In this document: positions 1-64,000 of the stretch, piece after piece | How positions within the stretch are numbered: position 1 is the first letter of the stretch | Layout of the letters: every line of letters starts with the position of its first letter | From: an uncultured Chthonomonadaceae bacterium | Lineage (GTDB): Bacteria > Armatimonadota > Chthonomonadetes > Chthonomonadales > CAJBBX01 | Length of the DNA: 64,000 nt | NCBI GenBank assembly: GCA_964519955.1 | Contig: CAZFLM010000008.1 | Location: 4,732 to 68,731 of the forward strand | Direction: 5' to 3' | Translations under genes and position numbers: made by a program | Notes under the pieces: model-generated | Seen by the model: the letters and a program-made list of their open reading frames with translations, nothing else | Databases searched by the model: none | What the model was told of the DNA's origin: nothing

Positions 1-22
1 CCCCACGTGCGGCACTCACATG

Positions 23-2047
23 CTATGCACCTTCTCGATTCGCCGCGGGGCGTCCGGCCTCCTCCCCCGAGACGGCCCCAAGTGCGAAGAGGTCGTGCAG
101 GAACGACATGATGAACGGACCCAGAATGAAGGTGGCCGCGATCACCCCGGAGTCGTTGAAGAGGAACGCGACGACCGCCACGATGCCGGCAGCGCGGAAC
201 CCGTGGCGGCGGTCTTGCCACTCCGCCCACGGGTCGCGCCCCTTCTCCTTCAGCCGCTCGTTCACGATCCAGAGCGCGGCGACCGTCAGCAGAGCCGAGG
301 TCAACATGATCGGGTTCGCGGCGATGCGCAGGTTCATCGCCAGCTTCCGCGCGACGATGTCGGCCAGGTGCCACCAGCCAAGCGCCTCCGTCGACGCGAG
401 GGCGCCGCCCATGTGCGATGAGCCGGCGCCGGTCGCCCCGCGTTCGAGCAACGCCACAAGGAACGCCGCGGCGAAGCCGCCGGCTGTCCACAGCAGCGCG
501 TTTCGCCACTGGTACCGGCGCCCGCGCGAGACGGACACTGCCGCGCCCAGTGCCGCCGCCCCGACGATGATGCCTCCCGCCTTGGCGCCCAGCGCCGGGT
601 GCCCCAGCACCGCCCAGGCGCATGCCAGCATGCCGATCCGCTCCCACGCGTGCCAGGGCACCGAGCAGGCGGCGAACAGCGCGCAGCCGATCAGCACACC
701 CATGTACTCATTGCCGATGCCGTAGAACCGAATGCCCTGCAACTGGTAGCCCGAGAACATCGAGAACTGCACCAGGCCCAGGCGGAGCACGGCGTCCACG
801 AAGATGACGGCTGCCGTCGCGCCCAGCACGAGCGTGGGGCCGTCCGGCGCCCTCCGGCGCGTGGCCAGGCCCGCCGCCGCCCCGAGCGCCAGCATCAGGC
901 CGCCGATCGCGGCGCTCAGCACGGCCAGCGACTGGGCGCGCAGCGGAACGGCTAGCATCATGGCCAGCGGCATCGTGAGCAGCACCAGAGCCGCCCACCG
1001 GAAGCCCGCCGTCCGCCAGCCCCGCGCGCCGGCCAGCAGCCCGCCGAACACGACGATGGCGCAGATGACTCCGAGGCCAAGGAACACCGGCACGAGCGCC
1101 GCTTCGTTCGTCGCGACGATCCGGTCGAGCCGGGCTGCCTCGCTCAGCGGCGCGGCCGTCTCCTCGGACATCCAGGCGTGCCCGGGGGTGCCGGGAGCGG
1201 CCTCCACGCCGGCCCGCGCCAGCAGCGTCGGCGCCAGGTCGAGGTTGCTCACCAGCCCGGGCGTCCGCGTGGTGGCGGAGGTCAGCAGCCCGCGCTCCCA
1301 CGACGGCCCGGCGCACACGATGGCGGGCAGACGCCTGCGGCCGACGAACCAGTCCGGCGAGGGGAGGGGGCAGACGATGATGTCCGCATCCGCTGGCACG
1401 GACCCGAGCACCTCATTCGCGTCCTGCGGCGAAGGGCAGTCGACCAGCACGTCGGCGCCGGCGTCCGCCACGGCTGTCGCAAGGTCCGCCGCCACCGGTC
1501 CCAACCCGTTCGCGTGGACGAACAGCAGCCCGGCAGGCGCGGCGCCGGCGGCTCGCCCGCGCATCACTGCGAGCCAGCGGCCCTGGCGCGCCAGGAGCGC
1601 GCCCAGCAGCCGCTCATTGAGCCCTCGGCGCGTGAGCGGACCGATGCCCAGGTGAACGAGATGCGCGTCCTGCGGGACGTCGAGGCCGCTCCGCCGCGAG
1701 AACGCTACGACTGCCGGCACGCCCTCATCCGCGGACATGTCACCCGGGTGCATCACCTCGGCGTCGCCGGGCTCGGCCGGCACATGGTCGCCCACCGCGA
1801 GCGTGAGGAGCGTGGTCGCAGGGTCGCGGCGCGGGGCGGCCATGTTCATCAAGCCGATCGCGCCCCGTGCCGCAAGCTCATTCAGGCGGGGCAGCGCAGG
1901 GCTCGCGATGTCGTCGGTCGTGAGCCCGGGGCAGAGGATGAGGAACAGGCGCGGGCGCGGAAGCGGGTCTGCCGCGGCCAGGCGGGGCAGGCACAGAGCC
2001 GCGGCGGCGAGGACGAGAACGAAGATGGGGAGTCTGCGAGCTGCCAT
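23..2047 (-). CDS. Membrane protein: signal peptide, alkaline-phosphatase/sulfatase-like exported domain, polytopic C-terminal membrane domain
   Basis: 674-aa ORF. N-terminus MAARRLPIFVLVLAAAALCL is signal-like. TRTPGLVSNLDLAPTLLARAGV resembles the AP/sulfatase-superfamily motif. The C-terminal half has many hydrophobic helices. Family call is from memory only. Confidence 0.6.
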   Translation of the reverse strand: MAARRLPIFVLVLAAAALCLPRLAAADPLPRPRLFLILCPGLTTDDIASPALPRLNELAARGAIGLMNMAAPRRDPATTLLTLAVGDHVPAEPGDAEVMHPGDMSADEGVPAVVAFSRRSGLDVPQDAHLVHLGIGPLTRRGLNERLLGALLARQGRWLAVMRGRAAGAAPAGLLFVHANGLGPVAADLATAVADAGADVLVDCPSPQDANEVLGSVPADADIIVCPLPSPDWFVGRRRLPAIVCAGPSWERGLLTSATTRTPGLVSNLDLAPTLLARAGVEAAPGTPGHAWMSEETAAPLSEAARLDRIVATNEAALVPVFLGLGVICAIVVFGGLLAGARGWRTAGFRWAALVLLTMPLAMMLAVPLRAQSLAVLSAAIGGLMLALGAAAGLATRRRAPDGPTLVLGATAAVIFVDAVLRLGLVQFSMFSGYQLQGIRFYGIGNEYMGVLIGCALFAACSVPWHAWERIGMLACAWAVLGHPALGAKAGGIIVGAAALGAAVSVSRGRRYQWRNALLWTAGGFAAAFLVALLERGATGAGSSHMGGALASTEALGWWHLADIVARKLAMNLRIAANPIMLTSALLTVAALWIVNERLKEKGRDPWAEWQDRRHGFRAAGIVAVVAFLFNDSGVIAATFILGPFIMSFLHDLFALGAVSGEEAGRPAANREGA

Positions 2048-2061
2048 CTGGGCGCCCGGGC

Positions 2062-3729
2062 CTACTCGGCCAGGCCGAGCAACTCGCGCGCGGCGCGGCG
2101 TACGGCCTCGGTCGTCTCGGCGCCGGACAGCATGCGAGCCAGCTCCTCGATCCGCTCATCCTGGCTGAGCGGCGAGACCGATACGGTGGTGCGCTCGCCC
2201 GCGACCTGCTTCTCGATGTAGAGGTGCGTGTCGCCCCGCCCAGCGATCTGCGGCAGGTGCGTGATGCACAGCACCTGGGCGCCGCGCGCCAGAGCGCTCA
2301 GCTTGTCCGCGATGACGCCCGCCGTGCGCCCGCCCACGCCGGTGTCGATCTCGTCGAACACCATCGTCGGCAGCGGGTCGCGCCGGGCCATCGCGCTCTT
2401 GATGGCCAGCATCACGCGCGACAGCTCGCCGCCGGACGCGATCTTGGCCAGCGGGCGCAGCGGCTCGCCGGGGTTCGGCGAGATGAGGAACTCGACCCGG
2501 TCCGCGCCCCGCGCTGTTGGCTCGCAGGGCTCCAGTGACACCTCGAAGCGCGTGCGCGCCATGCCCAGGTCGGCCAGTTCGGCGAGCACGGCCTCCGCGA
2601 ACGCCTGACCCTTCCGTCGCCGCAGCTCGCTCAGCCGCCCCGCCCTGTCCGTGTACTCGGCCTCAACCCGCGCGATCTCGGCGTCCAGCTCTGCCCCGCG
2701 CTCCTCGCTGTGCGTCAGGGCGTTCAGCTTCTCGGTGGTCGCCTGGCCGTAGGCCACCACCTCGTCGAGAGTGTCGCCGTACTTCCGCTTGAGGCTCCGC
2801 AGCATCTCCAGCCGCTCCTCGACCTGCTCCAGCCGCTCGGGGTCCAGTTCCACCGAGTCCGCATAGCGCCGCAGATCGTGGGCGACCTCCTCCGCCTCGT
2901 AGCGCGCGGCGTTCAGGGCCTCCAGGATCGGGCGCACCCGGTCATCGAGGTCGGCGATGTCCTCCAGCGCGCGGGCCGCCTGCGCCAGCGAATCGACGGC
3001 GCCTCCGCCCTCGCCCGATAGCCCGTCGCTTGCCGCTGCGGCGGCCTCGCCGAGCCGCTGGGCGTTCGCTAGGCGCTTGGCGTCCGCCTCCAGCTCCTCG
3101 TCCTCACCGGGTCTGGGGGCTGCCTCGCCGATCTCGTTCACCTGGAAGGAGTAGAGGTCGACGAGGTGCGCACGCTCGCGGGCGTCCCGCGCGAGGTTGT
3201 CGCGCTCCTCCCGCAGGCGGCATGCTACCTCGTAGGTCTCGGCGACCTGCTCGCGGAGCGCCAGCACCTCCGGCCCGCCCCAGCCATCCAGGATGTCGAG
3301 GTGGCGCGGCACGGAGAGGAGCGACTGGTGGTCGTGCTGGCCGTGGAGGTCGACGAGGTCCTCGGCGAGCGCGCGGAGTTGGCCGATCGTAGCGGGGCGT
3401 CCGCCGATGCGAGCGGACGACTTGCCGCCGCCGGCGATCTCCCGCGTGATGAGCAGCTCGCCGTCGTCGCACTCGAAGCCGGCATCCGCCAGCGCGGCCG
3501 CGATGTGGTCGGCGCCTTCGAGATCGAAGACGCCGTCCACGATGGCGCGGTCCGCGCCGCCTCGCACGACCTCGGCGCCGACGCGCCCGCCGAGGATGGC
3601 CGTCAGCGCGTCGATGAGGATCGACTTGCCCGCGCCCGTCTCACCCGTCAACACGTTCAGTCCCGGGCCGAAGGACACATCGAGCCGGTCGATGATCGCG
3701 AAGTTGCGGATGGCAAGGGCACGCAGCAT
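2062..3729 (-). CDS. recN: DNA repair protein RecN
   Basis: MLRALAIRNFAIIDRLDVSFGPGLNVLTGETGAGKSILIDAL Walker A/SMC-like N-terminus, coiled-coil middle, and a C-terminal ASGGELSRVMLAIK signature with VFDEIDTGVGG Walker B. ATG at 3729 chosen; the upstream 75 codons of the track ORF look non-coding. Confidence 0.93.
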   Translation of the reverse strand: MLRALAIRNFAIIDRLDVSFGPGLNVLTGETGAGKSILIDALTAILGGRVGAEVVRGGADRAIVDGVFDLEGADHIAAALADAGFECDDGELLITREIAGGGKSSARIGGRPATIGQLRALAEDLVDLHGQHDHQSLLSVPRHLDILDGWGGPEVLALREQVAETYEVACRLREERDNLARDARERAHLVDLYSFQVNEIGEAAPRPGEDEELEADAKRLANAQRLGEAAAAASDGLSGEGGGAVDSLAQAARALEDIADLDDRVRPILEALNAARYEAEEVAHDLRRYADSVELDPERLEQVEERLEMLRSLKRKYGDTLDEVVAYGQATTEKLNALTHSEERGAELDAEIARVEAEYTDRAGRLSELRRRKGQAFAEAVLAELADLGMARTRFEVSLEPCEPTARGADRVEFLISPNPGEPLRPLAKIASGGELSRVMLAIKSAMARRDPLPTMVFDEIDTGVGGRTAGVIADKLSALARGAQVLCITHLPQIAGRGDTHLYIEKQVAGERTTVSVSPLSQDERIEELARMLSGAETTEAVRRAARELLGLAE

Positions 3730-3736
3730 GGCGGTG

Positions 3737-5659
3737 CTATGGCCAGAACGCGTAGGTCGGATTGCCCGAGGCGATGCCGTAGATAGTCCACAGACTGCCC
3801 AGGACGCACTCGCCGAGGATGATCCCCAGGAACAGCGGCAGAGCCTGCCGGTAGGCGCGCAGCCCGCCGTAGCGGAGGATGCAGAGCTTGATGATCCACG
3901 CGACCATGAGCGGCAGCCAGAGCAGGCCCAGCGACCACGAGCTGGATACGGCATAGCCGACGGGGTGGAACGGGAACCAGGCTACCCGCAGGCGCAGCAT
4001 GTTGAGCAGCAGCGTGACACCGAGGCCGACGCCGATCGCTACCTGCGTGTTGAACTGCTGCTGCTTCGGCGAGGGGGTGCTGACCCAGCCGGACATGCGG
4101 TTCCACGGCTCGCCGCCGAAGATCATCTGCACGTTCGGGGGAGCGACCTTCTCCGCCGCGCCCACCTGGTAGGTCTGGTGCAGGTCCGCCCAGAACGCGC
4201 AGAGGGCGCCGAACACGATGGCGAGCAGCATCGCGCCGAACAGCGGCCGGTACTTGCCGCCGATGCGCTCGGCCATCTTGAAGCCCTCGAGCTGGATCGG
4301 CATCGGGTGCGAGCGGTACGCCCGGTTGAAGCCGTAGAACATCGAGAACATCGCCAGGTCGGAGCGCGGGATCTGGTTGGAGTTGGTGATCGCCGGGATG
4401 ATCGAGTCCGGCCCGGCCATGTGCAGGTCGTGGGCAGGCGGGCCCAACTCCGCCCGCATGCGGGTGATGGCGATGGCCAGCGTGAAGTAGATCGCGAAGA
4501 ACGCGCCGATGTACGTCCAGCTCATCTTGCAGGCGTAGCAGAAGCCGAAGATGGCCGCGCACCCGACGACGATGCCGATGACCGCCAGCCGGTAGGGGAG
4601 GGCCTCACGCGCGTCGCCCAGGTCAGTCTTCCAGTTGAGCATGCCCTGGAAGATACGCACGAAGTGGCTGCGGCTCACGTAGAGCGCGAACAGCGCGAGG
4701 CCGCAGTAGGCCCCGAACGACTGCGCTTCCTTGTACGGGAAGCCCGGGATCTCCGAGTAGCCGAACATGGCCCCGAAGACCGATTCCGCACGCCACACCC
4801 AGGCGAAGAACCACACCGAGAAGAGCAGGTCGACCGGCAGCAGCATGCCCAGCGCCACGCCGAACGGGTAGATGGCGATCGGCGTCCACCCGATGGCGTT
4901 CCACGGCGGCTGCGTGACGTACGTGTTCAGGTCCTGCGCCCCGTCGAAGCGCTTGAGCGGCAGCAGCGGAAGCTGCGGGTACATGTACGCCAGCCCGTTC
5001 CACATGTGGAGACTGCCCGCAACCGCGATGCCCCACCAGAACAGCTTGTTCTTGAAGAGCTGTGTCTTCGGGCTCACCATCTCGAGCGGCAGCGCCACGA
5101 GCGGGTAGGACAGGCGCTCGTTCTCGGTCCACTGCCGGCGCAGCAGCGTGTTGATGCACAGCATCACCAGCACGAGGAGCGAGAGGAAGGCGGTCCAACT
5201 CAGGACCGGGGTCAGCCACACACGGATGTTGTGCCACGTGTAGAACGACCCGGTGCCGATGTAGAACCCCTCCAGAGCCGTCTTGTCCGACACGGAGAGC
5301 CAGGAGGGCACATAGGGGATGATGTTGGTGGCCCACGCGTTCTCGGGGCGCGCGAAGTAGTGCACGTGCGCCATGATGGGCAGCAGCACCTCGATCATGT
5401 CGTGCCCGGTGATCGCCGATGCCAGCGCAAGCATGATGTAGCACGTTATGAGTTCGCCCGGATCGAGGGCGAGCCGAGGCAGGACGCGCCGTACCAGCGT
5501 GTTCAGGCCGATCAGCACGACGAGCAGGAAGACGACGTTGTAGAACAGCGAGATCGTCGTCGGATGGCCCGCGTACCGGATCACCTCCATGCGGATGACC
5601 CAGTAGGCGTTCAGCGGCATCAACAGCAATGCGATCAGGACCGCGCGCCAGGTCACCAT
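3737..5659 (-). CDS. Large polytopic membrane protein of unknown function (possibly DUF6784/6785-like)
   Basis: 640 aa from the ATG at 5659 (MVTWRAVLIALLLMPLNAYW...). It has more than 12 hydrophobic segments and coding-like composition. The stop lies 8 nt upstream of the recN start. Confidence 0.7.
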   Translation of the reverse strand: MVTWRAVLIALLLMPLNAYWVIRMEVIRYAGHPTTISLFYNVVFLLVVLIGLNTLVRRVLPRLALDPGELITCYIMLALASAITGHDMIEVLLPIMAHVHYFARPENAWATNIIPYVPSWLSVSDKTALEGFYIGTGSFYTWHNIRVWLTPVLSWTAFLSLLVLVMLCINTLLRRQWTENERLSYPLVALPLEMVSPKTQLFKNKLFWWGIAVAGSLHMWNGLAYMYPQLPLLPLKRFDGAQDLNTYVTQPPWNAIGWTPIAIYPFGVALGMLLPVDLLFSVWFFAWVWRAESVFGAMFGYSEIPGFPYKEAQSFGAYCGLALFALYVSRSHFVRIFQGMLNWKTDLGDAREALPYRLAVIGIVVGCAAIFGFCYACKMSWTYIGAFFAIYFTLAIAITRMRAELGPPAHDLHMAGPDSIIPAITNSNQIPRSDLAMFSMFYGFNRAYRSHPMPIQLEGFKMAERIGGKYRPLFGAMLLAIVFGALCAFWADLHQTYQVGAAEKVAPPNVQMIFGGEPWNRMSGWVSTPSPKQQQFNTQVAIGVGLGVTLLLNMLRLRVAWFPFHPVGYAVSSSWSLGLLWLPLMVAWIIKLCILRYGGLRAYRQALPLFLGIILGECVLGSLWTIYGIASGNPTYAFWP

Positions 5660-5924
5660 GCGGGGATGCCGCTTGCCGGCGGAGGTCTCATCTGTCGGGG
5701 CGGTGTCGGGCCCGCGGCGGGGGTTAAGCAAGGGTATGCCTCGTTGCGTGTGTGTGGTAATGCCAATTTCGTCCTGGCAGTACCGGGTTCCTTCCGGACT
5801 AGCCCAGGATGTGCCCAAACCGGCGCCAACTCATCGGCCAAGCGCGGCATCAGGGCCAATCGGTCCGGTCCGTCCGCTACCGCCCGCGCCGCCGTGGACC
5901 GCCGCCGCCCTCGGCGGCAACCCG

Positions 5925-7046
5925 CTACCCGCCGAACACGTCCTGTACGGCCTCCAGGTACGCCGTGCCGTGCACGGTGTCCGGTAGGAGGTAGCTGCCC
6001 TCCGTCCACTCGTTCCAGGCGTTCAGCGTCACCATGGCGCACTCCGGGTGCCGGGCCGCGTACTCCTTGGCGCGAGCCAGCGCGCGACCGAATGCCTCCG
6101 GGGTGTTGCCGTCGAGGATCGAGGTGAACGGGTAGCCGCGCGCCTCATACGTATCCGAGACGATCGTGCGCGGGCTGGGATCCCATCCCATCGACACGTT
6201 GGGGTAGTACGGCGCCTCGAACCGGGCCGCGTACTCGTCCCATACCGCCGCGTTCCGTTCCAGGGCCCGCTCGTAGCTGCCGCGCGGGAAGCCGTCCGTG
6301 TTCGGGTCGTAGTGGTGTACCCAGGCGTACGAGCCGATGCTGTCGACCCCCAGCTCGCGCACCACGGATGCCGGGTCGTCCAGCTTCAGCTCGCTCGGCA
6401 GGACCGTGACGCCCCAGACGATGGCGTTCAGGTGGAGGCCCGGGTGCCCGGCCCTTCGCGCCATCTCGCGGAACTCGTCGAGCGCGGCGCGCGCCTGGGG
6501 CAGCCCTCCGAGCCCGGAGATGAACGTGCCCAGCTCGTAGATGGAGAAGAAGGGCGCGCCGCCGATCCGCAGGTAGTTCGGCTCCCGGAAGTACCGATCC
6601 ACGCAGGTGGCGGCGATGCGCCGGAACCCTTCCGCGCCGACTCGGCCCGGCGACAGCAAGTCCGGACGGTTGCGCCAACCGATCGGGTGGATGTCGATCC
6701 AGTCGTGGTTCGCCCACATCAGCGCGAACTTCAGCCGCTCGCGGTTGGCCGCCCGCAGGAAGCCCTCTTCGAGCGCGCGCTGAAGGTACGGGCCGTCTTC
6801 GTAGTGGTACCAGTCGAACAGGAAGCTCGTGACGCCGTGGTCCGCGGCCAGGTCGATCTGCCGCGCCGCCCACGCGGGGTCCGCCTCGTCGAAGGCGCCC
6901 CACTCCGGCACGATGGGCTGCGCGTGGCCCTCGAAGCGTGGGCGGGCGCTGCTGACCAACTCCCACTCCGTCCAGCCTGTTCCGTGCCAGCGCTCGTTGC
7001 GCGGATCGACGTGGTAGTTGGGGAAGTAGTAGGCCGCGATCTCCAT
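5925..7046 (-). CDS. WbsX-like glycosyl hydrolase/transferase family protein
   Basis: MEIAAYYFPNYHVDPRNERWHGTGWTEWELV resembles the Glyco_tran_WbsX N-terminal signature (YYFPQ-H..P.N..WWG.GFTEW). An AAGGA RBS lies upstream of the ATG at 7046. Confidence 0.65.
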   Translation of the reverse strand: MEIAAYYFPNYHVDPRNERWHGTGWTEWELVSSARPRFEGHAQPIVPEWGAFDEADPAWAARQIDLAADHGVTSFLFDWYHYEDGPYLQRALEEGFLRAANRERLKFALMWANHDWIDIHPIGWRNRPDLLSPGRVGAEGFRRIAATCVDRYFREPNYLRIGGAPFFSIYELGTFISGLGGLPQARAALDEFREMARRAGHPGLHLNAIVWGVTVLPSELKLDDPASVVRELGVDSIGSYAWVHHYDPNTDGFPRGSYERALERNAAVWDEYAARFEAPYYPNVSMGWDPSPRTIVSDTYEARGYPFTSILDGNTPEAFGRALARAKEYAARHPECAMVTLNAWNEWTEGSYLLPDTVHGTAYLEAVQDVFGG

Positions 7047-7174
7047 CGGTGGCGTCCTTTCGGAGGCGGGCGCACCCGCCATCACTCCACACTACCCGAT
7101 GGCGCGGCTCCCGCGTGCACAGGCCGCGCCGAATGTCGCGCCTCGCTGCTGTGCCCGGCGGCGGCGAGCCGTTC

Positions 7175-7203
7175 TTGACAAGCTACGGGCAGCTTCGTAT
7201 ACT
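7175..7203 (+). promoter_or_regulatory. Sigma70-type promoter candidate (TTGACA-17-TATACT)
   Basis: TTGACA at 7175-7180, a 17-nt spacer, and TATACT at 7198-7203, about 80 nt upstream of the ATG at 7283. Confidence 0.5.
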
Positions 7204-7282
7204 GGGGGCCGAATCTGGGCTCATAGGGGGCGCAGCGGGCTTCGCCACGAGCGGAGCGCCGCGGCGCCGGGAGGCGACGACG

Positions 7283-8008
7283 ATGGCGAACGACAAGGTC
7301 AAGCGCTCCGAGTTGCTCGAGGATGCCTACGATCTGGGCATGACGCTGGTGATCCGGGGCGTGATCCTGGCGATCGTCTCCGCCGTGTGCCTCTGGCTGT
7401 TCAGCCGCATAGGCCTGTTCCCGCTGATGGTGCTGGCCGGCCTTGGCATCGCCGGCGGCGTGGTGGTCATCGGCAACGGCGCCCTGAAGATGGTGCGCGC
7501 AGGCGAGACCGGCACGGTCACCGTGACCTGTCCATACTGCGACAAGCCGATGGAGTTCCTCAAGGAGCCCACCGAGGACTACGACTGCGACCACTGCGAC
7601 CGGCGGGTGTACTTCCAGAACGGCAAAGTCGCGCCGGTGCGCCCGGTCAAGTGCACGATGTGCCAGGCCGAGTACCGCGTCTCCGTCGTAGCCCGCACCT
7701 TCACGTGCGAGCGCTGCAACCGCACCCTGCGCCTCGCCGGCGACAAGGTGGAGATCGTGGGCGAGGCCAGCGACGATGTCCTCCGCAACTACGACGTCCT
7801 GATCACCGAGGTCGGGCGCAACGGGACGGAGGTGGCGCTGGCGCTGCAGTCCATCCTGGTGTGCAACCTCCCCGAGGCGCGCCGGCAGATGCAGACCCTG
7901 CCGCTCACCGTTCTGCGGAATGTATCGGAGCGCAAGGCGGAGGCGATGCGCCGCAAGCTGCGCGACCTGGGCGCCGTGGCCGTCACCCGCCCGACCCAAG
8001 AGGCCTAG
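7283..8008 (+). CDS. Membrane-anchored protein with two zinc-ribbon motifs and a ribosomal L7/L12 C-terminal-like domain
   Basis: GGGAGG RBS then ATG at 7283. Two hydrophobic helices. CPYCDKP...CDHCDRR and CTMCQAE...CERCNRT CxxC pairs. The C-terminal NYDVLITEVGRNGTEVALALQSILVCNLPEARRQMQTLPLTVLRNVSERKAEAMRRKLRDLGAVAV resembles the L7/L12 CTD fold pattern. Confidence 0.65.
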   Translation: MANDKVKRSELLEDAYDLGMTLVIRGVILAIVSAVCLWLFSRIGLFPLMVLAGLGIAGGVVVIGNGALKMVRAGETGTVTVTCPYCDKPMEFLKEPTEDYDCDHCDRRVYFQNGKVAPVRPVKCTMCQAEYRVSVVARTFTCERCNRTLRLAGDKVEIVGEASDDVLRNYDVLITEVGRNGTEVALALQSILVCNLPEARRQMQTLPLTVLRNVSERKAEAMRRKLRDLGAVAVTRPTQEA

Positions 8009-8031
8009 CCTGCATCATGCACGAGTGCAGT

Positions 8032-8057
8032 GGTGGGATGGGCCTCCGTGCCCGTCC
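8032..8057. repeat. 26-nt REP-like hairpin element (GGTGGGATGGGCCTCCGTGCCCGTCC)
   Basis: The exact reverse complement recurs at 63629-63654. The core GGGCCTCCGTGCCCG also occurs at 31898-31912. All copies lie just 3' of stop codons. Confidence 0.7.
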
Positions 8058-8103
8058 GGTGCGACTCATGAATAGGTCAGGCTAGGCGCAGGAGCTGAGC
8101 AGC

Positions 8104-8430
8104 GTGTCAGAACCGGTCCTGGCCTACACGACCTCGTGGTGCCCCGACTGCCGGCGCTCCAAGCGCGTGATGACGCGCCTCGGCGTGGCCTTCACCGAGA
8201 TCGACATCGAGGAGGAGGCCGGCGCCGAGGAGTGCATGCGCGCGGCGAACGGCGGCAGCGGCAAGGTGCCGACCATCGTCATCGGCGACTGCGTCCTCGT
8301 GGAGCCGACCGACGAGGCGCTGGAGGAGGCGCTCTCCGCCCGGCCACGGGCCGACGCGGCGCCTGGTGGGGCCGAGTTGGAGGCCGAGGGCGAGTGCTGC
8401 CCGCTCTTTGGGCCTCCTGGAGATCGCTAG
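8104..8430 (+). CDS. Glutaredoxin-like / mycoredoxin-NrdH-like thiol-disulfide oxidoreductase
   Basis: GTG start. YTTSWCPDCRRSKRVM carries a CPxC active site and GKVPTIVIG a cis-Pro loop motif. A C-terminal acidic/Cys tail follows. Confidence 0.75.
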   Translation: MSEPVLAYTTSWCPDCRRSKRVMTRLGVAFTEIDIEEEAGAEECMRAANGGSGKVPTIVIGDCVLVEPTDEALEEALSARPRADAAPGGAELEAEGECCPLFGPPGDR

Positions 8431-8466
8431 CCTATCGGCAGTCCACGAACGCTGAGACAAACGAAC

Positions 8467-8492
8467 GGGCCACCCCACGACTGGGGTGGCCC
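8467..8492. terminator. Bidirectional hairpin between convergent genes
   Basis: GGGCCACCCC-acgact-GGGGTGGCCC is a 10-bp perfect stem. Confidence 0.55.
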
Positions 8493-8517
8493 GCTTCACT
8501 TCGGCAGTGCCGGCAGC

Positions 8518-10539
8518 CTAGGCGTCCGGCTTGCGGAACATGTCGGCGAAGAACCAGCCGAAGAAGCACGCGAAGATCATGATGTGAGCGAATATGTGCG
8601 TGCCCCAGTCCGGCTGCGCACCTGCCAGCACGATCGGCGGCGTGAACACCATCGGCGACGAGAAGCACTGCACGAAGCTGAAGCCTCGGGCCAGGTCCAT
8701 CGGCAGCCGCAGGAAGATGTACGAGAGCCCGACCGCGATCATCGCCGGGTTGCCGCCGCCTCGCAGAACAGAGAGCACGATGTAGGCGGCCGTGCCAGCG
8801 TACGGACCCAGGATCAGGAACAGCGCGCCGGCGAGGCCAACATCGTCGTCCTCGTCGTACCGGAATCCAACAACACGCAGGAGCGGAAGCGCGAACCCCG
8901 CGCCGAGGTTGATGAGCGCCAGGAAGAGCAGGTACCACGACGGCATCGCGCCGACGAGGAAGTACCCCGCAATGGCGGCCACTGCCAGGCCCGCCGTGTA
9001 GATGAAGACCTGGCGGAACTGGTCGCGCTTCTCCTCGGCCTCCTCGACCTCGATGCTGACCGGCCCGACCTCGGCCTCGCCGGTGTCTGGGTCGTAGTGG
9101 GTCTGCGAGATCGGATCGAAGACCTTATCTGCGTAGTACTTCGACTTCTGCGCCTGGAACTGGCCGAGCTGCGGCGCGCCGGGGTGCCCCGGCTGGGGCT
9201 GTGGCGCTGCCGGCGGAGGCGCCACTGGCGGCGGGTTCACCGGCACACCAGGCGGCGGCGCCACGATGGGGCCGGGCTGCGCCTTGTCGCGCTTGTTCAC
9301 CGGCTGGCGCACCGACTTCTTCTGTCCCTGGTGCGTGATGGTGACCGTACCGGCCTTGCCCGGGTTCATGGGCGGCAGATTCCGCATGTCGCGCCGGCAC
9401 CAACTGCACCTGTCCGCGGTATCGGACTCCATTCCGCACCATCGACACATGTAGCGCCCCGGCGCACGCGGAAGCGTGGTCGTGATGCCGGGCACTGGCT
9501 GCTGCTGCTGGGCCGGCCGGGCAGGGGGCTCTTGCCGCAGGTTGACGCGTCCCTGCTGCGGAACGGCGATCGGCGGCATCGCGTCTTCGTCGTCGGTGGC
9601 CGCGATTGGCGGCAGGTCGATCTGCAGCGGCCCCGAGGGCGCCTGGTGGTCGTCATCGAACTCGCCCAGAGGCACCGCGGTCGGGCGCACGAGCGGCTGT
9701 GGCGTCTGAGCGGTCGGCGCGACGGGCTGCGCGACCGGCCTGGGTGGCGGCGCGGTGGGCGGCTGCACCTGTGGGATGGGCCTCGTCGGAGGCGGCGTGA
9801 ACGCGGGCGGCGGCGTTGCGGCGGGCGCCTGCGGTCTCGCCAGCGGCAGCGGCGTGCCGATCGGCTTCCTGATCGGGATGGCCTGCAGGTCCGGGCGATC
9901 GGGAACGGCAGGCGCACCACCCGTGCCGGGACGCAGCGGCGGCGGCGTGAAGGTGGGCGGTGTGGGCGCGGTCTCCGCAGGCTTGGCTACCGGCGGAGGC
10001 GTGAAGGCGGGCGGCGCAGGCCTGGGCGCCGGCTCGTCCTGCTTGGGGGCAGGCGGCGGCGCGAAGACCGGTGGCGCGGCGGGCCGCGGCGGCGCGTCGG
10101 ACGGCGGCGCCGAAGGCTGCGAGAAGACCGGCGGTTTGGCAGCCTTGGGGGGCGCATCGGACTGCGGAACGAAGATGGGCGAGACCGCGGGCTTCGGCGG
10201 CGCCTCGGCATCCGCTGCTCGCGACGAGGGCGGCGTGAACGCAGGCGGCGCTGGCCGAACTGGGGTTGCCTGAGCAGGCGGCACAGCTTGGCGAGGGGCA
10301 ACGGACTGCGGCGTAGCCGGGCGCGCCGGCCCCGTGAACGGGAACGGGCTCAGGTCGTCGTCGAGGTCGTCGTACGCAGGAACCGCGGCCCCAGGCACAG
10401 TGCCCGCCGGAGTTGCGCTCAACGGCGGTTCCGCGGTTCTGCCTTGGGCCGATGCGTCGGTTGCAGTTGCGAAGGGGCGGCTGCACCAGCTGCAAGCGTC
10501 GCTGGTCTCGCTCTCCAGGCCGCACCATTTACAGAACAT
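8518..10539 (-). CDS. Proline-rich membrane protein with two duplicated zinc-ribbon motifs
   Basis: GAGGAG RBS then ATG at 10539. MFCKWCGLESETSDACSWCSRPF is repeated as CRWCGMESDTADRCSWCRRDM about 340 aa later. About 300 aa of P-rich repeats (PAPPAFTPPP variants). The C-terminal ~170 aa hold 4-5 TM helices. Confidence 0.75.
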   Translation of the reverse strand: MFCKWCGLESETSDACSWCSRPFATATDASAQGRTAEPPLSATPAGTVPGAAVPAYDDLDDDLSPFPFTGPARPATPQSVAPRQAVPPAQATPVRPAPPAFTPPSSRAADAEAPPKPAVSPIFVPQSDAPPKAAKPPVFSQPSAPPSDAPPRPAAPPVFAPPPAPKQDEPAPRPAPPAFTPPPVAKPAETAPTPPTFTPPPLRPGTGGAPAVPDRPDLQAIPIRKPIGTPLPLARPQAPAATPPPAFTPPPTRPIPQVQPPTAPPPRPVAQPVAPTAQTPQPLVRPTAVPLGEFDDDHQAPSGPLQIDLPPIAATDDEDAMPPIAVPQQGRVNLRQEPPARPAQQQQPVPGITTTLPRAPGRYMCRWCGMESDTADRCSWCRRDMRNLPPMNPGKAGTVTITHQGQKKSVRQPVNKRDKAQPGPIVAPPPGVPVNPPPVAPPPAAPQPQPGHPGAPQLGQFQAQKSKYYADKVFDPISQTHYDPDTGEAEVGPVSIEVEEAEEKRDQFRQVFIYTAGLAVAAIAGYFLVGAMPSWYLLFLALINLGAGFALPLLRVVGFRYDEDDDVGLAGALFLILGPYAGTAAYIVLSVLRGGGNPAMIAVGLSYIFLRLPMDLARGFSFVQCFSSPMVFTPPIVLAGAQPDWGTHIFAHIMIFACFFGWFFADMFRKPDA

Positions 10540-11056
10540 TCAGCGTCTCCTCGACTTCGCTCCGCACCGCACCTCTCGAGGCGTCATGGAGAGCCGTTCC
10601 GAGCTCTTCACTACAGAGGAAGACACGCTCCTAATACTTCGCGAGATGATCTCGGAGGCCCGCATCACCCGCTAATTCCGGCCGCGGCGCTTCGCAGAAC
10701 GCAGCAACATGGGCTCCCCTATACCCCGGGGCCACGTCGCCAGCGTTCTGAGGGGGAGAACACTATACCGTCCACGTGCCCAACTCTCCTGCTCGTCATC
10801 TTCGGTGGCGCCACAACGCGCTGCCCGCTTGGCGCCGCCCGAGGCCCGAACCCAACAGTGGAATGGCCGCCGGCGCGCAGATAGAGCAGACCACGCGTGT
10901 ATTATAGCCGCTCAGCCGAGGTGAGTCAACGCATTCCTGCTCGGGTCGCGTCACACCCATCCGCCGCTCCGGGCGCTTCCGCCCCGCCTCGGTTCCATTA
11001 TCGGTCGTTTCGCTCCGCAAGGCTAGCGACGGCTCTGCCCTGCATGATTTGCCAGG

Positions 11057-11085
11057 TTGACCGGTCGCCCCGGTTGTGATACACT
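11057..11085 (+). promoter_or_regulatory. Sigma70-type promoter candidate with extended -10 (TTGACC-17-TGaTACACT)
   Basis: TTGACC at 11057-11062, a 17-nt spacer ending in TGA, and TACACT at 11080-11085. This implies a ~285-nt leader before the ATG at 11378. Confidence 0.45.
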
Positions 11086-11377
11086 ATCCCCTGCCTGTCG
11101 GGAACCGGTGCTCCCGCTGGCTGCAACTCGGCAACGTGAGCGCGGCAGCGGTGAAGCGCGAGGCGGCCCGGACATGCCCGGCTCCTCAGCTCTCTCCGGC
11201 AAGCGTGCGTATCCCCGCGCACGCTTCGGCGCAAGCCTCCCCTGCAACATGGCATCGGCGCGGGCGTTTGCCCGGGCCGCCGATGGGCTGTGCGCCCTCT
11301 GACACGTCCGCCGCAATCGGTATCCCAATGCAGGTACATGGCGACCGGCGCCTGGTAGCGCCGGGGGAGGGGACGCG

Positions 11378-13762
11378 ATGTGGAGGCCTTTGGCCGCACT
11401 TGTTGTAGCACTGGTGCTCTGTACTACATGCGGATGTGGCGGCGGCTCGCTGGGCGGCGGAGGTGGGACGAGCAGCACACGCGTCAAGCTCACCACGTCC
11501 ACGGTGAGCGCGGCCGTCTCGCTGCCCGATGGGTTCAGCCTGGCGCCGTCCTCGCTGCGGGCCGCGACGGCCGCCGGTTCGGCCACCATCGACTCAGCCG
11601 GCGCCTTCACCGCCACGGTGTACGGCGGCGGGCTGCAGTTGTGCACCATCCTCGGCCCGAGCGGCAAGCCGGTCCTGGCCGGCTGGGTGGGCAGCGGCCG
11701 CACGACGGTCGACGCCCGCAGCACAGCAGAGGTGCTGCTCTACTTCGGCGCGGGCGCCTTCGCCCATCGCGGCGACGTGGCACGCTGGAGCATCGACACC
11801 ATCGCGGGACGCTCGGAGGTGGACACCCTCGCCGCCGTCATCGTGACGGCGCTGGCCTCCGACGCCGAGGCCCTCGGCAAGGGCTCCGACACGATCACCG
11901 CCGCCGCCAACGCCGCAGTCGCGTCCATGCAGGCGTCGCGCGCCGCCAAGATCGCCGCACAGACCTCCTCGCGCGCCGCCTCCACCCGCTCCGCCCTCAT
12001 CGACCCCTCGGACACGCGCAGCGGCATCACGCCCGTCCAGGAGTCGATAGACTCGGTGAAGCTGATCAACGCTTACCGTCGACGCGCCTGGGCGTACTTC
12101 GACCGGGTGTCGTACGTGCCCGCGTCGGGGGGTGAGGCCGTCTCGTCGCCGGCGGCTGTCACCAACTTCCAGGTGGCGCCTGTCGCCGGGGCCGCCGGGC
12201 TCATCGGCACGTTCGTCGACATCATGTACGGCAACTATGCGTACTCGCAGATCGAAACGGACGCCGTGAGCCTTCCCCTGACGCCCACCGATGCGCAGAA
12301 GACGACTTACCGCCTCACCGTGGTCGGCCCGGGCGCGTCGGCAGGCGACGAGGCCAGTCTGACCGCAGAGCAGATCAAGGGGCGCAACTGGGTCATCGGC
12401 AAGTCGCTTGTCCTCGACTTCGCGGTGCCCCTCTTCATGAACTGCATCATGCCCCACAAGAGCAACGAGATCGACAACTATCTCGATCAGGTACAGGGTA
12501 GCGCGTTCCTCAGCGACTTCATCAACCTGCTCTCGACGACGTGCCCGAGCGTCTGGACGAAGGCCGAGTCGGGCGACATGGCCGGCGCCGCATGGGACGT
12601 GGTCAACGCGATCCTCACCAGCAATGCGCTCAAGCTCATCTTCCTCGACCTGGTCCGCTCCGGTTTCGAGAACATCGCCGACGCGAACCAGTTCTGGGAC
12701 TACGCCGAGAGCTTCATGAACGTGCTGGGCCTCGGCGACTTCATCCTGACGGCGTTCGACAGCGCGGTGCAGGTGACCCAGGCGGGCCTCAGTAACCGGG
12801 CGGACGTATGGACCATCACCGTGAACGGCTCGAAGGTGAAGCTGACGCCGGTCAAATCGTCCATCACGTCCGACGACACGGTCAGCCTCCACGCTGCCGT
12901 GCCGGACACCACGGGATCGGGCGATTCGACGGTCCTTGCGTACCACTGGAAGAACACCGGCACTGTCGGCGGGCTCAGCGACGGCCTGCACACCAGCAAC
13001 GAGTTCGACAGCAGCGTCGCGGATGTCACGTTCACTCCGACCGGCAGCGCGGGCACCGACACCGTGACCGTGGAGGCGTTCGTCAAGCAGGGCGGCACTA
13101 CGACCTCGCTCGGCACCGCGACCGCCACCGTGACGGTGCAGAGCAAGAGCAGCGGGCCGGTCCTCTACCCGAGGAAGGTGTCCATCCTGCCCAGCGGCAC
13201 CCAGACCTTCGAGGCCAGGCTCGACACCAGCTCCGTCGACGGCGAGGTGACGTACGTGTGGACCACGCCCGGCACCTATGGCATGCTGAGCGGCGGCGCG
13301 ACCACACTGCAGACGACAGCCAGCACGATGACCTATCAGGCGAAGGTGGGCGTCGAGGGGTCGGACTCGATCCGGGTAGAGGCGTTTGTCACCAAGAACG
13401 GCACGCGCACCTCGCTCGGCGCCGCAACCTCGCGCATCGCCGTCGAGAAGCGACGCACCGTCATCATGGGGCGCTGGGAGGTGCTCCTCTACCAGAACAA
13501 CGGAACGCCCTGGGTTGGCGTGTTCATCGTCATCCCGAAGGTCGATGGCGCCGAGCGCTACAATGTCCACTGCTACGGGTTCAACGACTTCGCCTGGTAC
13601 GGCACGTCGCTGGATCTCAGCAAGCCGTCCTCGTTCAGCGACGAGCGGGACTCCGAGTACTGGCAGGGCATCACCGGCGGCGGCGACACCGGCGCATACC
13701 CTTGGTACCAGGCGCGCTTCGCCGGGATGGTGGTCGAGGTGACTGTGACGTACGCCAACTGA
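11378..13762 (+). CDS. Large lipoprotein of unknown function with Ig-like repeats
   Basis: MWRPLAALVVALVLCTTCGCGGG has a signal peptide and lipobox-like Cys, with GGGGGAGGGG upstream. Repeated modules: VTFTPTGSAGTDTVTVEAFVKQGGTTTSLGTATATVTVQ versus MTYQAKVGVEGSDSIRVEAFVTKNGTRTSLGAATSRIAVE. Confidence 0.8.
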   Translation: MWRPLAALVVALVLCTTCGCGGGSLGGGGGTSSTRVKLTTSTVSAAVSLPDGFSLAPSSLRAATAAGSATIDSAGAFTATVYGGGLQLCTILGPSGKPVLAGWVGSGRTTVDARSTAEVLLYFGAGAFAHRGDVARWSIDTIAGRSEVDTLAAVIVTALASDAEALGKGSDTITAAANAAVASMQASRAAKIAAQTSSRAASTRSALIDPSDTRSGITPVQESIDSVKLINAYRRRAWAYFDRVSYVPASGGEAVSSPAAVTNFQVAPVAGAAGLIGTFVDIMYGNYAYSQIETDAVSLPLTPTDAQKTTYRLTVVGPGASAGDEASLTAEQIKGRNWVIGKSLVLDFAVPLFMNCIMPHKSNEIDNYLDQVQGSAFLSDFINLLSTTCPSVWTKAESGDMAGAAWDVVNAILTSNALKLIFLDLVRSGFENIADANQFWDYAESFMNVLGLGDFILTAFDSAVQVTQAGLSNRADVWTITVNGSKVKLTPVKSSITSDDTVSLHAAVPDTTGSGDSTVLAYHWKNTGTVGGLSDGLHTSNEFDSSVADVTFTPTGSAGTDTVTVEAFVKQGGTTTSLGTATATVTVQSKSSGPVLYPRKVSILPSGTQTFEARLDTSSVDGEVTYVWTTPGTYGMLSGGATTLQTTASTMTYQAKVGVEGSDSIRVEAFVTKNGTRTSLGAATSRIAVEKRRTVIMGRWEVLLYQNNGTPWVGVFIVIPKVDGAERYNVHCYGFNDFAWYGTSLDLSKPSSFSDERDSEYWQGITGGGDTGAYPWYQARFAGMVVEVTVTYAN

Positions 13763-13769
13763 GTCCGTC

Positions 13770-13801
13770 GCCCGGGGGCGTGGGAGACCGCGCCCCCGGG
13801 C
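13770..13801. terminator. Bidirectional hairpin between convergent genes
   Basis: GCCCGGGGGCG-(10 nt)-CGCCCCCGGGC is an 11-bp stem lying between the stops at 13762 (+) and 13804 (-). Confidence 0.55.
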
Positions 13802-13803
13802 AC

Positions 13804-14562
13804 CTAACTGTTCGGCCCTACCTCGCCGTCCGCCGCGCGCAGCAGGTTCGCCTCGCCATCCTCCGCGGGCCGCAGCAGCACCTCCGCGCCGGGCTCCGCA
13901 GGACGCAGCAGCGTTGCCCCCGCAGCCTCCGTCGCCATGCGCTCCTCGATGGCGGCGATGGCTTCCTCGGCGGCGCGGCGGATATCGTCGACCCAGCCCT
14001 CATCGTTCCCGGCGATGCCGGCGAGCGCAGGCAGGTCACTCCGGTCGCCGACATGCGCCAGTGCGGTGAGCGCGGCCATCACCAGCTCGGCGGGCGCGTC
14101 GTCCTGCCCGGCGGCCGACGGGAGGAGCCTCTGGATGGGCGTGGCGTTGCGCCGGCACAGCAGGGGAGCGTCCTCGGGGCGCACGCGCTGCAGGAGATCG
14201 GCCAGCAGCGGCGCGATCTCGGCGGTGTAGGGCCCCCAGCCGAAGCCGACGCCGCGCTGGTTCATCAGAAGGGGGATAGCCCGCACGTCGCCTGCCCGCG
14301 CGAGTGCGAGGATGGCCTCGCGGTAGGCCTGGCGGTGCGCCTTCAGGCGGCGGATGGCCGTGCGGCCGATGAACCACCCCGCCAAGGCGCCGAGGACAGC
14401 GAAGACGGCGGCCTTGAGCAGCGAGCGGCCGTCCAGAATCGGGGTGACACCCGCCACGATGGCCAGGGTGACGACCGTCGTGATGGCCGAAACCGAGCGC
14501 TGATAGGCAGTCTGCCCGCGCACCACGTCAGCTCTGAGTTGCTCCAGTACCTCCTCGCTCAC
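13804..14562 (-). CDS. LLRP-tail paralog 1: 2-TM, HEAT-like repeat protein with a triple LLRP C-terminal tail
   Basis: GTG at 14562 (VSEEVLEQL...) aligns with MSEEP of paralog 3 and has the same upstream GAGGTG. Two hydrophobic helices. ALTALAHVGDRSDLPALAGIAG is a HEAT-like repeat. Tail: ATLLRPAEPGAEVLLRPAEDGEANLLRAA. Confidence 0.8.
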   Translation of the reverse strand: MSEEVLEQLRADVVRGQTAYQRSVSAITTVVTLAIVAGVTPILDGRSLLKAAVFAVLGALAGWFIGRTAIRRLKAHRQAYREAILALARAGDVRAIPLLMNQRGVGFGWGPYTAEIAPLLADLLQRVRPEDAPLLCRRNATPIQRLLPSAAGQDDAPAELVMAALTALAHVGDRSDLPALAGIAGNDEGWVDDIRRAAEEAIAAIEERMATEAAGATLLRPAEPGAEVLLRPAEDGEANLLRAADGEVGPNS

Positions 14563-14627
14563 CCGCGCACCTCGTTCCGCTGTTGCTCTTCGCCCGAGGC
14601 CGCACGCAGCGCCGAGGCGCCGGCGGC
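14559..14627 (-). pseudogene. Relic of the C-terminus of a further LLRP-tail paralog (truncated by the mazEF cassette)
   Basis: Translates AAGASALRAASGEEQQRNEVRG*, matching the tail EAYLLRAAESEEEQRNEVRG* of the copy ending at 16867. Its TGA overlaps the GTG of paralog 1 (GTGA), as at the intact junctions. Confidence 0.6.
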
Positions 14628-14633
14628 TTACCA

Positions 14634-15020
14634 CTAGGATGGGTTGCCTTCACCGCCTGGGGCAGGCGGGCTGGTCAGACCTAGTGTGTGCGCCAACGCC
14701 TCGTCCACGGTGCTCATCGCCGGCCAGTCGCCGATCAACCTGTCGACCTCGCTGTCGAGGATGGTCGCGATGTTGTCGGTCATGATGACGGAGTCGGTGA
14801 GTAGCCCGCTCTGTTGTCCGGCCGATGAGCGCAGCGCCACCGTCACGCGGCTTCGGTGTCCTGCCCGCGCCATGTTGCTGGTGATCATGGCGACCACCGA
14901 TTGCGGAAGTCCCGTTCCCAGGTCGTCTGCGTGCACGACGAGTGCTGGCCGGCGCTTGGCGGTTCTCAGGTCGCTGTTCGGGAAGAGGACCAGGACGATC
15001 TCGCCCCGCCTACAGGGCAT
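14634..15020 (-). CDS. mazF: Type II toxin, MazF/PemK family endoribonuclease
   Basis: MPCRRGEIVLVLFPNSDLRTAKRRPALVV...VVAMITSN is the typical PemK signature. Its start overlaps the antitoxin stop by 11 nt. Confidence 0.85.
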   Translation of the reverse strand: MPCRRGEIVLVLFPNSDLRTAKRRPALVVHADDLGTGLPQSVVAMITSNMARAGHRSRVTVALRSSAGQQSGLLTDSVIMTDNIATILDSEVDRLIGDWPAMSTVDEALAHTLGLTSPPAPGGEGNPS

Positions 15021-15252
15021 CGTAGACGTCCATGTCCGGGCGGCTCCAGTCACCCGCGAATGCGCTCAGGCGGCCTCGCAGGTCTGCGGCCTGTTCCGGT
15101 CCGATCCCTCGCGCGGCGAGGTCGGTCTCTGCGGCGGAGTCGGCGGTGTCCAGGAGCTGAAGCAGGAACTCGGCGGGCCCGATGCCGCACCTCGTGGCAG
15201 CTCGCCGCAGGCGGGCCTCTTGCTGCGGTGACAGCTCCAGACGCAGTGTCAT
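15010..15252 (-). CDS. Cognate antitoxin (MazE-like position)
   Basis: 81 aa starting MTLRLELSPQQEARLRRAA. A perfect AGGAGG RBS lies 7 nt upstream of the ATG at 15252. It sits immediately upstream of, and overlaps, the toxin gene. Confidence 0.7.
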   Translation of the reverse strand: MTLRLELSPQQEARLRRAATRCGIGPAEFLLQLLDTADSAAETDLAARGIGPEQAADLRGRLSAFAGDWSRPDMDVYDAL

Positions 15253-15273
15253 TGTAGCTACCTCCTGTATTGC

Positions 15274-15302
15274 AGTATACGGCCCGCTCGTGCCCATGTC
15301 AA
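15274..15302 (-). promoter_or_regulatory. Consensus sigma70 promoter of the TA cassette (TTGACA-17-TATACT on the minus strand)
   Basis: On the minus strand: TTGACA (15302-15297), a 17-nt spacer, TATACT (15279-15274), then AGGAGG and the ATG at 15252. Confidence 0.6.
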
Positions 15303-15320
15303 CCGGGGCCTATATGGTGC

Positions 15321-16085
15321 TCACCCGCTCCGATCCGCATCTTCCGCCGCGCGCAGCAGGTTCGCCTCGCCGTCCTCGGCCGGGCGCAGCAGTACCTCCG
15401 CGCCTGGCTCGGCGGGGCGCAGCAGCGTGGCGCCCGCCGCCTCCTGCGCGAGGCGCTCCTCGATGGCGGCGATGGCGTCCTCGGCGGCAGCTCGCAGAAG
15501 TTGGACGGGCTGCGCGTTCGAGTCACAGGCGGCGAGTTGACGCAGCCGTGCCAGGTCCTGCCCGTCGCCTGTGCGCTCCAGCGCCGCGATGGCAGCGAGC
15601 GCCAGTTCCTTCGTCTCCTCCCGGATCGGCAGCGCATTGGGGCGGAATGGGAGAAGCGAGCTGATAGGCCGGCGGAACCGGAGCTGTGTGGACTGGGTTG
15701 GGTCGTCCGCAAGCTTCGTCAGCAGTCCTATCAGTCGCCTCCGCGCCTGGCTCGCGTTGTCGCCCATTGCGTCGATGTAGTATTCGATCAGCCGTGGCAG
15801 TGCCCTCACGTCGCCGAGATCGGCCGCCGAGAACAGGGCGGCGCGAAGGCGCCCGCTGCGCCGGGTCCCGTCCGCGATGCACAGTATCTGGACGCACATC
15901 GGTGGCGCCACATAGAGCATGGCCTGGAGCATGCCCCGCGCTACCGTGCTCGCCGGACAGCGAATGGCGACCGCAAACCCGATCGCGTACCCTGAGAGCG
16001 ATAGCACCCACAGCGCGATCCGGCGAGTCCGGGAAGCCCGCTTGGCTGTGTCTATCAGCGCGTCCGGGTTGCGAGTGGCGTTCAT
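15321..16085 (-). CDS. LLRP-tail paralog 2
   Basis: 254 aa. Two TM helices (IALWVLSLSGYAIGFAVAI; MLQAMLYVAPPMCVQILCIA). HEAT-like AIAALERTGDGQDLARLRQLAA. Tail ATLLRPAEPGAEVLLRPAEDGEANLLRAA. ATGA overlap with the upstream paralog. Confidence 0.8.
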   Translation of the reverse strand: MNATRNPDALIDTAKRASRTRRIALWVLSLSGYAIGFAVAIRCPASTVARGMLQAMLYVAPPMCVQILCIADGTRRSGRLRAALFSAADLGDVRALPRLIEYYIDAMGDNASQARRRLIGLLTKLADDPTQSTQLRFRRPISSLLPFRPNALPIREETKELALAAIAALERTGDGQDLARLRQLAACDSNAQPVQLLRAAAEDAIAAIEERLAQEAAGATLLRPAEPGAEVLLRPAEDGEANLLRAAEDADRSG

Positions 16086-16870
16086 GTGCGCGCCTCACGT
16101 CCCTGATCTTCCGACGCGCGCAGCAGGTTCGCCTCGCCGTCCTCGTCCGGACGCAGCAGCGTCTCCGCGCCAGGCTCAGCGGGTCGCAGCAGCGTGGATC
16201 TCGCGGCTTCCTGCGCCAGGCGGGCCTCGATAGCGGCGGCGGCTTCCGTGGCGGCGCGGCGGATCGGGATGCCCCAGTCCGCGGTCTGGCTCGGAACCGC
16301 CAGCGCCTCGATCCTGTAGAGGTCCCCGCGGCCGCCGATGTGCTTCAGGGCGCTGAGGGCGGCGAGCACGAACGCGGACCGGTCGGCGATGTCGGAAGGC
16401 GCGGTCTCCCCGATCGGGAGCCGCGAACTGATCCTGGCCGCCCACTCAGGGCCCTCCATGCGGGGCGAGCCCGGGCGCACGCGCGGCAGCAGAGCGGTGA
16501 GCAGCTCGTCGACGAGTTGCCGGTCCATGGCGGGGATCAGGCCGGTGCCCGATAGCAGGAGTGGGCGGATGCACCGCACCTCACCACCCCTCGCGGCTCG
16601 CTCGATGGCCTGTGCAAGCCGGCGCCGATGCGCCGCGGCGCCCCCTCGGTTCCGCAGGCGGTACCGTATGCCCCCCGCGAGCACCACCGCAGTCAGTACC
16701 GCCAATAACCGGGTGTCGGACAGGTGCAGCGCAGCGCAGGAGATGAACGCGAACAACGCGATGTTCCCGGTTGTGCTGGCGTCCTTCTGGCATGCGGCGC
16801 ATGCGCGCAGTTGGCGCTGCACCTCCTCCCACAGTGCGTCTCTCTCGGCTCGCGCCGGCTCCTCGCTCAT
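16082..16870 (-). CDS. LLRP-tail paralog 3
   Basis: ATG at 16870 (MSEEPARAERDALWEE...). The upstream 119 codons of the track ORF overlap paralog 4 out of frame. Tail STLLRPAEPGAETLLRPDEDGEANLLRAS. ATGA overlaps at both ends. Confidence 0.8.
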   Translation of the reverse strand: MSEEPARAERDALWEEVQRQLRACAACQKDASTTGNIALFAFISCAALHLSDTRLLAVLTAVVLAGGIRYRLRNRGGAAAHRRRLAQAIERAARGGEVRCIRPLLLSGTGLIPAMDRQLVDELLTALLPRVRPGSPRMEGPEWAARISSRLPIGETAPSDIADRSAFVLAALSALKHIGGRGDLYRIEALAVPSQTADWGIPIRRAATEAAAAIEARLAQEAARSTLLRPAEPGAETLLRPDEDGEANLLRASEDQGREART

Positions 16871-17367
16871 CCGCGCACCTCGTTCCGCTGTTCCTCCTCG
16901 GACTCCGCCGCGCGCAGCAGGTACGCCTCGCCGTCTTCCGCCGGGCGCAGCAGGACCTCCGCGCCGGGCTCCGCGGGCCGGAGCAGCGTGGCGCCCGCGG
17001 CCTCTTGCGCCAGGCGCTCCTCGATGGCGACGATCGCTTCCTCGGCAGCGCGGCGGACCGGGGTGCCCGCGCCCGCGTACTCCTCCTCCTCGGCGAGCAA
17101 GCGGATGCGCGGCAGGTCGCGTGCTCCGCCGACGTGCTTCAGGGCAGACAGGGCGGCGAGGACGAGGGGCTCGTCGGCAGCAGGAGGGCGGGATGCTGGC
17201 CCGCTCGGCAAGAGGCGGGCGATCCAACTCGTCCCGCGCGCATCCAGAGCGGTGCGATGCTCGGGACGCACCGTCGCGAGTAGGTCGATGAGCAGCGCTC
17301 GCCCCTCGGGAGCGTCGGCTCCAAGTCGAGACCCGAGCTGGTAAGCAAGGTGCGGGATCATCGACAC
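16867..17367 (-). CDS. LLRP-tail paralog 4, C-terminal (HEAT-like + tail) half of a split copy
   Basis: 166 aa with no TM segment. ALSALKHVGGARDLPRIRLLAE plus tail ATLLRPAEPGAEVLLRPAEDGEAYLLRAA. It starts 10 nt after the stop of the ORF 17377-17676, which supplies the missing 2-TM part. Confidence 0.7.
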   Translation of the reverse strand: MSMIPHLAYQLGSRLGADAPEGRALLIDLLATVRPEHRTALDARGTSWIARLLPSGPASRPPAADEPLVLAALSALKHVGGARDLPRIRLLAEEEEYAGAGTPVRRAAEEAIVAIEERLAQEAAGATLLRPAEPGAEVLLRPAEDGEAYLLRAAESEEEQRNEVRG

Positions 17368-17376
17368 ATAACCACG

Positions 17377-17676
17377 CTAAGCCGATTCGAACAGGGCGCG
17401 GCGGTGTGCGCGGCTCCGAGCGCGCTGCTCGTGCAAGGCGACCGGCAGACCGACCACGAGGGGTACTGCGATGGGCGAGACCGCAAGCCAGGGCTGGTGC
17501 GCGTAGGTTCGCAGGAGCGACATGACGATGATCGCTGCAATCGTGACGGCGAAAGCCGGCAGCAGCACCAGGTTCCTCAGCCTGTCGTTCCGCCGATCAA
17601 GGCGTTCCAACTCGGCCCAATGGGGCCATACCGCCTCGTCTGCCATCAGCTCGGCCCTTAGCTCTGCTTCGCCCAC
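17377..17676 (-). CDS. LLRP-tail paralog 4, N-terminal 2-TM half of a split copy
   Basis: GGAGG then GTG at 17676 (alternative ATG at 17646). Two TM helices, then RARSRAHRRALFESA*, comparable to AAAHRRRLAQAIERAA of paralog 3. The start position is uncertain. Confidence 0.55.
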   Translation of the reverse strand: MGEAELRAELMADEAVWPHWAELERLDRRNDRLRNLVLLPAFAVTIAAIIVMSLLRTYAHQPWLAVSPIAVPLVVGLPVALHEQRARSRAHRRALFESA

Positions 17677-17703
17677 GTTATCGCCACCTCCGCCCGCCCC
17701 AAT

Positions 17704-17728
17704 CCCCAAGTCCCAAGTCCCAAGTCCC
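17704..17728. repeat. Heptanucleotide tandem repeat (CCCAAGT)x3.4
   Basis: CCCAAGT at 17705, 17712 and 17719, plus a partial copy. Intergenic, between the stop at 17737 and the next start. Confidence 0.85.
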
Positions 17729-17736
17729 GCCGCCGG

Positions 17737-20706
17737 CTACTCCACCACCAGCAGCCAGCCCTTCGCCGGGTCCACCGGGATGGCCTCGTCGAGCCGGAAC
17801 GCGGCGGCAGGCTGGAAGCCCTCGACAGGCGGCGCGGCGATCTTGGCCTTCGACGGGTCCAGGCCGAGCGCCGTCCAGTCGATCGCCAGCTTCACGCTCA
17901 CCTTCGTCTTCGCCCAGCTCGCCAGCGAGATCAGCGTCTTGCCTTCGCGCACGTACGCGGTGGCGAGCACGTCGGCGTTGTTCGTCCGGACCGGGCAGTC
18001 CTTGGCCCAGTAGCCGAACATCTGCGCGCGCTGGATGCCGAACGAGTCCCACAGCGCCCAGATGTGCTTCGGGTCGGCCCCGCTGTAGTAGCGCGCCGTC
18101 ATGCCGTAGACCATGCCGCGCCACGGGTTGCCGTTGTCCTGCAGCATCTCGCCATAGAGGCCGAAGGGGATGCCCGAGACCTCCACGAGCCAGAAGTCCG
18201 GCGTCTCGTTGTAGTCGAAACCCTCGCCGAACCAGATGCTGTCGATGTACGGGAAGTGCTCCATGTATTGCCCGGCGCAGTTGTTGAGGCCGTACTCCGG
18301 GGCGTAGTTGTTGCCCGAGTGGAAGTCGATGAGGCTGCCGGGGCGCGTGCGGTCCATCACCTTGCGCACGCGCTTCATGATCTCGCGGTCGTAGCCGATG
18401 CCGTCCAGGTACAGCCCGTCGATCCGCACGTTCTGCATCAGCCAGCGCAGCCCCTCGAGGTAGGTGTTGTGCCAGCGCGAGAGGCCCACCGTGCCGATGG
18501 CCGCGTCCGTCTCGCCGCCGCCGAGCGGCGTGTGCCAGGCCGGGGCGTAGTTGGAGACGAGATGCTCCTGCAGCCACGAGTCCCCGCCGCCAGGCCCGTC
18601 GGTGAAGACCTCATAGCCCAGGCTGCGCAGCGCGAACAGCTCGGCCACACGGTTGCTCAGCTCGCGGATGGTGTAGTAGATCTTCACCTTCAGCCCGAAC
18701 GCGTGGGCCTCCTTGACGTACGCCGCCATCTTCGCCGTCTCGACGAACGGGTAGTTGATGTACGGGTTCAGCTCGTTGCCCTGGTGCACGTTGATGATGG
18801 AGGCGCCGCTCTCGGCCGCGGTCTTCGGCGGCACCATCTGGTGGTAGTATCGCCAGGCCCAGTGGTTCGGGTCGAGCGGCTTCACGGGCGTGATGAGCAG
18901 GCCGAACCGGTAGCGGACCGTCTGGCCCTTCGTCATGTGGCGCTGTCCGGAGAAGGCGCGAACCAGCACGCGGTCCGCCCCAGCGTCGGCAATGGAGCAC
19001 CCGCCGTGCCCCGAGTTGCCCCACGAGTCCGGGATGCCCGCCGCTCTCAGGTTGTAAAGGTCCCAGGTGTCCTGCTCGCCCTTCAGCTTGAGCTGGAGCC
19101 CGCCATCGGCCTCGCCGACCCAGACGTAGTTGTTCGCCCGCTCGATGTTCCACTGCCACTCCCACTTCGGCGGCCGGTAGCCTCCCTTGCGGCCCATGCC
19201 CATCAGGTAGGTCGCGGCCTCGCGGCGCATCGGCACCTCCAGGCGGATGTCCGTCAGGTCGGTGTCGGCCAGCGCCGTGACGGCGACCTCGACGGTAAGG
19301 TAGCCGTCGGCCTCCATCCTCGTGTGGCACTGAGCGGCCAGCGGCTTCGACGCCCACTCGGAGAGCAGCTCCACTACCGCGGGCGCCTTGCTGACCACCT
19401 TGTAGCCGCCCGCCTTCCACACCACCGGGCCGGCCTGCGTCTCGGCGGCCAGGGCCATCGGCGCGGCCAGGATCTCGCGGTCCCCGGCGCGGATGCCGGC
19501 GGGCAGCCCGCTCGGCCCGAACGTCACCACGCGGCCGAGGCATCGGATCGCCTTCTGCTTGGGGTCGACCACCAGCGGCGTATACGGCGCCACCACCTGC
19601 TCGTCCAGGCCAATGGTGGAATCGAGCCAGCCCAGACGCGCAAGCCGCGTGTTGTCGTCGACACCGGCGTCCGGCGCGATCTCGCTGCCCACCGTCAGCC
19701 GGATCGGAACGGAGCGCCGCGGGACGCCTTTGCCCGACACCACCGCCGTGATGCGGTACTCCCCGGGCTTCGCGGCGGCCGGCACGCGGATCAGGCACCA
19801 GAACGCCTGGACCTTTCCCTGCGGCACGTTCACCCACTTGGTGATGGCGCGCCCCAGCCAGTCGGTCCCGCCCAGGTTCAGGCACCGGATGTCCGTGGCC
19901 TGCAGCGTCGAGCCCTTGACGCCCGAGAGGCTGAACGCGACCCCGACGTCCTTCACCTCCGTCCGCGCCGCCCACAGCCCGATCTGGAACACGACGCACT
20001 CGCCGCGTGCGCCCTTCAGCTCCAGGGATGTCGGGTTCTCGCCGCGCACCCAGCGCAGTGGCAACTCGTCTGCCATGCGGATGGGGTGGGCGGTGTCCTC
20101 CGGGAAGAGCAGGTAGCGCTCCGATGCGTGCTTGGCCAGGTACTCCTGCACCTCCGCCGGGGTTGCGCAGACCTCCATCGGGTCGAACCGGTGGAACTCG
20201 CCCCGCGCCTGGATCGCCCGCACCTCCGCGTCCGGCAGGCTGTCCCACCGCTTGGCGTCGAACCGGCCCGGGGCGAGTCCGTTGCGCTCCGCCCACACCG
20301 GGTCCGGATGCGCCTCGCTCGCCGGCACGTAGGTCACGGTGGGGAAGTACGGCGAGCCGGCGGTGGTGGAGGGGAGGTAGTAGAACGCGTAGTCGCCGGG
20401 CACAGCCGTGGGCCGGAACGCGAAGCACCCCGCTTCGCGGTCGACGTGGTAGGGCACGACGTCGGCCGTCTCCTTGCCCGCAGTCAGATCGACCAGCACC
20501 ACCTGCACGCGCTCGGGATGCGCATCCCTGCGCCGCCACGGGATGCGCACCCGCGCCGCGTCGGTCTGCGTCGCCACGTGGACCAGCGCGCGGTGGTTGC
20601 CGTACTTGGCATCCCACTCGGCGACTGAGCGCGGCGGCTCCTGGGCTCGTGCGGTCACGGCCAGACCTGCCAGCGCGACGAGCGCGATGGTGCGATGCTG
20701 AGGCAT
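17737..20706 (-). CDS. Secreted putative glycoside hydrolase (TIM-barrel, GH123/DUF4091-like)
   Basis: GGAGGG then ATG at 20706. MPQHRTIALVALAGLAVTARAQ is a signal peptide. The C-terminal KIYYTIRELSN...IDGLYLDGIGYDREIMKRVRKV...IDFHSGNNY pattern recalls GHL/DUF4091 catalytic domains. Family call from memory. Confidence 0.55.
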   Translation of the reverse strand: MPQHRTIALVALAGLAVTARAQEPPRSVAEWDAKYGNHRALVHVATQTDAARVRIPWRRRDAHPERVQVVLVDLTAGKETADVVPYHVDREAGCFAFRPTAVPGDYAFYYLPSTTAGSPYFPTVTYVPASEAHPDPVWAERNGLAPGRFDAKRWDSLPDAEVRAIQARGEFHRFDPMEVCATPAEVQEYLAKHASERYLLFPEDTAHPIRMADELPLRWVRGENPTSLELKGARGECVVFQIGLWAARTEVKDVGVAFSLSGVKGSTLQATDIRCLNLGGTDWLGRAITKWVNVPQGKVQAFWCLIRVPAAAKPGEYRITAVVSGKGVPRRSVPIRLTVGSEIAPDAGVDDNTRLARLGWLDSTIGLDEQVVAPYTPLVVDPKQKAIRCLGRVVTFGPSGLPAGIRAGDREILAAPMALAAETQAGPVVWKAGGYKVVSKAPAVVELLSEWASKPLAAQCHTRMEADGYLTVEVAVTALADTDLTDIRLEVPMRREAATYLMGMGRKGGYRPPKWEWQWNIERANNYVWVGEADGGLQLKLKGEQDTWDLYNLRAAGIPDSWGNSGHGGCSIADAGADRVLVRAFSGQRHMTKGQTVRYRFGLLITPVKPLDPNHWAWRYYHQMVPPKTAAESGASIINVHQGNELNPYINYPFVETAKMAAYVKEAHAFGLKVKIYYTIRELSNRVAELFALRSLGYEVFTDGPGGGDSWLQEHLVSNYAPAWHTPLGGGETDAAIGTVGLSRWHNTYLEGLRWLMQNVRIDGLYLDGIGYDREIMKRVRKVMDRTRPGSLIDFHSGNNYAPEYGLNNCAGQYMEHFPYIDSIWFGEGFDYNETPDFWLVEVSGIPFGLYGEMLQDNGNPWRGMVYGMTARYYSGADPKHIWALWDSFGIQRAQMFGYWAKDCPVRTNNADVLATAYVREGKTLISLASWAKTKVSVKLAIDWTALGLDPSKAKIAAPPVEGFQPAAAFRLDEAIPVDPAKGWLLVVE

Positions 20707-20908
20707 GGGTGGGTCCCTCCGTGCCGGCGCGGCTGGGCGAGCGCGCGAGCGTGTGGCCAAGGCGTGTTCGTGGGCGCCGGGTTCATGCGGTGCAGTTCGT
20801 CGCGGCTGGCGGAGGCACCTGCCACGCGAAGCCGGCCGCGACCGTATGGTAGGCTGAGCACCGCTGACAAGCGGCCGATCACTCTCGCACCAGAGGAGCT
20901 ACCCGACG

Positions 20909-21379
20909 ATGCCCATCACGGAAGGCGCGCCGGCGCCATCGTTCACACTCCCCGCCGGCGACGGCAGCACGGTGAGCCTCGCAGACTACCGCGGCAAGAC
21001 CGTGGTGCTGTACTTCTACCCGAAGGACGATACGCCCGGATGCACGACGGAGGCCTGCTCGTTCCGCGACGCGACCGACGACCTGCGTGCGGCCGGCGCC
21101 GTGGTGCTGGGCGTCAGCCCCGACGCGCCGAAGTCGCACGCCCGCTTCGCCGAGAAGCACAGCCTGCCGTTCCCGCTGCTCGCCGACGAGGACCACTCGG
21201 TGGCCGAGCAGTACGGCGTCTGGGTGGAGAAGAACAACTACGGCAAGAAGTACATGGGCATCGAGCGCTCCACGTTCGTGATCGACGGCGAGCGCGTGGT
21301 GCGGAAGGTGTTCCGCAAGGTGAAGGTCGCCGGGCATGCGGAAGCCGTGTCGGAGGCGGTGAGGGGGCTGCAGGCATAG
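20909..21379 (+). CDS. bcp: Thiol peroxidase Bcp (peroxiredoxin)
   Basis: APSFTLPAGDGSTVSLADYRGKTVVLYFYPKDDTPGCTTEACSFRD is the canonical Bcp/PrxQ active site. Confidence 0.93.
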   Translation: MPITEGAPAPSFTLPAGDGSTVSLADYRGKTVVLYFYPKDDTPGCTTEACSFRDATDDLRAAGAVVLGVSPDAPKSHARFAEKHSLPFPLLADEDHSVAEQYGVWVEKNNYGKKYMGIERSTFVIDGERVVRKVFRKVKVAGHAEAVSEAVRGLQA

Positions 21380-21414
21380 GCGAGGCCCGGAGCGGCGCTG
21401 CTCCGGGCCTCGCC
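21379..21414. terminator. Bidirectional hairpin between convergent genes
   Basis: GGCGAGGCCCGGAGC-ggcgct-GCTCCGGGCCTCGCC is a 15-bp perfect stem. Confidence 0.6.
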
Positions 21415-21433
21415 TAGTCGCCCTACCTGAGGA

Positions 21434-23122
21434 CTACGGCGCCACGTAGCCGATCACGTTCACGCCGGTGGGGTTGAACGTCGGCACGACCGCGAACACG
21501 GTTCCGTTGACGCTGATGGTCCCTCCGTCGGCGTTCAGACCGACTGGGTCGCCGTACCACTGGCTGCTGTCGGCGCTGATGTTCCCGCCCGCGGACACCG
21601 AGATGGCGCCCGGGTTGGCCGACTGGAAGTAGCCGCCCGTGACCGTGATGTCGCCGCCGGCCTCCACAACGATGTCCCCGTTGGTCAGCCACGAGCACGC
21701 CGTCGCCGAGAGGTCCTCGAACGTGCTCACCGTCAGCGTATCGGCCATCGCGAAGCTGGTGTTCGCGCTGATGCCATTGGCGCCCTCGATGTTGGCGCTG
21801 CCGGTCACGCTGAGCCCCGCGCTGTCCATCGTCACGCTGCCCCAGCCCGCATCGACCAAGAGGCTTCCGCTGCTGGTCAGGTAGGCGCTGGTCAGATCGA
21901 TGGCATAGGAAGCATGGTGTCCGTGGTGCCCTGGGTGTCCGGGACCGCCCCAGTCGCCGCCCGGGCAACCCCAGTCACCGCCGGGCCAGCCCCAGTCGCC
22001 GCCACCGCCGCAGCCAGGGTTGCTGCCCCCGCCGCTGCCGCCGCCGGTCTCGCACAGCGTGCCGACGGCCGAGCGACTGGCTGAGAAGCATCCGCCGTGG
22101 TTGCCGCCGCAGCCACCGTGGTGACCGCAGTGGGCCGGCTCGCCGCAGGTGATGGCGAGGTCGGCATAGCTCACGATGGTCGCGCCCACCAGGTCGATCC
22201 CGAAGCTCGGGGCGCAGCCTGGATCGTCACCGTGCTGGCCGCCATCGCCGGGGCAACCCCAGTCACCGCCGGGCCAGCCCCAGTCACCGCCGCCGCCGCA
22301 GCCAGGGTTGCTGCCCCCGCCGCTGCCGCCGCCGGTCTCGCACGCCACGCCGACGCCCTTGCTCGCGACTGAGCAGCACCCATGATGGTCCCCGCCGCAG
22401 CCGCCGCCGTGGTGGTGACCCCAGTGCCAGGGCTGTCCGCTCGTGATGGTCACGTTGAGCCCGTAGATGACGACGCCCGGCATGGCGACACGATGACCAC
22501 CAATGACATCCACATCGTAGTCGGAGTACATCGATGGCGCAACGCCGGTGTCCGACGAGGCCGCACCGGTGATGTCGCCTCGGTCGCACTCGATCCAGAT
22601 GCCGTTCGATCCCGAGAGGACGGTGTTCTCGCCGAGCGTCAGCGACGTGCCGCCACGGATATCGATAGCGCCGGCGCTGATGGCGGCGCCGGTAGCGCTG
22701 AACGCGCCATCGGGCGCGATCTTGAGGAGGTCAGTCGCGGAGAGCACACCGCCGATCGCGATGTCCTCGCCCGCGACAAGTGCGAGGCCTGGCGCCTCGA
22801 CTGTGCCACCGATCGTGATGCTGCGGCCTGCGCGCAGAACCGCGGCCGCCGGGATCTGGCAGTAGACGCTCGGCGGCACAACGAGGCCGGCGGCGCGACG
22901 GCGAGCCCGATAGCCTGGCTCGCTCTGCTGGGTGTCGAAGAGACCGTCCGCGGCGAGCACCGGAAGGTCGACCTGAACGTCCTTGGACCCATATAGCCCG
23001 TCCCCGTCGACGTCGACGAAGGCGAAGCCCGGATCGGCGATGGGTGCGTCGGCCCGCGCCAGGACGGGCACGAGGCAAAGAGCAGCAAGTAGCGCGGCAA
23101 GTGCCGCACGGCGTAGTGTCAC
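21434..23122 (-). CDS. Secreted beta-helix-like protein carrying two His/Cys/Gly/Trp-rich modules
   Basis: GGGAGGA then GTG at 23122 (VTLRRAALAALLAALCLVPVLARA, a signal peptide). G/S/T/I/V-rich repeat stretches are typical of parallel beta-helices. Two ~96-aa modules contain CETGGGSGGGSNPGCGGGGDWGWPGGDWGCPG. Confidence 0.7.
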   Translation of the reverse strand: MTLRRAALAALLAALCLVPVLARADAPIADPGFAFVDVDGDGLYGSKDVQVDLPVLAADGLFDTQQSEPGYRARRRAAGLVVPPSVYCQIPAAAVLRAGRSITIGGTVEAPGLALVAGEDIAIGGVLSATDLLKIAPDGAFSATGAAISAGAIDIRGGTSLTLGENTVLSGSNGIWIECDRGDITGAASSDTGVAPSMYSDYDVDVIGGHRVAMPGVVIYGLNVTITSGQPWHWGHHHGGGCGGDHHGCCSVASKGVGVACETGGGSGGGSNPGCGGGGDWGWPGGDWGCPGDGGQHGDDPGCAPSFGIDLVGATIVSYADLAITCGEPAHCGHHGGCGGNHGGCFSASRSAVGTLCETGGGSGGGSNPGCGGGGDWGWPGGDWGCPGGDWGGPGHPGHHGHHASYAIDLTSAYLTSSGSLLVDAGWGSVTMDSAGLSVTGSANIEGANGISANTSFAMADTLTVSTFEDLSATACSWLTNGDIVVEAGGDITVTGGYFQSANPGAISVSAGGNISADSSQWYGDPVGLNADGGTISVNGTVFAVVPTFNPTGVNVIGYVAP

Positions 23123-23738
23123 AGGTTCCTCCCTGGGCGTCTCCCCGGACGCCCTGTCATGGACGGCAGCCAGGCCGGCTTCGCTGCGACGGCGATCGGC
23201 ACCGTCCGTTGGTCCTCCGTCTTGATTGACGTGCCGATAGTGGGGCGCTCGGGTCCGTGCCGTCGGAACATCGGTTCCGACGTCCTGCAGATGGGCGTTC
23301 CCGATCGGCAATGACCGCGACGCGCGGGGGGACGCGCTCTTACCTATTGTCGGCGTCAGCCGCCGCCAACCGCACCCGGTGGGAGTGCGGTGCTTTGACG
23401 GCCTCGCAGCCCAGCAGGCCTGGCGGATGTGCGGGGGCGCGGTCGGCTGCCGTGGCGCGCTCGGTGCCTCAGCCGCCCGAGCGGCGGGCAGGGGCTAACG
23501 CCGCAGGCAACCTGGACCAACAATGCATGCAGTACTACCAGTGTCGATCCGCGCGGCGCTCGGCCTCGACGGACTTCCTCGGTTCGTGCAGGTCTTTGGG
23601 CGTCCGAGCGCGGATATACCCGCAACACCGTCGGGACGCGCACGCCGACTGGCTTGCGTCGCTGCAGCGTCCCCATGGGTGCGTCGGCATCACGTGGAAT
23701 CCTGCCTCCTCGCCGGCGGTCCATCGAAAAGGGAGTAC

Positions 23739-25040
23739 ATGGGCATGCTAGGAACGTCGATCAGAACGACTGCGGCCACGATCGTCGGAGGCGGCGCGTT
23801 GGTCTTGATGGCGGCGGCCGCGTGGGCTCAGACGCCCGCCAAGCCGGCGCCTGGCCTCACGATCACCGGCGAAGCTCGGTTCCGCTACGAGAACCGGCAG
23901 AACGCCGCCTTCTCAGAGGCGCAGGACAACAATCCGAAGGACGAGTTGGCTCGGCTGCGCGTCGGCTTCAACTACCAGTTCGAGAGTGGCCCGCGCATCT
24001 ACGTCCAGCCCCAGTTCAACTGGCAGCACAACGCGTGCGTCGCCAAGCCGAAGGGCACGGACTGGGAGGGCGACGTCTTCAACGCCTACGTCGAGTTCGG
24101 CAACAAGGCAGCGAAGTGGCGCGTCGGGCGGCAGGAACTCACGTACGGCGAGGGACGCCTGCAGGCCGCCTCGAACTGGAACAACTCCGGACGGAGCTAC
24201 GACGCGGCGAAGGTGACCTACACCGATGCCACTACGAAGACGGACCTCTTCGTGGGCAAAGTCGGCCATGTAGGCCAGAAGTACCAGCACCCGCTGTTCG
24301 CCGGCGCCTACTCCACCATCACCCCCCGCAAGGACCTGAGCTACGACGCGTACCTGCTGTTCAAGTCGCTGGATGTGAACGCGACCACCCAACAGGAGAT
24401 CTACACGATCGGCAGCCGGCCGAAGTACAAGTGGCGCCAGGTGGACGCCTACGGAGAAGCGGCGTACCAGTTTGGCCAGTACGGTGACCGCACGGTGAGC
24501 GCCTACGCGTACATGGCGAATGTGGGCTACACCTTCAAGGGCTCGTCGGCACTCCGCGTGGCAGCCGAATACGACTTCGCCAGTGGCGGCAACCCGACGT
24601 CCGGTACCTATAACACGTTCGATCAGTTGTTCCTGACGAGTCACAACATCGTCGACAGCATGATCGGCATGTACGACGGCGTCGGCTGGCGCAACATGCG
24701 GGCCTGGCGTCTGAACGCCAACTTCAAGCCTGCGAAGAAGTGGACGATCGCGGTCGACGGATACCACTTCATGCTCGACAACGCCACGGACTACTGGTAC
24801 ACCAAGGGCGGCGGCACGATGACGGGCGCGGACGGTGCCGGCATTCGCGACGCCACCGGCGCATCGGGCCGAGACCTGGGCAAGGAACTCGACCTGAGCG
24901 TCTCCTACGAGGTGCGCAAGGGCTTCGTCGTCGGTGGGCAGGTATCTCGCTTCTTCCCGGGCCCGTTCGTCCGCAGCGCCAACAAGGGCTTCGCCGACAA
25001 CGGCACCTGGTTCTGCTTCCAGACGGAGTACAAGTGGTAG
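23739..25040 (+). CDS. Outer-membrane beta-barrel, alginate-export (AlgE-like) family
   Basis: AAAAGGGAG RBS. MGMLGTSIRTTAATIVGGGALVLMAAAAWA is a signal peptide. LTITGEARFRYENR is an N-terminal motif of this family. Alternating beta-strand pattern, and the protein ends ...FQTEYKW. Confidence 0.6.
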   Translation: MGMLGTSIRTTAATIVGGGALVLMAAAAWAQTPAKPAPGLTITGEARFRYENRQNAAFSEAQDNNPKDELARLRVGFNYQFESGPRIYVQPQFNWQHNACVAKPKGTDWEGDVFNAYVEFGNKAAKWRVGRQELTYGEGRLQAASNWNNSGRSYDAAKVTYTDATTKTDLFVGKVGHVGQKYQHPLFAGAYSTITPRKDLSYDAYLLFKSLDVNATTQQEIYTIGSRPKYKWRQVDAYGEAAYQFGQYGDRTVSAYAYMANVGYTFKGSSALRVAAEYDFASGGNPTSGTYNTFDQLFLTSHNIVDSMIGMYDGVGWRNMRAWRLNANFKPAKKWTIAVDGYHFMLDNATDYWYTKGGGTMTGADGAGIRDATGASGRDLGKELDLSVSYEVRKGFVVGGQVSRFFPGPFVRSANKGFADNGTWFCFQTEYKW

Positions 25041-25162
25041 CGAGTAGCGAGTAGCCAGAAGTCAGAAGTCAGAAGCCAGAAGCCAGAAGCCAGAAGGGGC
25101 TGCCCCTTCTGGCTTCTGGCGTTCAACTTTCGACTTTCAACGCTTCACCTTCGACCTCCGAC
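25041..25162. repeat. Composite heptanucleotide repeat region: (CGAGTAG)x2, (YCAGAAG)x6, an 18-bp hairpin, (nTTCRAC)x6
   Basis: 25041-25054 CGAGTAG x2. 25055-25096 YCAGAAG x6. Hairpin GCCAGAAGCCAGAAGGGG/CCCCTTCTGGCTTCTGGC at 25082-25120. 25121-25162 holds heptamers of the form nTTCRAC. Confidence 0.85.
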
Positions 25163-25183
25163 GTACCTCGCCCTTCCGCCCCT

Positions 25184-26059
25184 TCACGCCGCCGTGGGCG
25201 CCGCCGCTGGTTCGGGCGGCCGGTTGTCCTGGTGCAGTTGGTTGCGGCCGGCCCGCTTGGCCGAGTAGAGCGACCGGTCGGCGTCTCGCAGCATGTCCTC
25301 GATCGTCCCGGTCGGCTTCTCGTACGTCACCGCGCCGACGCTGAAGGTGACCGGCCAGCCGTGCCGCCGCATCTCGCCCAGCAGGCGCTCTCGCACGCGC
25401 TCGATGCCGCACCGGCTCGGCGCCTCGGCGGTCTCCGGAAGCACCAGGGCGAACTCGTCGCCGCCCAGCCGCGCCACGATGTCGGTCGACCGCGTCTCGG
25501 TCGCCAGCGTCTGCCCAATTGTGCGCAAGCACTGGTCGCCCACGCTGTGGCCGAGCGTGTCATTGAGGTCCTTGAAGTGGTCGCAGTCGATCACCGCGAC
25601 GGTGAAGGGACGTCCGTAGCGTGCGCACCGGGCCAACTCGCGCCGTGCGATCTCGTAGAAGCCCGCGACGTTGGCGATGCCAGTCAGGTGATCGATGCGC
25701 GCGGCAAGCGTCTCCGCGGCGAGCTTGTCGCGCAAAGAGACGAGCGTCGCGACGCAGAACCCGAAGAAGACGGTGGTCGCGGCGGCGTTCCACACCTCGA
25801 TGTGCAGGCGCTCTCCGGGCAGCCCTGCCGCGACGTCGGTCAGCAGATTGGCGGCGATGCAGGCGGAGGCAGTCAGCATACCGGGACCCACCCCCATGCG
25901 CCACGCGACGAGGCTGATGGGAAGCAGGTAGAAGGGGCCGAGTTGGGCTTCGTAGCCGGAGAGGAAGTCCGTGTAGCCAATGGCGACGACGATCAGCGCG
26001 GCGAAGAGGACAGCCGTGCTCCGGCGGCAGTTCGTGAGGGTGTCCAGTAAGTGAGCCAT
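25184..26059 (-). CDS. Membrane-anchored diguanylate cyclase (GGDEF)
   Basis: ATG at 26059 (MAHLLDTLT...). 3-4 TM helices. IDHLTGIANVAGFYE...VIDCDHFKDLNDTLGHSVGD...RSTDIVARLGGDEFALVL has both the GGDEF motif and an RxxD I-site. Confidence 0.9.
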   Translation of the reverse strand: MAHLLDTLTNCRRSTAVLFAALIVVAIGYTDFLSGYEAQLGPFYLLPISLVAWRMGVGPGMLTASACIAANLLTDVAAGLPGERLHIEVWNAAATTVFFGFCVATLVSLRDKLAAETLAARIDHLTGIANVAGFYEIARRELARCARYGRPFTVAVIDCDHFKDLNDTLGHSVGDQCLRTIGQTLATETRSTDIVARLGGDEFALVLPETAEAPSRCGIERVRERLLGEMRRHGWPVTFSVGAVTYEKPTGTIEDMLRDADRSLYSAKRAGRNQLHQDNRPPEPAAAPTAA

Positions 26060-26169
26060 CGCACCATCCAACCGGTACCATTGTCGGTTCGTTCGGTGCG
26101 TACCTGTACCACCCACTGCGCGTTCCAGTTGGTACGGTCCACGTCGGGGGCCAAACGCCCTGATAGCCT

Positions 26170-26973
26170 CTACGTGCCCGGGCGGTTGGATTGTGCCTGC
26201 TGCTCTTCGGCGGGCCGCAGCAGGTGCTCCGTTTCGGCGGCAGGTGCGCCGGCCGCCGGGCGAAGCAGCGTCTCGGCAACCGGTGCTGCGGCAGGGCGCA
26301 GCAGCACGTGGCGGGTGCCGGCCTCCTCGGCCAGTTCGGCGAGTTCGTCGCGCACCTCCGCCGCGGTTGAGGCCAGCTCCGGGTCGGTCCGCGAGCGCGC
26401 AAGCGCCTCGATCATCGGCAGGGCGCGGGTGTCTTGCGCGATGGCGATGGCGCGGAGGGTTGCGAGAACCAGCCGCCGGTGAGCGGCGCTGTCGCGGGGG
26501 CGTGCCCGCTCGATGACCTCGAGGAGCGCGGCGCGCGCGGACCGGCTCAGGAGGCCGACTTCGGTGGAGCTGAACTCCATGAACGCGCTTGCCAGCCGGC
26601 CATCGGCGGAGCGCAGCACATCGAGGTCGTACTCGCCCGGGCTCGCGGCGGAGGCCGCGTCGGCCCATGCCGTCTCAACCCGGATCGCCTCGCGTACCAG
26701 GCGCGAGGCGCGCCAGCCGCAGACCAACTGGCGGGCCGCGAGGGCAGCCATACCCGCCGCCCAACAGATCGCCATCGCCGTTTGCTCACCGCGAGCGAGG
26801 TGCCACCCCTGGCTGGCCGCGAGCGCACACACCATGCCGAGCACGCCCATGACGCAGGCGAACCCAACCAGCACATGGCCGCCGAGGAACGTGCGCCTCA
26901 GGCGGCGCAGAAGCGCGTCTATACGAGCCGCGCACTCATCGTCCTGCTTGTCCAGGTCCGCGCTGCCGCACAT
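26170..26973 (-). CDS. LLRP-tail paralog 5
   Basis: ATG at 26973. Two TM helices. HEAT-like TLRAIAIAQDTRALPMIEALAR. Tail HVLLRPAAAPVAETLLRPAAGAPAAETEHLLRPA. Confidence 0.75.
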   Translation of the reverse strand: MCGSADLDKQDDECAARIDALLRRLRRTFLGGHVLVGFACVMGVLGMVCALAASQGWHLARGEQTAMAICWAAGMAALAARQLVCGWRASRLVREAIRVETAWADAASAASPGEYDLDVLRSADGRLASAFMEFSSTEVGLLSRSARAALLEVIERARPRDSAAHRRLVLATLRAIAIAQDTRALPMIEALARSRTDPELASTAAEVRDELAELAEEAGTRHVLLRPAAAPVAETLLRPAAGAPAAETEHLLRPAEEQQAQSNRPGT

Positions 26974-27790
26974 GCTGTTCGGCCTCCACTCCCGATGGGT
27001 TTGACGGCCGCAGCAGGTGCTCCGTTTCGGCGGCAGGTGCGCCGGCCGCCGGGCGAAGCAGCGTCTCGGCAACCGGTGCTGCGGCAGGGCGCAGCAGCAC
27101 GTGGCGGGTGCCGTGCTGGTCGGCGAACTGGCCCATCACCCCTGCGATCCCCTGCGCTGCTTCGCGCACCTCAGGATGCTGCGCCGCCGCCCCGACGTGC
27201 TCGATGGCGGGTAGGCTGGCCAGGTTTCCCAGGTAGAACAGTGTCTCGACCACGGCGATCGCGAACTGCGGATCGTCGGCATCGGTGAGGCGCGAAGCCG
27301 CCCCCGTCAGCAATGGCCCAAGGTGGCCGGTCGCGCATGCCGGTGGCCCCGCAAGCTGATTGCGCGCGAACAGCCCGCGCAGGAGCCGGGCGACCGTCTG
27401 CTGTGCCGCACGCCGCTCGCGCTGCGCCTCCTCACCCAACTCGGCTGTCGGCCCGTGCGTGCAGAAGGGGCCGGCCGCCCGCTCGACTGCGCCCAGGCAC
27501 CGCATGACCCGCAGCCCCGCAGCCCAATCCGATAGGAGCGACCAGGTCGGCGCCACGATCAGGGCCGCCAGGCCGGCATACAGGACAGCCGCGGCCGGGC
27601 TGCGGCCGTGGACCAGGAGCTGCAGAACGAGAGCCAGACCCACCAGCCCCGCGCCTGTCCATCGGATCCGGTCCGCGAGCCTCTGTGCTCGCCGCGCCCG
27701 CGCTGCCGCCGCCAGAGCGCTGTGGGCCGAGCGCTCGACGCGAGCCAGGCCGTTGCTCTCCCCACATCCTGTCGGCTGCGCGCCGTGCAA
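26936..27790 (-). CDS. LLRP-tail paralog 6
   Basis: TTG at 27790 preceded by AAGGGGG. Two TM helices. VETLFYLGNLASLPAIEHVGAA. Tail HVLLRPAAAPVAETLLRPAAGAPAAETEHLLRPS. Overlaps the paralog 5 start by 38 nt. Confidence 0.7.
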   Translation of the reverse strand: MHGAQPTGCGESNGLARVERSAHSALAAAARARRAQRLADRIRWTGAGLVGLALVLQLLVHGRSPAAAVLYAGLAALIVAPTWSLLSDWAAGLRVMRCLGAVERAAGPFCTHGPTAELGEEAQRERRAAQQTVARLLRGLFARNQLAGPPACATGHLGPLLTGAASRLTDADDPQFAIAVVETLFYLGNLASLPAIEHVGAAAQHPEVREAAQGIAGVMGQFADQHGTRHVLLRPAAAPVAETLLRPAAGAPAAETEHLLRPSNPSGVEAEQHVRQRGPGQAGR

Positions 27791-27862
27791 GTCGGTTGGC
27801 CCCCTTTCGACGTGAGGAACGATCGCTGCAAGTGGTGCGATTGCATCCTCCGCTTTGCCCCC

Positions 27863-29035
27863 TCAGCCCTGCCGCAGGGGCAGCGCCAATCGGAACACCG
27901 TGCCGGCCTCCGGCGAGGTGCTGAAGCTCACCGACCCCTTCAGAACACGCTCGGCGAGCAGCTTCATGGCGAAGGTGCCGAACCCGCGGCCCGCGCCCGG
28001 CTTGGTGCTGAAGTGGCGCTGGAACACCCGCAGCGCGATGGCGTCCGGGATCGCGGCGGCGTTCCACACGGAGAAGGCTGTGCCGCCGTCCTCCTCGACC
28101 CACAGCCGGACCTCGCCGCCTGCCTCCGTCGCCTCGAACGCGTTCGTCAGCATGTTCGTGAGCACCCGGCGCAGCGCGGAACGGTCGGTATGGACCCGCG
28201 CGCCGGCCGGCGCCGCCGTCAGCGCCAGGCGCTTGCCCGCGGCCGAGGGGTGCTGGGCCACCAGTGCCTGCAGCTCGCCGATGATGCCGTCGATCGGTAT
28301 GCCCTCGATGGCCGGCCTGTACTCGACATCCGCGCTGCCCAGGATCGCCCGCTGCAGCGCGATCTCGTCGGCGAGGCGCCCCGACAGCATGCGCGCCCGC
28401 TCAAGCAGCGCTTCGCGCTCATCGTCCGTCGAGCCCGGCACCAGATCGGAGCAGCCCTGCAGCGCCGTCGCGACGTTGGCGATGTCGTGCAGGAAGATGC
28501 GCTCCAGGGCTGCCCGCCGCTCCGGCGCCGTCACGTCCTGCAGCAGCAGCACCGTGAGACGGCGGCCCTCCAGCTCGACCGGCGTCGCCAGCACCCTCAG
28601 GCAGATCTCCACCGGCTGGCCCTCTCGCGTGACGGTCGCGACGCACTGCCGCTCGCACGGGGCGCCTGCCTGCTGGCTGCTGACGATGGCGATGGCCGCT
28701 CCGCACGAGGCGCAGTGCCGCGACGTGCCGCAGCGCCCCGGCATATCGTCGGCGTGGGCGCAGCCGATGGCCTCGCCGGGCCGAAGCCCGAGGACGCCCT
28801 CCGGGTCCTCGACTCCGAGGTCGGCGAGGAACGCGCGGTTCACAGCAAGGATCTGGCGGTGCTCGTTCAGGACGGCGACGACGCCGGCCGCGGACGCGAG
28901 GATGCCGTCGACAACGGGGTTATCGACGAGTGTCTCAACCTGACGGCGCACCACGTCGGCTGTGGCGCGCTCGGGGCGGGCGAAGTAGGTGTCTATCGGT
29001 CGCTCCTTGTGTTCGTGCGCGTGCTGCTGGCGCAC
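27863..29035 (-). CDS. Cytoplasmic PAS-type sensor histidine kinase
   Basis: NEHRQILAVNRAFLADLG is PAS-like. FLHDIANVATAL is the H-box. RVLTNMLTNAFEAT is the N-box. HFSTKPGAGRGFGTFAMK is the G-box. Confidence 0.88.
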   Translation of the reverse strand: MRQQHAHEHKERPIDTYFARPERATADVVRRQVETLVDNPVVDGILASAAGVVAVLNEHRQILAVNRAFLADLGVEDPEGVLGLRPGEAIGCAHADDMPGRCGTSRHCASCGAAIAIVSSQQAGAPCERQCVATVTREGQPVEICLRVLATPVELEGRRLTVLLLQDVTAPERRAALERIFLHDIANVATALQGCSDLVPGSTDDEREALLERARMLSGRLADEIALQRAILGSADVEYRPAIEGIPIDGIIGELQALVAQHPSAAGKRLALTAAPAGARVHTDRSALRRVLTNMLTNAFEATEAGGEVRLWVEEDGGTAFSVWNAAAIPDAIALRVFQRHFSTKPGAGRGFGTFAMKLLAERVLKGSVSFSTSPEAGTVFRLALPLRQG

Positions 29036-29281
29036 GGCGTTGGCTGGCTGCCAGGCAGTGCGCTGCTGCCGGGCGAGCCGTTCTGCGCCGGCCCTCTACT
29101 TCGCCGCCGGGCGCGGTGGTCCCTCCGCCGTGGAGGGGCTGTTTCGGACCCCCTGGGTGCGGTGCGCAGGTTCCATGTTGCAAACAGCGGGCGGACGTGG
29201 AATAGGGGCATACAGAGGCGTTCCCCCCGGACGCACATGGACGCTACCACCTGCCGCTGCAAGGACGCTACATTGAAGGGG

Positions 29282-31828
29282 ATGCCAGTCACAGCGCGCG
29301 CCTACGTGCTGCTGGTCTGTGCCGCCGGGGCTGCGTCAGCCCTCGGCGCCGTGATGCTGCAGGTGCCGAGGAGCGCCTACCACACGTGGGACCTGCCGGT
29401 CTTCGTGCTGCTGGCCGCCATCGCCGGCGGCAAGAAGATCGAGCTGGTTCGCCCGCGCGGATCGCACGATGGCGCCTCCATGTCGCTCGGGTACGCGGTC
29501 ACAGTTGCCGCCATGCTGCGCTTCGGGCCGGCCGCCGGCCTGCTGGTGGGCAGCATCACAGCGTTGTCCAGTTGCGTCTATCCGAAGCCCTATCCCGCCC
29601 ACCAGTTGGTCTTCAACGTCGCGCTTACCGCCGTCGAGTCGTGGCTCGCCGGCCTGGCCTACCTGCAGCTCAACGGATGGAGCCTGGCTCTGCGCCCCTA
29701 CGAGTCGGCCGGTCCCATCGTCGCCTCCTGCCTGGTCAGCTACCTGGTCAACACCGGCGGCGTGTCGATCGTCATCGCTCTGTGCTCCGGCGAGCGGATC
29801 GGGACGCTCTGGCGCACTACCTTCCTGTGGACCGCGCCGAGTTACTTCGCCGGCGCTAGCATCAGCGCCCTGGGCCTGTTCCTGTTCGGCGAGCGCACGG
29901 GCGTCATCCTGCTCTTCGGCGCGCCGGTCGCCTTCCTCACCTACTACTCGTACGCGGTGTACACCGCCCGCGCCGAGGAGCACCGTAAGCACATCGAGGA
30001 GCTGCAGGTCAGCCAGGCCCAGCTCGCCGATCTCTACCTGGCCACCATCAAGAGCCTGGCGCTTGCCATCGACGCCAAGGATAAGTACACGCACCAGCAC
30101 ATCGTGCGCGTTCAGCGGTACGCGGTTGCCGTGGCGGTCCATCTGGGCCTCAGCGAGAGCGACATCGAGGGCGTCAAGACCGGCGCGCTGCTGCACGACA
30201 TCGGCAAGCTGGGAGTCGCCGAGTACGTGCTGCTGAAGCCGGGGCGGCTGGCCGAGGACGAGTTCAAGCACATCCAGCGCCACCCGGAGATCGGCGCTGC
30301 CATCCTGGACCCGGTGAGCTTCCCGTGGCCGGTGGTGCCGGCCGTCAAGCACCACCACGAGAAGTGGGATGGCACCGGCTACCCGGACGGGCTTCGCGGT
30401 GAGCAGATCCCGCTGCCGGCCCGCATCCTCGCCGTGGCGGATGTCTACGACGCGCTTACTTCGACCCGCTCGTACCGGACGGCCTGGCCGCACGAGAAGG
30501 CTGTCGATGTGATCCGCGACGGCTCGGGCAAACACTTCGACCCGACAGTCGCCGCCGCGTTCCTGGCGGTCATCGGCGGCGTGATCTCCCAGATGGCGGA
30601 GGAGGGGATCGGCCCGCTGGCGCCCCATCACGTCGAGCCGAACCTGGGCACGATGAAGGCTGACCTCGCCGCGCGAGACATCCAGCGCGCCGCCGCCGAC
30701 CTGTGGGCTCTATACGAGGTCGCGCAGACGCTGTCGTCGAGCCTTGCGCTCGCGGAGACCGTGGACATCCTCTCTCGCAAGCTGGAGGCGATGTTCCCGG
30801 GGTCGGCATGCGCGTTCCTCTTGATGGACAAGACCCGCAGGCAGCTCGACGTCCGGGCCGCCTCCGGCGTGAACCGCGAGTTCCTGACGGGGGCACATAC
30901 GCTCGGCCCGACAAGCCGGTCGATGCGCGCCGCCGTCGAGCGCGAGACCTACAACGGCGGCTTCGACCAGGACGACCTGCTGCTCACCTCCGTTCCGACT
31001 ACGGAATGGGTGCCCATCGAGTCGTCGCTGATCGTGCCAGTCGTCCATCGTGGCGAGGTGCTGGGCTCCGTCAACTTCTACCACCCGCAGGCCGGCGCGT
31101 TCGGCGCCCACGAGCAGCAACTGGCGGAGATGGTGGCCCAGCGGGCGGCCTGCGCGCTCTACAACAGCATCGCGTTCGAGCGCGCGCGCGGCCACGCCGA
31201 GACCGACCCGCTCACCGGGCTCTACAACATCCGCTATCTGACCGAGCAGGTCGACCGCCACTGCTCCCAGACGCGGCTGCGCTGCCCGGTATGTGGTCTG
31301 CTGGACGAGGACGGATGCGGCCACGACGCCCCGCGCACGGTGGGGCGCGAGGACGATCGCTTCGCGCTGCTGTGCCTCGACCTCGACAGCTTCAAGCCGA
31401 TCAATGACAACTTCGGCCATCAGCAGGGCGACGACGTGCTCCGGCGCGTGGCGAGGGTTCTCCGCGAAACGGTGCGCCACACCGACGTCGTGGCGCGCTA
31501 CGGCGGCGACGAGTTCCTCGTGATGCTGCGCTCCGCCACGCGCGAGGAAGCCGAGGCGATGGCGCACCGGCTGGCCCTCGCCATCGAGCAGCAGGACATG
31601 GGCGTCGACCATCCGGCCTACGGCGCCCTGTCCATCGGCGCGAGCGTGGGCTACGCCTGCTTCCCGGCCGACGGCACCGACTGCGCCACCCTCATCGCCT
31701 CGGCCGACGCGTGCATGTACCGGGTCAAGGCGGAGCGCAAGCTCGACGCCATGGCCACCCGCGGCCGCAAGCACTGGCCCGCCCACGCGCCCGGCACCCC
31801 GCCCTGGGAGCACAAGGAAGCCGCGTAG
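29282..31828 (+). CDS. Multidomain c-di-GMP protein: membrane domain, HD-GYP, GAF, GGDEF
   Basis: HQHIVRVQRYA...LLHDIGKLGV...HHEKWDGTGYPDGL is the HD-GYP signature. A GAF-like middle follows. LTGLYNIRYL...LDLDSFKPINDNFGHQQGD...RHTDVVARYGGDEFLVML has GGDEF with RxxD. Start at 29282 (AAGGGG RBS), alternative ATG at 29237. Confidence 0.88.
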   Translation: MPVTARAYVLLVCAAGAASALGAVMLQVPRSAYHTWDLPVFVLLAAIAGGKKIELVRPRGSHDGASMSLGYAVTVAAMLRFGPAAGLLVGSITALSSCVYPKPYPAHQLVFNVALTAVESWLAGLAYLQLNGWSLALRPYESAGPIVASCLVSYLVNTGGVSIVIALCSGERIGTLWRTTFLWTAPSYFAGASISALGLFLFGERTGVILLFGAPVAFLTYYSYAVYTARAEEHRKHIEELQVSQAQLADLYLATIKSLALAIDAKDKYTHQHIVRVQRYAVAVAVHLGLSESDIEGVKTGALLHDIGKLGVAEYVLLKPGRLAEDEFKHIQRHPEIGAAILDPVSFPWPVVPAVKHHHEKWDGTGYPDGLRGEQIPLPARILAVADVYDALTSTRSYRTAWPHEKAVDVIRDGSGKHFDPTVAAAFLAVIGGVISQMAEEGIGPLAPHHVEPNLGTMKADLAARDIQRAAADLWALYEVAQTLSSSLALAETVDILSRKLEAMFPGSACAFLLMDKTRRQLDVRAASGVNREFLTGAHTLGPTSRSMRAAVERETYNGGFDQDDLLLTSVPTTEWVPIESSLIVPVVHRGEVLGSVNFYHPQAGAFGAHEQQLAEMVAQRAACALYNSIAFERARGHAETDPLTGLYNIRYLTEQVDRHCSQTRLRCPVCGLLDEDGCGHDAPRTVGREDDRFALLCLDLDSFKPINDNFGHQQGDDVLRRVARVLRETVRHTDVVARYGGDEFLVMLRSATREEAEAMAHRLALAIEQQDMGVDHPAYGALSIGASVGYACFPADGTDCATLIASADACMYRVKAERKLDAMATRGRKHWPAHAPGTPPWEHKEAA

Positions 31829-31843
31829 CCGCCGCACGCATCC

Positions 31844-31914
31844 CTGGAGGGCGTGCGTCCGTGCCCGCCGGCGTCGTTCGCGCGCTACTGGAGGGCGGGC
31901 CTCCGTGCCCGCCG
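31844..31914. repeat. Two copies (44-nt period) of CTGGAGGGCGnnCnTCCGTGCCCGCCG, related to the REP-like element
   Basis: Copies at 31844-31870 and 31888-31914. They share the core TCCGTGCCCG with 8032-8057 and 63629-63654. Immediately 3' of the stop at 31828. Confidence 0.6.
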
Positions 31915-32000
31915 CGCCCTCCCCGCCACACAATCCCGCACTTCCAACAGTGACCGCCCGTTCGCTTGGCGCCGATCCTTGAGGTGCCGGATGGTTCCGC

Positions 32001-32090
32001 CCCCGATAAAGGCAAACCTGTCGCAAGGCAGGGGCGCAAAGCCGACGGGCCTCCCGCCGCACTGGGAGGAAGCCGGGCTGCCGAAAGGGC
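32001..32090 (+). promoter_or_regulatory. c-di-GMP-I (GEMM-I) riboswitch aptamer, copy 1
   Basis: AAAGGCAAACC-UGUC-GCAA-GGCA-GGGGCGCAAAGCC...GGGAGGAAGCCGGGCUGCCGAAAGG. Compare the V. cholerae Vc2 pattern GGCAAACC-stem-GAAA-stem-GGGACGCAAAGCC...AGCGGGGUUACCGAUGG. Confidence 0.75.
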
Positions 32091-32194
32091 GCAGCCGATG
32101 CAGGGATGCTCTCCTCATCGTCTCGCGGGGTCGGGACCCCAAGAGGGGTCGCACGTTCCGCCGCGTTGCGGCGTCGCGATCGAAGACCCTTCGC

Positions 32195-32306
32195 AATCGA
32201 CAAAGGCAAACCGGCCGAGAGGCCGGGACGCAAAGCCATGGACCCTAGCTCGCCGCGCCTGCCGCACTCCGGCGCCGCGGGACGGGCAGCCAGGTTGCCG
32301 AAAGCG
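32195..32306 (+). promoter_or_regulatory. c-di-GMP-I (GEMM-I) riboswitch aptamer, copy 2
   Basis: CAAAGGCAAACC-GGCC-GAGA-GGCC-GGGACGCAAAGCC...GGCAGCCAGGUUGCCGAAAGC. It ends ~25 nt before the GAGGGAGAG RBS and the ATG at 32331. Confidence 0.8.
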
Positions 32307-32330
32307 TACGATTACGAGGGAGAGTGCTCA

Positions 32331-34094
32331 ATGAGTATGAACGGTGGCCGTTTCGCCGCCGGTTGCGCGCGTGACATGCGTCGGGCCTGCCTGGCCGCGC
32401 TGGCGCTCGCGTCCTTACTCGCCTGGCCTGCTGCCTCACAGGCGAGCGATAGCGCCGCACGTGGCCCCGCCGCGTTCGGCAAATGCGATACGTTGCTCCG
32501 CGTCCAGATGGAGCGCAACTCCGCCAAGGGATGGACGTCCGCCGTCCTGTGGATCGACGGCCAGCTCACCGCGGAGCGCCGTGCCAAGTTCGGCGCGCTG
32601 CACGTCGATGTCTACCGCAACCTGCCCGTCATCTCGTCGGTGGCCGCCCGCATTCCGAACCGGAACCTGCGTGCGGTGGCCGACCTATCGTTTGTCAAGC
32701 GCCTGTCGTCCGACGCGACTGTCCTCAAGAACGACGAGTACACCGTGGAGGCCACCGGCGCAGACGTCGCCTTCTCCAAGAACCACCTGACTGGCAAGGG
32801 CATCACGGTCGCCGTGCTCGACAGCGGCCTCCGCGAGTCCTACGATCTGACCGAGTCGCTGTCGCGGCGCCGCGTGCTCGCCAGGGTCTCGTTCGTGCCA
32901 ACCGACCGCAGCCCGGACGACCAGTGCGGGCACGGCACGCACGTTGCCGGTATCATCGGCGGCAACGGCAAGTCGTCCACCGGCCCCTGGTTCACCCGCA
33001 CGTTCTACGGCGTTGCCCGCCGCGCCAGCCTCGTCAGCGTTCGCGTGCTGGACGAGTACGGTCAGGGCAACGTCAGTGCGGTTCTGGCCGGCATCCAGTG
33101 GTGCATCGACAACCGCTCCCGCTATGGAATCCGCGTGCTGAACCTGTCGCTCGGCCATCCGGTCGGCGAGAGCTTCACCACCGACCCGCTCTGCCGGGCC
33201 GCCGAGGCCGCCTGGAAGTCCGGCATCGTCGTGGTGTGTGCCGCGGGCAACATGGGGCGCTCGATGTATGAGCAGGACCCGGCCCTGGACAATGAGGGCT
33301 ATGGGACTGCCTACGGCTCCATCCAGTCGCCGGGCAACGACCCGTACGTCATCACCGTCGGCGCGATGAAGCGCATGGACGGGGTCCGGGCCAATGACCG
33401 GATCGCTACCTACTCCAGCCGCGGCCCGAGCCGTCTCGACTTCGTCGTGAAGCCGGACATCGTGGCCCCCGGCAACCGCGTCATCTCGCTGGACGTGGAC
33501 AACGGCTACCTGGAGCGGACTTGCGCGTCCACCAACATGGTGCCGAAGTCCTACTACATGGTCCGCGCCAGCAACGACGCGTCCGATAGCTACTTCTATC
33601 TCTCCGGCACGTCCATGGCCGCGCCGGTGGTGTCTGGGGCCGCCGCCCTGATGCTCGAGGCGGATCCCACGCTCTCGCCGGACACGGTCAAGGCGCGGCT
33701 GATGATCGCAGCCGACAAGTGGCTCGCGCCGAACGGACTGGCCGATGTTTGCACCTATGGTGCGGGCTATCTCAACATCCCGGCCGCCCTGGCCTGCAGG
33801 TACAGGGCCACCCAGGCTTCGCTCAGCCCGATGCTGGTGCGAGACGATGCCGGCAGCGTGTTCCTGTGCGCCTACGGCGACGTCACCGGGACGCGGGCCA
33901 TCTGGGGGGGAGGAAACACCTCAGTAGTCGACGCGACCCGGGCGATCTGGGGTCCCGCGACTGCCGAGAACACGCCGGCCTTGACGAACAGCTACCAGCT
34001 CTACGGGCTCAACGTGTGGTTCGATGGTTGGGTCTGGGGCGAGGGGTATACAGCCGCCGATCTGTCGATGACGACGATCATCGGGGAGGGGTAA
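32331..34094 (+). CDS. Secreted subtilisin-like serine protease (peptidase S8)
   Basis: Signal peptide ...ALASLLAWPAASQA. Catalytic triad motifs VAVLDSGL (Asp), HGTHVAGIIGG (His) and GTSMAAPVVSGAAALM (Ser). Confidence 0.92.
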   Translation: MSMNGGRFAAGCARDMRRACLAALALASLLAWPAASQASDSAARGPAAFGKCDTLLRVQMERNSAKGWTSAVLWIDGQLTAERRAKFGALHVDVYRNLPVISSVAARIPNRNLRAVADLSFVKRLSSDATVLKNDEYTVEATGADVAFSKNHLTGKGITVAVLDSGLRESYDLTESLSRRRVLARVSFVPTDRSPDDQCGHGTHVAGIIGGNGKSSTGPWFTRTFYGVARRASLVSVRVLDEYGQGNVSAVLAGIQWCIDNRSRYGIRVLNLSLGHPVGESFTTDPLCRAAEAAWKSGIVVVCAAGNMGRSMYEQDPALDNEGYGTAYGSIQSPGNDPYVITVGAMKRMDGVRANDRIATYSSRGPSRLDFVVKPDIVAPGNRVISLDVDNGYLERTCASTNMVPKSYYMVRASNDASDSYFYLSGTSMAAPVVSGAAALMLEADPTLSPDTVKARLMIAADKWLAPNGLADVCTYGAGYLNIPAALACRYRATQASLSPMLVRDDAGSVFLCAYGDVTGTRAIWGGGNTSVVDATRAIWGPATAENTPALTNSYQLYGLNVWFDGWVWGEGYTAADLSMTTIIGEG

Positions 34095-34247
34095 CTGTGA
34101 CCGTGATGACTCGTCTGCAAGGCGCCACTGGCGGCGCGACCTGGTCCAGGATCATCTGGGGCCAATCCTGGCTCTCGATGGGTGGGGCGGTGGGAAGGCA
34201 GCCCGGCACTCCAGGGGCTGCGGTGACCACGGCTCTGAGGTAACAGC

Positions 34248-34290
34248 GCCCGCGGGCCCGTCTGCCATTCCGGCAGGCGGGCCCGCGGGC
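34248..34290. terminator. Bidirectional long hairpin between convergent genes
   Basis: GCCCGCGGGCCCGTCTGCC-attcc-GGCAGGCGGGCCCGCGGGC is a 19-bp stem with one G-U pair. Confidence 0.6.
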
Positions 34291-34310
34291 TGTCTGGGCG
34301 CAAGACTGAC

Positions 34311-34730
34311 CTACGTGATGCGGCGGCCCGTCGTACTGCAGATGAGGTCGCCGTGCTTCACGCCTCGCGCAGCGATCAGCTCGTCCGCCACGTGCCGGAC
34401 CTCGGGCGCCGCGCCCCGCACGATCACCACCTCCAGGCAGTTCTGCTCGTCGAGGTGGATGTGCGTGGTGCAGATGACTGCGTGGTGGTGGCTGTGCTGC
34501 ATCGCGTTCAGCGCCTGGCCGAGCCCGTGCTCGTCGTGCTCATACACGATCGTCACGGTGCCCACGACCTCCGCGTTCGGATCTTCCCACTCGCCGCGTA
34601 CCGCCTCGCGCCGCACCAGGTCGCGAATCGCCTCGGAGCGGTACTCGTATCCGCGCTCCTTCACCAGGGCGTCGAGCTTGTCGAGCAACTCCTGCTCCAT
34701 CGAGACGCCGAAGCGCACCAGGTCGCTCAC
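34311..34730 (-). CDS. nikR: Nickel-responsive regulator NikR (RHH + ACT-like metal-binding domain)
   Basis: GGGGAGG then GTG at 34730. VSDLVRFGVSMEQELLDKLDALV...YRSEAIRDLVR is a ribbon-helix-helix. HHHAVICTTHIHLDEQNCLEVVIVRG carries the His/Cys metal site. Confidence 0.85.
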   Translation of the reverse strand: MSDLVRFGVSMEQELLDKLDALVKERGYEYRSEAIRDLVRREAVRGEWEDPNAEVVGTVTIVYEHDEHGLGQALNAMQHSHHHAVICTTHIHLDEQNCLEVVIVRGAAPEVRHVADELIAARGVKHGDLICSTTGRRIT

Positions 34731-34781
34731 CGATAGGCCTCCCCTCGCCGAAACCGTGCCGCGCACCTTCGGCCGGCGGCG

Positions 34782-35540
34782 CTATTGTACTCGATCGGCT
34801 GCTGCCGCGCGAAGATCGGCGAGCACCAGGCTGAGGGGCTGCTCCAGCCCGTGCGCATCGAGCAGGGCGCCGTCGCGCAGCACCTCGCCAGCCGGCCCCT
34901 CCGCCACCAGCCTGCCGCCATCGAGTACCGCGACGCGTGAGCACAGCTCGGCGGCCATCTCCAGGTCGTGCGTGGCGACGATCAGCGTCTGAGGGAGGCC
35001 GGAGAGCAGGCCGACGAGTGCGCGGCGCGAGCGGGGATCCAGCCCGGCGGTGGGCTCGTCGAGCGCCAGCACCTCGGCATCCATCGCCAGCACGGTCGCG
35101 ATCGCCGCGCGCTTCCGCTGGCCCATGCTGAGGCGGTGAGGGCTGTCCGGCGCGCGCTCGTCCATGCCGACCTGCGCGAGGGCCTGCATCGCGCGTTCGC
35201 GAGCTTCTGTCCACGAGTAGCCCAGGTTGCGCGGGCCGAACGCGACGTCCTCCAGGAGGGTGGGCAGGAAGAGCTGGTCGTCCGGGTCCTGGAACACCAG
35301 GCCGACCTTGCGGCGGATGTCGCGCAGCGTCGCCGGGCCGACTGCTGCGCCGCCGATCTCGACGCGCCCCGCTCCGCGCAGCAGGCCGTTGAGGTGCAGC
35401 AGCAGCGTCGACTTGCCCGCGCCGTTCGGCCCGACCAGCGCCAGCCGCTCGCCGGAGCCGATCGTGAGCGACACGCCGTCGAGTGCGCGCCTGCCCGTCG
35501 GGTAGTCGTAGGTGAGCCCCGCGAGGGTGACGGACGTCAT
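34782..35540 (-). CDS. ECF/cobalt-nickel type ABC transporter ATPase (CbiO/EcfA-like)
   Basis: LVGPNGAGKSTLLLHLNGLL is the Walker A. VGLVFQDPDDQLF. LSMGQRKRAAIATVLA is the signature motif. LALDEPTAGLD is the Walker B. Confidence 0.88.
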   Translation of the reverse strand: MTSVTLAGLTYDYPTGRRALDGVSLTIGSGERLALVGPNGAGKSTLLLHLNGLLRGAGRVEIGGAAVGPATLRDIRRKVGLVFQDPDDQLFLPTLLEDVAFGPRNLGYSWTEARERAMQALAQVGMDERAPDSPHRLSMGQRKRAAIATVLAMDAEVLALDEPTAGLDPRSRRALVGLLSGLPQTLIVATHDLEMAAELCSRVAVLDGGRLVAEGPAGEVLRDGALLDAHGLEQPLSLVLADLRAAAADRVQ

Positions 35541-36232
35541 CGGTGTGCGGCTCCGAGCGCGACGAGCGCCACAGACACCGCGCTCGCGAGCAGCGCATCG
35601 CGCCTGCGCAGTGGCGGGAGCGGAGCGGCGGGGAAGTGCCCGTCGAAGCCGCGCGCCAGCATCGCGTCGGCGACGCGCTCGGAGCGGTCCACGGCGCGCT
35701 CAAGCAGGCAGGCGGAGAGCTTCCCGAGCGCCACGGCCTGCGCCCAGGGCTGCCTGCCGAGCGCTCTGCACCGGAATGCCCGCCCCATCCGCCCGCCCTC
35801 GTCCGCGAACACGCTCAGGTACCGGGCTACCAGCAGCAGCATCTGCGTCGCGAGCGAGGGCACGCGAAACCATGCCAACGCCGCGACGATCTGTGTGTAG
35901 GGCGTGGATGCCGACAAGGCGACGCAGATGCCCGTCGAGAGCGCGATCCGCACGCAGAAGGTCGCGGCCTGCGCTGCCGGTGCGCCGAGCGCCACGCCAA
36001 CTGCACCGAACACGGCGCACCACGCCGTGGGCACGGCCGCACGCCGCAGTGTCCGCGCCGGGACCCGCGCCAGCCACAGCGCGGCGGCCAGCAGCGCGGC
36101 CTCCGCGGCGAACCGCGGCCAGTCCGCCACGGGGGTGGCCGCGACGCAGACCACAGCCGCGGCAGCGACGAGTAGCCTGGTGCGTGGTTCGGTCTGGGGC
36201 GACATCGATCGGTCCGGCCTACTCTGCGGCAT
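35537..36232 (-). CDS. ECF transporter T component (CbiQ/EcfT-like)
   Basis: Polytopic, with a C-terminal ...ERAVDRSERVADAMLARGF motif typical of CbiQ/EcfT. ATGA-type overlap with the ATPase gene. The start is uncertain (ATG at 36232 or 36205). Confidence 0.75.
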   Translation of the reverse strand: MPQSRPDRSMSPQTEPRTRLLVAAAAVVCVAATPVADWPRFAAEAALLAAALWLARVPARTLRRAAVPTAWCAVFGAVGVALGAPAAQAATFCVRIALSTGICVALSASTPYTQIVAALAWFRVPSLATQMLLLVARYLSVFADEGGRMGRAFRCRALGRQPWAQAVALGKLSACLLERAVDRSERVADAMLARGFDGHFPAAPLPPLRRRDALLASAVSVALVALGAAHR

Positions 36233-36755
36233 CGTGGCCCGCGCGGCGGCGAGAGCGGATGGCAGTTGCGGCTGCCGGAGCGATCGCCAACTGGAGCAGG
36301 ACGCCCGGAAGGCCGGACGCGATCGATGCGAGGCCGGACGCCTGAGAGGGGAGCCCCAGGACGGCGCCCAGCCAAGAGTAGATCCCCCACGTAACGGCGC
36401 AGCGGCCAGCGATGGCGGCCGGCGCCGCCGCCCATGCCGGCACGCGCCACGACGTGAGGAGCGAGGCGATGGCCGCGAGGGCCGCCAACTCGGCCGTCAT
36501 CATGACCGCGTAGGGGAAGGGCGGCATGCCGGTGAGCAGCATCGATGCCCAGGGCGTGACGATGGCTGCGGTGAGGGCCACGCGCGGGCGGAGCAGCAGC
36601 GCGGCGATCAGCACCGGGAGGTGCATGGGCAGGAACACCTTGCCGAGCCCCACCGCGTGGAAGAGCATCGGTACCACGATGCCCGCCGCGCAGAGGCACG
36701 CGCCGAGGGCCAGTTCGCGCGCGGCCCGGTCGGCGCTACCCACCTGTGCCCTCAT
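36219..36755 (-). CDS. ECF transporter S (substrate-capture) component, not CbiM/NikM type
   Basis: 178 aa with 5-6 TM helices. VFLPMHLPVLIAALLLRP resembles the PF12822-type S-component motif. It lacks the N-terminal MHIxEG motif of CbiM/NikM. Confidence 0.6.
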   Translation of the reverse strand: MRAQVGSADRAARELALGACLCAAGIVVPMLFHAVGLGKVFLPMHLPVLIAALLLRPRVALTAAIVTPWASMLLTGMPPFPYAVMMTAELAALAAIASLLTSWRVPAWAAAPAAIAGRCAVTWGIYSWLGAVLGLPSQASGLASIASGLPGVLLQLAIAPAAATAIRSRRRAGHDAAE

Positions 36756-37218
36756 CGCCGGCCTTCACGAGTTCCCACGTGGCGAGCGATCGCAGGCAGG
36801 CTGCCAGCGTCTCGCGCGAAGCTCCGTCCTCGCCCTGCTCCCGGTACCAGGCGGCGAAGCGGTCTGCCGTGTCGCCCAGCACCTCGAAGCGGAACACGTC
36901 GCCGGTATCGGTGTTGGTCACGGCGCCGCTGACGCCATCGGCCGGGCGCGCTTCGATGTTGCGCTTGCCATAGGTGGCGCCGGTCGACCACTGAAACCCG
37001 TCCAGGATGCACGACGGCGGCGGCTTGACGGGGCAGTCCACCTCGACGCGAATGCCGAAGTGCTTGCGCGCGCCGAGCATCTGCATCGCCAGTTCGCCCA
37101 AGCGCACTCCGAGGACCAGCCACGGTCCAATGTGGCCATGGAGCGCCCGCATCGTCTCCCAGTCCGGGCGTGGGGCGGCCTGCTCGCCAGTCGTCGTCTC
37201 GTTCGTCTGGGCCATCAT
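36736..37218 (-). CDS. FmdE/FwdE-domain protein
   Basis: GAGGAG then ATG at 37218. LHGHIGPWLVLGVRLG matches the FmdE-family HGHxxPxxxxG motif. Overlaps the S-component start by 20 nt. Confidence 0.6.
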   Translation of the reverse strand: MMAQTNETTTGEQAAPRPDWETMRALHGHIGPWLVLGVRLGELAMQMLGARKHFGIRVEVDCPVKPPPSCILDGFQWSTGATYGKRNIEARPADGVSGAVTNTDTGDVFRFEVLGDTADRFAAWYREQGEDGASRETLAACLRSLATWELVKAGDEGTGG

Positions 37219-37247
37219 GTGTCTCCTCGTGTAGGCGGGGCGGTGAG

Positions 37248-37946
37248 CTACTGCTGCTGTCGCGGATCGAAGCGGCCGTCGTAGACCGCGCTTGCCGCGT
37301 CCTGGAACCAGAGCTGCGTCCATCGGCCCCACTTCGCATGCCCGTCGAGGTACACGCAGTTCATCCCGCCCTGGTGGCGCTGCGAGGCGAGCCAAAGGGG
37401 CAGTCCCTCCGAATCGAAGAACGTGCCCATGTAGTTGCAGAACGACGGCCTCAGCGGATCGGCGGTGTTCCAGCAGTACGGCGGGAAGTGGTCCGGCCCG
37501 CGGTTGGCGGCGTTCTCCGCCAGGTAGATCACGGAGGCCGGCGCGCCTGTCTGAGCGAGGCTGGTGTACGGCGTCGGCGCGTTCGGCGTGAACCAGGCGT
37601 TCACCGCATAGGACGAGAGCCGGCCCGACGTCCACGTGGTGCTGGTGTCGTCCGGGCAGCGCAGGAGTGCCTGGCTCTTGATGTAGGGCTGGAGCGTCGA
37701 GGTCCAGGTGTTCGCCAGCGACGGATAGCTGACGAGCGGCAGCATCTCGTCGTAGTCGGTGACGTACTGGGCCATCGCCAAGCCGATCTGGCGGTTGTTG
37801 GAGAGGCAGGCGACCGCGCGGGCCTTGCCTCGGGCCTGGGCGAACACCGGGAACAGGATGGCCGCGAGGATGGCGATAATGGCTATAACAACTAGGAGCT
37901 CGATGAGCGTGAATGCTGTGCCGCTTCGTCGGTGCTGACGGTTCAC
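37248..37946 (-). CDS. Prepilin-type N-terminal cleavage/methylation domain protein (DUF1559 / H-X9-DG-like pseudopilin)
   Basis: [31 protein letters not shown] is a class III signal. The C-terminal [16 protein letters not shown] is an H-X9-DG motif. AGGAG then GTG at 37946. Confidence 0.85.
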
Positions 37947-37974
37947 TGGACTCTCCTGGCGCGACCCGAGGTGA

Positions 37975-37999
37975 TAACACGAAGTGAGACTTCGTGTTA
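37975..37999. promoter_or_regulatory. Perfect 11-3-11 palindrome, candidate operator
   Basis: TAACACGAAGT-GAG-ACTTCGTGTTA lies in the divergent region between starts 37946 (-) and 38132 (+). It is AT-richer than its surroundings. Confidence 0.45.
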
Positions 38000-38131
38000 C
38001 GACTCAGCGTAGCACGCGTCGGGCGGCCTGGTCAATGGGGCAGCGTGGTTTGCGGACGAAGGACTTCGCCCTGGCCCGCTGAACATAGGCATCGGTGCCC
38101 GGGATGCGGGCCGGCAGCAGGGGAGCGCGAC

Positions 38132-39493
38132 ATGGCGGAGCAGCGGGGCGACGTGATGGTGGGCAGTGGCGAGGCGGCGGGCAGCGAGAAGCCGGCGTGG
38201 CTGCGCGAGCGGCTCGAGTGGTTCATGGACCAGCGCTTCGGCGTGTTCCTCCACTGGGGGCCGTACTGCCAGTGGGACTGCTGCGAGTCCTGGCCGCTCG
38301 TCCCCGAGGACACCTGGGCGCGCAATCCCAAATCGCGGTGCTGGAGCGAGCGTGGGATGGACCTGGAGCGCTTCCAGCGGGACTACTGGGCGCTCAACCG
38401 CACGTTCGACCCGGTGGACTTCGACCCGGACGCGTGGGCGGAGGTGGCTCAGGCGGCGGGCATGCGCTACGTCACGTTCACCACGAAGCACCACGACGGG
38501 TTCTGCATGTTCGACACGCGCACCACCGACTACCGCGTCACCGCGCCGGACTGCCCGTTCCACGCGCACCCGCGCGCCAACATCGCCCGCGAGGTGTTCG
38601 ATGCGTTCCGCCGCCAGGGGCTCGCGGTGAGCTGCTACTTCTCGAAGTCCGACTGGCACTCGCCGCACTACTGGTCGCCGCGCTGGCCGGCGCTCACCCG
38701 CAACCCGAACTACGACACCGCGGAGTACTCCGACATCTGGGAGGGCTTCGTGCACTTCGTCCACGCGCAGGTCGAGGAGCTGATGACGGGCTACGGCCCC
38801 ATCGACGTGCTGTGGCTCGACGGCGGCCAGGTGCGGGCGGACAACAAGCAGGACATCCGCATGGCCGAGATGGCCGCTATGGCCCGCAGCCACCAGCCCG
38901 GCCTCATCATGGCGGACCGCACCGTGGGCGGCGACTACGAGGACTTCATCACGCCGGAGCACACCATCCCCGATGCGCCGCTCGACACGCCGTGGGAGTC
39001 CTGCCTCACGCTCGGGACCTCGTGGAAGTACGTCGAGGGCGAGGTCTACCGCCCCGCGCGCGAGGTCATCCGCATGCTTGCCGAGATCGCGTCGAAGGGT
39101 GGCAACCTGCTGCTCGGCTTCGGTCCGGACCCGCTGGGCCGCTTCCCAGCCGGCGCGGTGGAGCGGCTGCGCGAGGTCGGAGCGTGGATGGACGTGAACG
39201 GCGAGGCGGTCTACGGCACGCGGCCCGTTGCGCCCTACGGCTCCGGCGACGTGCGCTTCACCAGCAAGGGCCGCACGACCTACGCCATCGTGCTCGACGC
39301 GCCGGAGCCCGACCGCCAGGCTCGCCGCCTGCGGATCGAGGGCCTGCGCCCGGCAGAAGGAGCGCCCGTGCACCTGCTGGGCGTCGACGAGCCGCTGGCG
39401 TGGCAGGCGGAGGGGCAGGGGTTGTCCGTGGCGCTGCCGGAGCGCGCCATCGCCGAGCCCATCGCCTGGGTGGTCCGCTTCGAGCGGGCATGA
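38132..39493 (+). CDS. Alpha-L-fucosidase (GH29)
   Basis: RFGVFLHWGPY...AGMRYVTFTTKHHDGFCMFDT...DVLWLDGG are typical GH29 motifs. The start is uncertain (ATG at 38132 or the downstream Met). Confidence 0.85.
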   Translation: MAEQRGDVMVGSGEAAGSEKPAWLRERLEWFMDQRFGVFLHWGPYCQWDCCESWPLVPEDTWARNPKSRCWSERGMDLERFQRDYWALNRTFDPVDFDPDAWAEVAQAAGMRYVTFTTKHHDGFCMFDTRTTDYRVTAPDCPFHAHPRANIAREVFDAFRRQGLAVSCYFSKSDWHSPHYWSPRWPALTRNPNYDTAEYSDIWEGFVHFVHAQVEELMTGYGPIDVLWLDGGQVRADNKQDIRMAEMAAMARSHQPGLIMADRTVGGDYEDFITPEHTIPDAPLDTPWESCLTLGTSWKYVEGEVYRPAREVIRMLAEIASKGGNLLLGFGPDPLGRFPAGAVERLREVGAWMDVNGEAVYGTRPVAPYGSGDVRFTSKGRTTYAIVLDAPEPDRQARRLRIEGLRPAEGAPVHLLGVDEPLAWQAEGQGLSVALPERAIAEPIAWVVRFERA

Positions 39494-39499
39494 CGCCAT

Positions 39500-39705
39500 C
39501 GCACGAACCCGTGGGGCGCGCCCTCCGCGGCGCGCCGGGTTCTGTGCCATGGTCCCCGCACCAACCCGTGGGGCGCGCCCTCCGCGGCGCGTCGGGCCCG
39601 CCCGCCATCGCTCCCGCACGAACCCGTGGGGCGCGCCCTCCGCGGCGCGCCGGGTCTGTGCCATTGTTCCCGCACGAACCCGTGGGGCGCGCCCTCCGCG
39701 GCGCG
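39500..39705. repeat. Four tandem ~57-bp repeats, each with a GC hairpin (core CGCACGAACCCGTGGGGCGCGCCCTCCGCGGCGCG)
   Basis: Cores at 39500, 39557, 39615 and 39671 (periods 57/58/56). The linkers alternate between two types. Each unit carries GGCGCGCC-CTCCGC-GGCGCGCC. The array fills the convergent intergenic gap 39494-39714. Confidence 0.85.
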
Positions 39706-39714
39706 TCGGGCCCC

Positions 39715-41076
<1,362 letters not shown>

Positions 41077-41252
41077 GGCGTTCCCCTCGCCGGTCGGGAT
41101 GGGACCATTATCGGTTGATCGTGAGCAGGACTGAGACTCCGCAGGAGAACATGGCGTCGGTAACGAATCCTGTGCTGTACAGGTGGGGGCTCTCGTTGCC
41201 CCGGTCGTCCAGGGCAGGTCGGCCGGACGCACGGCCGCCGGAGGGAGATAAC

Positions 41253-41486
41253 ATGCGTGCCGAACGTGTGCTGTACGCCGTTCTGGATGAGGACCTCGAG
41301 GACCTGTTGAAGTCGTTGGGGCAACTGGAACGCCTCCGGCGCGGAGAGGTGACCTGCGCGGTATGTAGCGCGCCCATGTCAGTTCGGAACCTCCACGCTA
41401 TAACGGTACTGCCCGATGGCGAACTCAGGTGGCTCTGTCACGACTCGGAGTGCGCGGTCGTCGGGCACGCCTGCCAGGAGAGCTAA
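41253..41486 (+). CDS. Small Cys4 zinc-ribbon-like protein (77 aa), unknown function
   Basis: GGAGGGAG RBS. EVTCAVCSAPM...WLCHDSECAVVGHAC has a CxxC...CxxxxC pattern. Its stop is separated by 1 nt from the next ATG. Lower GC than the flanks. Confidence 0.6.
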   Translation: MRAERVLYAVLDEDLEDLLKSLGQLERLRRGEVTCAVCSAPMSVRNLHAITVLPDGELRWLCHDSECAVVGHACQES

Positions 41487-41487
41487 G

Positions 41488-44073
41488 ATGCCCCAGCTAC
41501 CAGTCATCTACTACGTCGCCGGCATCCTGGGTGTGTCCATCATGGCGATGGCCCTCATCTTCCTCGGCATGCTGCTGCTTGCGGCCTACCCCAGCGCCAA
41601 GGTGCTAGTTGGTGACTTCTTCCGACTTTTCGGAGTGCTCGGAAAGTGGTTCCGGAGGAAGGCCGTCGAAGCTGAGGTGGAGGGTGTCGTCAACTCGTTC
41701 GCCCGGCACCTCAACTCGGATGTTCAGGCCGACATACTGCCGGACTGCCGCGTGCAGTGGGTAAGCCGAGAGAATCACGAGGCTGTCCTTCAGCCCGGAT
41801 GCACGCTGGTCCGCGTGAGCTTCACCGGACTTGACCGCGACCTGGACACCTACAACGCCGCGTGTCAGTACGTGAGGACCAGCCTTCTCCCGGACACCAA
41901 GCCGTTCCTGCGAGCAGCCACTTCTGGTGCCCTCGACTTGCTGATGGTCCGGATACTGCTTACGTACGGGAAGCGCGCCGCCCTAAGGGTGTTCAATCAA
42001 CGGGCTCGCGACCATGATGCAGCCACGTTGGACGCCTACGAGCGTCTCTCGGAGAGTGATCGCCGCGGTCTGTTCAGGCACATGCTGCTCAGCGAGCTGA
42101 GTGCCTACGGTGACCTTGTTGCCGACCACACGCCAGGACCAGCCCTTGAGGAGGAGACCGAGCGGTTCCTCTCCTGGTTCAATGATCTGGTGATGCGCGA
42201 ATGGCGGGAGAGGATCACGCTCCACTTCCGGAGTGAGCACTTCAACGTCGGGATCATTCTGGTGGCCGATGGTGAGGTCTATGGTAAGCACGGGATCAGG
42301 CCCTATGTCAGCAGAGCGCATCAGTACGCGACAAGCGGGTGTAGCAGCCTCTACCTGCTGGCCCGTGGCGGCAGGAAGAGCCACGTGGCTGACGAGGTGG
42401 TGCGGGACCTGTGCAGGAACGCTGGCTTCTCGGTGAGCAGGCGGTCCTCGGCGGTCGTTACTGGCACGCGGGACGACGAGGTAGTCGTCACGTGTATAGC
42501 GATTAGGGCCGATGCCACTGCGGTGCAGCTTGACGCATGGTGTCACTTGGCACAGGACCATGCGCGCGGCCAGCGGGCCCAGGCGCTGGTTGAGGCGGTC
42601 TGGCGAGACGGGGCGTGCGTAGATGTCTACGGCCTGAAGACCGAGATCCCCATCGACCAGCTGTCCGGCGTTGCGCTCCACGACGCCGCCCGCTTCATCG
42701 AGCGTGACTCTACCCTCCTCGTCGATGTTCTGGAGTGCGATCCAGCCAACGGCGTGCTGCGCCTCAGCAACGCAGGTACCGAGACTGACCCCAAGCAGCT
42801 GATCGACAAGCTCCATGGGTATGCCCAGGAGGAGCAGCTAGCGGTTGTGCTTCGCTACACGGGCTACGGAGCCTACGAGAGCGGCCTAGTCGTCTCACTG
42901 GTGCTTGAGGAGCGGCCGATCGAAGGCTTCGTGCCTCGCTCCGGCGCTACGTATAGCCGCTTCGCACCGCTCTCGACCAAGTACCCCGTTGGCACGTCGA
43001 TCCACGTGGTGTTGGAGCGCTATGATCCCGAACGGGGAACGTACAGATGCAGAGTTGCAGGCCTGAGCGACCCTTGGGAAGGTGTCGCACGCTACGCGGA
43101 GGGGCAGCGTGTGCACGCCGTGGCCCAGGAGATAACCGAGTACAGGGTGGTCTGTGAGCTCGTCGAGGGCCTGGAGGGAGTGATCCATGTCGACGAGCTC
43201 TCGTGGGACGGGCGCGAGCACAACGATGCCCGCATCCGCGAGGTCAGCGTGGGAGACACCATTGAGGCCGTCGTCGTCAACCACGATCACTCTCGGCGAC
43301 AGATCCAGCTCAGCGTGAAGAGGCTGGCGACCAGCCCTGTTGAGGCATATTGCGCTCGCAGCGCGGGTACCCGGGTGCTCGGGGAGGTGACGGCCGTGCT
43401 CGGGCGTCGTGCCGAAGTAGCGTTGCTGCCAGACCGCGTACGCGGGGTCTTGCCGATAGGCGAGGTGTCCTGGCACTATTGCTCGGGTGTCGATCGACTA
43501 CTTGAGGCAGGCCGACAGATCCAGGTCCTCGTACGGGAGTACGACGGCGACCACGACTGCGCCGTAGTCAGCATGAAGAGACTCGCTGATAATGCGTTTG
43601 AGGAGTTCTTGCGGCAGCATGAGGCCGGTTCGCAGGTGGTGGCTACAGTGGTTGGGCACTGGGAGGACCGCGTCCTGGCTGAGGTGCGGTTTGGCGATCG
43701 GGTGGTCCAGTCCTACATTCACCGTTCAGAAGTATCATCAGTTGTCTGGGTTGACGCTGAGACGATCGGTGCTGTGCTGCCTGTCGGCTCGGCCTGGCAC
43801 TGCGTCGTGAAGCCGCCCGATCGGCGGGCCGGAGTGGTAGAACTCAGCAGGCGTCGATACCTCGACATTAGCGTCGACAGAGCAGAATATGGGGCAGTGC
43901 ACTTGGTGCGTGCGCATCGCGGACGGCAGGGCAACTGGTGTGGCTACTCGGATACGATCGAAGGGGTGCTCGTCGAGACTGGCCGCAAGGGTGTCCTGGC
44001 GGGCTCGGAGTACGAGGTGGTCGTGGCTCGGCGCGGCGGCTCGGGCGGGCGACCCGAACTCGCCATAGCCTAG
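41488..44073 (+). CDS. Membrane-anchored protein: unknown ~330-aa N-terminal region + about six S1 (OB-fold) RNA-binding repeats
   Basis: AGGAG RBS. N-terminal hydrophobic VIYYVAGILGVSIMAMALIFLGMLLLAAY. S1-like units include GQRVHAVAQEITEYRVVCELVEGLEGVIHVDELSW...GDTIEAVVVNHDHSRRQIQLSVKRL and GTRVLGEVTAVLGRRAEVALLPD-VRGVLPIGEVSW...IQVLVREYDGDHDCAVVSMKRL. Confidence 0.75.
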   Translation: MPQLPVIYYVAGILGVSIMAMALIFLGMLLLAAYPSAKVLVGDFFRLFGVLGKWFRRKAVEAEVEGVVNSFARHLNSDVQADILPDCRVQWVSRENHEAVLQPGCTLVRVSFTGLDRDLDTYNAACQYVRTSLLPDTKPFLRAATSGALDLLMVRILLTYGKRAALRVFNQRARDHDAATLDAYERLSESDRRGLFRHMLLSELSAYGDLVADHTPGPALEEETERFLSWFNDLVMREWRERITLHFRSEHFNVGIILVADGEVYGKHGIRPYVSRAHQYATSGCSSLYLLARGGRKSHVADEVVRDLCRNAGFSVSRRSSAVVTGTRDDEVVVTCIAIRADATAVQLDAWCHLAQDHARGQRAQALVEAVWRDGACVDVYGLKTEIPIDQLSGVALHDAARFIERDSTLLVDVLECDPANGVLRLSNAGTETDPKQLIDKLHGYAQEEQLAVVLRYTGYGAYESGLVVSLVLEERPIEGFVPRSGATYSRFAPLSTKYPVGTSIHVVLERYDPERGTYRCRVAGLSDPWEGVARYAEGQRVHAVAQEITEYRVVCELVEGLEGVIHVDELSWDGREHNDARIREVSVGDTIEAVVVNHDHSRRQIQLSVKRLATSPVEAYCARSAGTRVLGEVTAVLGRRAEVALLPDRVRGVLPIGEVSWHYCSGVDRLLEAGRQIQVLVREYDGDHDCAVVSMKRLADNAFEEFLRQHEAGSQVVATVVGHWEDRVLAEVRFGDRVVQSYIHRSEVSSVVWVDAETIGAVLPVGSAWHCVVKPPDRRAGVVELSRRRYLDISVDRAEYGAVHLVRAHRGRQGNWCGYSDTIEGVLVETGRKGVLAGSEYEVVVARRGGSGGRPELAIA

Positions 44074-44132
44074 TGCGGTGCATCCTCAGGACTGCCGCCG
44101 CTGTCCACGTCTGGACCGCCCGGTCCCGCTCC

Positions 44133-44966
44133 TCAGTCAGCCAGCGCCAGCAGGTCCTTCAGCACACGCGGTACGGCGGCGGCCGCGTCTTCCTCTGCCT
44201 CGTACTCCAGGTGCAGGTAGCCGCGGTAGCCGGCCTCGCGCAGGATGCCCACGATGCGGGGCAGGTCGGCGGCCTCGCGCACGCCGGGGCGGTGCATCTC
44301 CGTCTTCACGTGGGTGGTCACCGTGTAGGGGGCGAGCCGCGCCAGGTCGGCGTACGGGTCGGGAGTGTGGAAGTTGCCCGTGTCCATGTTGACGCCGAAC
44401 CACTCGGAATCGACCTGGCGCACGATCTCAAGCATGCCCTCGGGCAGGGCCACCACGCCGCCGTGGTTCTCCAGCGCGAGCACCAGGCCGCGCTTGCCGG
44501 CCTCCGGGCACAGCTCCCGCAGGCAGTCCACGACCCAGCCGCGCGCGGTGCTCTCGTCCACACCCTCCGGCGCCGGCCCGGCGAACACGCGGATGTACCG
44601 TCCGCCCAGCTCCGGCGTCAGCTCGATCCACCTGCGGACCAGAGCCAACTGCTTCTCGCGGTCCGGCCCCGGCGGCAGCGCGAACGTGTTGCCCACTGCT
44701 GTGCCGGTGATGTCGAGCCCCAGCATCCAGGCGCGCCGGGCGAGGCGGTGCAGGGAGCCGGGCGTGATCGGCTCGGGGAAGTAGTACGAGGTCAACTCGA
44801 CGCCGTGGATGCCGATCTCGGCGGCACGATCGAGGAAGCCCTCCATCGCCATCGCCGGCGCCAGCTTGCCGGTCAGGTAGTCGCGGTACGAATAGGCGCA
44901 GCACCCCACGCGGAGGCACGACCCTCCCACACGCTGCGGCCTCGCCGGCTCAGACGACGGAGACAT
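44133..44966 (-). CDS. Sugar phosphate isomerase/epimerase (xylose-isomerase-like TIM barrel)
   Basis: [10 protein letters not shown]...[16 protein letters not shown]...LALENHGG...[10 protein letters not shown] is the typical AP_endonuc_2/TIM pattern. Confidence 0.75.
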
Positions 44967-45010
44967 GGCCACCTCCCTCGCATCTCAACGTAACGGGCGG
45001 GCACCCCGCC

Positions 45011-45038
45011 GTTCGACCTTCGACTTTCGACCTTCGAC
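45011..45038. repeat. Heptanucleotide tandem repeat (nTTCGAC)x4
   Basis: GTTCGAC CTTCGAC TTTCGAC CTTCGAC. Same motif family as 25121-25162. Intergenic. Confidence 0.85.
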
Positions 45039-45048
45039 CGCCGTTCGC

Positions 45049-46071
45049 CTATTCCCCACGTCCCACCACCGCCGAGATCCGCTCGCAGTGCTGCACGAGC
45101 CGCGAGAAGTTGCGCGGGTTCAGCGACTGCGCGCCGTCCTTGATCGCCTTGTCCGGCTGCTCGTGCACCTCGATCAGCAGGCCGTCCGCGCCGCAGGCCA
45201 CCGCAGCCTTCGCCATCGGCACCACCAGGTTCCAGTGCCCCGTGCCGTGGCTCGGGTCGACGATGACGGGCAGGTGCGAGAGCTGCTTCACGGCGGGCAC
45301 CGCGGAGAGGTCCAGCGTGTTGCGCGTGTGCGTCTCGAAGGTGCGGATGCCGCGCTCGCAGAGCATGACGTCGTGGTTCCCGCCGAGGTAGATGTACTCG
45401 GCCGCGTGCAGCCACTCCTCGATCTTGGCCCACATGCCGCGCTTCAGCATAACCGGCTTGCGCGCCATGCCCACCTCGCGCAGCAGGTCGTAGTTCTGCA
45501 TGTTGCGGGTGCCGATCTGCAGGATGTCGGCGTACTCGCACACCTTGTCGACGTTGCGTGGGTCCATCACCTCGGTGATCACCGGCATGCCGGTCGCCTT
45601 CGAGACGGCCTGCAGGATCTCCAACCCCTCGAGGCCGAGGCCCTGGAACGAGTAGGGGGAGGTGGTGGGCTTGAAGGCGCCGCCGCGCAGGATGTGGGCG
45701 CCTGCGGACTGGACCGAGCGGGCGACGGCGAGCGTCTTCTCGTAGTCCTCGATCGTGCACGGCCCGGCCATGTACACGACCTTGTCGCCGCCGATCACCA
45801 CGTCTCCCACCGTGATGCGAGTGGGCTCCGGCTGGAAGTCGCGGCTGACGAACTTGTAGGGGCGGATGATCGCGATGACGCGCTCGACGTAGTCCAGGCT
45901 CTCGAGCTGCTGCTGGTAGGCGAGCTTGTCCGCCTCCGGCACGCCGACCGCGCCGATGACGGTGCGCTCCGTGCCGTAGATCGGGTGGACCCCGTATCCC
46001 CAGTCCTGGATGCGCTGCTCGACGTCGTGTATCTGCTCCGCGGTGGCGCGTGGCGCCATCACGATGATCAT
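45049..46071 (-). CDS. aroF: 3-deoxy-7-phosphoheptulonate (DAHP) synthase, type I-beta with N-terminal regulatory domain
   Basis: MAGPCTIE...[20 protein letters not shown]...[13 protein letters not shown]...KRG...[10 protein letters not shown] are KDO8PS/DAHPS I-beta motifs. The N-terminal ~65-aa ferredoxin-like extension is as in Thermotoga-type enzymes. Confidence 0.9.
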
Positions 46072-46105
46072 GTCGCGTTTCCCCCTCTACCCGGACCGGC
46101 TTCTG

Positions 46106-47221
46106 CTACGATGCGGCCAGGACTTCCTTGAGCGCGCCGATGAAGCGGGCGTTCTCGTCCGGCGTGCCGATCGTGACGCGGATGAACTGCTCCGTGCCTG
46201 GGCTGTCGAACGCCCGAACGATGATCCCGCGCCGCATCAGCCCGTCGGCGACCGTCGAGGCACTCCGCCCCGTGTTGAACCACAGGAAGTTCGCCTCGGA
46301 CGGCGCATGCTCCAGGCCGAGTTCGTCGAACGCCGCCTGCAGTTGGCGCTTGCCCTGCGAGTTGACGCGTGCCGAGCGCTCCAGATGCGCCGTGTCCAGC
46401 AGCGCGGCGCACGCGGCGGCCTGGGCGATGAGGTTCACGTTGAACGGTTCGCGCACCTTCTCGATCAGACGCACGATCTCGGGGCGCGCAATGCCGTATC
46501 CGACGCGCAGCCCGGCGAGCCCGAAGATCTTGGAGAACGTGCGGAGCACGACCGCGTTCTGACCGTTCCGTACGTATTCGATGGTCTCGGGGTACTCCCG
46601 CGACTCGATGTAGCCGTGGTAGGCCTCGTCGAACACCACGACGCAGCGCTCCGGCACCTGGTCCATGAACCGGTCCGCCTCGGCCTGTGTCACGATGGTG
46701 CCCGTCGGGTTGTTCGGGTTGGCGATGAAGACCATGCGCGTGCGGTCCGTGAACAGGGCCGCCATCGCGTCCAGGTCCAGTGTGTGGTTGCGCACGGGGG
46801 CCTTGCGCAGCGGAGCATCGTGCATGATGGCCGCGGCGTCGTAGCGCGAGAACGTGGGGTCGCCTTCGATGACCTCGTCGCCCGGGGCCAGGAACGCGAC
46901 GCCCAGGAAGTGCAGCAGCTCGTCGCTCCCGTTGCCGAAGAACAGGTGGTCGGCCGGCACGTTGTGGTAGGCCGCGAGAGCCTGGCGCAGGTCGTGCGCG
47001 GACCCGTCCGGATAGAGGTGGACGGTCTCGGCGAAACGGTGGATCGCCTCGATGGCGCGCGGCGACGGGCCGAGCGGGTTCTCGTTCGAGGCGAGCTTGA
47101 TGACGTCGGTGAGTCCCAACTCGCGGCGGACCTCGTCGATGGGCTTGCCCGGCTTGTACGGCACGAGCGACTCGACGTTTGGTCCGACGACGGGCGCGGG
47201 AATGGCTGTGGAACGGCTCAA
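46106..47221 (-). CDS. hisC: Histidinol-phosphate/aromatic aminotransferase (class II PLP)
   Basis: IKLASNENPLGPSP...YPD...FGNGSDE...ANPNNPTG...FSKIFGLAGLRVGY (PLP Lys). A TTG at 47221 preceded by GGGGGTG is proposed, since there is no in-frame ATG near the conserved N-terminus. Confidence 0.85.
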   Translation of the reverse strand: MSRSTAIPAPVVGPNVESLVPYKPGKPIDEVRRELGLTDVIKLASNENPLGPSPRAIEAIHRFAETVHLYPDGSAHDLRQALAAYHNVPADHLFFGNGSDELLHFLGVAFLAPGDEVIEGDPTFSRYDAAAIMHDAPLRKAPVRNHTLDLDAMAALFTDRTRMVFIANPNNPTGTIVTQAEADRFMDQVPERCVVVFDEAYHGYIESREYPETIEYVRNGQNAVVLRTFSKIFGLAGLRVGYGIARPEIVRLIEKVREPFNVNLIAQAAACAALLDTAHLERSARVNSQGKRQLQAAFDELGLEHAPSEANFLWFNTGRSASTVADGLMRRGIIVRAFDSPGTEQFIRVTIGTPDENARFIGALKEVLAAS

Positions 47222-47510
47222 GAGGCACCCCCAGACGGTGGCTTGCAGTGTGGTCAGTGTACCACACCGGCCGTGAGCCCGCCCCTCGCGCGCGGGCGCG
47301 CCGGAGGACACGGGCCGCTCGGCGGCGAAATGGCGCGTGCGCTGGGTGGGCCGCGGCGTACCGGCCCGATGCTCCGGCAGCAGGACGAGGACGCCGGGCG
47401 CTCGCGTGACCAGACTGATGGTGGAAGGCGCCGGTCGTGATCGTCTTGCTGGGTCCACACTCGTCGGGCGGCGCGCCTGAGGGGGCGCCGCACTCCTGGA
47501 GCAATGCTCG

Positions 47511-47984
47511 ATGCCGCCGCCGCTCCTAGACGATCGCGCCGCAGCCGCTCCGCCCGACGGTCGAGCTGGCGGCGCTTCGCCGATCCTGCCCCCCTGGACT
47601 GCCGCCGCCGGCGCGCTGGTGCTGCTGCACTCGCTGGCCGCATCGCGCTGGCCGGGCGTCGGCATCCCGTGCCTCTCGCGAGTGCTGCTGCACCTGCCGT
47701 GTCCGGGCTGCGGCCTAACGCGGGCGATGGCGGCTGCGTGGCGTGGTGACCTATGGGCGTCGTTCACCTACCACCCGCTCGGCCTGCCGGTCATGATGCT
47801 GAGCGCGTTCCTGCTGCTCCATCGTGTCTGCCCTCCGCGGTGGCGGCTGCGCCGCGCGCTGGATCGTGGGGCCATCTTGCTGACGAGGCCGCAGTCCCTG
47901 TGTGCCGCGATCGGCCTGCTGTTGGGAACGTACGCCATGCGCGTAGTGATGTCTGTCCTCGGACACGGCGTGTTCCGGTGGTAA
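47511..47984 (+). CDS. DUF2752-like membrane protein
   Basis: The CLSRVLLHLPCPGCGLTRA motif followed by TM helices is typical of DUF2752. Confidence 0.6.
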   Translation: MPPPLLDDRAAAAPPDGRAGGASPILPPWTAAAGALVLLHSLAASRWPGVGIPCLSRVLLHLPCPGCGLTRAMAAAWRGDLWASFTYHPLGLPVMMLSAFLLLHRVCPPRWRLRRALDRGAILLTRPQSLCAAIGLLLGTYAMRVVMSVLGHGVFRW

Positions 47985-48160
47985 CGGGTAGTGGGACGCG
48001 CGACGGCGGGGGCGGAGCAGTGCTCGTGCGCGTATAGCTGGAGTGAGGGCCGGTGGTCGCCCGCCGGACCGGGCTGGCTCGCGCGTTCGGACACGCTCTC
48101 GCAGGTGCAGGACTCGCAGACCTGAGCACGGCGGGTGCGCCTGCTCATAATGAGAATGCA

Positions 48161-49318
48161 ATGAGAAGCGATCCGGATGTCGTCTACATCGGCTTCATCC
48201 TCGGACACGGGGGCGATGCGCTGCAGTTGCTCGACCTCGCGATCGGCGTGTCTGCCCGCGGCGGACGCGTCCGTATCGTCGTGCCCGATCTGCCAACCAC
48301 CGTCAAGTTCGGCGAACGCTGCCGCGCGCACAACCTGCAGGTGGTTCGCACCCCGCTGATCGATGTGGACATGCACCACTCGCGCCAGAGCCTGTTCTCG
48401 CTGCTGCGCGTGTTCCATGCGCATCGCGCTCCGATCGTGCACATCCACACGGGCGACGTGTGCCTGCCGCGCCTGGCCATCCTGGCGATGGACATCCTGC
48501 GGCTCCCGCGGGTCATCGTCACGTCGCACAGCCCGTACGACACGCTGGATCCCGCTGGACGCCGCGCCCGGTTCTGGGCCTCGGCGGCCCGTCGCCGCAT
48601 CCATGTGGTCGTCTCCCCTTCGGTCCACGGACGCGCGACGCAGTTGAGCTACGGCGTGCCCGAGGATCGCGCGGCCACGATCCACAACGGCGTCGACACT
48701 GGCCGCTACGGCTCCGGGAGCGCGGAGGCGGCCCGAGCAGCCCTCGGCGTGGGGCCCGAGGCGCGGCTGGTGGTGTTCACCTCGCGCATCGACGCCCAGA
48801 AGCGCCCGCTGGAGGCTGTCCAGGCGTTCGCGCGGATCGCGGGCGAGTTCCCGGACGCGCTGCTTGTGTTCGTCGGGAGCGGCGACCACGACGCAGCCGT
48901 ATTGGACGAGGCGCAGCGCCTCGGAGTCGATCGGCGCGTGCGGATGGTGGGCTACCAGAGCAACGTGCCGGACTGGCTCGCCGCGGCGTCGGTGTGGATC
49001 CTCCCGACGGAGAGCGAGAACTTCAGCCTTGCCGTGCTGGAAGCGTTCGCGGCCGGATGCCCCATCCTCAGCACGCTCTGCCCGGGCAACGACGAGATCC
49101 TGCGGAATGGCGAGAACTCGGTCGCGGTCCCGGTTGGCGACGTGGACGGCCTGACGGATGGCCTTCGACGGTTGCTGGGCGACGAAACGCTCCGCACCAG
49201 GTTGGGGGCAGCCGCGCGTGCCGAGTCGCGGAACTTTGCGGTCGATGTCGCTGTCGAGAAGTATATTGCGAAGTACCGGGAGATGGCCGAGGCGCCATGG
49301 ATGGGTGCCCGCCCGTAG
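48161..49318 (+). CDS. Glycosyltransferase family 4
   Basis: GHGGDALQLLDL at the N-terminus. ILPTESENFSLAVLEAFAAGCPIL is the E-x7-E motif region. Confidence 0.8.
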   Translation: MRSDPDVVYIGFILGHGGDALQLLDLAIGVSARGGRVRIVVPDLPTTVKFGERCRAHNLQVVRTPLIDVDMHHSRQSLFSLLRVFHAHRAPIVHIHTGDVCLPRLAILAMDILRLPRVIVTSHSPYDTLDPAGRRARFWASAARRRIHVVVSPSVHGRATQLSYGVPEDRAATIHNGVDTGRYGSGSAEAARAALGVGPEARLVVFTSRIDAQKRPLEAVQAFARIAGEFPDALLVFVGSGDHDAAVLDEAQRLGVDRRVRMVGYQSNVPDWLAAASVWILPTESENFSLAVLEAFAAGCPILSTLCPGNDEILRNGENSVAVPVGDVDGLTDGLRRLLGDETLRTRLGAAARAESRNFAVDVAVEKYIAKYREMAEAPWMGARP

Positions 49319-49844
49319 AGTAGCCGAGGCGGCGGCTGCACGGCAGACAACGGGGAGTGCTCCGCGGCCCGCGCTGTCGGAGCGTCGGCGCGCGATCCGT
49401 GTGTGACGCCTCGATTCGCCGCGGCGCCCGCTGGAACGCCAGTGGATTCCGCGTCGTAGCATTCCAGTATGCTGCCATGCTGCACCGGTGGTTGCCGATG
49501 CTGGCGATTCGGTGGATTGGCGGCTGCCGCACGTGGCGGCGGCCAAGCCACGAGGAGGAGCCCCGGCGATGCCGGTGGCGGCGAGCCTTGACGGTATGCG
49601 CGCTGGAGCCCGCGACGTGGACGCGGGACGGGACGCCGAGCTGCGCCGTCGGTGATCCGATTGCACCGGCGCGGCGGGCGGCTCGCGCTGAGCCAGCGAG
49701 GCATGCGGATTTGGTGGGTGCGGCAGTCCAACGGCTGCCTCTGCCGGGGCCCCGGCTGCTTGTCGACGGGAGTTCTGCAGCCGATAGGGGCCACCCGTCT
49801 GCTCGATCTGAGCGCGCCTTTCGGCCCCTGAGGAGGACTGACCT

Positions 49845-50879
49845 GTGACGGATTCCCCGAAGATCGGGATAATCGGATGGTATGGGCACGGCAACGACGG
49901 CGATGAGCGCATCCTGTACTGCCTGCGCCAGTGTCTAGCGGGCGCCCGGCTCGTGGTGCTCTCCGGCCTCCACGAGGTGGCTTCGCGGCGCGCCGAGCTC
50001 GAGGCGTGCGACTTCGTCCTCTTCGGCGGCGGCGGCCTCGTCCTCAGGCGGTTCGGGGTGTACGCGTCGGCCATTGCGGATCTGCGTGTCCGTTTCGGGT
50101 GCGTCGGCATTGGCGTCAGTGCCATACACCGGGATAACCGCCAGTTGGCGCAGGTCTTGCTGGCCAAGTCCGAGTTCGTCCTGGTGCGTGACGCTCGTAG
50201 CTGGGATCTGCTTGGGCGAGATCCCAAGATCGTGGTTGGGCCGGATCTGACCTTCCTGTGCCCGTTCCCAGTCGCCGAGCCACAAGCCAGCGACGACACC
50301 TGTGGTGTCAACCTGCGTCCCTGGCCGTTCTGGTTGCTTTCCTGTAACTCGCCTGCCGATCGGGCGATGGCGCGCCTGAACCGGCGCGCGAGGTGGCTGG
50401 CGCGCGCGTATCCGCTTCGCAGGTGGGAGCCGGAGCCACCGGTGCGCGTGCTTCGCGAGTTCTTTGAGCATCTTGTTCCGGTCGCGATGTATGCTGAGGC
50501 GGGCCAGCAGAGCGATGCCGAAGTGCTCGGCCAGTACGTGGGCGAACCGGATCACCGCGAGGCATCGGAACTGATCGGCCGGCAGCCGTATCTGTGCGGC
50601 ATGCGGCTGCACTCGCTCATCTTCGCGTGTCAGACCGGAACGCCGTTCGTGTCTCTGAGCTACCAACCGAAGAACGCGGTGTTCTGTTCGTCGATCGGTA
50701 TGGAGCGCTACTCCGTGCCGCTCGGCGATCTCAAGGCGCTGCGGCATGCCGTTCAGGATCTGCGGGCATCGCGCGATGCCGTCCGGCAGCGGCTCATCGA
50801 GGCGCGCGACAGGAACGTTGCTGAGATAACGCATATCATGGGCGACATCCGTGCGCGCGTGATGGGTGGGGAGGCCTAA
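49845..50879 (+). CDS. Polysaccharide pyruvyl transferase family protein
   Basis: KIGIIGWYGHGNDGDERIL...FVLFGGGGLV...MRLHSLIFACQTGTPFVSLSYQPK is a CsaB/WcaK-like pattern. GTG start after GAGGAGG. Confidence 0.75.
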   Translation: MTDSPKIGIIGWYGHGNDGDERILYCLRQCLAGARLVVLSGLHEVASRRAELEACDFVLFGGGGLVLRRFGVYASAIADLRVRFGCVGIGVSAIHRDNRQLAQVLLAKSEFVLVRDARSWDLLGRDPKIVVGPDLTFLCPFPVAEPQASDDTCGVNLRPWPFWLLSCNSPADRAMARLNRRARWLARAYPLRRWEPEPPVRVLREFFEHLVPVAMYAEAGQQSDAEVLGQYVGEPDHREASELIGRQPYLCGMRLHSLIFACQTGTPFVSLSYQPKNAVFCSSIGMERYSVPLGDLKALRHAVQDLRASRDAVRQRLIEARDRNVAEITHIMGDIRARVMGGEA

Positions 50880-50885
50880 CCGGAC

Positions 50886-51794
50886 ATGCTGGTGTCGATC
50901 GTGCTGCCGACGCACAATGGCTCCCGCTATCTCGCCGAGTCCGTCCGTAGCTGCGTTGGCCAGACGTTCACCGACTGGGAGTTGATCATCGTCGACGACT
51001 GCTCCGACGATGGCACGCCGCAGGTCATCGCAGAACTGGAAGCGGCCGACAGCCGCATTCGGTCGATTAGGAACGACCCCAACCGGCGGTTGCCGGCCTC
51101 TCTGAACATCGGTTTCGCTGCCGCGCGAGGCGATCTTCTGACCTGGACATCGGACGACAACCGGTACCGCCCAGATGCCCTGGCCCGGATGGTTGACCAC
51201 TTGTTGCAGCACCCCGATGTGGGACTGGTGTACGCCGACTGGGATATCATCGACGGCGAGGGAGTGAACCGAGGGCAGGGCTGGCTGGGCGATGTCGGCG
51301 AGATGGGCTACCGAAACGTGGTCGGCGCCTGCTTCCTCTATCGCCGGTGCGTGCTGGAGCAGGTCGGCAACTACGCGGAGGACCTCTACCTGGCGGAGGA
51401 CTACGACTACTGGCTCAGGATACTCTCCAAGTACCCGATCGCGAGAATCCGCCGCTGTCTTTACGACTACCGCGTGCACTCGTCGTCCCTCACGACCACT
51501 CAGTCGGAGGGCGTTCGGGCGGCGACGGCGGCTACTCTGAGGCGCCACATCGAGGCGCTTGCCAAGACCGCACCTCATGTCGCGGCGCAGGGCCACATGC
51601 ACCTCGCACGGGATGCGCGCGACGGAGGCGACGAGCACACGATGCGCGCCCACGCGATCTCGGCATTCCGGCTGGCGCCACTCGTGCCGCTGAACTGCCA
51701 CAGGGGCGTTCTGGCCGATCTCATGCTCGGATGCCGGGCTGCTGCGAGGCTGCGCAAGGCGGTGGGCTGCGCGCGGTCGGGCCGATCCGGATGA
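50886..51794 (+). CDS. Glycosyltransferase family 2
   Basis: VSIVLPTHNGSRYLAESVRSCVGQTFTDWELIIVDDCSDDGT...WTSDDN (DxD-type motif). Confidence 0.85.
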   Translation: MLVSIVLPTHNGSRYLAESVRSCVGQTFTDWELIIVDDCSDDGTPQVIAELEAADSRIRSIRNDPNRRLPASLNIGFAAARGDLLTWTSDDNRYRPDALARMVDHLLQHPDVGLVYADWDIIDGEGVNRGQGWLGDVGEMGYRNVVGACFLYRRCVLEQVGNYAEDLYLAEDYDYWLRILSKYPIARIRRCLYDYRVHSSSLTTTQSEGVRAATAATLRRHIEALAKTAPHVAAQGHMHLARDARDGGDEHTMRAHAISAFRLAPLVPLNCHRGVLADLMLGCRAAARLRKAVGCARSGRSG

Positions 51795-52005
51795 TGTACG
51801 GACGCCGTGGGGGCATACGCCTCCGCACCCGTCCGGTACCGATCACGCAGAGAGCAACCTGACGGCGGATCTTGCTCGTATGGGGGGCGACCCGGCGCGC
51901 CGAGGGGCACCGGTGCAGGCCGATACCCCTCCGGCCATCGAACGCAGGACCGGTCCAGATACGTACGAGCAAAGCAGACCGCCTCTTTATGGGAGGGACT
52001 GCCCC

Positions 52006-53388
52006 GTGCCGACCGAGACCAGAGACCAGACGAACCCGGGGCGAGCGGCGCCGCGCCTCCGGTGCGGACCGGACGCGGGGCGAGGAAGGCCGCACGTATG
52101 CTACCTCGCCTACTTCTTCCGTCCCGGGCAGATGGTGGCTTGCGTCCGCACGTGGAACACGGCCAGACAGCTCAGGTTGCTGGGCTGGAACGTCACGGTC
52201 ATCACCCTCGACCCGACGATGTACTGGAGCGCAGAGCCCGACGAGCCCGTTGCCGAGAACCTCGAAGCTCTCGGCATCCGGCGGGTGCGGACGCGTGACG
52301 CGGTGCCCGCGCTCGGGCCGACCTGCGTAAGGCAATCTACCACGCTTCGAGCCCGGATCGTTGCGAAGGCGCGCCGCGCCCTTGCGGAGGTTCGGCGCGA
52401 GTTGCCGTACTCCGGCTGGACCGAGCCCTGCCTCGAAGCCGACGCCGCCCTGCCTGCCGGGTCCGTCGACCTCGTGCTGGCGACCGGCTCGCCGTTCGCC
52501 TCGTTCCCCCTCGCCCAGCGGATAGCCGCACGGCATGGGTGCCCCTACGTTCTAGACTACCGGGATCTGTGGACCGGCGATCCGCACTACCCTGTTGCGC
52601 GCTGGCAGACGACGGTCGAGGCGTCTGTGCTTCCAGGCGCGAGCCTGATCACAACCGTCTCCGATCGCTGCGCCAAGGTGCTCGGCGAGCGTTTCGGCAT
52701 CGCCGACAAGGTGCAGGTGCTCACCAACGGGTTCGATCCGGACAACCTCAGCAACGTGACGCCGACAGACTTCGGCCATCCGGCGGTCGTGTACGCCGGC
52801 AGCCTCTACCCGCCGACGCGGTCCATCGAGCCCGTGATGGCGGCACTGGCCCGCATCGAGGCGATGCCTGCCGCCAATGGGTCGAGCCACAAGCTGCACT
52901 ACTACGGCATCCGGCCGGATCATGTGCTGTCGGCCGCCCGGAAGTGGCGGGTCGGCCATCGAGTCGAGTACCACGGCTCGGTGCCGCGGCCGGAAGCGCT
53001 CTCGGCCGAACGCGGCGCCGCCGCCACCGTGGTCATCACCGATGTGCGCGACACCGCGAGCGATGCTGTGCTGGGGATCGTGACGGGCAAGCTGTTTGGG
53101 GCCATTGGCATGGGCACGCCCGTGGCGCTCATCACTCCTCGCGGGTCGGACGCTCAAGGGGTGCTGGCCCGCGCCGGTGGCGGCCGCAGTTTCACCGGCA
53201 GCGACATCGATGGCATCGCTAGGTACCTGTGGGAGCGCTTCACTTCGCCGAGGCCGGTTCCCGGCGATGCCTCCGAGTTCTCCTGGGAGCACCTGGGACG
53301 GCGCCTCGATGGCCTGCTCCGATCCGCACTGACCTTGGCGGCGTTCCTGCCGGCCTTCGGTCTCAGCCTGGCCACGAGCGCTGCGTAG
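52006..53388 (+). CDS. Glycosyltransferase (GT4-like, GT-B fold)
   Basis: VCYLAYFFRPG...LATGSPFASFPLA...YRDLW...VYAGSLY is a pattern of GT-B enzymes. A GTG at 52006 after GGGAGGG is proposed; the start is uncertain. Confidence 0.6.
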   Translation: MPTETRDQTNPGRAAPRLRCGPDAGRGRPHVCYLAYFFRPGQMVACVRTWNTARQLRLLGWNVTVITLDPTMYWSAEPDEPVAENLEALGIRRVRTRDAVPALGPTCVRQSTTLRARIVAKARRALAEVRRELPYSGWTEPCLEADAALPAGSVDLVLATGSPFASFPLAQRIAARHGCPYVLDYRDLWTGDPHYPVARWQTTVEASVLPGASLITTVSDRCAKVLGERFGIADKVQVLTNGFDPDNLSNVTPTDFGHPAVVYAGSLYPPTRSIEPVMAALARIEAMPAANGSSHKLHYYGIRPDHVLSAARKWRVGHRVEYHGSVPRPEALSAERGAAATVVITDVRDTASDAVLGIVTGKLFGAIGMGTPVALITPRGSDAQGVLARAGGGRSFTGSDIDGIARYLWERFTSPRPVPGDASEFSWEHLGRRLDGLLRSALTLAAFLPAFGLSLATSAA

Positions 53389-53450
53389 CCGGCTGCACTC
53401 TCTCTGCCCGGCGCGGCGCTGCCGGAACCGGGGATAAGGAGGCGCGCCCG

Positions 53451-54509
53451 ATGCGCAAGGTGGTGACGGTCGTAGGGGCGAGGCCGCAGTTCGTCAAGGC
53501 GTCCGCTGTCTCGCGTGAGTTGCGGCCGCGGGCCACCGAGGTGCTGGTGCACACCGGCCAGCACTACGACGAGAGCATGTCGGGCGTCTTCTTCCGCGAG
53601 TTGGGCATCCCGGAGCCTGACGTGAACCTGGGCGTGGGATCCGGACCGCACGGCCGGCAGACTGGCGCCATGCTTGCAGGCGTGGAAGAGGTCCTGCTGC
53701 GGGAGAGCCCCGACTGGCTGCTGGTCTATGGCGACACCAACAGCACCCTCGCGGCGGCGCTGGCCGCGGCGAAGCTCCACATCCCCGTCGCGCACGTCGA
53801 AGCCGGCGTCCGCAGCTACAACCGGCTCATGCCCGAGGAGATAAACCGGGTACTGACCGATCAGATCGCCGATCTGCTGCTGTGTCCCAACGCCGGCGCG
53901 GTGGAGAACCTGAAGCGCGAGGGGGTCGTGGCCGGCGTCCACGAAGTGGGCGACGTGATGATGGACGTCCTGCTGCACTACCGCCCGGTGGCCTTGCAGC
54001 GGGCCGATGCCCTCGGCGCGTGGGGCGTCTCGCCGGGGGGCTATGCGCTCCTAACGCTCCACCGGGCCGAGAACGTGGACGATCCCCAGAGGCTGCGCGA
54101 CCTGCTGGCGGCGATCGGCCGGATGCGCATCTCGGTGGTGTTCCCCGCGCACCCTCGCACCGTGGGCCGTATCCGCGAGTTCGGGCTCGATGCCCTGCTC
54201 TCATCGGGCTACGTGGTCCTCGATCCCGTAGGGTATCTCGACGCGATCACGCTTGCGGCGAACGCGCGCATCGTGCTCACGGACTCGGGTGGGGTGCAGC
54301 GCGAGGCATGCTTCTTGGGCACGCCCTGCATCGTGCTGCGGGCCGAGACCGAGTGGCCGGAGTTGGTGGGGTCGGGCGCCAGCCGCCTGCTCGGCCCCTC
54401 CTTCGATGCCCTGCTGAGGGAACGATGGGAGGGGTGGGGGCCCAGCAGCGGGGGCGATGCGGCGGGCGCCGGGGCTTCGCGCCGCGTCGCGGAACTGCTG
54501 GTGGGCTGA
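53451..54509 (+). CDS. wecB: UDP-N-acetylglucosamine 2-epimerase (non-hydrolysing)
   Basis: AAGGAGG RBS. VVTVVGARPQFVKASAV...HTGQHYD...LLVYGDTNSTLAAALAAAKLHIPVAHVEAGVRS...PEEINR...LTDSGGVQRE. Confidence 0.92.
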   Translation: MRKVVTVVGARPQFVKASAVSRELRPRATEVLVHTGQHYDESMSGVFFRELGIPEPDVNLGVGSGPHGRQTGAMLAGVEEVLLRESPDWLLVYGDTNSTLAAALAAAKLHIPVAHVEAGVRSYNRLMPEEINRVLTDQIADLLLCPNAGAVENLKREGVVAGVHEVGDVMMDVLLHYRPVALQRADALGAWGVSPGGYALLTLHRAENVDDPQRLRDLLAAIGRMRISVVFPAHPRTVGRIREFGLDALLSSGYVVLDPVGYLDAITLAANARIVLTDSGGVQREACFLGTPCIVLRAETEWPELVGSGASRLLGPSFDALLRERWEGWGPSSGGDAAGAGASRRVAELLVG

Positions 54510-54568
54510 GTCGCGCATGCCGCGCGGGGGAGCCCTCCGGGTTCGGGCACAAGCCCCCCGGGGCGACG

Positions 54569-55695
54569 CTACCGTAGGTGCTGCGTCAGCAGGGCCACCG
54601 TGTTCTCCCTCAGGCGGTCGACGCTGAACTCCGTCCGAATTCGCTCCAGGTTGGCCGCGCCCACTTCGCGCCGCAGGTCCGGGTCCCGCGCTAGCCGCAG
54701 GATATGGTCGGCGAGCGCGTCCGCGTCGCCGGCCGGCGCCAGCAGGCGGTGGTTCGGCTCAGATACGGCCAGCCGGATGCCGGCGATATCGGTGCCCGCC
54801 ACGGCTAGGCCCAGCGCCATGCACTCCAGCACGCCGTTTGGGCATCCCTCGCTCACCGAGCTGAAGACGGACAGATCCGTCGCGCCGAGAAGCGGGCCGA
54901 TGTCGGCCATCGCTCCGGTCTGCAACACCGAGCCCGCGATGCCCAACTCCTGGGCGAGCTGCTCGATGCTCTCCGAGGTGCCGCCAGGCGCTCCAGCCAG
55001 CACCAGCCTGGCCGGCCGCCCCTCGGCCGCAAGCGCTCGCGCGACCTTCGCCCACGCTCGGACGAGGGTCGCGTGGTCCTTCTTGTTCGTCAGGTTGGCC
55101 ACCATGCAGGCAAGCACGCCCTCGGGGGGAACTCCGAGCCGCGTGCGCCAACTCGCGGACTCCTCGCTCCGGTCGGGCACCACGATGCCGTTGCGGATGA
55201 TGTGGACCTTCTCGCGGGCCGCGCCGAGACGCTCGACCAATAGGTCCCGTCCGCCCTCGTGTTCGCGACAAAGAGGGGCGTGAGGCGCACCGCGGCGCGG
55301 GCCAGCCGCCCGTTGCCGAGGTCGAGCCCCTCGTCGCGCTGGTTCCAGACGCACAGGCGCGCCCCGGTCAGCCTCCAGACGAGGCCGCATGAGACGTTCG
55401 GGTGGGCGATGTAGGGGAGAAGCAGATCCGGCTTCGCCTGGCGCAGCTCGCGCGCGAACCGGAGGTAGGTTGCCGGCCAGGCCGGTCCGCACGCTGTCGT
55501 TGGGGGGGCGACCTGCCGCCACGGCAGACCGGCCGCCTCGCAGTGCTCCGATACCGGGCCGGGACCGGCAAAGCACCAGACCTGCACGTCGGCGCCCTCG
55601 ACAACGCGCAGCTCGCGGGCCAGCCGAATCGCCTGGCGCTCTGAGCCGCCCAGGTAGGGGCTCTTCAGCACGACGATCGTGCGCAATCCGGCCAT
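54569..55695 (-). pseudogene. GT4 glycosyltransferase interrupted by a frameshift near 55258-55262 (or a sequencing error)
   Basis: The N-terminal domain (MAGLRTIVVLKSPYLGGSERQAIRLAREL...PLFVAN) is in the frame of ORF 55090-55932. The C-terminal domain (EGGRDLLVERLG...SVSEGCPNGVLECMALGLAV...) is in the frame of ORF 54569-55792. Confidence 0.7.
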
Positions 55696-55724
55696 CGGGC
55701 CGCCTGGTCGGTCGGATGCTCTGC

Positions 55725-56516
55725 TCAAGCTCGGACGGTTCCTTGCCCTTGGGATGCAGCCGGTCTGCGCTCCATGGCCCGGCGGCGCACATGCAGAACG
55801 CACGAGAGCGCGACGTCCACCGCGCTGCGCCGTCGACGGCCGTAGTTGGCCATCACGGAGGCGGCCGACACAACGCGCTTCTCGTACGCCGCAAGATCGG
55901 AATCGAACATCGCTTCGTCGGCCTCGCCCCACTGGCTATGGTGGTAGCACACCGTCCACACCCCGCGGGAGCGCGGCCGGAACTTCCACAACTGCTGCGG
56001 TATCCACAGCATGCCGTCACGGGCGCGGAACGGGTACAGCGAGAACCCGTCGCTGATCGCGCGGATGCCCCGTTCGAGCAGCAGCCGCACCGTGACGCGA
56101 TCGAAGGAGTGGGCGGGCGCCACCCACAAGTCCGGATGCACCCGCTCCCGGTCGAACACGGCCAACGCCCGGTCGAGCTTCTCGGCCTGCCTCGCTTCGG
56201 CGAGACCGGCGAACTCGCTGCGCGCATGTAGCCTCAGGATACCGGAATCCGTCGTCTCGTAGACGTGCTGATAGCCGTGGAGCCCGATCGTCCAGCCCAT
56301 CGCCTGCCACCGCCGAACGTGATCCCAGAAGCCGGGGTCGGGCGCATTGACCGCGAGCTTGGCGTCCTGGTTGTCCGGCACGACGGCAAGGATCGGCGCC
56401 AGGTTCAGCCCAACGAGCGCCTGCTCGATCCTGGCCCAGATCGCCCAGTCCATCGTCGGGCAGATATCGTCGAACCGCAGCAGGTACTGCGCGGCCCCGA
56501 TCTCGGTCGGCTGCAA
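55725..56516 (-). CDS. DUF2334 / polysaccharide deacetylase-like protein
   Basis: YLLRFDDICPTMDW...APILAVVPDN...GLHGYQH...APAHSF pattern. A TTG at 56516 after AAGGGG is proposed; the start is uncertain. Confidence 0.6.
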   Translation of the reverse strand: MQPTEIGAAQYLLRFDDICPTMDWAIWARIEQALVGLNLAPILAVVPDNQDAKLAVNAPDPGFWDHVRRWQAMGWTIGLHGYQHVYETTDSGILRLHARSEFAGLAEARQAEKLDRALAVFDRERVHPDLWVAPAHSFDRVTVRLLLERGIRAISDGFSLYPFRARDGMLWIPQQLWKFRPRSRGVWTVCYHHSQWGEADEAMFDSDLAAYEKRVVSAASVMANYGRRRRSAVDVALSCVLHVRRRAMERRPAASQGQGTVRA

Positions 56517-56569
56517 TGCGGCGCCCCTTGTCGCCAAACCGGCGGACCTCACGCGTTGCCTGTCCGTCG

Positions 56570-57580
56570 TCACCGGGCCAGCACGCTCCGGAATGTGCGC
56601 GCGAACCCCGCACCCATCTGCTCCCAGGATCGGCTGCCGCGCATCTCCTCGGCGTTCCGCTGACCTGCGCTGCGCACGGCGTCGAGGTGCGCGCCACACC
56701 AGTCCAGCGCGGCCGCGAAGGCCTCCGGCGATCTCTCCCGCAGGATCAAGCCGTTGTCGCCGTCGCGCACCAGTTCCGGTACGATGCCCACATCCGTGCA
56801 GACCGGGAAGCACCCAGCCGCCATCGCCTCCATCAGTGGGAGCAGCTGCCCCTCGTGCCGCGAGGCGACGAGGAAGACATCCAGGCCGTTGTAGAACGCG
56901 TTCATCCGTTCATGCCGCACGCCCCCGGGCGCGATCTGCAGGTTGCACTTGCCCTCGCAGGCCGGCCGCATGATATCGTTCAGACCCTTCACCGGATCGC
57001 GCGCACAGCCCGCCCAGCCGACAGCCATCGGCCCGCTGCGCCGCCGGATGCACCTGAATCGGTCCGAGTTGTAGCCGCGCGGCAGGTGGATCACGCCCGG
57101 ATGCCGGTCCTTGAGCGCCTCGGCGAGCCGCAGCGACGTGCAGGCCACCGTGCCGGCGTCCTGCAGATACCGCGAGGCCAACTCAGCCGGAGTGCAGGGC
57201 CCCCACAGCGGATCGTCCTCCCAACGGTGGCTGCTCACCTGTTTGATGACCCGCTCCGTCGGGAATCCGTAGCGCTGGAACTCGGACTCGCCCCAGAAGA
57301 ACAGGAAGACCAGGTCGTAGTTCCCAGCCAGGATCGTCGGGCGGTCACGGGTATAGCGTATCGCGAACCGGAACTCGCCGGACAGGCACCCGTCCATGTC
57401 CCTCGCGGCGAAGTCGAATGCCCAGCCAGGCTGATCGGCGAGGAGCAGCACGCGAGGCACAGCGCGTACGCCCCGCTCGGATGCCGCCCGAACACGTTCG
57501 GCTGCGTTGGCCATCAGCCGGCGTCGTAGGCGGTGCACCCTCACGATCAGCTTGGGTTTCGGTACGGGGAGTGGTGGCAT
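56570..57580 (-). CDS. Glycosyltransferase (GT-B, GT1/GT4-like C-terminal domain)
   Basis: VFLVASRHEGQLLPLMEAMAAGCFPVCTDVGIVPELV is an E-x7-E-like region. The start may be the internal Met at 57514. Confidence 0.65.
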   Translation of the reverse strand: MPPLPVPKPKLIVRVHRLRRRLMANAAERVRAASERGVRAVPRVLLLADQPGWAFDFAARDMDGCLSGEFRFAIRYTRDRPTILAGNYDLVFLFFWGESEFQRYGFPTERVIKQVSSHRWEDDPLWGPCTPAELASRYLQDAGTVACTSLRLAEALKDRHPGVIHLPRGYNSDRFRCIRRRSGPMAVGWAGCARDPVKGLNDIMRPACEGKCNLQIAPGGVRHERMNAFYNGLDVFLVASRHEGQLLPLMEAMAAGCFPVCTDVGIVPELVRDGDNGLILRERSPEAFAAALDWCGAHLDAVRSAGQRNAEEMRGSRSWEQMGAGFARTFRSVLAR

Positions 57581-57655
57581 GAACGGCGCCTCTGGCTGGA
57601 GTCTGGCCGTGGGGCTGTCTGCTCGACGCGAGGCCAGCGGGGCCAGCGGCTTGCC

Positions 57656-58348
57656 TCACTCGAACGTGACGCCCCAGGCCGAGTAGAAGACCGAGCGTAT
57701 GAACGGCTCGGCTGCGTTCGACGGCAGCATCCCGCTCAGCGGCGACTCGGCGAACTCTGCGAGGGTCCAGACCGGGCGAGGCCATGTGCGGCCCTTCGGC
57801 GGCGCACACGTCGTGCCGAGCTTGCGCGACGTATCGCCGTTCGGGTCCATCGAGAGGAGCAGCTCGAGGATCTGGTTCATGTCGGCCAGGCGCAGCCCGG
57901 CTTCTTCGGCCTGTCCTGCCGCCGCGGCAGCCCGGAACCGGCCGGAAGCCTGCAGGAGGCGCGACTCGAGCGCCTCGAGGGCCATGCGCACGCGGTCCTC
58001 GGGGGCCGACGCAGCCTGCGGCGGAGCGGCCGGCGCTGCGGGAGCTGCCTCGACCGGTGCCGACTGGGCCGGCGCGGGTGGAGTCGGCGGGGCGGGCGGC
58101 TTCGGTGTGGCGCGGCGCGGCGGGCGCTTGACTGCCGGCGGAGTGGCGGGGGCAGCCTGTTCTTCCGTGGCCGGCGCGGGCGGCGCGGCGTCGGTCGGGG
58201 TGGGGGCGGGCGCCTCGTCGGCCGGGCATGCGGCCGCCTCGGGCTCCGGCTCGATGGTCGACACCCCGTCGATCAGCGCGCCGAACTCGAAGGAGTCCGC
58301 CTCTCTGCGGAGGCGCTGCTGCAGCGATCGGAACCTATCCGCCCGCAC
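57656..58348 (-). CDS. Pro/Ala-rich protein with a conserved-looking C-terminal domain, downstream partner of ParA
   Basis: GGAGG then GTG at 58348, overlapping the ParA stop by 14 nt. About 90 aa of low-complexity P/A linker, then a ~110-aa C-terminal domain ending ...FYSAWGVTFE. Confidence 0.55.
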   Translation of the reverse strand: MRADRFRSLQQRLRREADSFEFGALIDGVSTIEPEPEAAACPADEAPAPTPTDAAPPAPATEEQAAPATPPAVKRPPRRATPKPPAPPTPPAPAQSAPVEAAPAAPAAPPQAASAPEDRVRMALEALESRLLQASGRFRAAAAAGQAEEAGLRLADMNQILELLLSMDPNGDTSRKLGTTCAPPKGRTWPRPVWTLAEFAESPLSGMLPSNAAEPFIRSVFYSAWGVTFE

Positions 58349-59111
58349 GCGCGATGACCTCCTCCGCGAGCGCGTCGTAGTTCTGCGCCCCGGACGCACG
58401 CCGGTCGAACAAGATAATCGGCATCCCCTCGACCTCGGACTCCGAGAGGCGCACGTTCTTGTGGATCACGGTCTCAAACACCTTGTCGCCGAACCGCTCC
58501 CGGATCTCCGCCGCGATGGTCTGGTGCAGCCTGGTGCCGCGCTCAACCATCGTCAGCAGCACGCCCAGCAGCTCCACCTTGAACCGGAGGCTGCGCGTCA
58601 GGCGCACGATCTGCTTGTTCAGCGTGTCCATACCGGCGAACGCGTAGAACTTCGGCTCGGTCGGGATCAGCAGGTGGCTGCTCGCTACGATGGCGTTCTC
58701 GGTCAGCGTGCCCAGCGACGGCGGGCAGTCGATGAGGATCCAATCGTACTTGTGGGCCGCGTCCAGCGACTCCAGAGCGTTGCGAAGCCGGTACGCCTTG
58801 TCGGCCATCGGCGTCAGCATCACCTCGGTGTTCGCCAGGTCGAGGTGGCCGGGCGCCAGGAAGAGCGGCAGGTCCGAGATCTGGACCAGGATCGTCGAGA
58901 GGGGACACTCGTCTGGGTCCAGCAGCACGTTGTGCAGCGCCGTCGGAAGGGTGTACCACTCCACGCCAAGGCCGAGCGTCAAGTTGGCCTGCGGGTCCAG
59001 GTCGATCAGGAGCGTGCGGTAGCCGCGCGAGGCGAGGCAGGCGCCGAGGTTGGCGGTGGTCGTGGTCTTGGCCACGCCGCCCTTCTGGTTCACGATGGCG
59101 ACGATGTTCAT
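58335..59111 (-). CDS. parA: ParA/Soj-family P-loop ATPase
   Basis: IVAIVNQKGGVAKTTTTANLGACLA is the deviant Walker A. LLIDLDPQANLT. WILIDCPPSLG. Confidence 0.9.
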   Translation of the reverse strand: MNIVAIVNQKGGVAKTTTTANLGACLASRGYRTLLIDLDPQANLTLGLGVEWYTLPTALHNVLLDPDECPLSTILVQISDLPLFLAPGHLDLANTEVMLTPMADKAYRLRNALESLDAAHKYDWILIDCPPSLGTLTENAIVASSHLLIPTEPKFYAFAGMDTLNKQIVRLTRSLRFKVELLGVLLTMVERGTRLHQTIAAEIRERFGDKVFETVIHKNVRLSESEVEGMPIILFDRRASGAQNYDALAEEVIARAGG

Positions 59112-59914
59112 CGGGCATCCGCCTGGGCGCCGTCCGCGCCGGTCTGAGCGAGTTGCAGTCGCGAGGCGTCCACGGTCAGAGTGCCGAGGGGGTTGTAGCA
59201 GGTCCGCGGCCGGAGCTGCACCTGGCGGCTCGCACCCATCGGGCGTCCGGAGACGACGAAGATGCCGTTGCGCAGGTCGTCGAGGAACGCCATGTACTCC
59301 TCCGACGCGTCCTGGTCCTCGTGAATGCGCAAGCGGGTCAGCTCGACGATGGTCCTCCAGAGCTGCGTGGAGGGGTCCACCGCCCGGTCGCCGCGGCGGA
59401 ACTGCACCAGATCGCCGATGCAGAAGGGGTTGCCCCACGGGTCGCCGACCGGGCACCACTCTGTCGTGTCGGCGTCGGTGACGGTGGGCATGCCGAAGGT
59501 CACACGATGCTCGCCGCGGCGCACGGGGTAGCAGAGGCCGCGCCCGTTGCCGTCGTCCGCGAACATGGCGATCGCGAGGACCTCGTTGTCGTCGGGGCAC
59601 ATCGTCGCTGGCGAGCGGAACACGAGGCGGTCGGCGGTCTGCGCGGCCTGCGAGATGACAGCGTAGGCGACAGCGCGCTTGTCGCGCACGAACCGGCGGG
59701 CTTCCTCGAACGCGGCCTGGATGCCGTCGTTCGAGTCCCACTCCAGCGCCACGGCATCGACGCCCGCGGTCGCCGTGAAGGCGAGCACCGTCGGGCGGAT
59801 GTTGCCGGCCTTGAGGAGGCTGCTGGTCGCGCCGATGTCGAGGAGGGCGAACTCCCCTTCGAAGTTGAACTCCTGGTCCGCCAAGCCGTCGCTCCCTTGC
59901 CGCGTACCGGGCAT
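59108..59914 (-). CDS. Hypothetical protein, translationally coupled to ParA
   Basis: 268 aa from the ATG at 59914. ATGA overlap with the parA start. No motif recognised. Confidence 0.55.
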   Translation of the reverse strand: MPGTRQGSDGLADQEFNFEGEFALLDIGATSSLLKAGNIRPTVLAFTATAGVDAVALEWDSNDGIQAAFEEARRFVRDKRAVAYAVISQAAQTADRLVFRSPATMCPDDNEVLAIAMFADDGNGRGLCYPVRRGEHRVTFGMPTVTDADTTEWCPVGDPWGNPFCIGDLVQFRRGDRAVDPSTQLWRTIVELTRLRIHEDQDASEEYMAFLDDLRNGIFVVSGRPMGASRQVQLRPRTCYNPLGTLTVDASRLQLAQTGADGAQADAR

Positions 59915-60066
59915 GGCCCCGGGGAGATGACCGCGCCGTTCGCGTCCCGGCGACGGCAATCCCCGCCGCCAATCGGCCCGCCGCGGAAGCTCATTGTAGA
60001 CACTCGACGGCCAGGATGTCAAGCTAGGAAAGCCGACCTTGCTCGCTATCGCGAGCCCGCCCAGCC

Positions 60067-60095
60067 TTGACAGGCGCGACCGGTGCGACTATCCT
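60067..60095 (+). promoter_or_regulatory. Sigma70-type promoter candidate (TTGACA-17-TATCCT)
   Basis: TTGACA at 60067-60072, a 17-nt spacer, and TATCCT at 60090-60095, about 70 nt upstream of the ATG at 60167. Confidence 0.45.
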
Positions 60096-60166
60096 GTGCG
60101 GGGCAGGTCCGCGCCGCCACCCGACAGCGTGTGCCACCCGATCCTGGCTCCCGACGGTCCACCCGA

Positions 60167-62335
60167 ATGCCACTCGAACCGCTCATCGCCCACCCGCTGC
60201 CGGCCGCGCCAGCCTTCACGGGCCGCGAGGCCGAGTTGAACGCCCTCCGCGAGTTCTGGGGGCGGCCCAACGGCGTCCTCTCCCTCGTCGGACTCGGCGG
60301 CGCGGGCAAGACGGCCCTGGCGCAGGAGTTCGTCGAGCGCATCCTTCCCCGCGATCCTCCGGACACCCTCGTCGTGTGGAGCTTCTACGACGAGCCGGAC
60401 GCGAACGCCTTCCTGCAGGCATCGTGGCGCTACCTGACCGGCGACGCGACTGGCGATGCCCGCGGCGCGGGGTGGTTCCACCTGCTGAAGGAGGCCCTGA
60501 GCGACGGGCGCCGGCACCTCTTCGTGCTGGATGGGCTCGAGCGCGTGCAGCACCAGCACACCGACGCCACCGGCATCTACGGCGAGATGGAGGACCCGCT
60601 GCTGCGCGGCTTCCTCTCCCGCATCGCCGCCGGCACCGGCCGCGCCAAGGCCATTATCACGACCCGCTTCCCCGTCGCCGACGTCGAGCGCTGGCGCGAC
60701 CGGGGCTACACTCTGATCGATGTCGACGCCCTCACCCGCGACTCCGCGCGCCGGCTCCTGCGCTCCCACGGCGTCCGCGGTGACGACGCGGTCCTCGACC
60801 GGCTGACCGACCTGTACGGCGGGCACGCGCTCACCCTCGACCTGCTGGGCGGCGCGCTGAGCCGGTTCTTCGGCGCGTCCTCGGTGCCCGTGCTGGAGCC
60901 GGCCGCCCCCGCCGAGGAGGGCATCAGCCCACAGGAAGCCCGCCTGGCCGCCGTCCTGCGCCTCTACGAGCGCCACCTGCCGAAGGCCGAGCTGGCCCTG
61001 CTCTGCAGGCTCTGCATCTTCCGCTTCGGCGTGGATGCAGAGGCCCTCTGGAGCATCTTCCTGGCGCCGGGACGTGAGGCCGTCGCGGGAGACATGGTGG
61101 GCCTGAGCGCGTCCGCACTCGAGGCGGGGCTCGCGAACCTCGTGGCGGCTCACCTGACGCTCCGCGACCAGCGAGGGCGATTCACCATCCACCCCGCTGT
61201 GCGCGACCACTTCTACCGCCTTTTCCGCGAGCCCGCCATCCTGCACGAAGCCGTGCGCGAGCACTACAGCTCGCTCACCAGCCGGCCCGGCATCGGCCTG
61301 CCCAGCGACAAGGCCACCCTCGACCTGCTCGAGGAGTTGATCTACCACGCCATCCACAGCGGCAACGTGGCGGAGGCGGTCGAGGTCTACCGGCACCGCC
61401 TGGGCGGGAACGACCACCTGAACGCGCACCTGGGCGAGTACGTGCGCACGCACCGCATTCTGCGCGCCTTCCGCGAGTGCCCGGATCCGAGCGCCATGTA
61501 CCACTGCCTGCGCGCGTTTGGCCGGTTCGCCGAGGCCTTGCAGTGGCGCCCGCGCAACAGCTACATCCGCCTCTTGAGCGGCGAGTTGGCGCCCCTGCGA
61601 GAGGACCGCGCCGACGCGACGCGGCGCTTCGCTCAGTTCCTGCAGGGCGAGCCTGTCGAGATCCCGGACCGCAGCCCGGATATGCCGATCACCGCGGCGT
61701 CGCTCCATCTGCTCAAGGGCGCGGTCGATGAGGCGCGGCGGGTGGCCGCCACCGAGAAGGAAGTCTCCCTCTATCAGGACGATCGCGTCCGCAACGACAT
61801 GGCCCTGGCGGAGGCGGCGCGGCGGGAAGGGCGCCTGGACCAGTGCCGGGAGCTGCTCACAGCCGCGTCGTCCTGGGTCCTGAACTCCGGTTCGCAGGAG
61901 CACCTGGCCTGCCTGCACCTGGCCCGCGCGCGCCTGGCCATCGACGAGGGCAGCGTCCGCGCGGCCAGGGCCGCCCTCGACGAGGGGCTCCACACGTCGG
62001 AGGAGTGCGGCTTCGGCCTGTTGACGGTCGATCTGCTCTGTGAGAAGGCTCGTCTGGCGATGCAGTGCGCCGAGTGGGTATCGGCCGAGGAGGCGGCCCG
62101 GCGGTCGATCGGCATCGCGGCTGAGGCAGTGTGCCGCTATGCGTGGGGCGAGGCGCAGGCGCGGCATCTGCTCGGCGAGGCGCTGGCAGGGCAGGGCAGG
62201 TACGCCGAGGCGGTGGAGGCTTACGCGGGCGCCCTGGCCATCCGCCGTCGCATCGGCGACCACGCCGCGATGGCGACGGAGCGCGCGATGAGAGCGGCGG
62301 CCGCACGGCTGCCGGACGCGCCCGCGGGCAACTGA
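60167..62335 (+). CDS. STAND-class NTPase (NB-ARC/AAA-like) with C-terminal TPR-like repeats
   Basis: FTGREAELNALREFW...LSLVGLGGAGKTALAQEF is the Walker A. HLFVLDGLE is the Walker B. The C-terminal ~350 aa are helical repeats (...YAEAVEAYAGALAIRRRIGD). Confidence 0.8.
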   Translation: MPLEPLIAHPLPAAPAFTGREAELNALREFWGRPNGVLSLVGLGGAGKTALAQEFVERILPRDPPDTLVVWSFYDEPDANAFLQASWRYLTGDATGDARGAGWFHLLKEALSDGRRHLFVLDGLERVQHQHTDATGIYGEMEDPLLRGFLSRIAAGTGRAKAIITTRFPVADVERWRDRGYTLIDVDALTRDSARRLLRSHGVRGDDAVLDRLTDLYGGHALTLDLLGGALSRFFGASSVPVLEPAAPAEEGISPQEARLAAVLRLYERHLPKAELALLCRLCIFRFGVDAEALWSIFLAPGREAVAGDMVGLSASALEAGLANLVAAHLTLRDQRGRFTIHPAVRDHFYRLFREPAILHEAVREHYSSLTSRPGIGLPSDKATLDLLEELIYHAIHSGNVAEAVEVYRHRLGGNDHLNAHLGEYVRTHRILRAFRECPDPSAMYHCLRAFGRFAEALQWRPRNSYIRLLSGELAPLREDRADATRRFAQFLQGEPVEIPDRSPDMPITAASLHLLKGAVDEARRVAATEKEVSLYQDDRVRNDMALAEAARREGRLDQCRELLTAASSWVLNSGSQEHLACLHLARARLAIDEGSVRAARAALDEGLHTSEECGFGLLTVDLLCEKARLAMQCAEWVSAEEAARRSIGIAAEAVCRYAWGEAQARHLLGEALAGQGRYAEAVEAYAGALAIRRRIGDHAAMATERAMRAAAARLPDAPAGN

Positions 62336-62583
62336 CGCGCGCCGTGCGCGGCCCGGTGCCGTGTGTAGCCAACCACGCCTAGGTTGCCGCGGTCGTCTGA
62401 GTCCGCGACGGCGGACTTCGTGCTGCTCTGAGGCGCGGATACATCAGTCGGCGGCCCCGGTTCGGGGTGACGACGCAGGGGCTCCATCATAGTGAGACGC
62501 GCACCCCATCGGCGATACGTGCAGGAGTTCCGGCGCGCGCGGAGAAGAACGGACCACGAGTTCACGACAGGTGGAGGGTGGCG

Positions 62584-63603
62584 ATGGACAAGATCGGTGT
62601 AGCAGTGTCGGGCGCCGGGTGGGTCTCCGGCGAGCACATCAAAGCCTATGTCAACAATCCGGCGGCTCGGTTCGTGGGCATGTACAGCCGGCGCCCCGAG
62701 TCCGCTAAGGCGCGTCTGGCCGAACTGGGCGTGGTCGGCGCGCGCGTCTACGATAGCTACGAGCAGCTCCTGGCGGACCCGAAGGTGCAGGCGGTCTCCA
62801 TCTGCTCGCCGCCGAACATTCATCCGCAGCAGACCATCGCGGCGGCTGAGGCCGGCAAGCATATCCTCATCGAGAAGTCGGTCGCCAACGACATCGACAG
62901 CCTGCGGGCGATGTGCGCCGCGGTCGAGAAGGCCGGCGTCAAGACGGTCGTCAGCTTCGTGCTGCGCTGGAACCCCGAGTTCGTTTGGATCCGCCGCATG
63001 CTGGAGGAGGGCGCCATCGGTCCCGTGTTCTACGCCGAGGTCGACTACTGGCACAACATCGGCCCGCAGTACGTGCAGTACGCGTGGAACGTCAAGAAGG
63101 AGATCGCGGGCGACGTGCTGCTCTCCGCGGGCTGCCACGCGGTCGACGCGATCCGCTGGTTCCTGGGCGATGAGGTCGTCGAGGTCTCCGCGGTCTCCAA
63201 CAAGCGAAACCCGGAGTACGAGTACGACACCAACCTCATCGGGCTGCTGAAGTTCGCCGGCGGCGCCATCGGCAAGGTGTCTGCGAGCTTCGACGTGCGG
63301 TCGCCCTACGCGTTCAACATCGACCTGCTGGGCGAGAAGGGCACCATCCGCGACAACCACATCTACGCCAAGGACTTCTTCGCCGGCCAGACCAACTGGA
63401 TCGAGGTGCCCACCATTCGCCCCGACAGCGGCGACGTGACGCACCACCCGTTCCTCGGCGAGATCGACCACTTCCTCGACTGCATCGCGACGGGCCGCGA
63501 GTCGCACATCAACCTCGCCGACGCGGCGCGCACGCACGAGGTCTGCTACGCCCTCGTCATGGCAGCCGCCGAGGGCCGCACCGTCAAGATCGCCGAGCTG
63601 TAG
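62584..63603 (+). CDS. Gfo/Idh/MocA-family NAD(P)-dependent oxidoreductase
   Basis: GGAGGG RBS. IGVAVSGAGWVSGEHIKAY is a Rossmann motif. AVSICSPPNIHPQQTIAAAEAGKHILIEKS contains the EKP-like motif. Confidence 0.85.
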   Translation: MDKIGVAVSGAGWVSGEHIKAYVNNPAARFVGMYSRRPESAKARLAELGVVGARVYDSYEQLLADPKVQAVSICSPPNIHPQQTIAAAEAGKHILIEKSVANDIDSLRAMCAAVEKAGVKTVVSFVLRWNPEFVWIRRMLEEGAIGPVFYAEVDYWHNIGPQYVQYAWNVKKEIAGDVLLSAGCHAVDAIRWFLGDEVVEVSAVSNKRNPEYEYDTNLIGLLKFAGGAIGKVSASFDVRSPYAFNIDLLGEKGTIRDNHIYAKDFFAGQTNWIEVPTIRPDSGDVTHHPFLGEIDHFLDCIATGRESHINLADAARTHEVCYALVMAAAEGRTVKIAEL

Positions 63604-63628
63604 ACGCGAGCCGGCCGCGGGGCTGTAC

Positions 63629-63654
63629 GGACGGGCACGGAGGCCCATCCCACC
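63629..63654. repeat. 26-nt REP-like hairpin element, inverted copy of 8032-8057
   Basis: GGACGGGCACGGAGGCCCATCCCACC is the exact reverse complement of the copy at 8032-8057. It lies 26 nt after the stop at 63603. Confidence 0.7.
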
Positions 63655-63714
63655 ACGACGGTCCTGCGCGGTTCGGGCTGGAATGACGCCCGTCACTACC
63701 CTAGAGGAAACACC

Positions 63715-64000
63715 ATGTTCACCTACGATCTGGCGAAGTTCATCGCCTTTCGGGACCTGGCCGCCTGCGAGCGCGTCCGGGCCATCAAGCGCGCCGACCT
63801 GACCAAGCACCCGAACCCCGACTTCCACGTGCGCATCAGCGACGACCCGGCGCAGTTCTACTTCGACTTCGCGCTGGACATCGTCAACCGCATCAAGCAG
63901 GCGCGCGACGAGGGCCGCACGTTCGTCGGCATCTTCCCCGTCGGCCCCATGCCGCAGTACCAGTTCGCCGCCAAGCTCATCAACGAGACGAACCTCTCGA
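63715..64000 (+). CDS. Partial CDS (5' end), possibly glucosamine-6-phosphate deaminase/6-phosphogluconolactonase-like
   Basis: GAGGAA RBS then ATG at 63715. Open to the window end (95 codons). ...GRTFVGIFPVGPMPQY resembles the NagB/Pgl-family N-terminal motif. Not in the ORF track because there is no stop in the window. Confidence 0.5.
   Translation, partial: MFTYDLAKFIAFRDLAACERVRAIKRADLTKHPNPDFHVRISDDPAQFYFDFALDIVNRIKQARDEGRTFVGIFPVGPMPQYQFAAKLINETNLS

Follow-up and report, generated by a model that had tools for sequence, protein, structure and literature searches.

The described proteins closest to those encoded at this locus are the PBS-lyase-type HEAT proteins CpcE/CpcF, NblB and alphaRep, the last being designed proteins derived from PBS-lyase-type HEAT-like repeats. 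The cytoplasmic domain of the family reported here is a short alpha-solenoid of the same type, and the family profile matches the structures of alphaRep chains (up to 1e-42) and of CpcE/F (5n3u, 4e-6 and 2e-5). A Foldseek search against the PDB returned generic HEAT, ARM and alphaRep folds, none of them at E≤0.001. CpcE/CpcF, NblB and alphaRep are soluble and have neither the transmembrane hairpin nor the LLR tail of the family. With NCBIfam, the lyase scores in the family are 15-46 bits against cut-offs of 220-330 (best, 46 against 330 for the CpcE/CpcF, NblB equivalog), and the window copies gave no phycobilin lyase match. No bilin-lyase role is implied for the family.

Short peptides at the ends of proteins are known in other systems. 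The adaptor SspB is tethered to its AAA+ protease by a C-terminal ClpX-binding peptide. By analogy, the tail of the present proteins may share its logic with SspB-type adaptor tails, in which a folded domain gives the specificity and a flexible linker connects it to a short hydrophobic-basic peptide that docks onto a common machine. The SspB tail has no sequence relationship to the LLR tail, which differs from it in having three distinct motifs at fixed spacing, in not always being C-terminal and in being carried by a membrane-anchored protein. The LPXTG, PEP-CTERM and GlyGly-CTERM tags are likewise short conserved motifs near the C-termini of many paralogues of one genome. In these exported proteins, a transmembrane helix and then a basic cluster come after the motif, whereas the LLR tail is acidic, lacks any transmembrane or other hydrophobic segment, is predicted to be cytoplasmic and does not qualify as a sortase/exosortase-type sorting signal. 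A resemblance to acidic-dileucine sorting motifs was also considered and was found to be a poor fit.

Organization of the tail-bearing genes

The window analysed is a stretch of DNA of 64,000 nucleotides. A six-frame motif scan located 18 LLR[P/A] matches at the 3′ ends of six minus-strand ORFs, three at each, which is over half of the 34 loose-pattern matches in the full six-frame translation of the window. Four of these ORFs lie inside 13804..17676 and two at 26170..27790. The earlier note had described the former region as a tandem array of four paralogous copies and one relic, all with the triple tail. The four copies and the relic are present, but copy c1 is broken by a TAG codon, and mazE-like and mazF genes interrupt the array. 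The order on the minus strand is c1, c2, c3, the mazEF insertion, the 17-codon relic and c4.

Copy c1 (16867..17676, minus strand; tail codons 16992..16906) has a GTG start with GGAGGTG 8 nt upstream. Its in-frame TAG at 17379..17377 falls at the first HEAT repeat and separates a piece with two transmembrane segments (17676..17377) from a piece with the HEAT repeats and the tail (17361/17367..16867). Only the C-terminal piece, of 164 aa, appears in public gene calls (P0003). Copy c1 is likely to be a pseudogene or a split gene. Copy c2 (16082..16870, minus strand; tail codons 16198..16112) encodes 262 aa and has the most diverged tail among c1-c4, STLLRPAEPGAETLLRPDEDGEANLLRAS. Copy c3 (15321..16085, minus strand; tail codons 15431..15345) encodes 254 aa; a variant from another sample (P0001) differs from it at 10 of the 254 residues, all 10 within residues 27-107. 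The relic (14559..14609, minus strand), read directly, comprises the last 16 codons, LRAASGEEQQRNEVRG, and the stop of a lost copy. Copy c4 (13804..14562, minus strand; tail codons 13917..13831) encodes the 252 aa protein P0002.

Two more copies were found beyond the region covered by the earlier note. Copy c5 (26936..27790, minus strand) encodes 284 aa from a TTG start and has the variant tail VLLRPAAAPVAETLLRPAAGAPAAETEHLLRPS. Copy c6 (26170..26973, minus strand) encodes 267 aa, and its tail DNA is the same as that of c5 over 108 nt.

The insertion between c3 and the relic consists of a mazE-like ribbon-helix-helix antitoxin gene (15010..15252, minus strand; RHH_10, 4.5e-4, below cut-off), whose start was taken at an internal ATG preceded by GGAGG, and a mazF/pemK-type gene (14634..15020, minus strand). 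The product of the latter passes the gathering threshold of Pfam PemK_toxin (48.4 bits against 23.1; E 1.2e-12), and the gene overlaps the stop of the upstream RHH-like ORF by 11 nt. With this domain and the overlapping upstream antitoxin gene, it is classed as a MazF/PemK toxin gene.

The stop-start overlaps reported earlier were seen at the junctions c1-c2 and c2-c3 (ATGA, with the ATG of the downstream copy over the stop of the upstream one) and relic-c4 (GTGA), and suggest that adjacent copies are produced jointly. The accompanying claim, that the ribosome-binding site of each downstream copy lies inside a conserved NEVRG end, applies to two of the three junctions. GAGGTG was read from the sequence 5 nt upstream of the c2 start, within the NEVRG end of c1, and the relic still provides both the overlap and GAGGTG for c4. 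Copy c2, however, ends in REART, and the Shine-Dalgarno-like element before c3 is GAGG. The ATG of c6 lies 38 nt inside the 3′ end of c5 and is preceded by GGAGG.

The family and its LLR tail

When the six copies were first used as queries, the homology search returned this genome and one distant match only, as the word index hid the family, which was then revealed by a search with P0005 and an exhaustive profile search. The six-copy profile matches P0005 at 1.4e-5. Aligned with hhalign to a profile built from 24 canonical members of the Chthonomonadaceae, it gave a probability of 99.2% and an E-value of 7.7e-20; the alignment spans 177 columns and brings the three motifs of both profiles into line. 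By profile similarity, the six genes are assigned to a large, unnamed family as paralogues. An exhaustive HMM search yielded 28,413, 10,688 and 2,470 cluster representatives of the family at E≤1e-3, 1e-10 and 1e-30, respectively. All named members belong to the Chthonomonadales (Armatimonadota), a result that is biased because the loci were found via a 24-sequence sub-alignment with the subgroup-specific pattern [AG]LEQ[IV]GD... The DAHP synthase of the window organism, a soil bacterium, places it with the Chthonomonadales as well; a planctomycete origin, under which the conservation would have crossed phyla, was considered at first and rejected on this result. Single Chthonomonadaceae MAGs carry 5-6 separate loci. 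Most family genes are solitary. Of 50 loci, about 8 have tandem arrays, and in three of these the spacers measure 2-6 nt.

None of the Pfam or NCBIfam models reached its cut-off for the window copies or the canonical members scanned. Within the window, c4 alone scores with the Pfam models HEAT_2 (PF13646, 25.6 bits against 27.7) and HEAT_PBS (PF03130, 14.8 against 20.9), to which c1-c3, c5 and c6 gave no match; many homologues pass the Pfam HEAT thresholds. The PADLOC anti-phage models returned no match at E≤0.01 for c2-c6 and two canonical members, and no description of the family or the tail motif was found in the literature. In agreement with the earlier note, the tail corresponded to no named sorting signal or domain in these sources, nor did any well-characterized family in them claim the proteins or the tail. 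The family and its tail motif are undescribed, though of a familiar kind.

Each copy is modelled as a helical hairpin in the membrane followed by three PBS-type HEAT repeats and a capping helix, with a tail that is disordered. This layout bears out the two transmembrane segments, HEAT-like region and tail proposed earlier, as do the family profile matches to the alphaRep and CpcE/F structures. The AF2 models (pLDDT 83 for c4 and 90 for the canonical member P0063) display the hairpin, the HEAT repeats and the capping helix. In the c4 model the hairpin spans residues 3-89 (helices 3-44 and 48-89), the HEAT solenoid residues 95-218 and the disordered tail residues 219-252. The long capping helix is modelled as running into motif 1, which forms the helix end in the canonical member, while motifs 2 and 3 lie on the disordered stretch. 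The tail has a pLDDT of 55-61, and in the monomer models neither a structure nor a docking of the tail is predicted with confidence. The HEAT domain is preceded by two neighbouring hydrophobic helices flanked by K/R-rich segments, and hydropathy and charge counts show a short, K/R-poor hairpin loop. This charge pattern fits an N-in/C-in topology and thus a cytoplasmic tail, as had been predicted.

The tail is about 40 residues long, with the family consensus TLLRAS-x8-LLRPA-x10-LLR[P/A], and a relaxed pattern of three LLR motifs fits 206 of the 217 family sequences. The motifs had been regarded as three copies of one motif. Three LLR motifs are indeed present, but they are not equal: each has its own flavour throughout the family (TLLRASS, [D/E]xLLRPA and P[E/D]QLLR[A/P]), and their spacing is nearly fixed, the first being 14 residues in 114 sequences and the second 15 in 131. 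All six window copies have the three motifs at an atypical start-to-start spacing (11/11 in c1-c4, 12/15 in c5-c6), which is at the low end of the range seen in the family. Serine is frequent in motif 1 (+1 0.69 and +2 0.47, counted after the residue that follows Arg), and neither Ser nor Thr is conserved in motifs 2 and 3. Beyond motif 3 the proteins continue for a median of 8 residues; certain subfamilies extend past it by 43-83 residues or by a further HEAT unit, as in P0194 and P0199, and a free C-terminus is therefore not needed. The earlier note had reasoned that homologues lacking the triplet would mark it as a lineage-specific accident. The opposite was found, since the triple motif and its spacing are kept in members merely 21-31% identical. 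The tail is not a local accident.

The same LLR tail was found at the end of a stand-alone Clp_N protein of another Chthonomonadaceae locus (L011; Pfam 5.8e-29), which terminates in SPLLRPADPPAETLLRSVLVPGENDPVQLLRPS, and is retained in a relative with 84% identity. The tail thus looks portable, with this portability resting on one protein and one close relative; a metagenome scan with the Clp_N protein found only two close relatives. Mycobacterial ClpC2 is a stand-alone homologue of the ClpC N-domain (PMC10030653). ClpC2 and the L011 protein are both free-standing Clp_N-type proteins, but ClpC2 is without the LLR tail, a peptide segment that the L011 protein adds; the likeness concerns this protein and not the window genes.

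The 743 neighbour ORFs clustered from 52 loci contained no family present at more than 8 loci. The neighbours vary and include GFO/IDH/MocA oxidoreductases, SDR and GNAT proteins, a MoxR-DUF58-BatA operon and an ECF sigma factor with a putative anti-sigma factor; those in the window encode GH123, a PAS histidine kinase and a GGDEF protein. The search for a partner through conserved neighbours was dropped, as the neighbourhoods name none.

Selection and gene conversion at the 3′ ends

The tail-coding DNA of c3 and c4, 29 codons long, shows 10 nucleotide differences between the two, all synonymous (dS 0.51, dN 0). The dN/dS of the tail is 0-0.05 among c1, c3 and c4 and 0.24-0.44 in pairs with c2, and is thus not about 1, the value that the earlier note had taken to speak against selection on the peptide. 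The synonymous nature of the differences, reported there from reading by eye, is borne out. The conclusion drawn from it, that the peptide and not a DNA repeat is selected, holds in part: purifying selection is seen, but gene conversion of the 3′ ends contributes. In the tail and the preceding helix of c1-c4, identical aligned residues share the same codon in 73-74% of cases, whereas 51-55% would be expected from the codon usage of the window; for the body, 50% was observed against 48% expected. This excess, together with the identical run that spans the tail in c5 and c6, indicates that gene conversion, too, maintains the likeness of the tails and of their spacers. From one group of copies to the other (c1-c4 versus c5-c6), the residues of the tail are conserved and codon sharing is at chance (0.47 observed, 0.44 expected). 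Judged by these codon comparisons, tail likeness within this genome results from purifying selection on the peptide plus gene conversion of the 3′ ends. As the near-identity of the tails here is partly concerted evolution, by itself it overstates constraint. The locus shows cleanly two forces at work on a single short segment: in ancient paralogues whose bodies are saturated, the 3′ ends are held alike by peptide-level selection and gene conversion.

Possible functions of the tail

We tentatively favour the view that the tail is a cytoplasmic docking module for a shared partner, displayed on membrane-anchored HEAT paralogues. The helical hairpin is predicted to sit in the inner membrane with both ends cytoplasmic, followed by the small three-repeat PBS-lyase-type HEAT solenoid. 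The whole tail would act as one composite module tethering many different membrane-anchored HEAT scaffolds to one common cytoplasmic partner, while whatever distinguishes the paralogues would come from the variable N-terminus, the hairpin and the HEAT surface. The soluble Clp_N carrier suggests that the tail could serve as a portable address tag. A weak guess from this single Clp_N fusion is that the partner is an AAA+ chaperone or protease. In a wider form, which we consider rather doubtful, the LLR tail would be a lineage-specific portable tag plugging unrelated folds (dozens of HEAT scaffolds per genome and the free Clp_N protein) into one hub, possibly a hexameric AAA+. If this were true, the hexameric symmetry of the hub would suit three motifs at fixed spacing, and the result would be a membrane-organised client/adaptor network with no described counterpart.

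The predicted disorder, exposure and cytoplasmic location of the tail, its hydrophobic-basic motif core and its occurrence in identical form on paralogues with otherwise divergent bodies and on the Clp_N protein would also suit an internal degradation signal for an AAA+ protease (ClpXP, ClpCP, Lon or FtsH), imposing regulated turnover on all of them. This is unlikely: the motifs are not necessarily terminal, given the extensions beyond motif 3, the fixed 14/15 spacing and three distinct flavours exceed what a simple degron needs, and no protease gene is linked at the loci examined. Grooves of HEAT and ARM repeats commonly bind extended peptides, and the tail nearly always accompanies this HEAT domain. 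It could therefore bind, as a ligand, to the HEAT domain of the family itself, the paralogues chaining head-to-tail into a membrane lattice that recruits tail-bearing soluble proteins. Tandem, overlapping genes would favour such co-assembly, and P0194 and P0199 have the additional HEAT unit beyond the tail; yet AF2 monomers (75-108 sequences) leave the tail undocked on the HEAT domain and the majority of family genes are solitary, which makes self-assembly quite improbable.

Very little probability is given to the motifs, chiefly TLLRASS with its R-x-S-S, being targets of Ser/Thr phosphorylation or another switch. The serines of motif 1 would fit, and the acidic PAEPGAE/PAEDGEA of the window copies could mimic phosphate, but these copies keep L-L-R without those serines, motifs 2 and 3 offer no conserved acceptor, and no kinase is linked. 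A role in translation, in which the tail, as peptide or as mRNA, would stall or pace the ribosome and so control the overlapping copy downstream, is highly improbable. Although the overlaps and the ribosome-binding sites inside upstream 3′ ends would allow it, the mostly solitary members still bear the tail, the peptide and not the DNA is conserved across the family, and the tail ends 5-25 codons ahead of the stop. To our knowledge the tail is unlike known ribosome-arrest motifs, and a resemblance to arrest peptides was set aside as a poor fit. Least credible is a tail without function, a low-complexity Ala/Pro/Glu-rich end spread locally by duplication and gene conversion. Gene conversion is evident in c5/c6 and in the codon sharing of c1-c4, but this reading is already contradicted by conservation across the family at low identity, and residues are kept between the two window groups where codon sharing is at chance.

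Armatimonadota occur commonly in soil and have been little studied; the family comprises thousands of sequence clusters with several copies per genome, yet has had no name, model or literature. What does not vary in it is a short peptide module, which is open to direct testing. Under the docking reading, a tail-binding partner, once found, would give the whole family a role and could expose a new bacterial way of tethering proteins to a shared membrane-side machine.

Arrangement of the LLR-tailed genes

In a six-frame scan of the window (G+C about 70%), LLR[P/A/S] triplets were located at the 3′ ends of six ORFs on the minus strand, of which four lie in the interval 13804-17676 and two at 26170..27790. 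The interval had been described in an earlier note as a tandem array of genes with triple LLR tails, an observation borne out by the scan and by reading of the DNA; it does not contain the whole set, since two further copies, c5 and c6, lie outside it. The order of four copies and one relic placed head-to-tail was likewise correct. The GH123-like gene (20760..17737, −; PF19543, full length) is followed by c1 (17676..16867, −), c2 (16870..16082, −), c3 (16085..15321, −), a mazE-like gene (15252..15010, −), mazF (15020..14634, −; PemK_toxin, 1.2e-12), the relic of 17 codons, LRAASGEEQQRNEVRG* (14609..14559, −), and c4 (14562..13804, −). The array is, however, not one of four intact, uninterrupted copies. 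The c1 gene is broken by an in-frame TAG (17379..17377, −), located at the first HEAT repeat in the copy alignment, which divides it into a 2-TM fragment and a HEAT and tail fragment. Of c1, the public gene calls include just the C-terminal 164 aa (P0003). The TAG may mean that c1 is a pseudogene or a split gene, or it may be an error of sequencing. The mazE-like/mazF toxin-antitoxin pair, which interrupts the array, seems to have taken the place of most of one former copy. The relic still supplies the RBS and the GTGA start overlap to c4, and the initiation signals of c4 are intact. The spacer between the GH123-like stop and the c1 start (window ~17700..17727, −) carries GGGACTT three times, followed by GGGGATTGGGG.

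The c1–c2 and c2–c3 boundaries are ATGA overlaps, and the relic–c4 boundary is a GTGA overlap. The RBS of each downstream copy, GAGGTG, had been placed inside the conserved NEVRG* end of the preceding one. This holds for two of the three junctions, c1–c2 and relic–c4, which are near-identical over ~35 nt; at c2–c3, GAGG lies inside an ending other than NEVRG*. The genes c5 (27790..26936, −) and c6 (26973..26170, −) share a 38-nt overlap, and GGAGG precedes the c6 ATG. Two genes flank them on the same strand, one for a histidine kinase with PAS and HATPase regions (29035..27863, −), the other for a diguanylate cyclase of the GGDEF type (about 26059..25184, −). On the opposite strand, a long ORF (27608..31828) appears to encode HD-type and GGDEF-like regions, judged by eye from its translation. 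A DUF6785/DUF6784 gene (3740..5830, −; 6e-163) and the WbsX-type glycosyltransferase (5928..7091) and RecN-like SMC_N (2065..3981) genes adjoining it appear unconnected with the LLR-tailed genes.

Architecture and distribution of the family

The bodies of the copies share 23-34% identity, and the last ~50 residues share 68-100% among c1-c4. The AF2 model of c4 (75-sequence alignment, pLDDT 83) consists of a hairpin of two long helices (3-44 and 48-89), helical repeats (95-218) and a tail with pLDDT 55-61. In the model of the canonical relative P0063 (108 sequences, pLDDT 90), a long capping helix (212-248) extends across motif 1; the other two motifs are disordered. Across the family, as in the window copies, the hairpin loop is short and K/R-poor and the flanks on both sides are K/R-rich. 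The HEAT domain and the tail are therefore predicted to be cytoplasmic by the positive-inside rule, and the proteins are modelled as a membrane hairpin with a cytoplasmic HEAT solenoid.

The best Pfam outcome for the window copies was a sub-threshold HEAT_2 match on c4; NCBIfam and PADLOC scans gave no match, and the family profile matched only alphaRep and CpcE/F HEAT structures. The first word-indexed homology search returned the window genome and a single distantly related protein (P0005) encoded in a Chthonomonadales MAG. With P0005 as the query, 87 proteins were retrieved. Exhaustive searching of 1.84 billion cluster representatives with hmmsearch gave 28,413, 10,688 and 2,470 matches at E≤1e-3, 1e-10 and 1e-30, respectively, the first tier probably taking in generic HEAT proteins. 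An independent comparison of profiles, the window copies against 24 canonical members, gave 99.2% probability (E 7.7e-20), and the three motifs of one profile fell on those of the other. Many of the best-scoring members (P0092-P0123 and similar, ~480-610 aa) have an extra N-terminal region of ~230-300 residues, for which a Pfam match was not found and which in several contains a further hydrophobic segment.

The triple tail is a hallmark of the family and not a local accident: a relaxed triple-LLR pattern is present in 206 of 217 family sequences. Of these 206, 114 have a first spacing of 14 residues and 131 a second spacing of 15. When strict LLR[P/A] motifs were counted over the last 90 residues of the 125 new top matches, 75 sequences had three and 41 had two. 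The three motifs are not alike. Motif 1 reads (R-A-S-Q)-T-L-L-R-A-S-S, motif 2 [D/E]-x-L-L-R-P-A and motif 3 T-[D/P]-P-[E/D]-Q-L-L-R-[A/P], separated by spacers rich in Ala, Pro, Ser, Glu and Thr. The window spacings, 11/11 in c1-c4 and 12/15 in c5-c6, represent the compressed end of the family range. A median of 8 residues lies beyond motif 3. One subfamily has a conserved extension of ~43 residues there and two proteins have another HEAT unit, so a free C-terminus is not needed.

All named members are from Chthonomonadales or Chthonomonadaceae, and the pattern of the genome scan is subgroup-specific. The DAHP synthase of the window shares 75-77% identity with named proteins of Chthonomonadales, which places the window organism in this order as well; conservation across phyla thus cannot be claimed. 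Single Chthonomonadaceae MAGs contain 5-6 separate loci even under a restrictive search. Most copies are solitary. About 8 of 50 loci contain arrays in which two to five copies lie on one strand, with spacers of 2-6 nt in three of these loci (L006, L007, L010). The neighbours are varied, the most frequent family occurring in at most 8 loci. They include GFO/IDH/MocA oxidoreductases, SDR and GNAT proteins, a MoxR-DUF58-BatA operon, and an ECF sigma factor with a putative anti-sigma protein. In two Chthonomonadaceae loci (L034 5962..14024; L045 72..5386), family genes stand between MoxR AAA+ ATPase and DUF58/BatA-like genes; in L049 and L051, the MoxR operon is present and no family gene was detected between MoxR and DUF58.

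Selection and gene conversion in the tail

Tail differences between copies had been reported as all synonymous, and this was confirmed for c3 and c4, where 10 of 10 nucleotide differences across 29 tail codons are synonymous. Tail dN/dS is 0-0.05 among c1, c3 and c4 and 0.24-0.44 in pairs with c2. Codon sharing at aligned identical residues was compared with what the codon usage of the window predicts. Among c1-c4, the same codon is used at 0.50 in the bodies (expected 0.48), 0.74 in the capping helix (0.55) and 0.73 in the tail (0.51). Saturation of the bodies shows the duplicates to be ancient; neither the tail nor the capping helix is saturated. In c5 and c6, whose bodies are saturated at synonymous sites, a perfectly identical run of 108 nt covers the tail (within window 26170..27100, −) and is a clear gene-conversion tract. 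Between c1-c4 and c5-c6, the L-L-R-P residues are kept and codon sharing in the tail is at chance (0.47, expected 0.44). The conclusion that the peptide and not a DNA repeat is selected stands in its first half: the tail peptide is under selection, but the 3′ ends have also been homogenised repeatedly by gene conversion, which accounts for the identical spacers within each group.

Possible role of the tail

A tail-pattern screen of 743 ORFs from 52 loci found two carriers outside the family BLAST cluster. For one, a divergent HEAT protein, no Pfam match exceeds the cut-off. The second, encoded in a Chthonomonadaceae MAG (L011 15658..16212, −), is a stand-alone Clp_N protein of 184 aa (PF02861, 5.8e-29) that ends in SPLLRPADPPAETLLRSVLVPGENDPVQLLRPSVEERGY; its metagenomic relative (L057 1456..2010, +) is 84% identical and retains the tail. 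Though thin, this evidence, one protein and one relative, demonstrates that the LLR tail is a module separate from the HEAT fold and suggests that it is portable. AAA+ chaperone and protease adaptors, such as SspB, use flexible tethering peptides, and the Clp_N carrier hints weakly at this world for a putative partner. Stand-alone homologues of the ClpC N-domain are known elsewhere, as in the case of ClpC2 (PMC10030653).

The earlier interpretation of the tail as a cytoplasmic docking or degron motif is partly supported. That it serves as a degron shared by the paralogues appears unlikely. It is rather improbable that the tail is a ligand of the family's own HEAT domain, through which head-to-tail assemblies would form, and a role as a modification site is highly doubtful. 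A translational element is barely credible, and a functionless low-complexity end, which is contradicted by the conservation across the family, is scarcely conceivable.

The large protein family and its peptide module are undescribed, but their type is well known: a scaffold of repeat domains whose disordered tail bears a short linear motif. The modelled tail is disordered, has a fixed geometry and is constrained family-wide; many paralogues carry one tail type, which also occurs on a second fold. As the leading, though tentative, reading, we propose that the tail is a composite docking module, which would tie membrane-anchored scaffolds that differ from one another to a single cytoplasmic partner common to all of them.

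Follow-up and report, generated by a model that had tools for sequence, protein, structure and literature searches.

Genes and c-di-GMP elements at the locus

The window (the whole 64-kb stretch of DNA that was analysed) contains, on its minus strand, four open reading frames in the order kinase, paralog 6, paralog 5 and cyclase, just as the preliminary description had it. These four genes and the elements around them are as follows.

27863-29035, minus strand: PAS-like sensor histidine kinase (390 aa, soluble, Cys-rich), first gene of the putative operon
26936-27790, minus strand: paralog 6 (284 aa from TTG 27790), with a two-TM hairpin, a HEAT-like domain and a triple-LLR tail
26170-26973, minus strand: paralog 5 (267 aa), with a two-TM hairpin, a HEAT-like domain and a triple-LLR tail
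25184-26059, minus strand: membrane diguanylate cyclase (GGDEF; 291 aa), last gene of the putative operon
25041-25183, minus strand: strong hairpin made of CCAGAAG/CUUCUGG heptamer repeats, in the interval where the cyclase gene and a porin gene converge
29282-31828, plus strand: divergent HD-GYP/GAF/GGDEF gene (HD_5 7e-36, GAF_2 2e-12, GGDEF 2e-37)
32002-32086, plus strand: c-di-GMP-I-GGC aptamer 1 (Rfam RF03167, 66.1 bits; gathering score 59)
32196-32303, plus strand: c-di-GMP-I-GGC aptamer 2 (Rfam RF03167, 64.9 bits), upstream of a Peptidase_S8 gene

The four genes are packed as tightly as had been claimed: 72 nt separate the kinase stop from the TTG of paralog 6 (27790), which has AAAGGGGG 9 nt upstream; the end of paralog 6 overlaps the ATG of paralog 5 (26973), which has GGAGG 9 nt upstream, by 38 nt; and 110 nt lie between the paralog 5 stop and the cyclase ATG (26059). 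A terminator scan and RNA folding found no structured RNA in the intergenic stretches from kinase to cyclase before the strong hairpin 3' of the cyclase. This hairpin, which is built on an inverted repeat (25066-25100/25102-25136), folds at -74.8 kcal/mol (z = -5.6; 0 of 200 shuffles fold as well); it was not called by a simple T-run terminator scan, and is probably a bidirectional terminator. Because the gaps are short, one pair of genes overlaps and there is no structured intergenic RNA until the hairpin, the sequence makes it plausible that paralogs 5 and 6 are co-transcribed with the kinase and the cyclase in this genome.

The kinase contains a HATPase_c domain (2e-14) and a weak PAS_9 match (4e-4) that falls under the Pfam cut-off, and along its whole length it shares ~50% identity with hundreds of kinases of 375-390 aa from several phyla. 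Residues C92, C102, C108, C111 and C131 and the phospho-acceptor H183 are invariant among 120 homologues, 96% of which also keep H94. The GGDEF domain of the cyclase (2.3e-40; TIGR00254, 2.5e-42) is preceded by a weak DUF4118-like membrane region, and the translation has an intact GGDEF motif and RxxD I-site. The domain search found no response regulator in the putative operon and no receiver domain in the cyclase. The divergent HD-GYP/GAF/GGDEF neighbour that had been reported is present on the plus strand; its likely start is ATG 29282, behind a GAAGGGG Shine-Dalgarno sequence. Rfam confirmed the two c-di-GMP riboswitches, at a distance of ~3 kb from where the kinase starts and of ~4.2 kb from paralog 6, and the Peptidase_S8 gene behind aptamer 2 (domain 1.6e-51) runs to 34094.

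The protein family of paralogs 5 and 6

Four further family members lie elsewhere in the window.

13804-14562, minus strand: paralog 1
15321-16085, minus strand: paralog 2
16082-16870, minus strand: paralog 3
16867-17367, minus strand: paralog 4

ATGA start/stop overlaps connect paralog 4 to paralog 3 and paralog 3 to paralog 2. Against an independent family profile, i.e. one built without any window sequence, paralogs 1-4 score 93-126 bits, paralog 5 scores 98.7 bits (47 bits without its tail) and paralog 6 scores 96.8 bits (44 bits without its tail). By this sequence comparison, paralogs 5 and 6 belong to a very large, uncharacterised bacterial family, with 4279 representatives at E<=1e-3 and 2517 clusters at E<=1e-10. 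Neither protein matched a family in Pfam or NCBIfam, which hold no model for the family; ten relatives gave only weak HEAT_2 matches and two weak NCBIfam CpcE matches, and a literature search for the motif strings found no paper containing the LLR tail motifs. In GTDB, 66 loci fit the tail motif pattern, almost all of them from Chthonomonadales, a taxonomic picture with a bias, since the DNA pattern (T-LLR-x11-LLRPA-x10-LLR) picks out canonical tails; there are many such loci per genome, and tandem arrays are frequent.

Family members are built of a two-helix membrane hairpin, followed by a solenoid of HEAT-like repeats (PBS-lyase/alphaRep type) and by a tail that is disordered. Paralog 6 has hydrophobic segments at ~42-62 and ~68-86, and in the family Arg-rich stretches flank both segments; from hydropathy and the positive-inside rule, the solenoid and tail would be cytoplasmic. 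The AlphaFold2 model of paralog 5 has two helices (4-54 and 62-109), a domain of helical repeats (117-224, pLDDT 85-97) and an unstructured tail (225-267, pLDDT ~50). The model of a Chthonomonadaceae member is built likewise, with a hairpin of helices, a confidently predicted domain of helical repeats and a tail that lacks secondary structure (pLDDT ~50 or below), and in neither model is the tail docked anywhere or folded back onto the solenoid. When compared with structures, the family profile matched alphaRep (6e-38 to 1e-9), CpcE/F (5n3u, ~1e-4) and MTH187 (1e-3); Foldseek gave no significant match (E >= 0.05), its nearest neighbours including armadillo repeats and karyopherin-alpha. The cytoplasmic domain is therefore of the same repeat type as the PBS-lyase type HEAT-like proteins (HEAT_2 PF13646/HEAT_PBS; CpcE/CpcF, MTH187, the consensus design alphaRep), with several relatives matching HEAT_2 weakly or at the borderline and with all-helical solenoid models. 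However, the known proteins of this type lack the N-terminal two-TM hairpin and the triple-LLR tail, and there was no sign of a bilin-lyase role or partner, as for CpcE/CpcF, in the family.

The triple-LLR tails

The claim that the tails of paralogs 5 and 6 keep three LLRP motifs was confirmed from the translations; the two tails are alike, both containing TRHVLLRPAAAPVAETLLRPAAGAPAAETEHLLRP, and their coding DNA forms a direct repeat.

27008-27097, minus strand: paralog 6 tail motifs LLRPAAAPVAETLLRPAAGAPAAETEHLLR (ORF translation and motif scan)
26215-26304, minus strand: paralog 5 tail motifs LLRPAAAPVAETLLRPAAGAPAAETEHLLR (ORF translation and motif scan)
26213-26331, no strand assigned: 119-nt direct repeat copy 1, tail-coding DNA of paralog 5
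27006-27124, no strand assigned: 119-nt direct repeat copy 2, tail-coding DNA of paralog 6

Each motif reads Leu-Leu-Arg-(Pro/Ala), with three per tail. A translation of the 64 kb in all six frames has six matches to the pattern LLR-x(6-16)-LLR-x(6-18)-LLR, every one of them C-terminal in one of the six homologous ORFs, and the presence of the pattern in the window is therefore not due to chance. When 74 diverse family members are aligned, no columns but those of the three LLR triplets are invariant, and the spacing of the triplets is nearly fixed (14 residues for the first in 81 of 137 tails, 15 for the second in 112 of 137), which bears out the earlier suggestion that motif count and identity matter. 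The tails of paralogs 5 and 6 had been called divergent: with spacings of 12 and 15 they do differ from paralogs 1-4 (11 and 11), but it is only relative to these copies that they are divergent, as their second spacing, 15, is the norm of the family.

The two copies of the direct repeat are 97% identical. Between paralogs 5 and 6, nucleotide identity is 97.3% in the tail as against 53-55% in the gene bodies (~54% in the 300 nt preceding the tail), and this difference indicates that the identical tails reflect gene conversion. From an amino-acid identity of 35%, the pair appears to be an old local tandem duplicate. Paralogs 1-4 also have more similar tails (82-91% nucleotide identity) than bodies (50-65%), and within a cluster the solenoids diverge to 20-35% identity while the tails are homogenised. 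As the tails of paralogs 5 and 6 have been homogenised at the DNA level, their agreement is no independent evidence that motif count and identity matter.

The tail also ends Spo0M-domain proteins (PF07070, 1.6e-20 and 5.3e-17) and at least three further small membrane or soluble proteins, and this distribution over unrelated bodies marks it as a portable module. Such portability bears on the idea that the tails are functionless, i.e. Ala/Pro/Leu/Arg-rich low-complexity ends of high-GC genes kept alike by gene conversion. The window is ~70% GC and its tails are homogenised within each cluster, as this idea would have it, but relatives whose genomes have 46-65% GC, and which come from different phyla, have the same three triplets, invariant and at the same spacing; the tail sits on unrelated protein bodies; and apart from these tails none of the six frames of the window has the pattern. 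We regard functionless tails as barely credible, contradicted as they are by motif invariance, spacing and portability.

Since the tail is found on unrelated bodies in the same lineages, we infer from its conservation and portability that it would be a trivalent motif which docks or targets its bearers to a cytoplasmic partner that they have in common; among the family gene neighbourhoods there was no recurrent neighbour fit to be this partner. By analogy, the tail may work similarly to the tags of the PEP-CTERM/exosortase and LPXTG/sortase systems, which are also short, conserved C-terminal signatures on unrelated bodies, with many copies per genome and largely confined to certain lineages. 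It differs from them in being acidic, disordered and predicted to be cytoplasmic, with neither a hydrophobic helix nor a basic cluster, and no cognate processing enzyme is known or was found among the family gene neighbours; it is a member of neither system. Like the FtsZ C-terminal peptide, which in a Chthonomonadaceae MAG has the final residues DLDLPAFLRRR, it has a conserved hydrophobic-Leu-Arg core that terminates a disordered linker, but the likeness is confined to P-x-[F/L]-L-R, and the tail motif continues with Pro/Ala and occurs three times; the resemblance is a lead and not a match. The eukaryotic acidic dileucine motif, [DE]xxxL[LI], is bound by alpha-solenoid adaptor complexes in trafficking. 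The third LLR motif (D-P-x-Q-L-L-R) fits [DE]xxxLL, and the bearers carry alpha-solenoids themselves; this likeness to a eukaryotic system is one of pattern and may well be chance.

A portable, disordered C-terminal tail could also be a degron, through which an AAA+ protease of the cytoplasm or the membrane, or an adaptor of that protease, would bring about the regulated proteolysis of unrelated bearers together, and strict motifs joined by free linkers would suit recognition by one machine. However, the motifs are not at the extreme C-terminus, being trailed by variable extensions of up to ~40 residues; there is no specific sign of a protease, genes for which do not recur in the family gene neighbourhoods; and three copies at fixed spacing are unusual among known bacterial degrons. 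We consider a degron quite improbable. Hardly more credible than this is that the tail is a ligand of the family's own HEAT-like groove, binding the solenoids of adjacent protomers or paralogs and so giving head-to-tail membrane assemblies with the Spo0M-like and other bearers as recruited clients. Alpha-solenoids of this type bind extended peptides (with armadillo/karyopherin-alpha nearest by the non-significant Foldseek comparison), most tail bearers are HEAT-like proteins that are highly paralogous and often in tandem arrays, and long family forms are tandem duplications of the whole module. Against this, the AlphaFold2 models leave the tail free of the solenoid, and homogenised tails on diverging solenoids fit a common external partner better than paralog-specific pairs.

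Linkage to signalling genes and proposed role

The position of paralogs 5 and 6 had been taken to suggest that a two-component or c-di-GMP circuit includes the family or controls it, its members serving as membrane scaffolds or anti-regulators which would here couple the Cys-rich kinase to the cyclase. The locus itself is in keeping with this proposal: the genes are co-directional and tightly packed with no terminator-like structure until after the cyclase, c-di-GMP parts are abundant nearby, an adaptor would make sense beside a kinase that has no response regulator and a cyclase that has no receiver, and HEAT-like solenoids are typical protein-binding scaffolds. Paralogs 5 and 6 also resemble two-component accessory membrane proteins and c-di-GMP effectors (PilZ, degenerate GGDEF/EAL) in membrane location and in their kinase-cyclase position, but share no homologous domain with them; searches of Pfam and NCBIfam found no PilZ, receiver or other nucleotide-binding domain in either protein.

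The wider comparison does not sustain the proposal. The 117 other loci compared, which cover ~760 kb and carry 161 family genes, include two with a GGDEF gene no more than 1 kb from a family gene (convergent in one of them) and one with a kinase at such a distance; the kinase/paralog/cyclase arrangement is repeated in none. No signalling domain recurs among the 98 immediate neighbours at ~55 Chthonomonadales loci, where the commonest neighbour family, adh_short, accounts for 5 of the 98. Within the window, paralogs 1-4 adjoin a GH123 gene and a PemK/RHH pair, not signalling genes. The kinase homologues in other phyla, as judged from their locus contexts, adjoin neither an LLR-tail family member nor a GGDEF gene and are instead followed by a different membrane protein and by glutaredoxin and FeThRed_B genes. 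Conserved linkage of the family to signalling genes is thus absent; only in this genome do family genes stand between a sensor kinase and a c-di-GMP cyclase, and such a placement is no property of the family. We therefore consider a signalling role of this kind unlikely, if the least so of the alternatives weighed here. In this organism, where co-transcription is plausible, paralogs 5 and 6 may still have a local functional link with the kinase or with the cyclase. No sequenced close relative with orthologues was found, the one near relative being a 921-bp contig carrying a paralog 2-like gene.

The best explanation overall, to which we give a probability of about 0.55, is that these are membrane HEAT-like adaptors with a portable docking tail and a local signalling placement. 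An N-in/C-in two-helix hairpin would anchor each protein in the inner membrane and a short HEAT-like alpha-solenoid would be exposed to the cytoplasm; the disordered acidic tail that ends each protein, with its three invariant motifs at near-fixed spacing, would act as a portable, trivalent short linear motif by which all bearers are docked or targeted to a single partner in the cytoplasm. The HEAT-like proteins would then be membrane-tethered adaptors, of which the pair in this genome is probably transcribed with a Cys-rich kinase and a membrane diguanylate cyclase. This placement is lineage-specific, and the function of the family is not defined by it.

Gene organization around the kinase and cyclase genes

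The preliminary description had placed paralogs 5 and 6, two of the six copies in the window of the triple-LLR-tail membrane HEAT-like family, between the genes for a PAS histidine kinase and a GGDEF cyclase, with short gaps or overlaps between neighbors, divergent from an HD-GYP/GAF/GGDEF gene and near two c-di-GMP riboswitches. All of these features were found in the positions and the arrangement that it had reported.

Features of the kinase-cyclase cluster and its surroundings (window positions)
23733-25037, Alginate_exp porin gene, convergent with the cyclase gene
25043-25136, after the cyclase gene, hairpin made of tandem heptamers (AGAAGCC/CCAGAAG) and an inverted copy; fold -74.8 kcal/mol, z = -5.6
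25184-26059, minus strand, cyclase, 291 aa; GGDEF domain (2.3e-40), preceded by a weak DUF4118-like membrane region
26170-26973, minus strand, paralog 5
26936-27790, minus strand, paralog 6
27863-29035, minus strand, sensor kinase, 390 aa; HATPase_c (2e-14) and a sub-threshold PAS_9 match
29282, plus strand, ATG that is most likely the start of the divergent gene carrying HD_5 (HD-GYP), GAF and GGDEF domains
32002-32086 and 32196-32303, plus strand, two tandem c-di-GMP-I-GGC variant aptamers (Rfam)
32331-34094, plus strand, Peptidase_S8 (subtilase) gene, downstream of the aptamers

At the three junctions, the TTG of paralog 6 (27790) lies 72 nt after the kinase stop codon and has AAAGGGGG 9 nt upstream, the ATG of paralog 5 (26973) gives a 38-nt overlap with the end of paralog 6 and has GGAGG 9 nt upstream, and the cyclase ATG (26059) lies 110 nt after the paralog 5 stop codon. 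Neither of the intergenic regions inside the cluster is predicted to fold into a structured RNA (z = -0.25 and -0.62), and a simple scan found no terminator there. The very stable hairpin that separates the convergent cyclase and porin genes was not called by a consensus terminator scan. Because the genes overlap or are closely spaced, because the internal gaps are unstructured and, by the simple scan, terminator-free, and because a strong hairpin follows the cyclase gene, it is plausible that the kinase, paralogs 6 and 5 and the cyclase are carried on a single four-gene transcript. The translated cyclase retains both the GGDEF motif and the RxxD site. The tandem aptamers (32002-32303, plus strand), the Peptidase_S8 gene, the HD-GYP/GAF/GGDEF gene and the cyclase gene form a small c-di-GMP island.

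Membership and architecture of the triple-LLR-tail family

When the window is translated in all six frames, the triple-LLR pattern is found six times, once at the C-terminus of each of the six homologous ORFs; it is a real, non-chance feature. Paralogs 5 and 6 are members of the family: against a family profile built without the window sequences they scored 98.7 and 96.8 bits, respectively, over profile positions ∼31-278 of 280. With the tails removed the scores were still 47.4 and 44.0 bits (E values of 1e-10 and 1e-9 at Z = 1e6), and by this measure the two proteins are homologous to the family in the body as well as in the tail. Besides the genome's own copies, a word-indexed protein search recovered little more than two distant proteins that share the tail. 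Exhaustive HMMER searching of 1.84 billion representatives, in contrast, gave 4279 matches at E<=1e-3, 2517 of them at E<=1e-10. Nearly all of the best 150 of the 4279 matches end in the signature ..CLPxLxxR..xTLLR[PA]..LLRPA..PxQLLR[PA].., the few exceptions including the relatives P0015, P0028, P0045, P0072 and P0087. In an alignment of 74 sequences with a mean column identity of 20% the three LLR triplets were the only invariant columns. Their start-to-start spacing is also largely fixed, at 14 residues for the first interval (81/137 tails) and 15 for the second (112/137). Neither paralog 5 nor paralog 6 matched an NCBIfam model, neither has a c-di-GMP-binding domain (PilZ, I-site, degenerate GGDEF/EAL) recognizable with Pfam or NCBIfam, and paralogs 5, 6, 1 and 2 matched none of the PADLOC models for anti-phage defence. 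Neither the motif strings nor the combination of HEAT repeats with Chthonomonas or Armatimonadota led to any relevant literature.

Hydropathy peaks fall at residues 34-52 and 67-85 of paralog 5 and at ∼42-62 and 68-86 of paralog 6. Since both hydrophobic segments are bracketed by Arg-rich stretches, we infer an N-in/C-in hairpin with a cytoplasmic C-terminal part. The AlphaFold2 models for paralog 5 and for a Chthonomonadaceae family member (mean pLDDT 75.8 and 74.9, respectively) agree on two long helices (4-54 and 62-109 in paralog 5) and, after them, a domain of helical repeats predicted with confidence (pLDDT 80-97). In both models the tail has no secondary structure, a pLDDT of ∼50 or below, and no sign of docking onto the solenoid. 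Foldseek found nothing significant in the PDB (best E 0.05), its top matches, all non-significant, being to alphaRep, armadillo and karyopherin-alpha repeats; the repeat type was established by sequence profile alone. The family profile matched alphaRep (6e-38 to 1e-9), CpcE/F (∼1e-4), MTH187 (1e-3) and also deoxyhypusine hydroxylase, and the HEAT_2 (PF13646) gathering score of 27.7 bits is passed by the relatives P0013 (33.4 bits) and P0136 (30.4 bits), with other relatives below it. From these matches, and from relatives that pass or approach the HEAT_2 threshold, the cytoplasmic domain is assigned as a PBS-lyase/alphaRep-type HEAT-like solenoid. Paralogs 5 and 6 themselves match no Pfam family, HEAT_2 included, at E<=0.1, so that their bodies are placed in the HEAT-like repeat superfamily at the level of the family profile and not by Pfam threshold. 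Longer forms of ∼480-560 aa (P0009, P0010, P0011, P0013 and others) contain the entire hairpin-plus-solenoid module twice, as a tandem duplication. In P0009, as in some other duplicated forms, each module has a triple-LLR tail of its own, and P0158 and P0161 have an additional HEAT domain at the N-terminus.

Genomic linkage to kinases and cyclases

From the position of paralogs 5 and 6 it had been proposed that the family acts in, or is controlled by, a two-component/c-di-GMP circuit. We examined the linkage across genomes by six-frame domain searches, which do not depend on a gene caller, of 117 loci with 161 family or tail ORFs (∼760 kb). A GGDEF domain lay within 1 kb of a family gene at only two of the 117 loci (L062, where it is convergent, and L011) and a kinase at one (L102), and the order kinase-family-family-cyclase was not seen at any of them. 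The annotated contexts of five relatives contained trp genes, nitroreductases, a SorC-type regulator and purine genes, with no kinase or cyclase neighbor. A Pfam scan of 98 immediate non-family neighbors from ∼55 Chthonomonadales loci found adh_short in five, methyltransferases in three and every other family in at most two; signalling domains were absent from the 25 families listed, so that any one of them occurs in at most two neighbors. Our own gene caller, which picked shadow ORFs at the 70% GC of the window, was applied to lower-GC loci alone, where it was compared with independent gene calls and backed by the six-frame searches. Because linkage to kinases and cyclases is not conserved at the loci examined, the signalling claim is not supported at the level of the family.

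The kinase belongs to a widespread orthologous group (∼50% identity) with members in Nitrospirae, Desulfobacterota, Anaerolineae and others, and in three contexts of its homologues neither a family member nor a GGDEF gene adjoins it. At two of these loci, from two other phyla (L075 and L076), the kinase gene is followed by genes for an unrelated membrane protein, a glutaredoxin and FeThRed_B. All of 120 homologues compared keep five cysteines of the PAS-like domain (C92, C102, C108, C111 and C131) as well as the phospho-acceptor H183, and 96% keep H94. The five invariant cysteines, together with the nearby glutaredoxin and ferredoxin-thioredoxin-reductase beta genes, suggest that the kinase senses redox state or oxygen through a metal or Fe-S cluster, which recalls NreB.

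The cluster contains no response regulator and the cyclase has no receiver domain, so that an adaptor would be needed if kinase and cyclase communicate. The solenoid proteins encoded by paralogs 5 and 6 could have been recruited locally for this role in the source genome; outside that genome, neither paralog has a close relative among the matches of the protein searches. We regard this recruitment as improbable. A two-component/c-di-GMP reading is unsupported beyond a possible lineage-specific operon, which is the most that the neighborhood points to; as a useful negative result, the signalling neighborhood is no basis for annotating the family.

Homogenization and portability of the tail

The tails of paralogs 5 and 6 had been described as divergent versions that keep three LLRP motifs. 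Both proteins do contain three such motifs and both end in TRHVLLRPAAAPVAETLLRPAAGAPAAETEHLLRP, but they are divergent only relative to the other copies in the window. Their start-to-start spacings are 12 and 15 residues, compared with 11 and 11 in paralogs 1-4; the second is the canonical family spacing and only the first is a minority one (6/137). At the DNA level the two tails form a 119-nt direct repeat of 97% identity (26213-26331 and 27006-27124), whereas the 300 nt preceding the tail are ∼54% identical and the proteins overall 35% identical. Paralogs 1-4 behave similarly, with nucleotide identities of 82-91% in the tail compared with 50-65% in the body, and the tail linker residues differ between the two clusters.

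Features of the paralogs 1-4 array and other window genes (window positions)
13837-13911, 15351-15425, 16118-16192 and 16912-16986, tails of paralogs 1-4
14637-15297, minus strand, PemK/MazF-like toxin (1.4e-12) and ribbon-helix-helix protein, between paralogs 1 and 2
16082-16085 and 16867-16870, minus strand, ATGA stop/start overlaps joining paralogs 3/2 and 4/3
16867-17640, minus strand, paralog 4 with the upstream segment coding for its hairpin
17740-20760, GH123 glycoside hydrolase gene, directly upstream of the array
21437-23311, minus strand, 625-aa protein

Since the tail DNA is far more alike than the bodies in both clusters, the pattern is that of gene conversion homogenizing the tails within each local cluster (concerted evolution). 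The suggestion that motif count and identity matter accordingly holds for the invariance of the LLR triplets across the family, but the matching tails of paralogs 5 and 6 are not independent evidence of selection, because gene conversion has homogenized them.

The ATGA overlaps within the four-gene array suggest translational coupling. In paralog 4, one in-frame TAG separates an upstream segment coding for the hairpin (..LVLLPAFAVTIAAIIVMSLL..PIAVPLVVGLPVAL..) from the 166-aa ORF called for the HEAT domain and tail; a sequencing error, a split gene or a pseudogene could each account for it. The toxin and ribbon-helix-helix genes look like a type II toxin-antitoxin pair, the match of the latter to PF23807 being weak (4.5e-4, 20.9 bits, under the cut-off of 27 bits). 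Synteny of the GH123 gene with a 1013-aa gene that adjoins the paralog array at the loci L003 and L005 was rejected, as tblastn found no similarity. The 625-aa protein has no Pfam match; its start resembles a signal peptide, and a Gly/Cys/His/Trp-rich segment farther on (..GGGSGGGSNPGCGGGGDWGWPGGDWGCPG..) is duplicated.

We searched for the tail as a fixed-spacing degenerate DNA pattern in GTDB species representatives and in metagenomes. The former yielded 66 loci, nearly all in Chthonomonadales/Chthonomonadaceae MAGs and several per genome; a few matches in Streptomyces and Proteobacteria were in the wrong reading frame and were discarded as chance. The metagenomes yielded 56 loci, 39 of them with HEAT-family bodies. 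Proteins with other bodies carry the tail in both collections. Overall, most of the tails come from MAGs of the Chthonomonadales (Armatimonadota); one Chloroherpetonaceae MAG and the window's organism have it too.

Proteins with other bodies that carry the tail, by locus
L061, L070, L071, L125: Spo0M-like proteins, tail at the end (PF07070 confirmed for L070 and L071; 1.6e-20 and 5.3e-17)
L027, L033, L081, L099: two-TM protein with a conserved INGxxYY..DF segment, tail at the end
L031, L089, L117: another small membrane protein, tail at the end
L128: soluble protein, apparently beta-rich from its sequence, tail at the end
L066: a further non-HEAT-like tail bearer

Because Spo0M-domain, small membrane and soluble proteins carry it too, the tail is, judged from its distribution, a portable module. 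A motif that is conserved, disordered, multivalent and common to unrelated bodies would most likely serve to dock or target its bearers to a single shared partner, although the analysis found no such partner. We propose, with a probability of roughly one in three, that the tail is a lineage-wide cytoplasmic address label. A dedicated receptor would read the three LLRs at their fixed spacing and gather unrelated proteins at one site or machine, its cargo comprising dozens of membrane HEAT-like adaptors, Spo0M-like proteins and several small membrane proteins. This would be a new bacterial system for protein targeting or assembly, which in the source genome would have been wired into a redox-kinase/c-di-GMP operon. 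In its mode of action the tail may resemble portable C-terminal tags or C-terminal docking peptides such as that of FtsZ, but it belongs to none of those systems. One Chthonomonadaceae FtsZ ends in DLDLPAFLRRR, and mimicry of this peptide by the tail was set aside as the resemblance is weak. No described counterpart of the tail was found in the literature on the motif strings.

The observation of the tailed paralogs is confirmed, and the family is noteworthy in its own right, as an invariant three-part motif is present in thousands of sequence clusters for which we found no family name, curated model or paper. Few short linear motifs in bacteria combine portability with multivalency, and the tail peptide of ∼35 residues offers a simple handle for finding a partner in the Armatimonadota, a phylum with scant experimental biology.

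Follow-up and report, generated by a model that had tools for sequence, protein, structure and literature searches.

In the window, the 64-kb stretch of DNA analysed here, placed in Armatimonadota through its closest homologues, the gene for a subtilisin-family (S8) peptidase is preceded by two genuine GEMM-I aptamers in tandem. Overall they are best explained, with a probability of about 0.7, by a c-di-GMP-sensing leader in which the proximal aptamer 2 would act as a translational ON switch and the distal aptamer 1 as a second ligand-gated switch. Tandem c-di-GMP-I riboswitches are an already known type of regulator, to which the present pair adds a further example.

Two GEMM-I aptamers ahead of a protease gene

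Comparison of the whole window with 4227 Rfam families using cmscan returned exactly two matches above the gathering score, both on the plus strand, and a local scan was concordant. These aptamers and the gene that follows them are:

32002-32086, plus strand: aptamer 1 (distal), GEMM-I / c-di-GMP-I class, 66.1 bits, E = 2.1e-13, model positions 1-80 of 80
32196-32303, plus strand: aptamer 2 (proximal), GEMM-I / c-di-GMP-I class, 64.9 bits, E = 4.6e-13, model positions 1-80 of 80
32331-34094, plus strand: S8 (subtilisin-family) peptidase, 587 aa, Pfam PF00082 (Peptidase_S8), E = 1.6e-51

The earlier note had proposed a GEMM-I pair on the basis of hallmark strings, all of which are present: AAAGGCAAACC occurs twice, and GGGGCGCAAAGCC with GGGACGCAAAGCC and GCCGGGCUGCCGAAAG with GCCAGGUUGCCGAAAG are found as it quoted them. 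The GNRA tetraloops are likewise in place (GCAA in aptamer 1, GAGA in aptamer 2), its separation of about 195 nt corresponds to 194 nt from start to start, and the GEMM-I identity holds in Rfam, where both elements score above the gathering threshold. The central pairs of P1 are G32005:C32082 and C32004:G32083 in aptamer 1, and G32199:C32299 and C32198:G32300 in aptamer 2. In an alignment of 37 related aptamers (RNAalifold), 12 of the 17 consensus pairs of the two-hairpin fold and P1 display compensatory changes; distal and proximal aptamers fall into two separate sequence subtypes.

Both aptamers have the placement of riboswitches, on the same strand as the protease gene and 5' of it. That this gene encodes a subtilisin-like protease, as had been noted, is borne out by the Peptidase_S8 match directly 3' of the aptamers, and among solved structures 3afg, also a subtilisin-like protease, comes nearest (E = 1.8e-42). 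By eye, the N-terminus of the protein resembles a signal peptide (…LALASLLAWPAASQA). Two distances given by the earlier note need correction. Aptamer 2 ends not about 25 nt but 12 nt before the Shine-Dalgarno (SD) sequence GAGGGAG (32316-32322), with 27 nt from its 3' end to the ATG at 32331. The 500-nt leader is in fact the intergenic distance (502 nt); homology with relatives suggests a leader of probably about 340 nt starting near 31989, at the following segment:

31989-32001, plus strand: 5' leader segment GGAUGGUUCCGCC, homologous to a conserved (A)GAUGGUCYCCGCC

In relatives this motif stands about 8 nt 3' of a conserved -10-like box, GGCAUAAU, which makes 31989-32001 the probable 5' end of the transcript. 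As no good match to a sigma-70 promoter was found on the plus strand in 31700-32500, the start is placed from relatives. A sigma-54 promoter picked out by eye at TTGGCGCC was discarded for its unfit spacing.

The same interval, 31700-32500, holds no intrinsic terminator on the plus strand; two terminator-like sites both lie on the minus strand. Attenuation of transcription at such a terminator was abandoned on these grounds, and comparison among relatives favours regulation at translation initiation rather than at termination. Folding of the whole GC-rich leader is uninformative, being no better than that of shuffled sequences (z = -1.16), and the unconstrained full-length minimum free energy (MFE) structure fails to reproduce the aptamer folds, so we turned to comparative analysis instead. 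Two further elements of the linker were considered and rejected: a leader peptide after the SD-like AAGGGA, for which no conserved start codon was seen by eye, and a role as anti-anti-SD for the hairpin CGAAG-ACC-CUUCG (32181-32193), which occurs in the window and in one relative (L002) but is not conserved.

A probable expression platform for aptamer 2

The region around aptamer 2 contains four elements through which binding could be coupled to translation:

32188-32199, plus strand: switching strand CCUUCGCAAUCG, the 5' flank of aptamer 2 plus its first 4 nt, nearly invariant in 19 relatives
32304-32306, plus strand: GCG, 3' strand of the P1 extension of aptamer 2, pairing with C32194, G32193 and C32192
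32309-32320, plus strand: alternative partner CGAUU-A-CGAGGG, forming 12 pairs with 32188-32199 that enclose aptamer 2; its 3' half is the SD
32316-32324, plus strand: Shine-Dalgarno region GAGGGAGAG, 7-15 nt 5' of the ATG at 32331

The switching strand has two mutually exclusive partners, either the 3' strand of P1 with its extension (32299-32306) or the segment 32309-32320. An SD equivalent (GAGGG / AAGGAG) is kept in relatives; their P1 extension reads UGCGA, and that of the window comprises only 3 bp (GCG), one column off the consensus. Over the 19 sequences compared, a small and mutually related set for which the shuffle control (2/500) is not to be read as a probability, the SD-sequestering helix is paired in 94.3% of cells, against 36-56% when slid by 1-3 columns, and includes three compensatory pairs. 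P1 with its extension is paired in 90.6% of cells, against 13-66% in controls, with two compensatory pairs (A:U to G:C in two sequences, and C3:G77 to U:A in six). One position, C3 (column 17), changes in concert with each of its two partners: with G77 as CG in 9 and UA in 6 sequences, and with the downstream G as CG in 12, UA in 4 and UG in 3.

Each of the 13 sub-leaders that were folded has an MFE structure in which the SD is paired to the 5' flank. The cost of freeing the SD ranges from 2.5 to 10.8 kcal/mol (median 7.5) and lies below the energy that a nanomolar or tighter ligand gains on binding, judged from Vc2. Within the ensemble computed for the window, pairing between the SD and 32188-32192 has p = 0.82-0.93. 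With the P1 of aptamer 2 enforced, the SD is unpaired with a mean probability of 0.35, against 0.12-0.28 otherwise, the latter spread coming from two runs with slightly different SD windows and sub-sequence ends.

In the mechanism that we propose, the switching strand would pair with 32309-32320 in the absence of ligand, breaking the P1 of aptamer 2 and burying the SD; bound c-di-GMP would hold the strand in P1 and its extension (32299-32306), leaving the SD free for initiating ribosomes. We infer, from the established behaviour of this riboswitch class, that ligand binding selects the P1 state. Since 19 relatives preserve both of these exclusive pairings, with compensatory changes, the ligand should free the ribosome-binding site, and aptamer 2 is most likely the core regulatory device of the leader, a translational ON switch.

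The role of aptamer 1

Aptamer 1 is followed by a linker with three elements of its own:

32087-32091, plus strand: GGGCG, 3' strand of the P1 extension of aptamer 1, pairing with 31998-32003 as read from the sequence
32108-32126, plus strand: pyrimidine-rich, anti-SD-like linker tract GCUCUCCUCAUCGUCUCGC
32122-32140, plus strand: G-rich linker segment CUCGCGGGGUCGGGACCCC ('anti-P1'), complementary to the 5' leader and to the P1 5' strand of aptamer 1

All long-linker relatives have GGGC(G) immediately 3' of the distal aptamer, and in 11 out of 11 a CU-rich tract (CUUCCUCCUC and similar) is followed by a (Y)UCGGG motif. The best duplex between leader and linker in the window, 31988-32007 with 32122-32141, has an energy of -26.0 kcal/mol and is not significant in the window alone (z = -1.3). 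Its topology is shared by 10 of 11 relatives (z = -1.2 to -4.3) with a covarying outer helix, for example CUCUG:CAGAG in L162, UGGUCCC:GGGACCA in L003 and GGUUUCUUCC:GGAGAAACC in L001, and the unconstrained MFE structure of the window leader uses this pairing as well. Aptamer 1 thus has an alternative pairing in the linker but no terminator, SD or start codon of its own. When it is unbound, its P1 5' strand and the 5' leader may pair with 32122-32140, while in the bound state the linker, including 32108-32126, should be exposed; on this comparative basis, aptamer 1 is predicted to be a second ligand-gated conformational switch.

What this switch would act upon can be stated only tentatively. 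Following the precedent of tandem c-di-GMP-I switches, we lean slightly towards an output that reinforces or sharpens the ON response. It seems less probable that aptamer 1 opposes this response through a second anti-SD strand, and equally so that it acts elsewhere (on Rho loading or RNA stability, for example) or has no effect. In constrained ensembles of the window with the folds of the two aptamers both enforced, 32111-32119 pairs with the SD (32316-32322) with p = 0.9-0.99. The SD is then unpaired with a probability of 0.03-0.04, compared with 0.35 when aptamer 2 alone is enforced. This re-capture by the CU-rich linker makes the net output at high ligand uncertain.

Two independent ON switches, giving a steeper c-di-GMP response, are the strongest competing model, plausible though short of even odds. 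The aptamer triplet of Bacillus thuringiensis, with its more digital response, provides a precedent (PMC9481103), and both window aptamers have identical binding-site nucleotides. Against this model, aptamer 1 lacks a terminator or SD, and the gap between aptamers is only 22-24 nt in the leaders of five relatives (in L165, L167 and L170), which leaves these no room for a separate expression platform. Neither did we find any structural route from bound aptamer 1 to raised expression.

The two aptamers may also work against each other, aptamer 2 being the ON switch and bound aptamer 1 freeing an anti-SD strand that re-captures the SD, either the pyrimidine-rich tract 32108-32126 or, in compact relatives, the 5'-terminal leader. 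The protease would then be made only with aptamer 2 occupied and aptamer 1 empty, a band-pass or two-threshold response. We consider this doubtful, although the capture of the SD by 32111-32119 under forced folding argues for it, and similar captures occur in relatives, by the linker in L162, L169 and L172 and by the 5' leader in L165a, L170b and L170c. Moreover, the CU tract exceeds the length that aptamer 1 needs for its alternative pairing, in most relatives includes CCUCC, the core of an anti-SD, and extends its complementarity past the SD in the window, in L162 (15 bp), in L169 (14 bp, z = -3.5) and in L001 (8 contiguous bp). The division into distal and proximal subtypes, with an A at position 20 of the binding site in proximal aptamers only, would also fit. 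However, in most leaders the complementarity between CU tract and SD does not exceed that of composition-matched shuffles (z about 0 to -2), and with most z-scores so weak we rejected a significant anti-SD role of the tract from complementarity alone. Six of 15 leaders display no re-capture, the pairing is without demonstrated covariation, long-range pairs are poorly predicted in GC-rich RNA, and the two aptamers would need unequal affinities. If this model were true, a single second messenger would define a band-pass window of protease expression, in a natural band-pass riboswitch, and an A20 proximal aptamer in relatives would turn the leader into a two-ligand 'A AND NOT B' gate.

An action of aptamer 1 on elongation, through Rho loading at 32108-32126, or on RNA decay through the 5' end, and thus not on the SD, appears unlikely. 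The tract is C-rich, G-poor and single-stranded only when aptamer 1 is folded, the alternative helix includes the presumed 5' terminus, and Rho-dependent control is known for other riboswitch classes; yet the start of the transcript is placed by homology, and compact relatives have no such tract.

A still less probable model has c-di-GMP repressing the protease, for instance if the helix 32188-32199:32309-32320 were the ligand-bound P1. This long helix is the thermodynamic ground state, and low c-di-GMP is often the condition under which secreted proteases are produced. A closely related arrangement reportedly exists in Clostridioides difficile, where a c-di-GMP-I riboswitch with a single aptamer is said to repress the secreted protease gene zmpI (PPEP-1) as a transcriptional OFF switch. 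By analogy with zmpI, an OFF switch might be expected for a secreted protease, which counts against the ON model. Both riboswitches stand 5' of a secreted protease gene (secretion being predicted in our case), but the protease is an S8 serine enzyme here and an M34 metalloprotease there, and the predicted response is ON here and OFF there. In structural terms, the long helix leaves C92 and the P1 3' strand (32298-32300) looped out or otherwise paired, so the binding pocket of the family cannot form, and the covariation of the canonical P1 pair C3:G77 marks P1 as a selected structure. The preferred reading of aptamer 2 is that of an ON switch.

Ligand, relatives and genomic setting

In Vc2, the ligand is contacted by G20, A47 and C92 (PMC4744006; PMC5888326). 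Model alignment places these positions (Vc2 numbering) at 32011, 32038 and 32081 in aptamer 1 and at 32205, 32232 and 32298 in aptamer 2, with the same three nucleotides in both. Throughout the lineage, A47 and C92 are each present in 38/38 aptamers and G20 in 34/38, the exceptions being four proximal aptamers of relatives (L003, L163 twice, and L169) with A20, which is found in no distal aptamer. A G at the first of these positions corresponds to c-di-GMP aptamers and an A to c-AMP-GMP aptamers (PMC9481103). While the earlier note held that specificity could not be decided by eye, G20, A47 and C92 in both aptamers make up the c-di-GMP pattern, so that a canonical c-di-GMP-I binding site with c-di-GMP, not cGAMP, as the ligand is predicted for each.

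We give very little credence to the idea that the aptamers belong to the c-di-GMP-I-GGC (RF03167) or c-AMP-GMP class and bind another ligand. Its one argument is that RF03167 (gathering score 59) is the top Rfam family at both sites, with 66.1 and 64.9 bits, and hence the closest in overall sequence; this ranking follows competition within clan CL00126, which displays the best member per site and conceals both the RF01051 bits of the window aptamers and two further matches to clan-mates, which also exceed their own gathering scores at both sites. RF03167 is reportedly defined by a G replacing A47 (Weinberg et al. 2017), consistent with the model consensus ACGCGAAGCC (the G in ACGCGAAgCc). At this site the two window aptamers have CGCAAAGCC, with the A that all 38 lineage aptamers carry, and so do not have the 'GGC' feature. 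Sister aptamers in relatives fall to RF01051, with up to 79.5 bits. The c-AMP-GMP aptamers (GEMM-Ib) of Geobacter and relatives share the scaffold but have A20, where both window aptamers have G.

With the RF01051 prototype, Vc2 of Vibrio cholerae, the aptamers share the two-hairpin fold, the GNRA tetraloop, the short P1, the three contact nucleotides and a position in the 5' UTR, ahead of a gene connected with c-di-GMP physiology. They differ from it in lineage (Armatimonadota), in having the sister model RF03167 on top in clan competition, and in their platform, where a helix that sequesters the SD, built on the same 5' strand as P1, takes the place of a terminator. Previously described tandems of this class amount to 347 doublets and 12 triplets, including the Bc3-5 triplet of B. 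thuringiensis, and have been regarded as riboswitches that work independently, every one having a platform of its own, usually a terminator (PMC9481103). The present leader resembles them in combining two same-class aptamers, an arrangement expected to make the dose response sharper or more complex. In contrast, it is free of terminators, direct contact with the SD is confined to aptamer 2, and the gap shrinks to 22-24 nt in some relatives.

Among orthologous protease leaders in Armatimonadota, 16 carry the tandem pair and 6 a single aptamer; the position 5' of the protease thus recurs in 22 leaders, the window's being counted in the first and last of these figures. Single-aptamer leaders retain the proximal-type unit with the same flanks. 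No aptamers were found at 33 loci of more distant protease homologues, and a literature search found no paper on c-di-GMP riboswitches in Armatimonadota. Upstream of the leader, the window encodes:

25184-26668, minus strand: GGDEF (diguanylate-cyclase-type) gene, Pfam GGDEF E = 7.5e-40, motif intact
27863-29035, minus strand: histidine kinase
29282-31828, plus strand: HD-GYP, GAF and GGDEF gene, Pfam HD_5, GAF and GGDEF, presumed start

The GGDEF and HD…GYP motifs of the last gene are intact and an AAGGGG SD precedes its ATG at 29282; the longer open reading frame 27608-31828 is over-extended, running across the histidine-kinase gene on the minus strand. Where the earlier note counted three c-di-GMP turnover genes nearby, there are two (25184-26668 and the one ending at 31828), with three catalytic-type domains between them. 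An HD-GYP-domain gene lies directly 5' of the protease gene in 9 of the 12 relatives with known context.

Our results have several implications for riboswitch biology. A single 12-nt strand covarying with two alternative partners would illustrate, in a clean natural case, how a translational switch can work by register shift. Tandem c-di-GMP-I aptamers need not represent two terminator-type switches in series, as only aptamer 2 touches the ribosome-binding site here. For annotation, caution is needed when Rfam clan competition gives the 'GGC' label to aptamers with a canonical site, and the diagnostic nucleotide should be checked. In Armatimonadota, the riboswitch-protease unit and the adjacent upstream HD-GYP/GGDEF gene form a conserved c-di-GMP module, a linkage that makes the protease a candidate output of the sessile/motile decision. 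The predicted direct control of a subtilisin-family protease gene by c-di-GMP would offer a first regulatory handle in this nearly uncultured phylum.

Two aptamers before a protease gene

Scanning the whole 64-kb window against Rfam 15 (cmscan, gathering-score cut-off) returned only two matches, both c-di-GMP-I (GEMM-I) aptamers covering the full model, and a permissive local Rfam scan yielded no further match. The tandem of GEMM-I aptamers proposed in an earlier note is thus borne out, with both elements exceeding the gathering score, and every sequence string it quoted was found in place. Some of its distances and counts need amending: aptamer 2 stops 12 nt short of the Shine-Dalgarno sequence (SD) and 27 nt short of the ATG, not about 25 nt before the RBS; the 500-nt leader holds as an intergenic distance (502 nt), which is not necessarily the leader length; and the three c-di-GMP turnover genes are two genes with three catalytic-type domains.

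Features of the locus
25184-26668, - strand: GGDEF gene (c-di-GMP turnover)
27863-29035, - strand: histidine-kinase gene (HATPase_c, weak PAS), inside the 27608-31828 ORF
29282 (probable ATG) to 31828, + strand: HD-GYP+GAF+GGDEF gene (c-di-GMP turnover)
32002-32086, + strand: aptamer 1 (distal), 66.1 bits, E 2.1e-13
32196-32303, + strand: aptamer 2 (proximal), 64.9 bits, E 4.6e-13
32316-32322, + strand: SD of the protease gene, GAGGGAG
32331 (ATG) to 34094 (stop), + strand: S8 protease gene, 587-aa Peptidase_S8 product (Pfam)

The closest solved structure to the protease is 3afg, a subtilisin-like protease, and the N-terminus encoded by the window's gene resembles a signal peptide by eye only. 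The 1406-codon ORF 27608-31828 (+) is over-extended, the opposite strand there encoding the histidine kinase; a start at ATG 29282 gives an 848-aa HD-GYP/GAF/GGDEF product similar to the relatives' proteins. Straight after its stop codon lies a GC-rich hairpin without a U-run (31829-31860, GCACGC…GCGUGC). On the 3' side of the protease gene, 34311-36755 (-) holds what is probably a cluster for nickel or cobalt uptake, with no relation to the riboswitch finding: a NikR-type regulator (NikR_C + RHH), an ABC ATPase and a product weakly matching an ECF-transporter S-component. Other neighbours, a glycoside hydrolase GH123 (17737-20760, -), an alpha-L-fucosidase (37994-39493, +) and an alginate-export-type outer-membrane protein (23523-25040, +), suggest a polysaccharide-degrading lifestyle.

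Protease homologues number in the thousands, the closest at 50-60% identity and, where named, from Armatimonadota or Chthonomonadaceae. The comparison set comprised 17 Armatimonadota loci, each scanned with Rfam (L-numbers denote homologue loci). Tandem aptamers were found in 16 protease leaders (window, L001, L002, L003, L082, L162, L163 twice, L165 twice, L167, L169, L170 three times, L172) and single ones in six (L161, L166, L168, L081, L171 twice); the Rfam scan found none at three Armatimonadota protease genes (L164, L005, second gene of L169), nor at any of 33 more distant homologue loci (at most 50% identity; named ones mostly Acidobacteriota). An HD-GYP-domain gene, usually HD-GYP+GAF+GGDEF, is the direct 5' neighbour of the protease gene in the window and in 9 of the 12 relatives for which the gene context is known. 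Some Armatimonadota harbour two or three S8 paralogues, adjacent or one gene apart (L170:3740-9176, three; L163:1239-3626; L165:1263-3607); each has its own tandem leader, so that leader and gene have been duplicated as one unit more than once. Across 37 aptamers, compensatory changes occur in 12 of 17 RNAalifold pairs of the aptamer fold.

The predicted expression platform of aptamer 2

Nothing terminator-like was detected on the + strand in a scan of 31700-32500. Sequences on either side of the proximal aptamer are conserved nearly as well as the aptamer itself, with AUCCUUCGCA followed by AUCGAC on the 5' side and CCGAAC UGCGA CGAUUACGAGGGAA…AUG on the 3' side. A 12-nt strand, CCUUCGCAAUCG (32188-32199), has two mutually exclusive partners.

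Alternative pairings of the strand
State 1: canonical closing stem (P1), G32199:C32299 and C32198:G32300, plus extension
State 1 extension: CGC:GCG in the window (32192-32194 with 32304-32306), UCGCA:UGCGA in relatives
State 2: CCUUCG-C-AAUCG with CGAUU-A-CGAGGG (32309-32320)

The State 2 helix loops out the P1 3' strand and the unpaired C preceding it (C92 in the numbering of Vc2, the Vibrio cholerae prototype), and buries the SD. When 19 proximal-type units were aligned (A2), State 2 had 94.3% of cells paired, versus 36-56% when the partner was slid as a control, and compensatory changes in 3 pairs; the figures for State 1 were 90.6%, 13-66% and 2 pairs. State 2 covariation includes AAUCG:CGAUU to AAUUG:CAAUU (L165) and CCUUCG:CGAGGG to CCUUUG:UAAAGG (L081), with wobble intermediates in several changes, and State 1 covariation UCGCA:UGCGA to UCGCG:CGCGA (L170). 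Nucleotide C3 covaries with its partner in either state, as is diagnostic of a switching strand.

Thermodynamic folding agrees with this: pairing between SD and 5' flank appears in the minimum free energy (MFE) structure of 13 of 13 sub-leaders (full two-part helix in 12) and has p = 0.82-0.93 in the window ensemble; of 15 full leaders, 11 show it at p ≥ 0.67. L166 and L082 have differing flanks; by eye their SD, too, pairs with the 5' flank or locally. A small hairpin, CGAAG-ACC-CUUCG (32181-32193), could occlude part of the switching strand; it has an equivalent in L002 and is not conserved elsewhere. Releasing the SD takes 2.5-10.8 kcal/mol (median 7.5); a ligand bound at nanomolar or tighter affinity, as in Vc2, supplies more than that. 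Because P1 is needed for ligand binding in this class, c-di-GMP should favour State 1; its binding would select that state and expose the SD. Aptamer 2 should accordingly be read as a translational ON switch, a direction we infer from the class, both states and their conservation being shown. Single-aptamer relatives retain exactly the proximal unit, which is therefore the core device.

Aptamer 1 and its linker

A GC-rich P1 extension (31998-32003 with 32087-32091) closes aptamer 1. Wherever the linker is 43 nt or longer (11 leaders), the same three elements occur in a fixed order.

Linker elements, 5' to 3'
Element 1: pyrimidine tract (CUUCCUCCUC and similar)
Element 2: (Y)UCGGG motif
Element 3: segment with an ACC end

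These are jointly complementary to the 5' leader and P1 5' strand (GGUYCC…CCCGA…AGG), and the duplex has the same topology in 10 of 11 (RNAduplex, z -1.2 to -4.3 versus shuffled linkers). Its outer helix varies in sequence and keeps complementarity (L162 CUCUG:CAGAG, L003 UGGUCCC:GGGACCA, L001 GGUUUCUUCC:GGAGAAACC). The window leader's partner is 32122-32140 (-26.0 kcal/mol; z = -1.3, alone not significant), a pairing used by the unconstrained MFE. Aptamer 1 is thus a predicted two-state element as well, which when ligand-bound would keep the linker and the CU tract within it (32108-32126) free of pairing. In five relatives' leaders (L165, L167, L170) only 22-24 nt separate the aptamers, so that no separate classical expression platform is possible there.

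A conserved -10-like box, GGCAUAAU, precedes the likewise conserved AGAUGGUC by about 8 nt, some 20-30 nt 5' of the distal aptamer, in L163, L165, L167, L169, L170, L172 and L001; together they probably mark promoter and transcript 5' end. The window counterpart is weak (GATCCT, 31974-31979), and scanning 31700-32500 gave no sigma-70 promoter match in the leader region.

The likeliest of three readings, with a probability of about 0.35-0.4, is that aptamer 1 has the same sign as aptamer 2 and sharpens the ON response, for which there is precedent (PMC9481103). That it is an opposed input creating a two-threshold response is somewhat less likely: with both folds enforced in silico, the window SD pairs with 32111-32119 (p = 0.9-0.99) and is unpaired with probability 0.03-0.04, versus 0.35 with aptamer 2 alone; in L162, L169 and L172 the linker likewise re-captures the SD of its own leader, as does the 5' leader in three compact leaders. 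However, six leaders show no effect, and CU:SD complementarity mostly does not exceed composition-matched shuffles. The remaining probability falls to aptamer 1 acting by some other route (Rho loading, RNA stability) or having no output.

Precedent, predicted ligand and family label

In Clostridioides difficile, c-di-GMP riboswitches occur upstream of protease genes. Among known tandem riboswitches, those of the c-di-GMP-I class are the most frequent, at 347 doublets and 12 triplets (PMC9481103). Given these precedents, the earlier note interpreted correctly a kind of element already known. A literature search of incomplete coverage found no published account of the present arrangement. What is new is membership in an unstudied phylum (Armatimonadota), the conserved S8-protease/HD-GYP module, the predicted register-shift SD-sequestering platform with both states covarying, and a distal aptamer that would gate its linker instead of a terminator.

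Clan competition in Rfam puts both aptamers in RF03167 (c-di-GMP-I-GGC), whose model departs from the usual GEMM-I consensus at a single conserved position, the G of ACGCGAAgCc. In the printed model alignments this G is a mismatch in both, which read CGCAAAGCC. 'GGC' is said to denote, in the usage of Weinberg et al. in 2017, G20/G47/C92. In Vc2 numbering, G20 is the last of six junction nucleotides preceding a G-C pair, and A47 the first unpaired nucleotide past the G-C that closes the first hairpin.

Ligand-site nucleotides (model mapped onto Vc2)
Aptamer 1, + strand: G20 = G32011, A47 = A32038, C92 = C32081
Aptamer 2, + strand: G20 = G32205, A47 = A32232, C92 = C32298

In Vc2 all three positions contact the ligand (PMC4744006; PMC5888326), and the base at position 20, G or A, tells c-di-GMP from c-AMP-GMP aptamers (PMC9481103). 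Both window aptamers carry the canonical G20/A47/C92, and c-di-GMP is therefore their predicted ligand. Four proximal aptamers of relatives have A at position 20 (L003:2218-2310, L163:1383-1475, L163:3512-3601, L169:1902-2002; ACAAAAGC or ACAAGAGC), as is characteristic of GEMM-I aptamers that are promiscuous or of c-AMP-GMP type; P1 is also altered (G2 with C80) in three, the two from L163 and the one from L003. Distal aptamers retain G20 throughout, and these four leaders may be heterotypic two-ligand tandems.

A47 is present in 38 of 38 lineage aptamers, though their Rfam labels alternate between RF03167 and RF01051. The RF03167 label is a reflection of overall lineage similarity, not of the diagnostic nucleotide, and automatic annotation would mislabel many such aptamers as RF03167 despite a canonical A at the variant-defining position.
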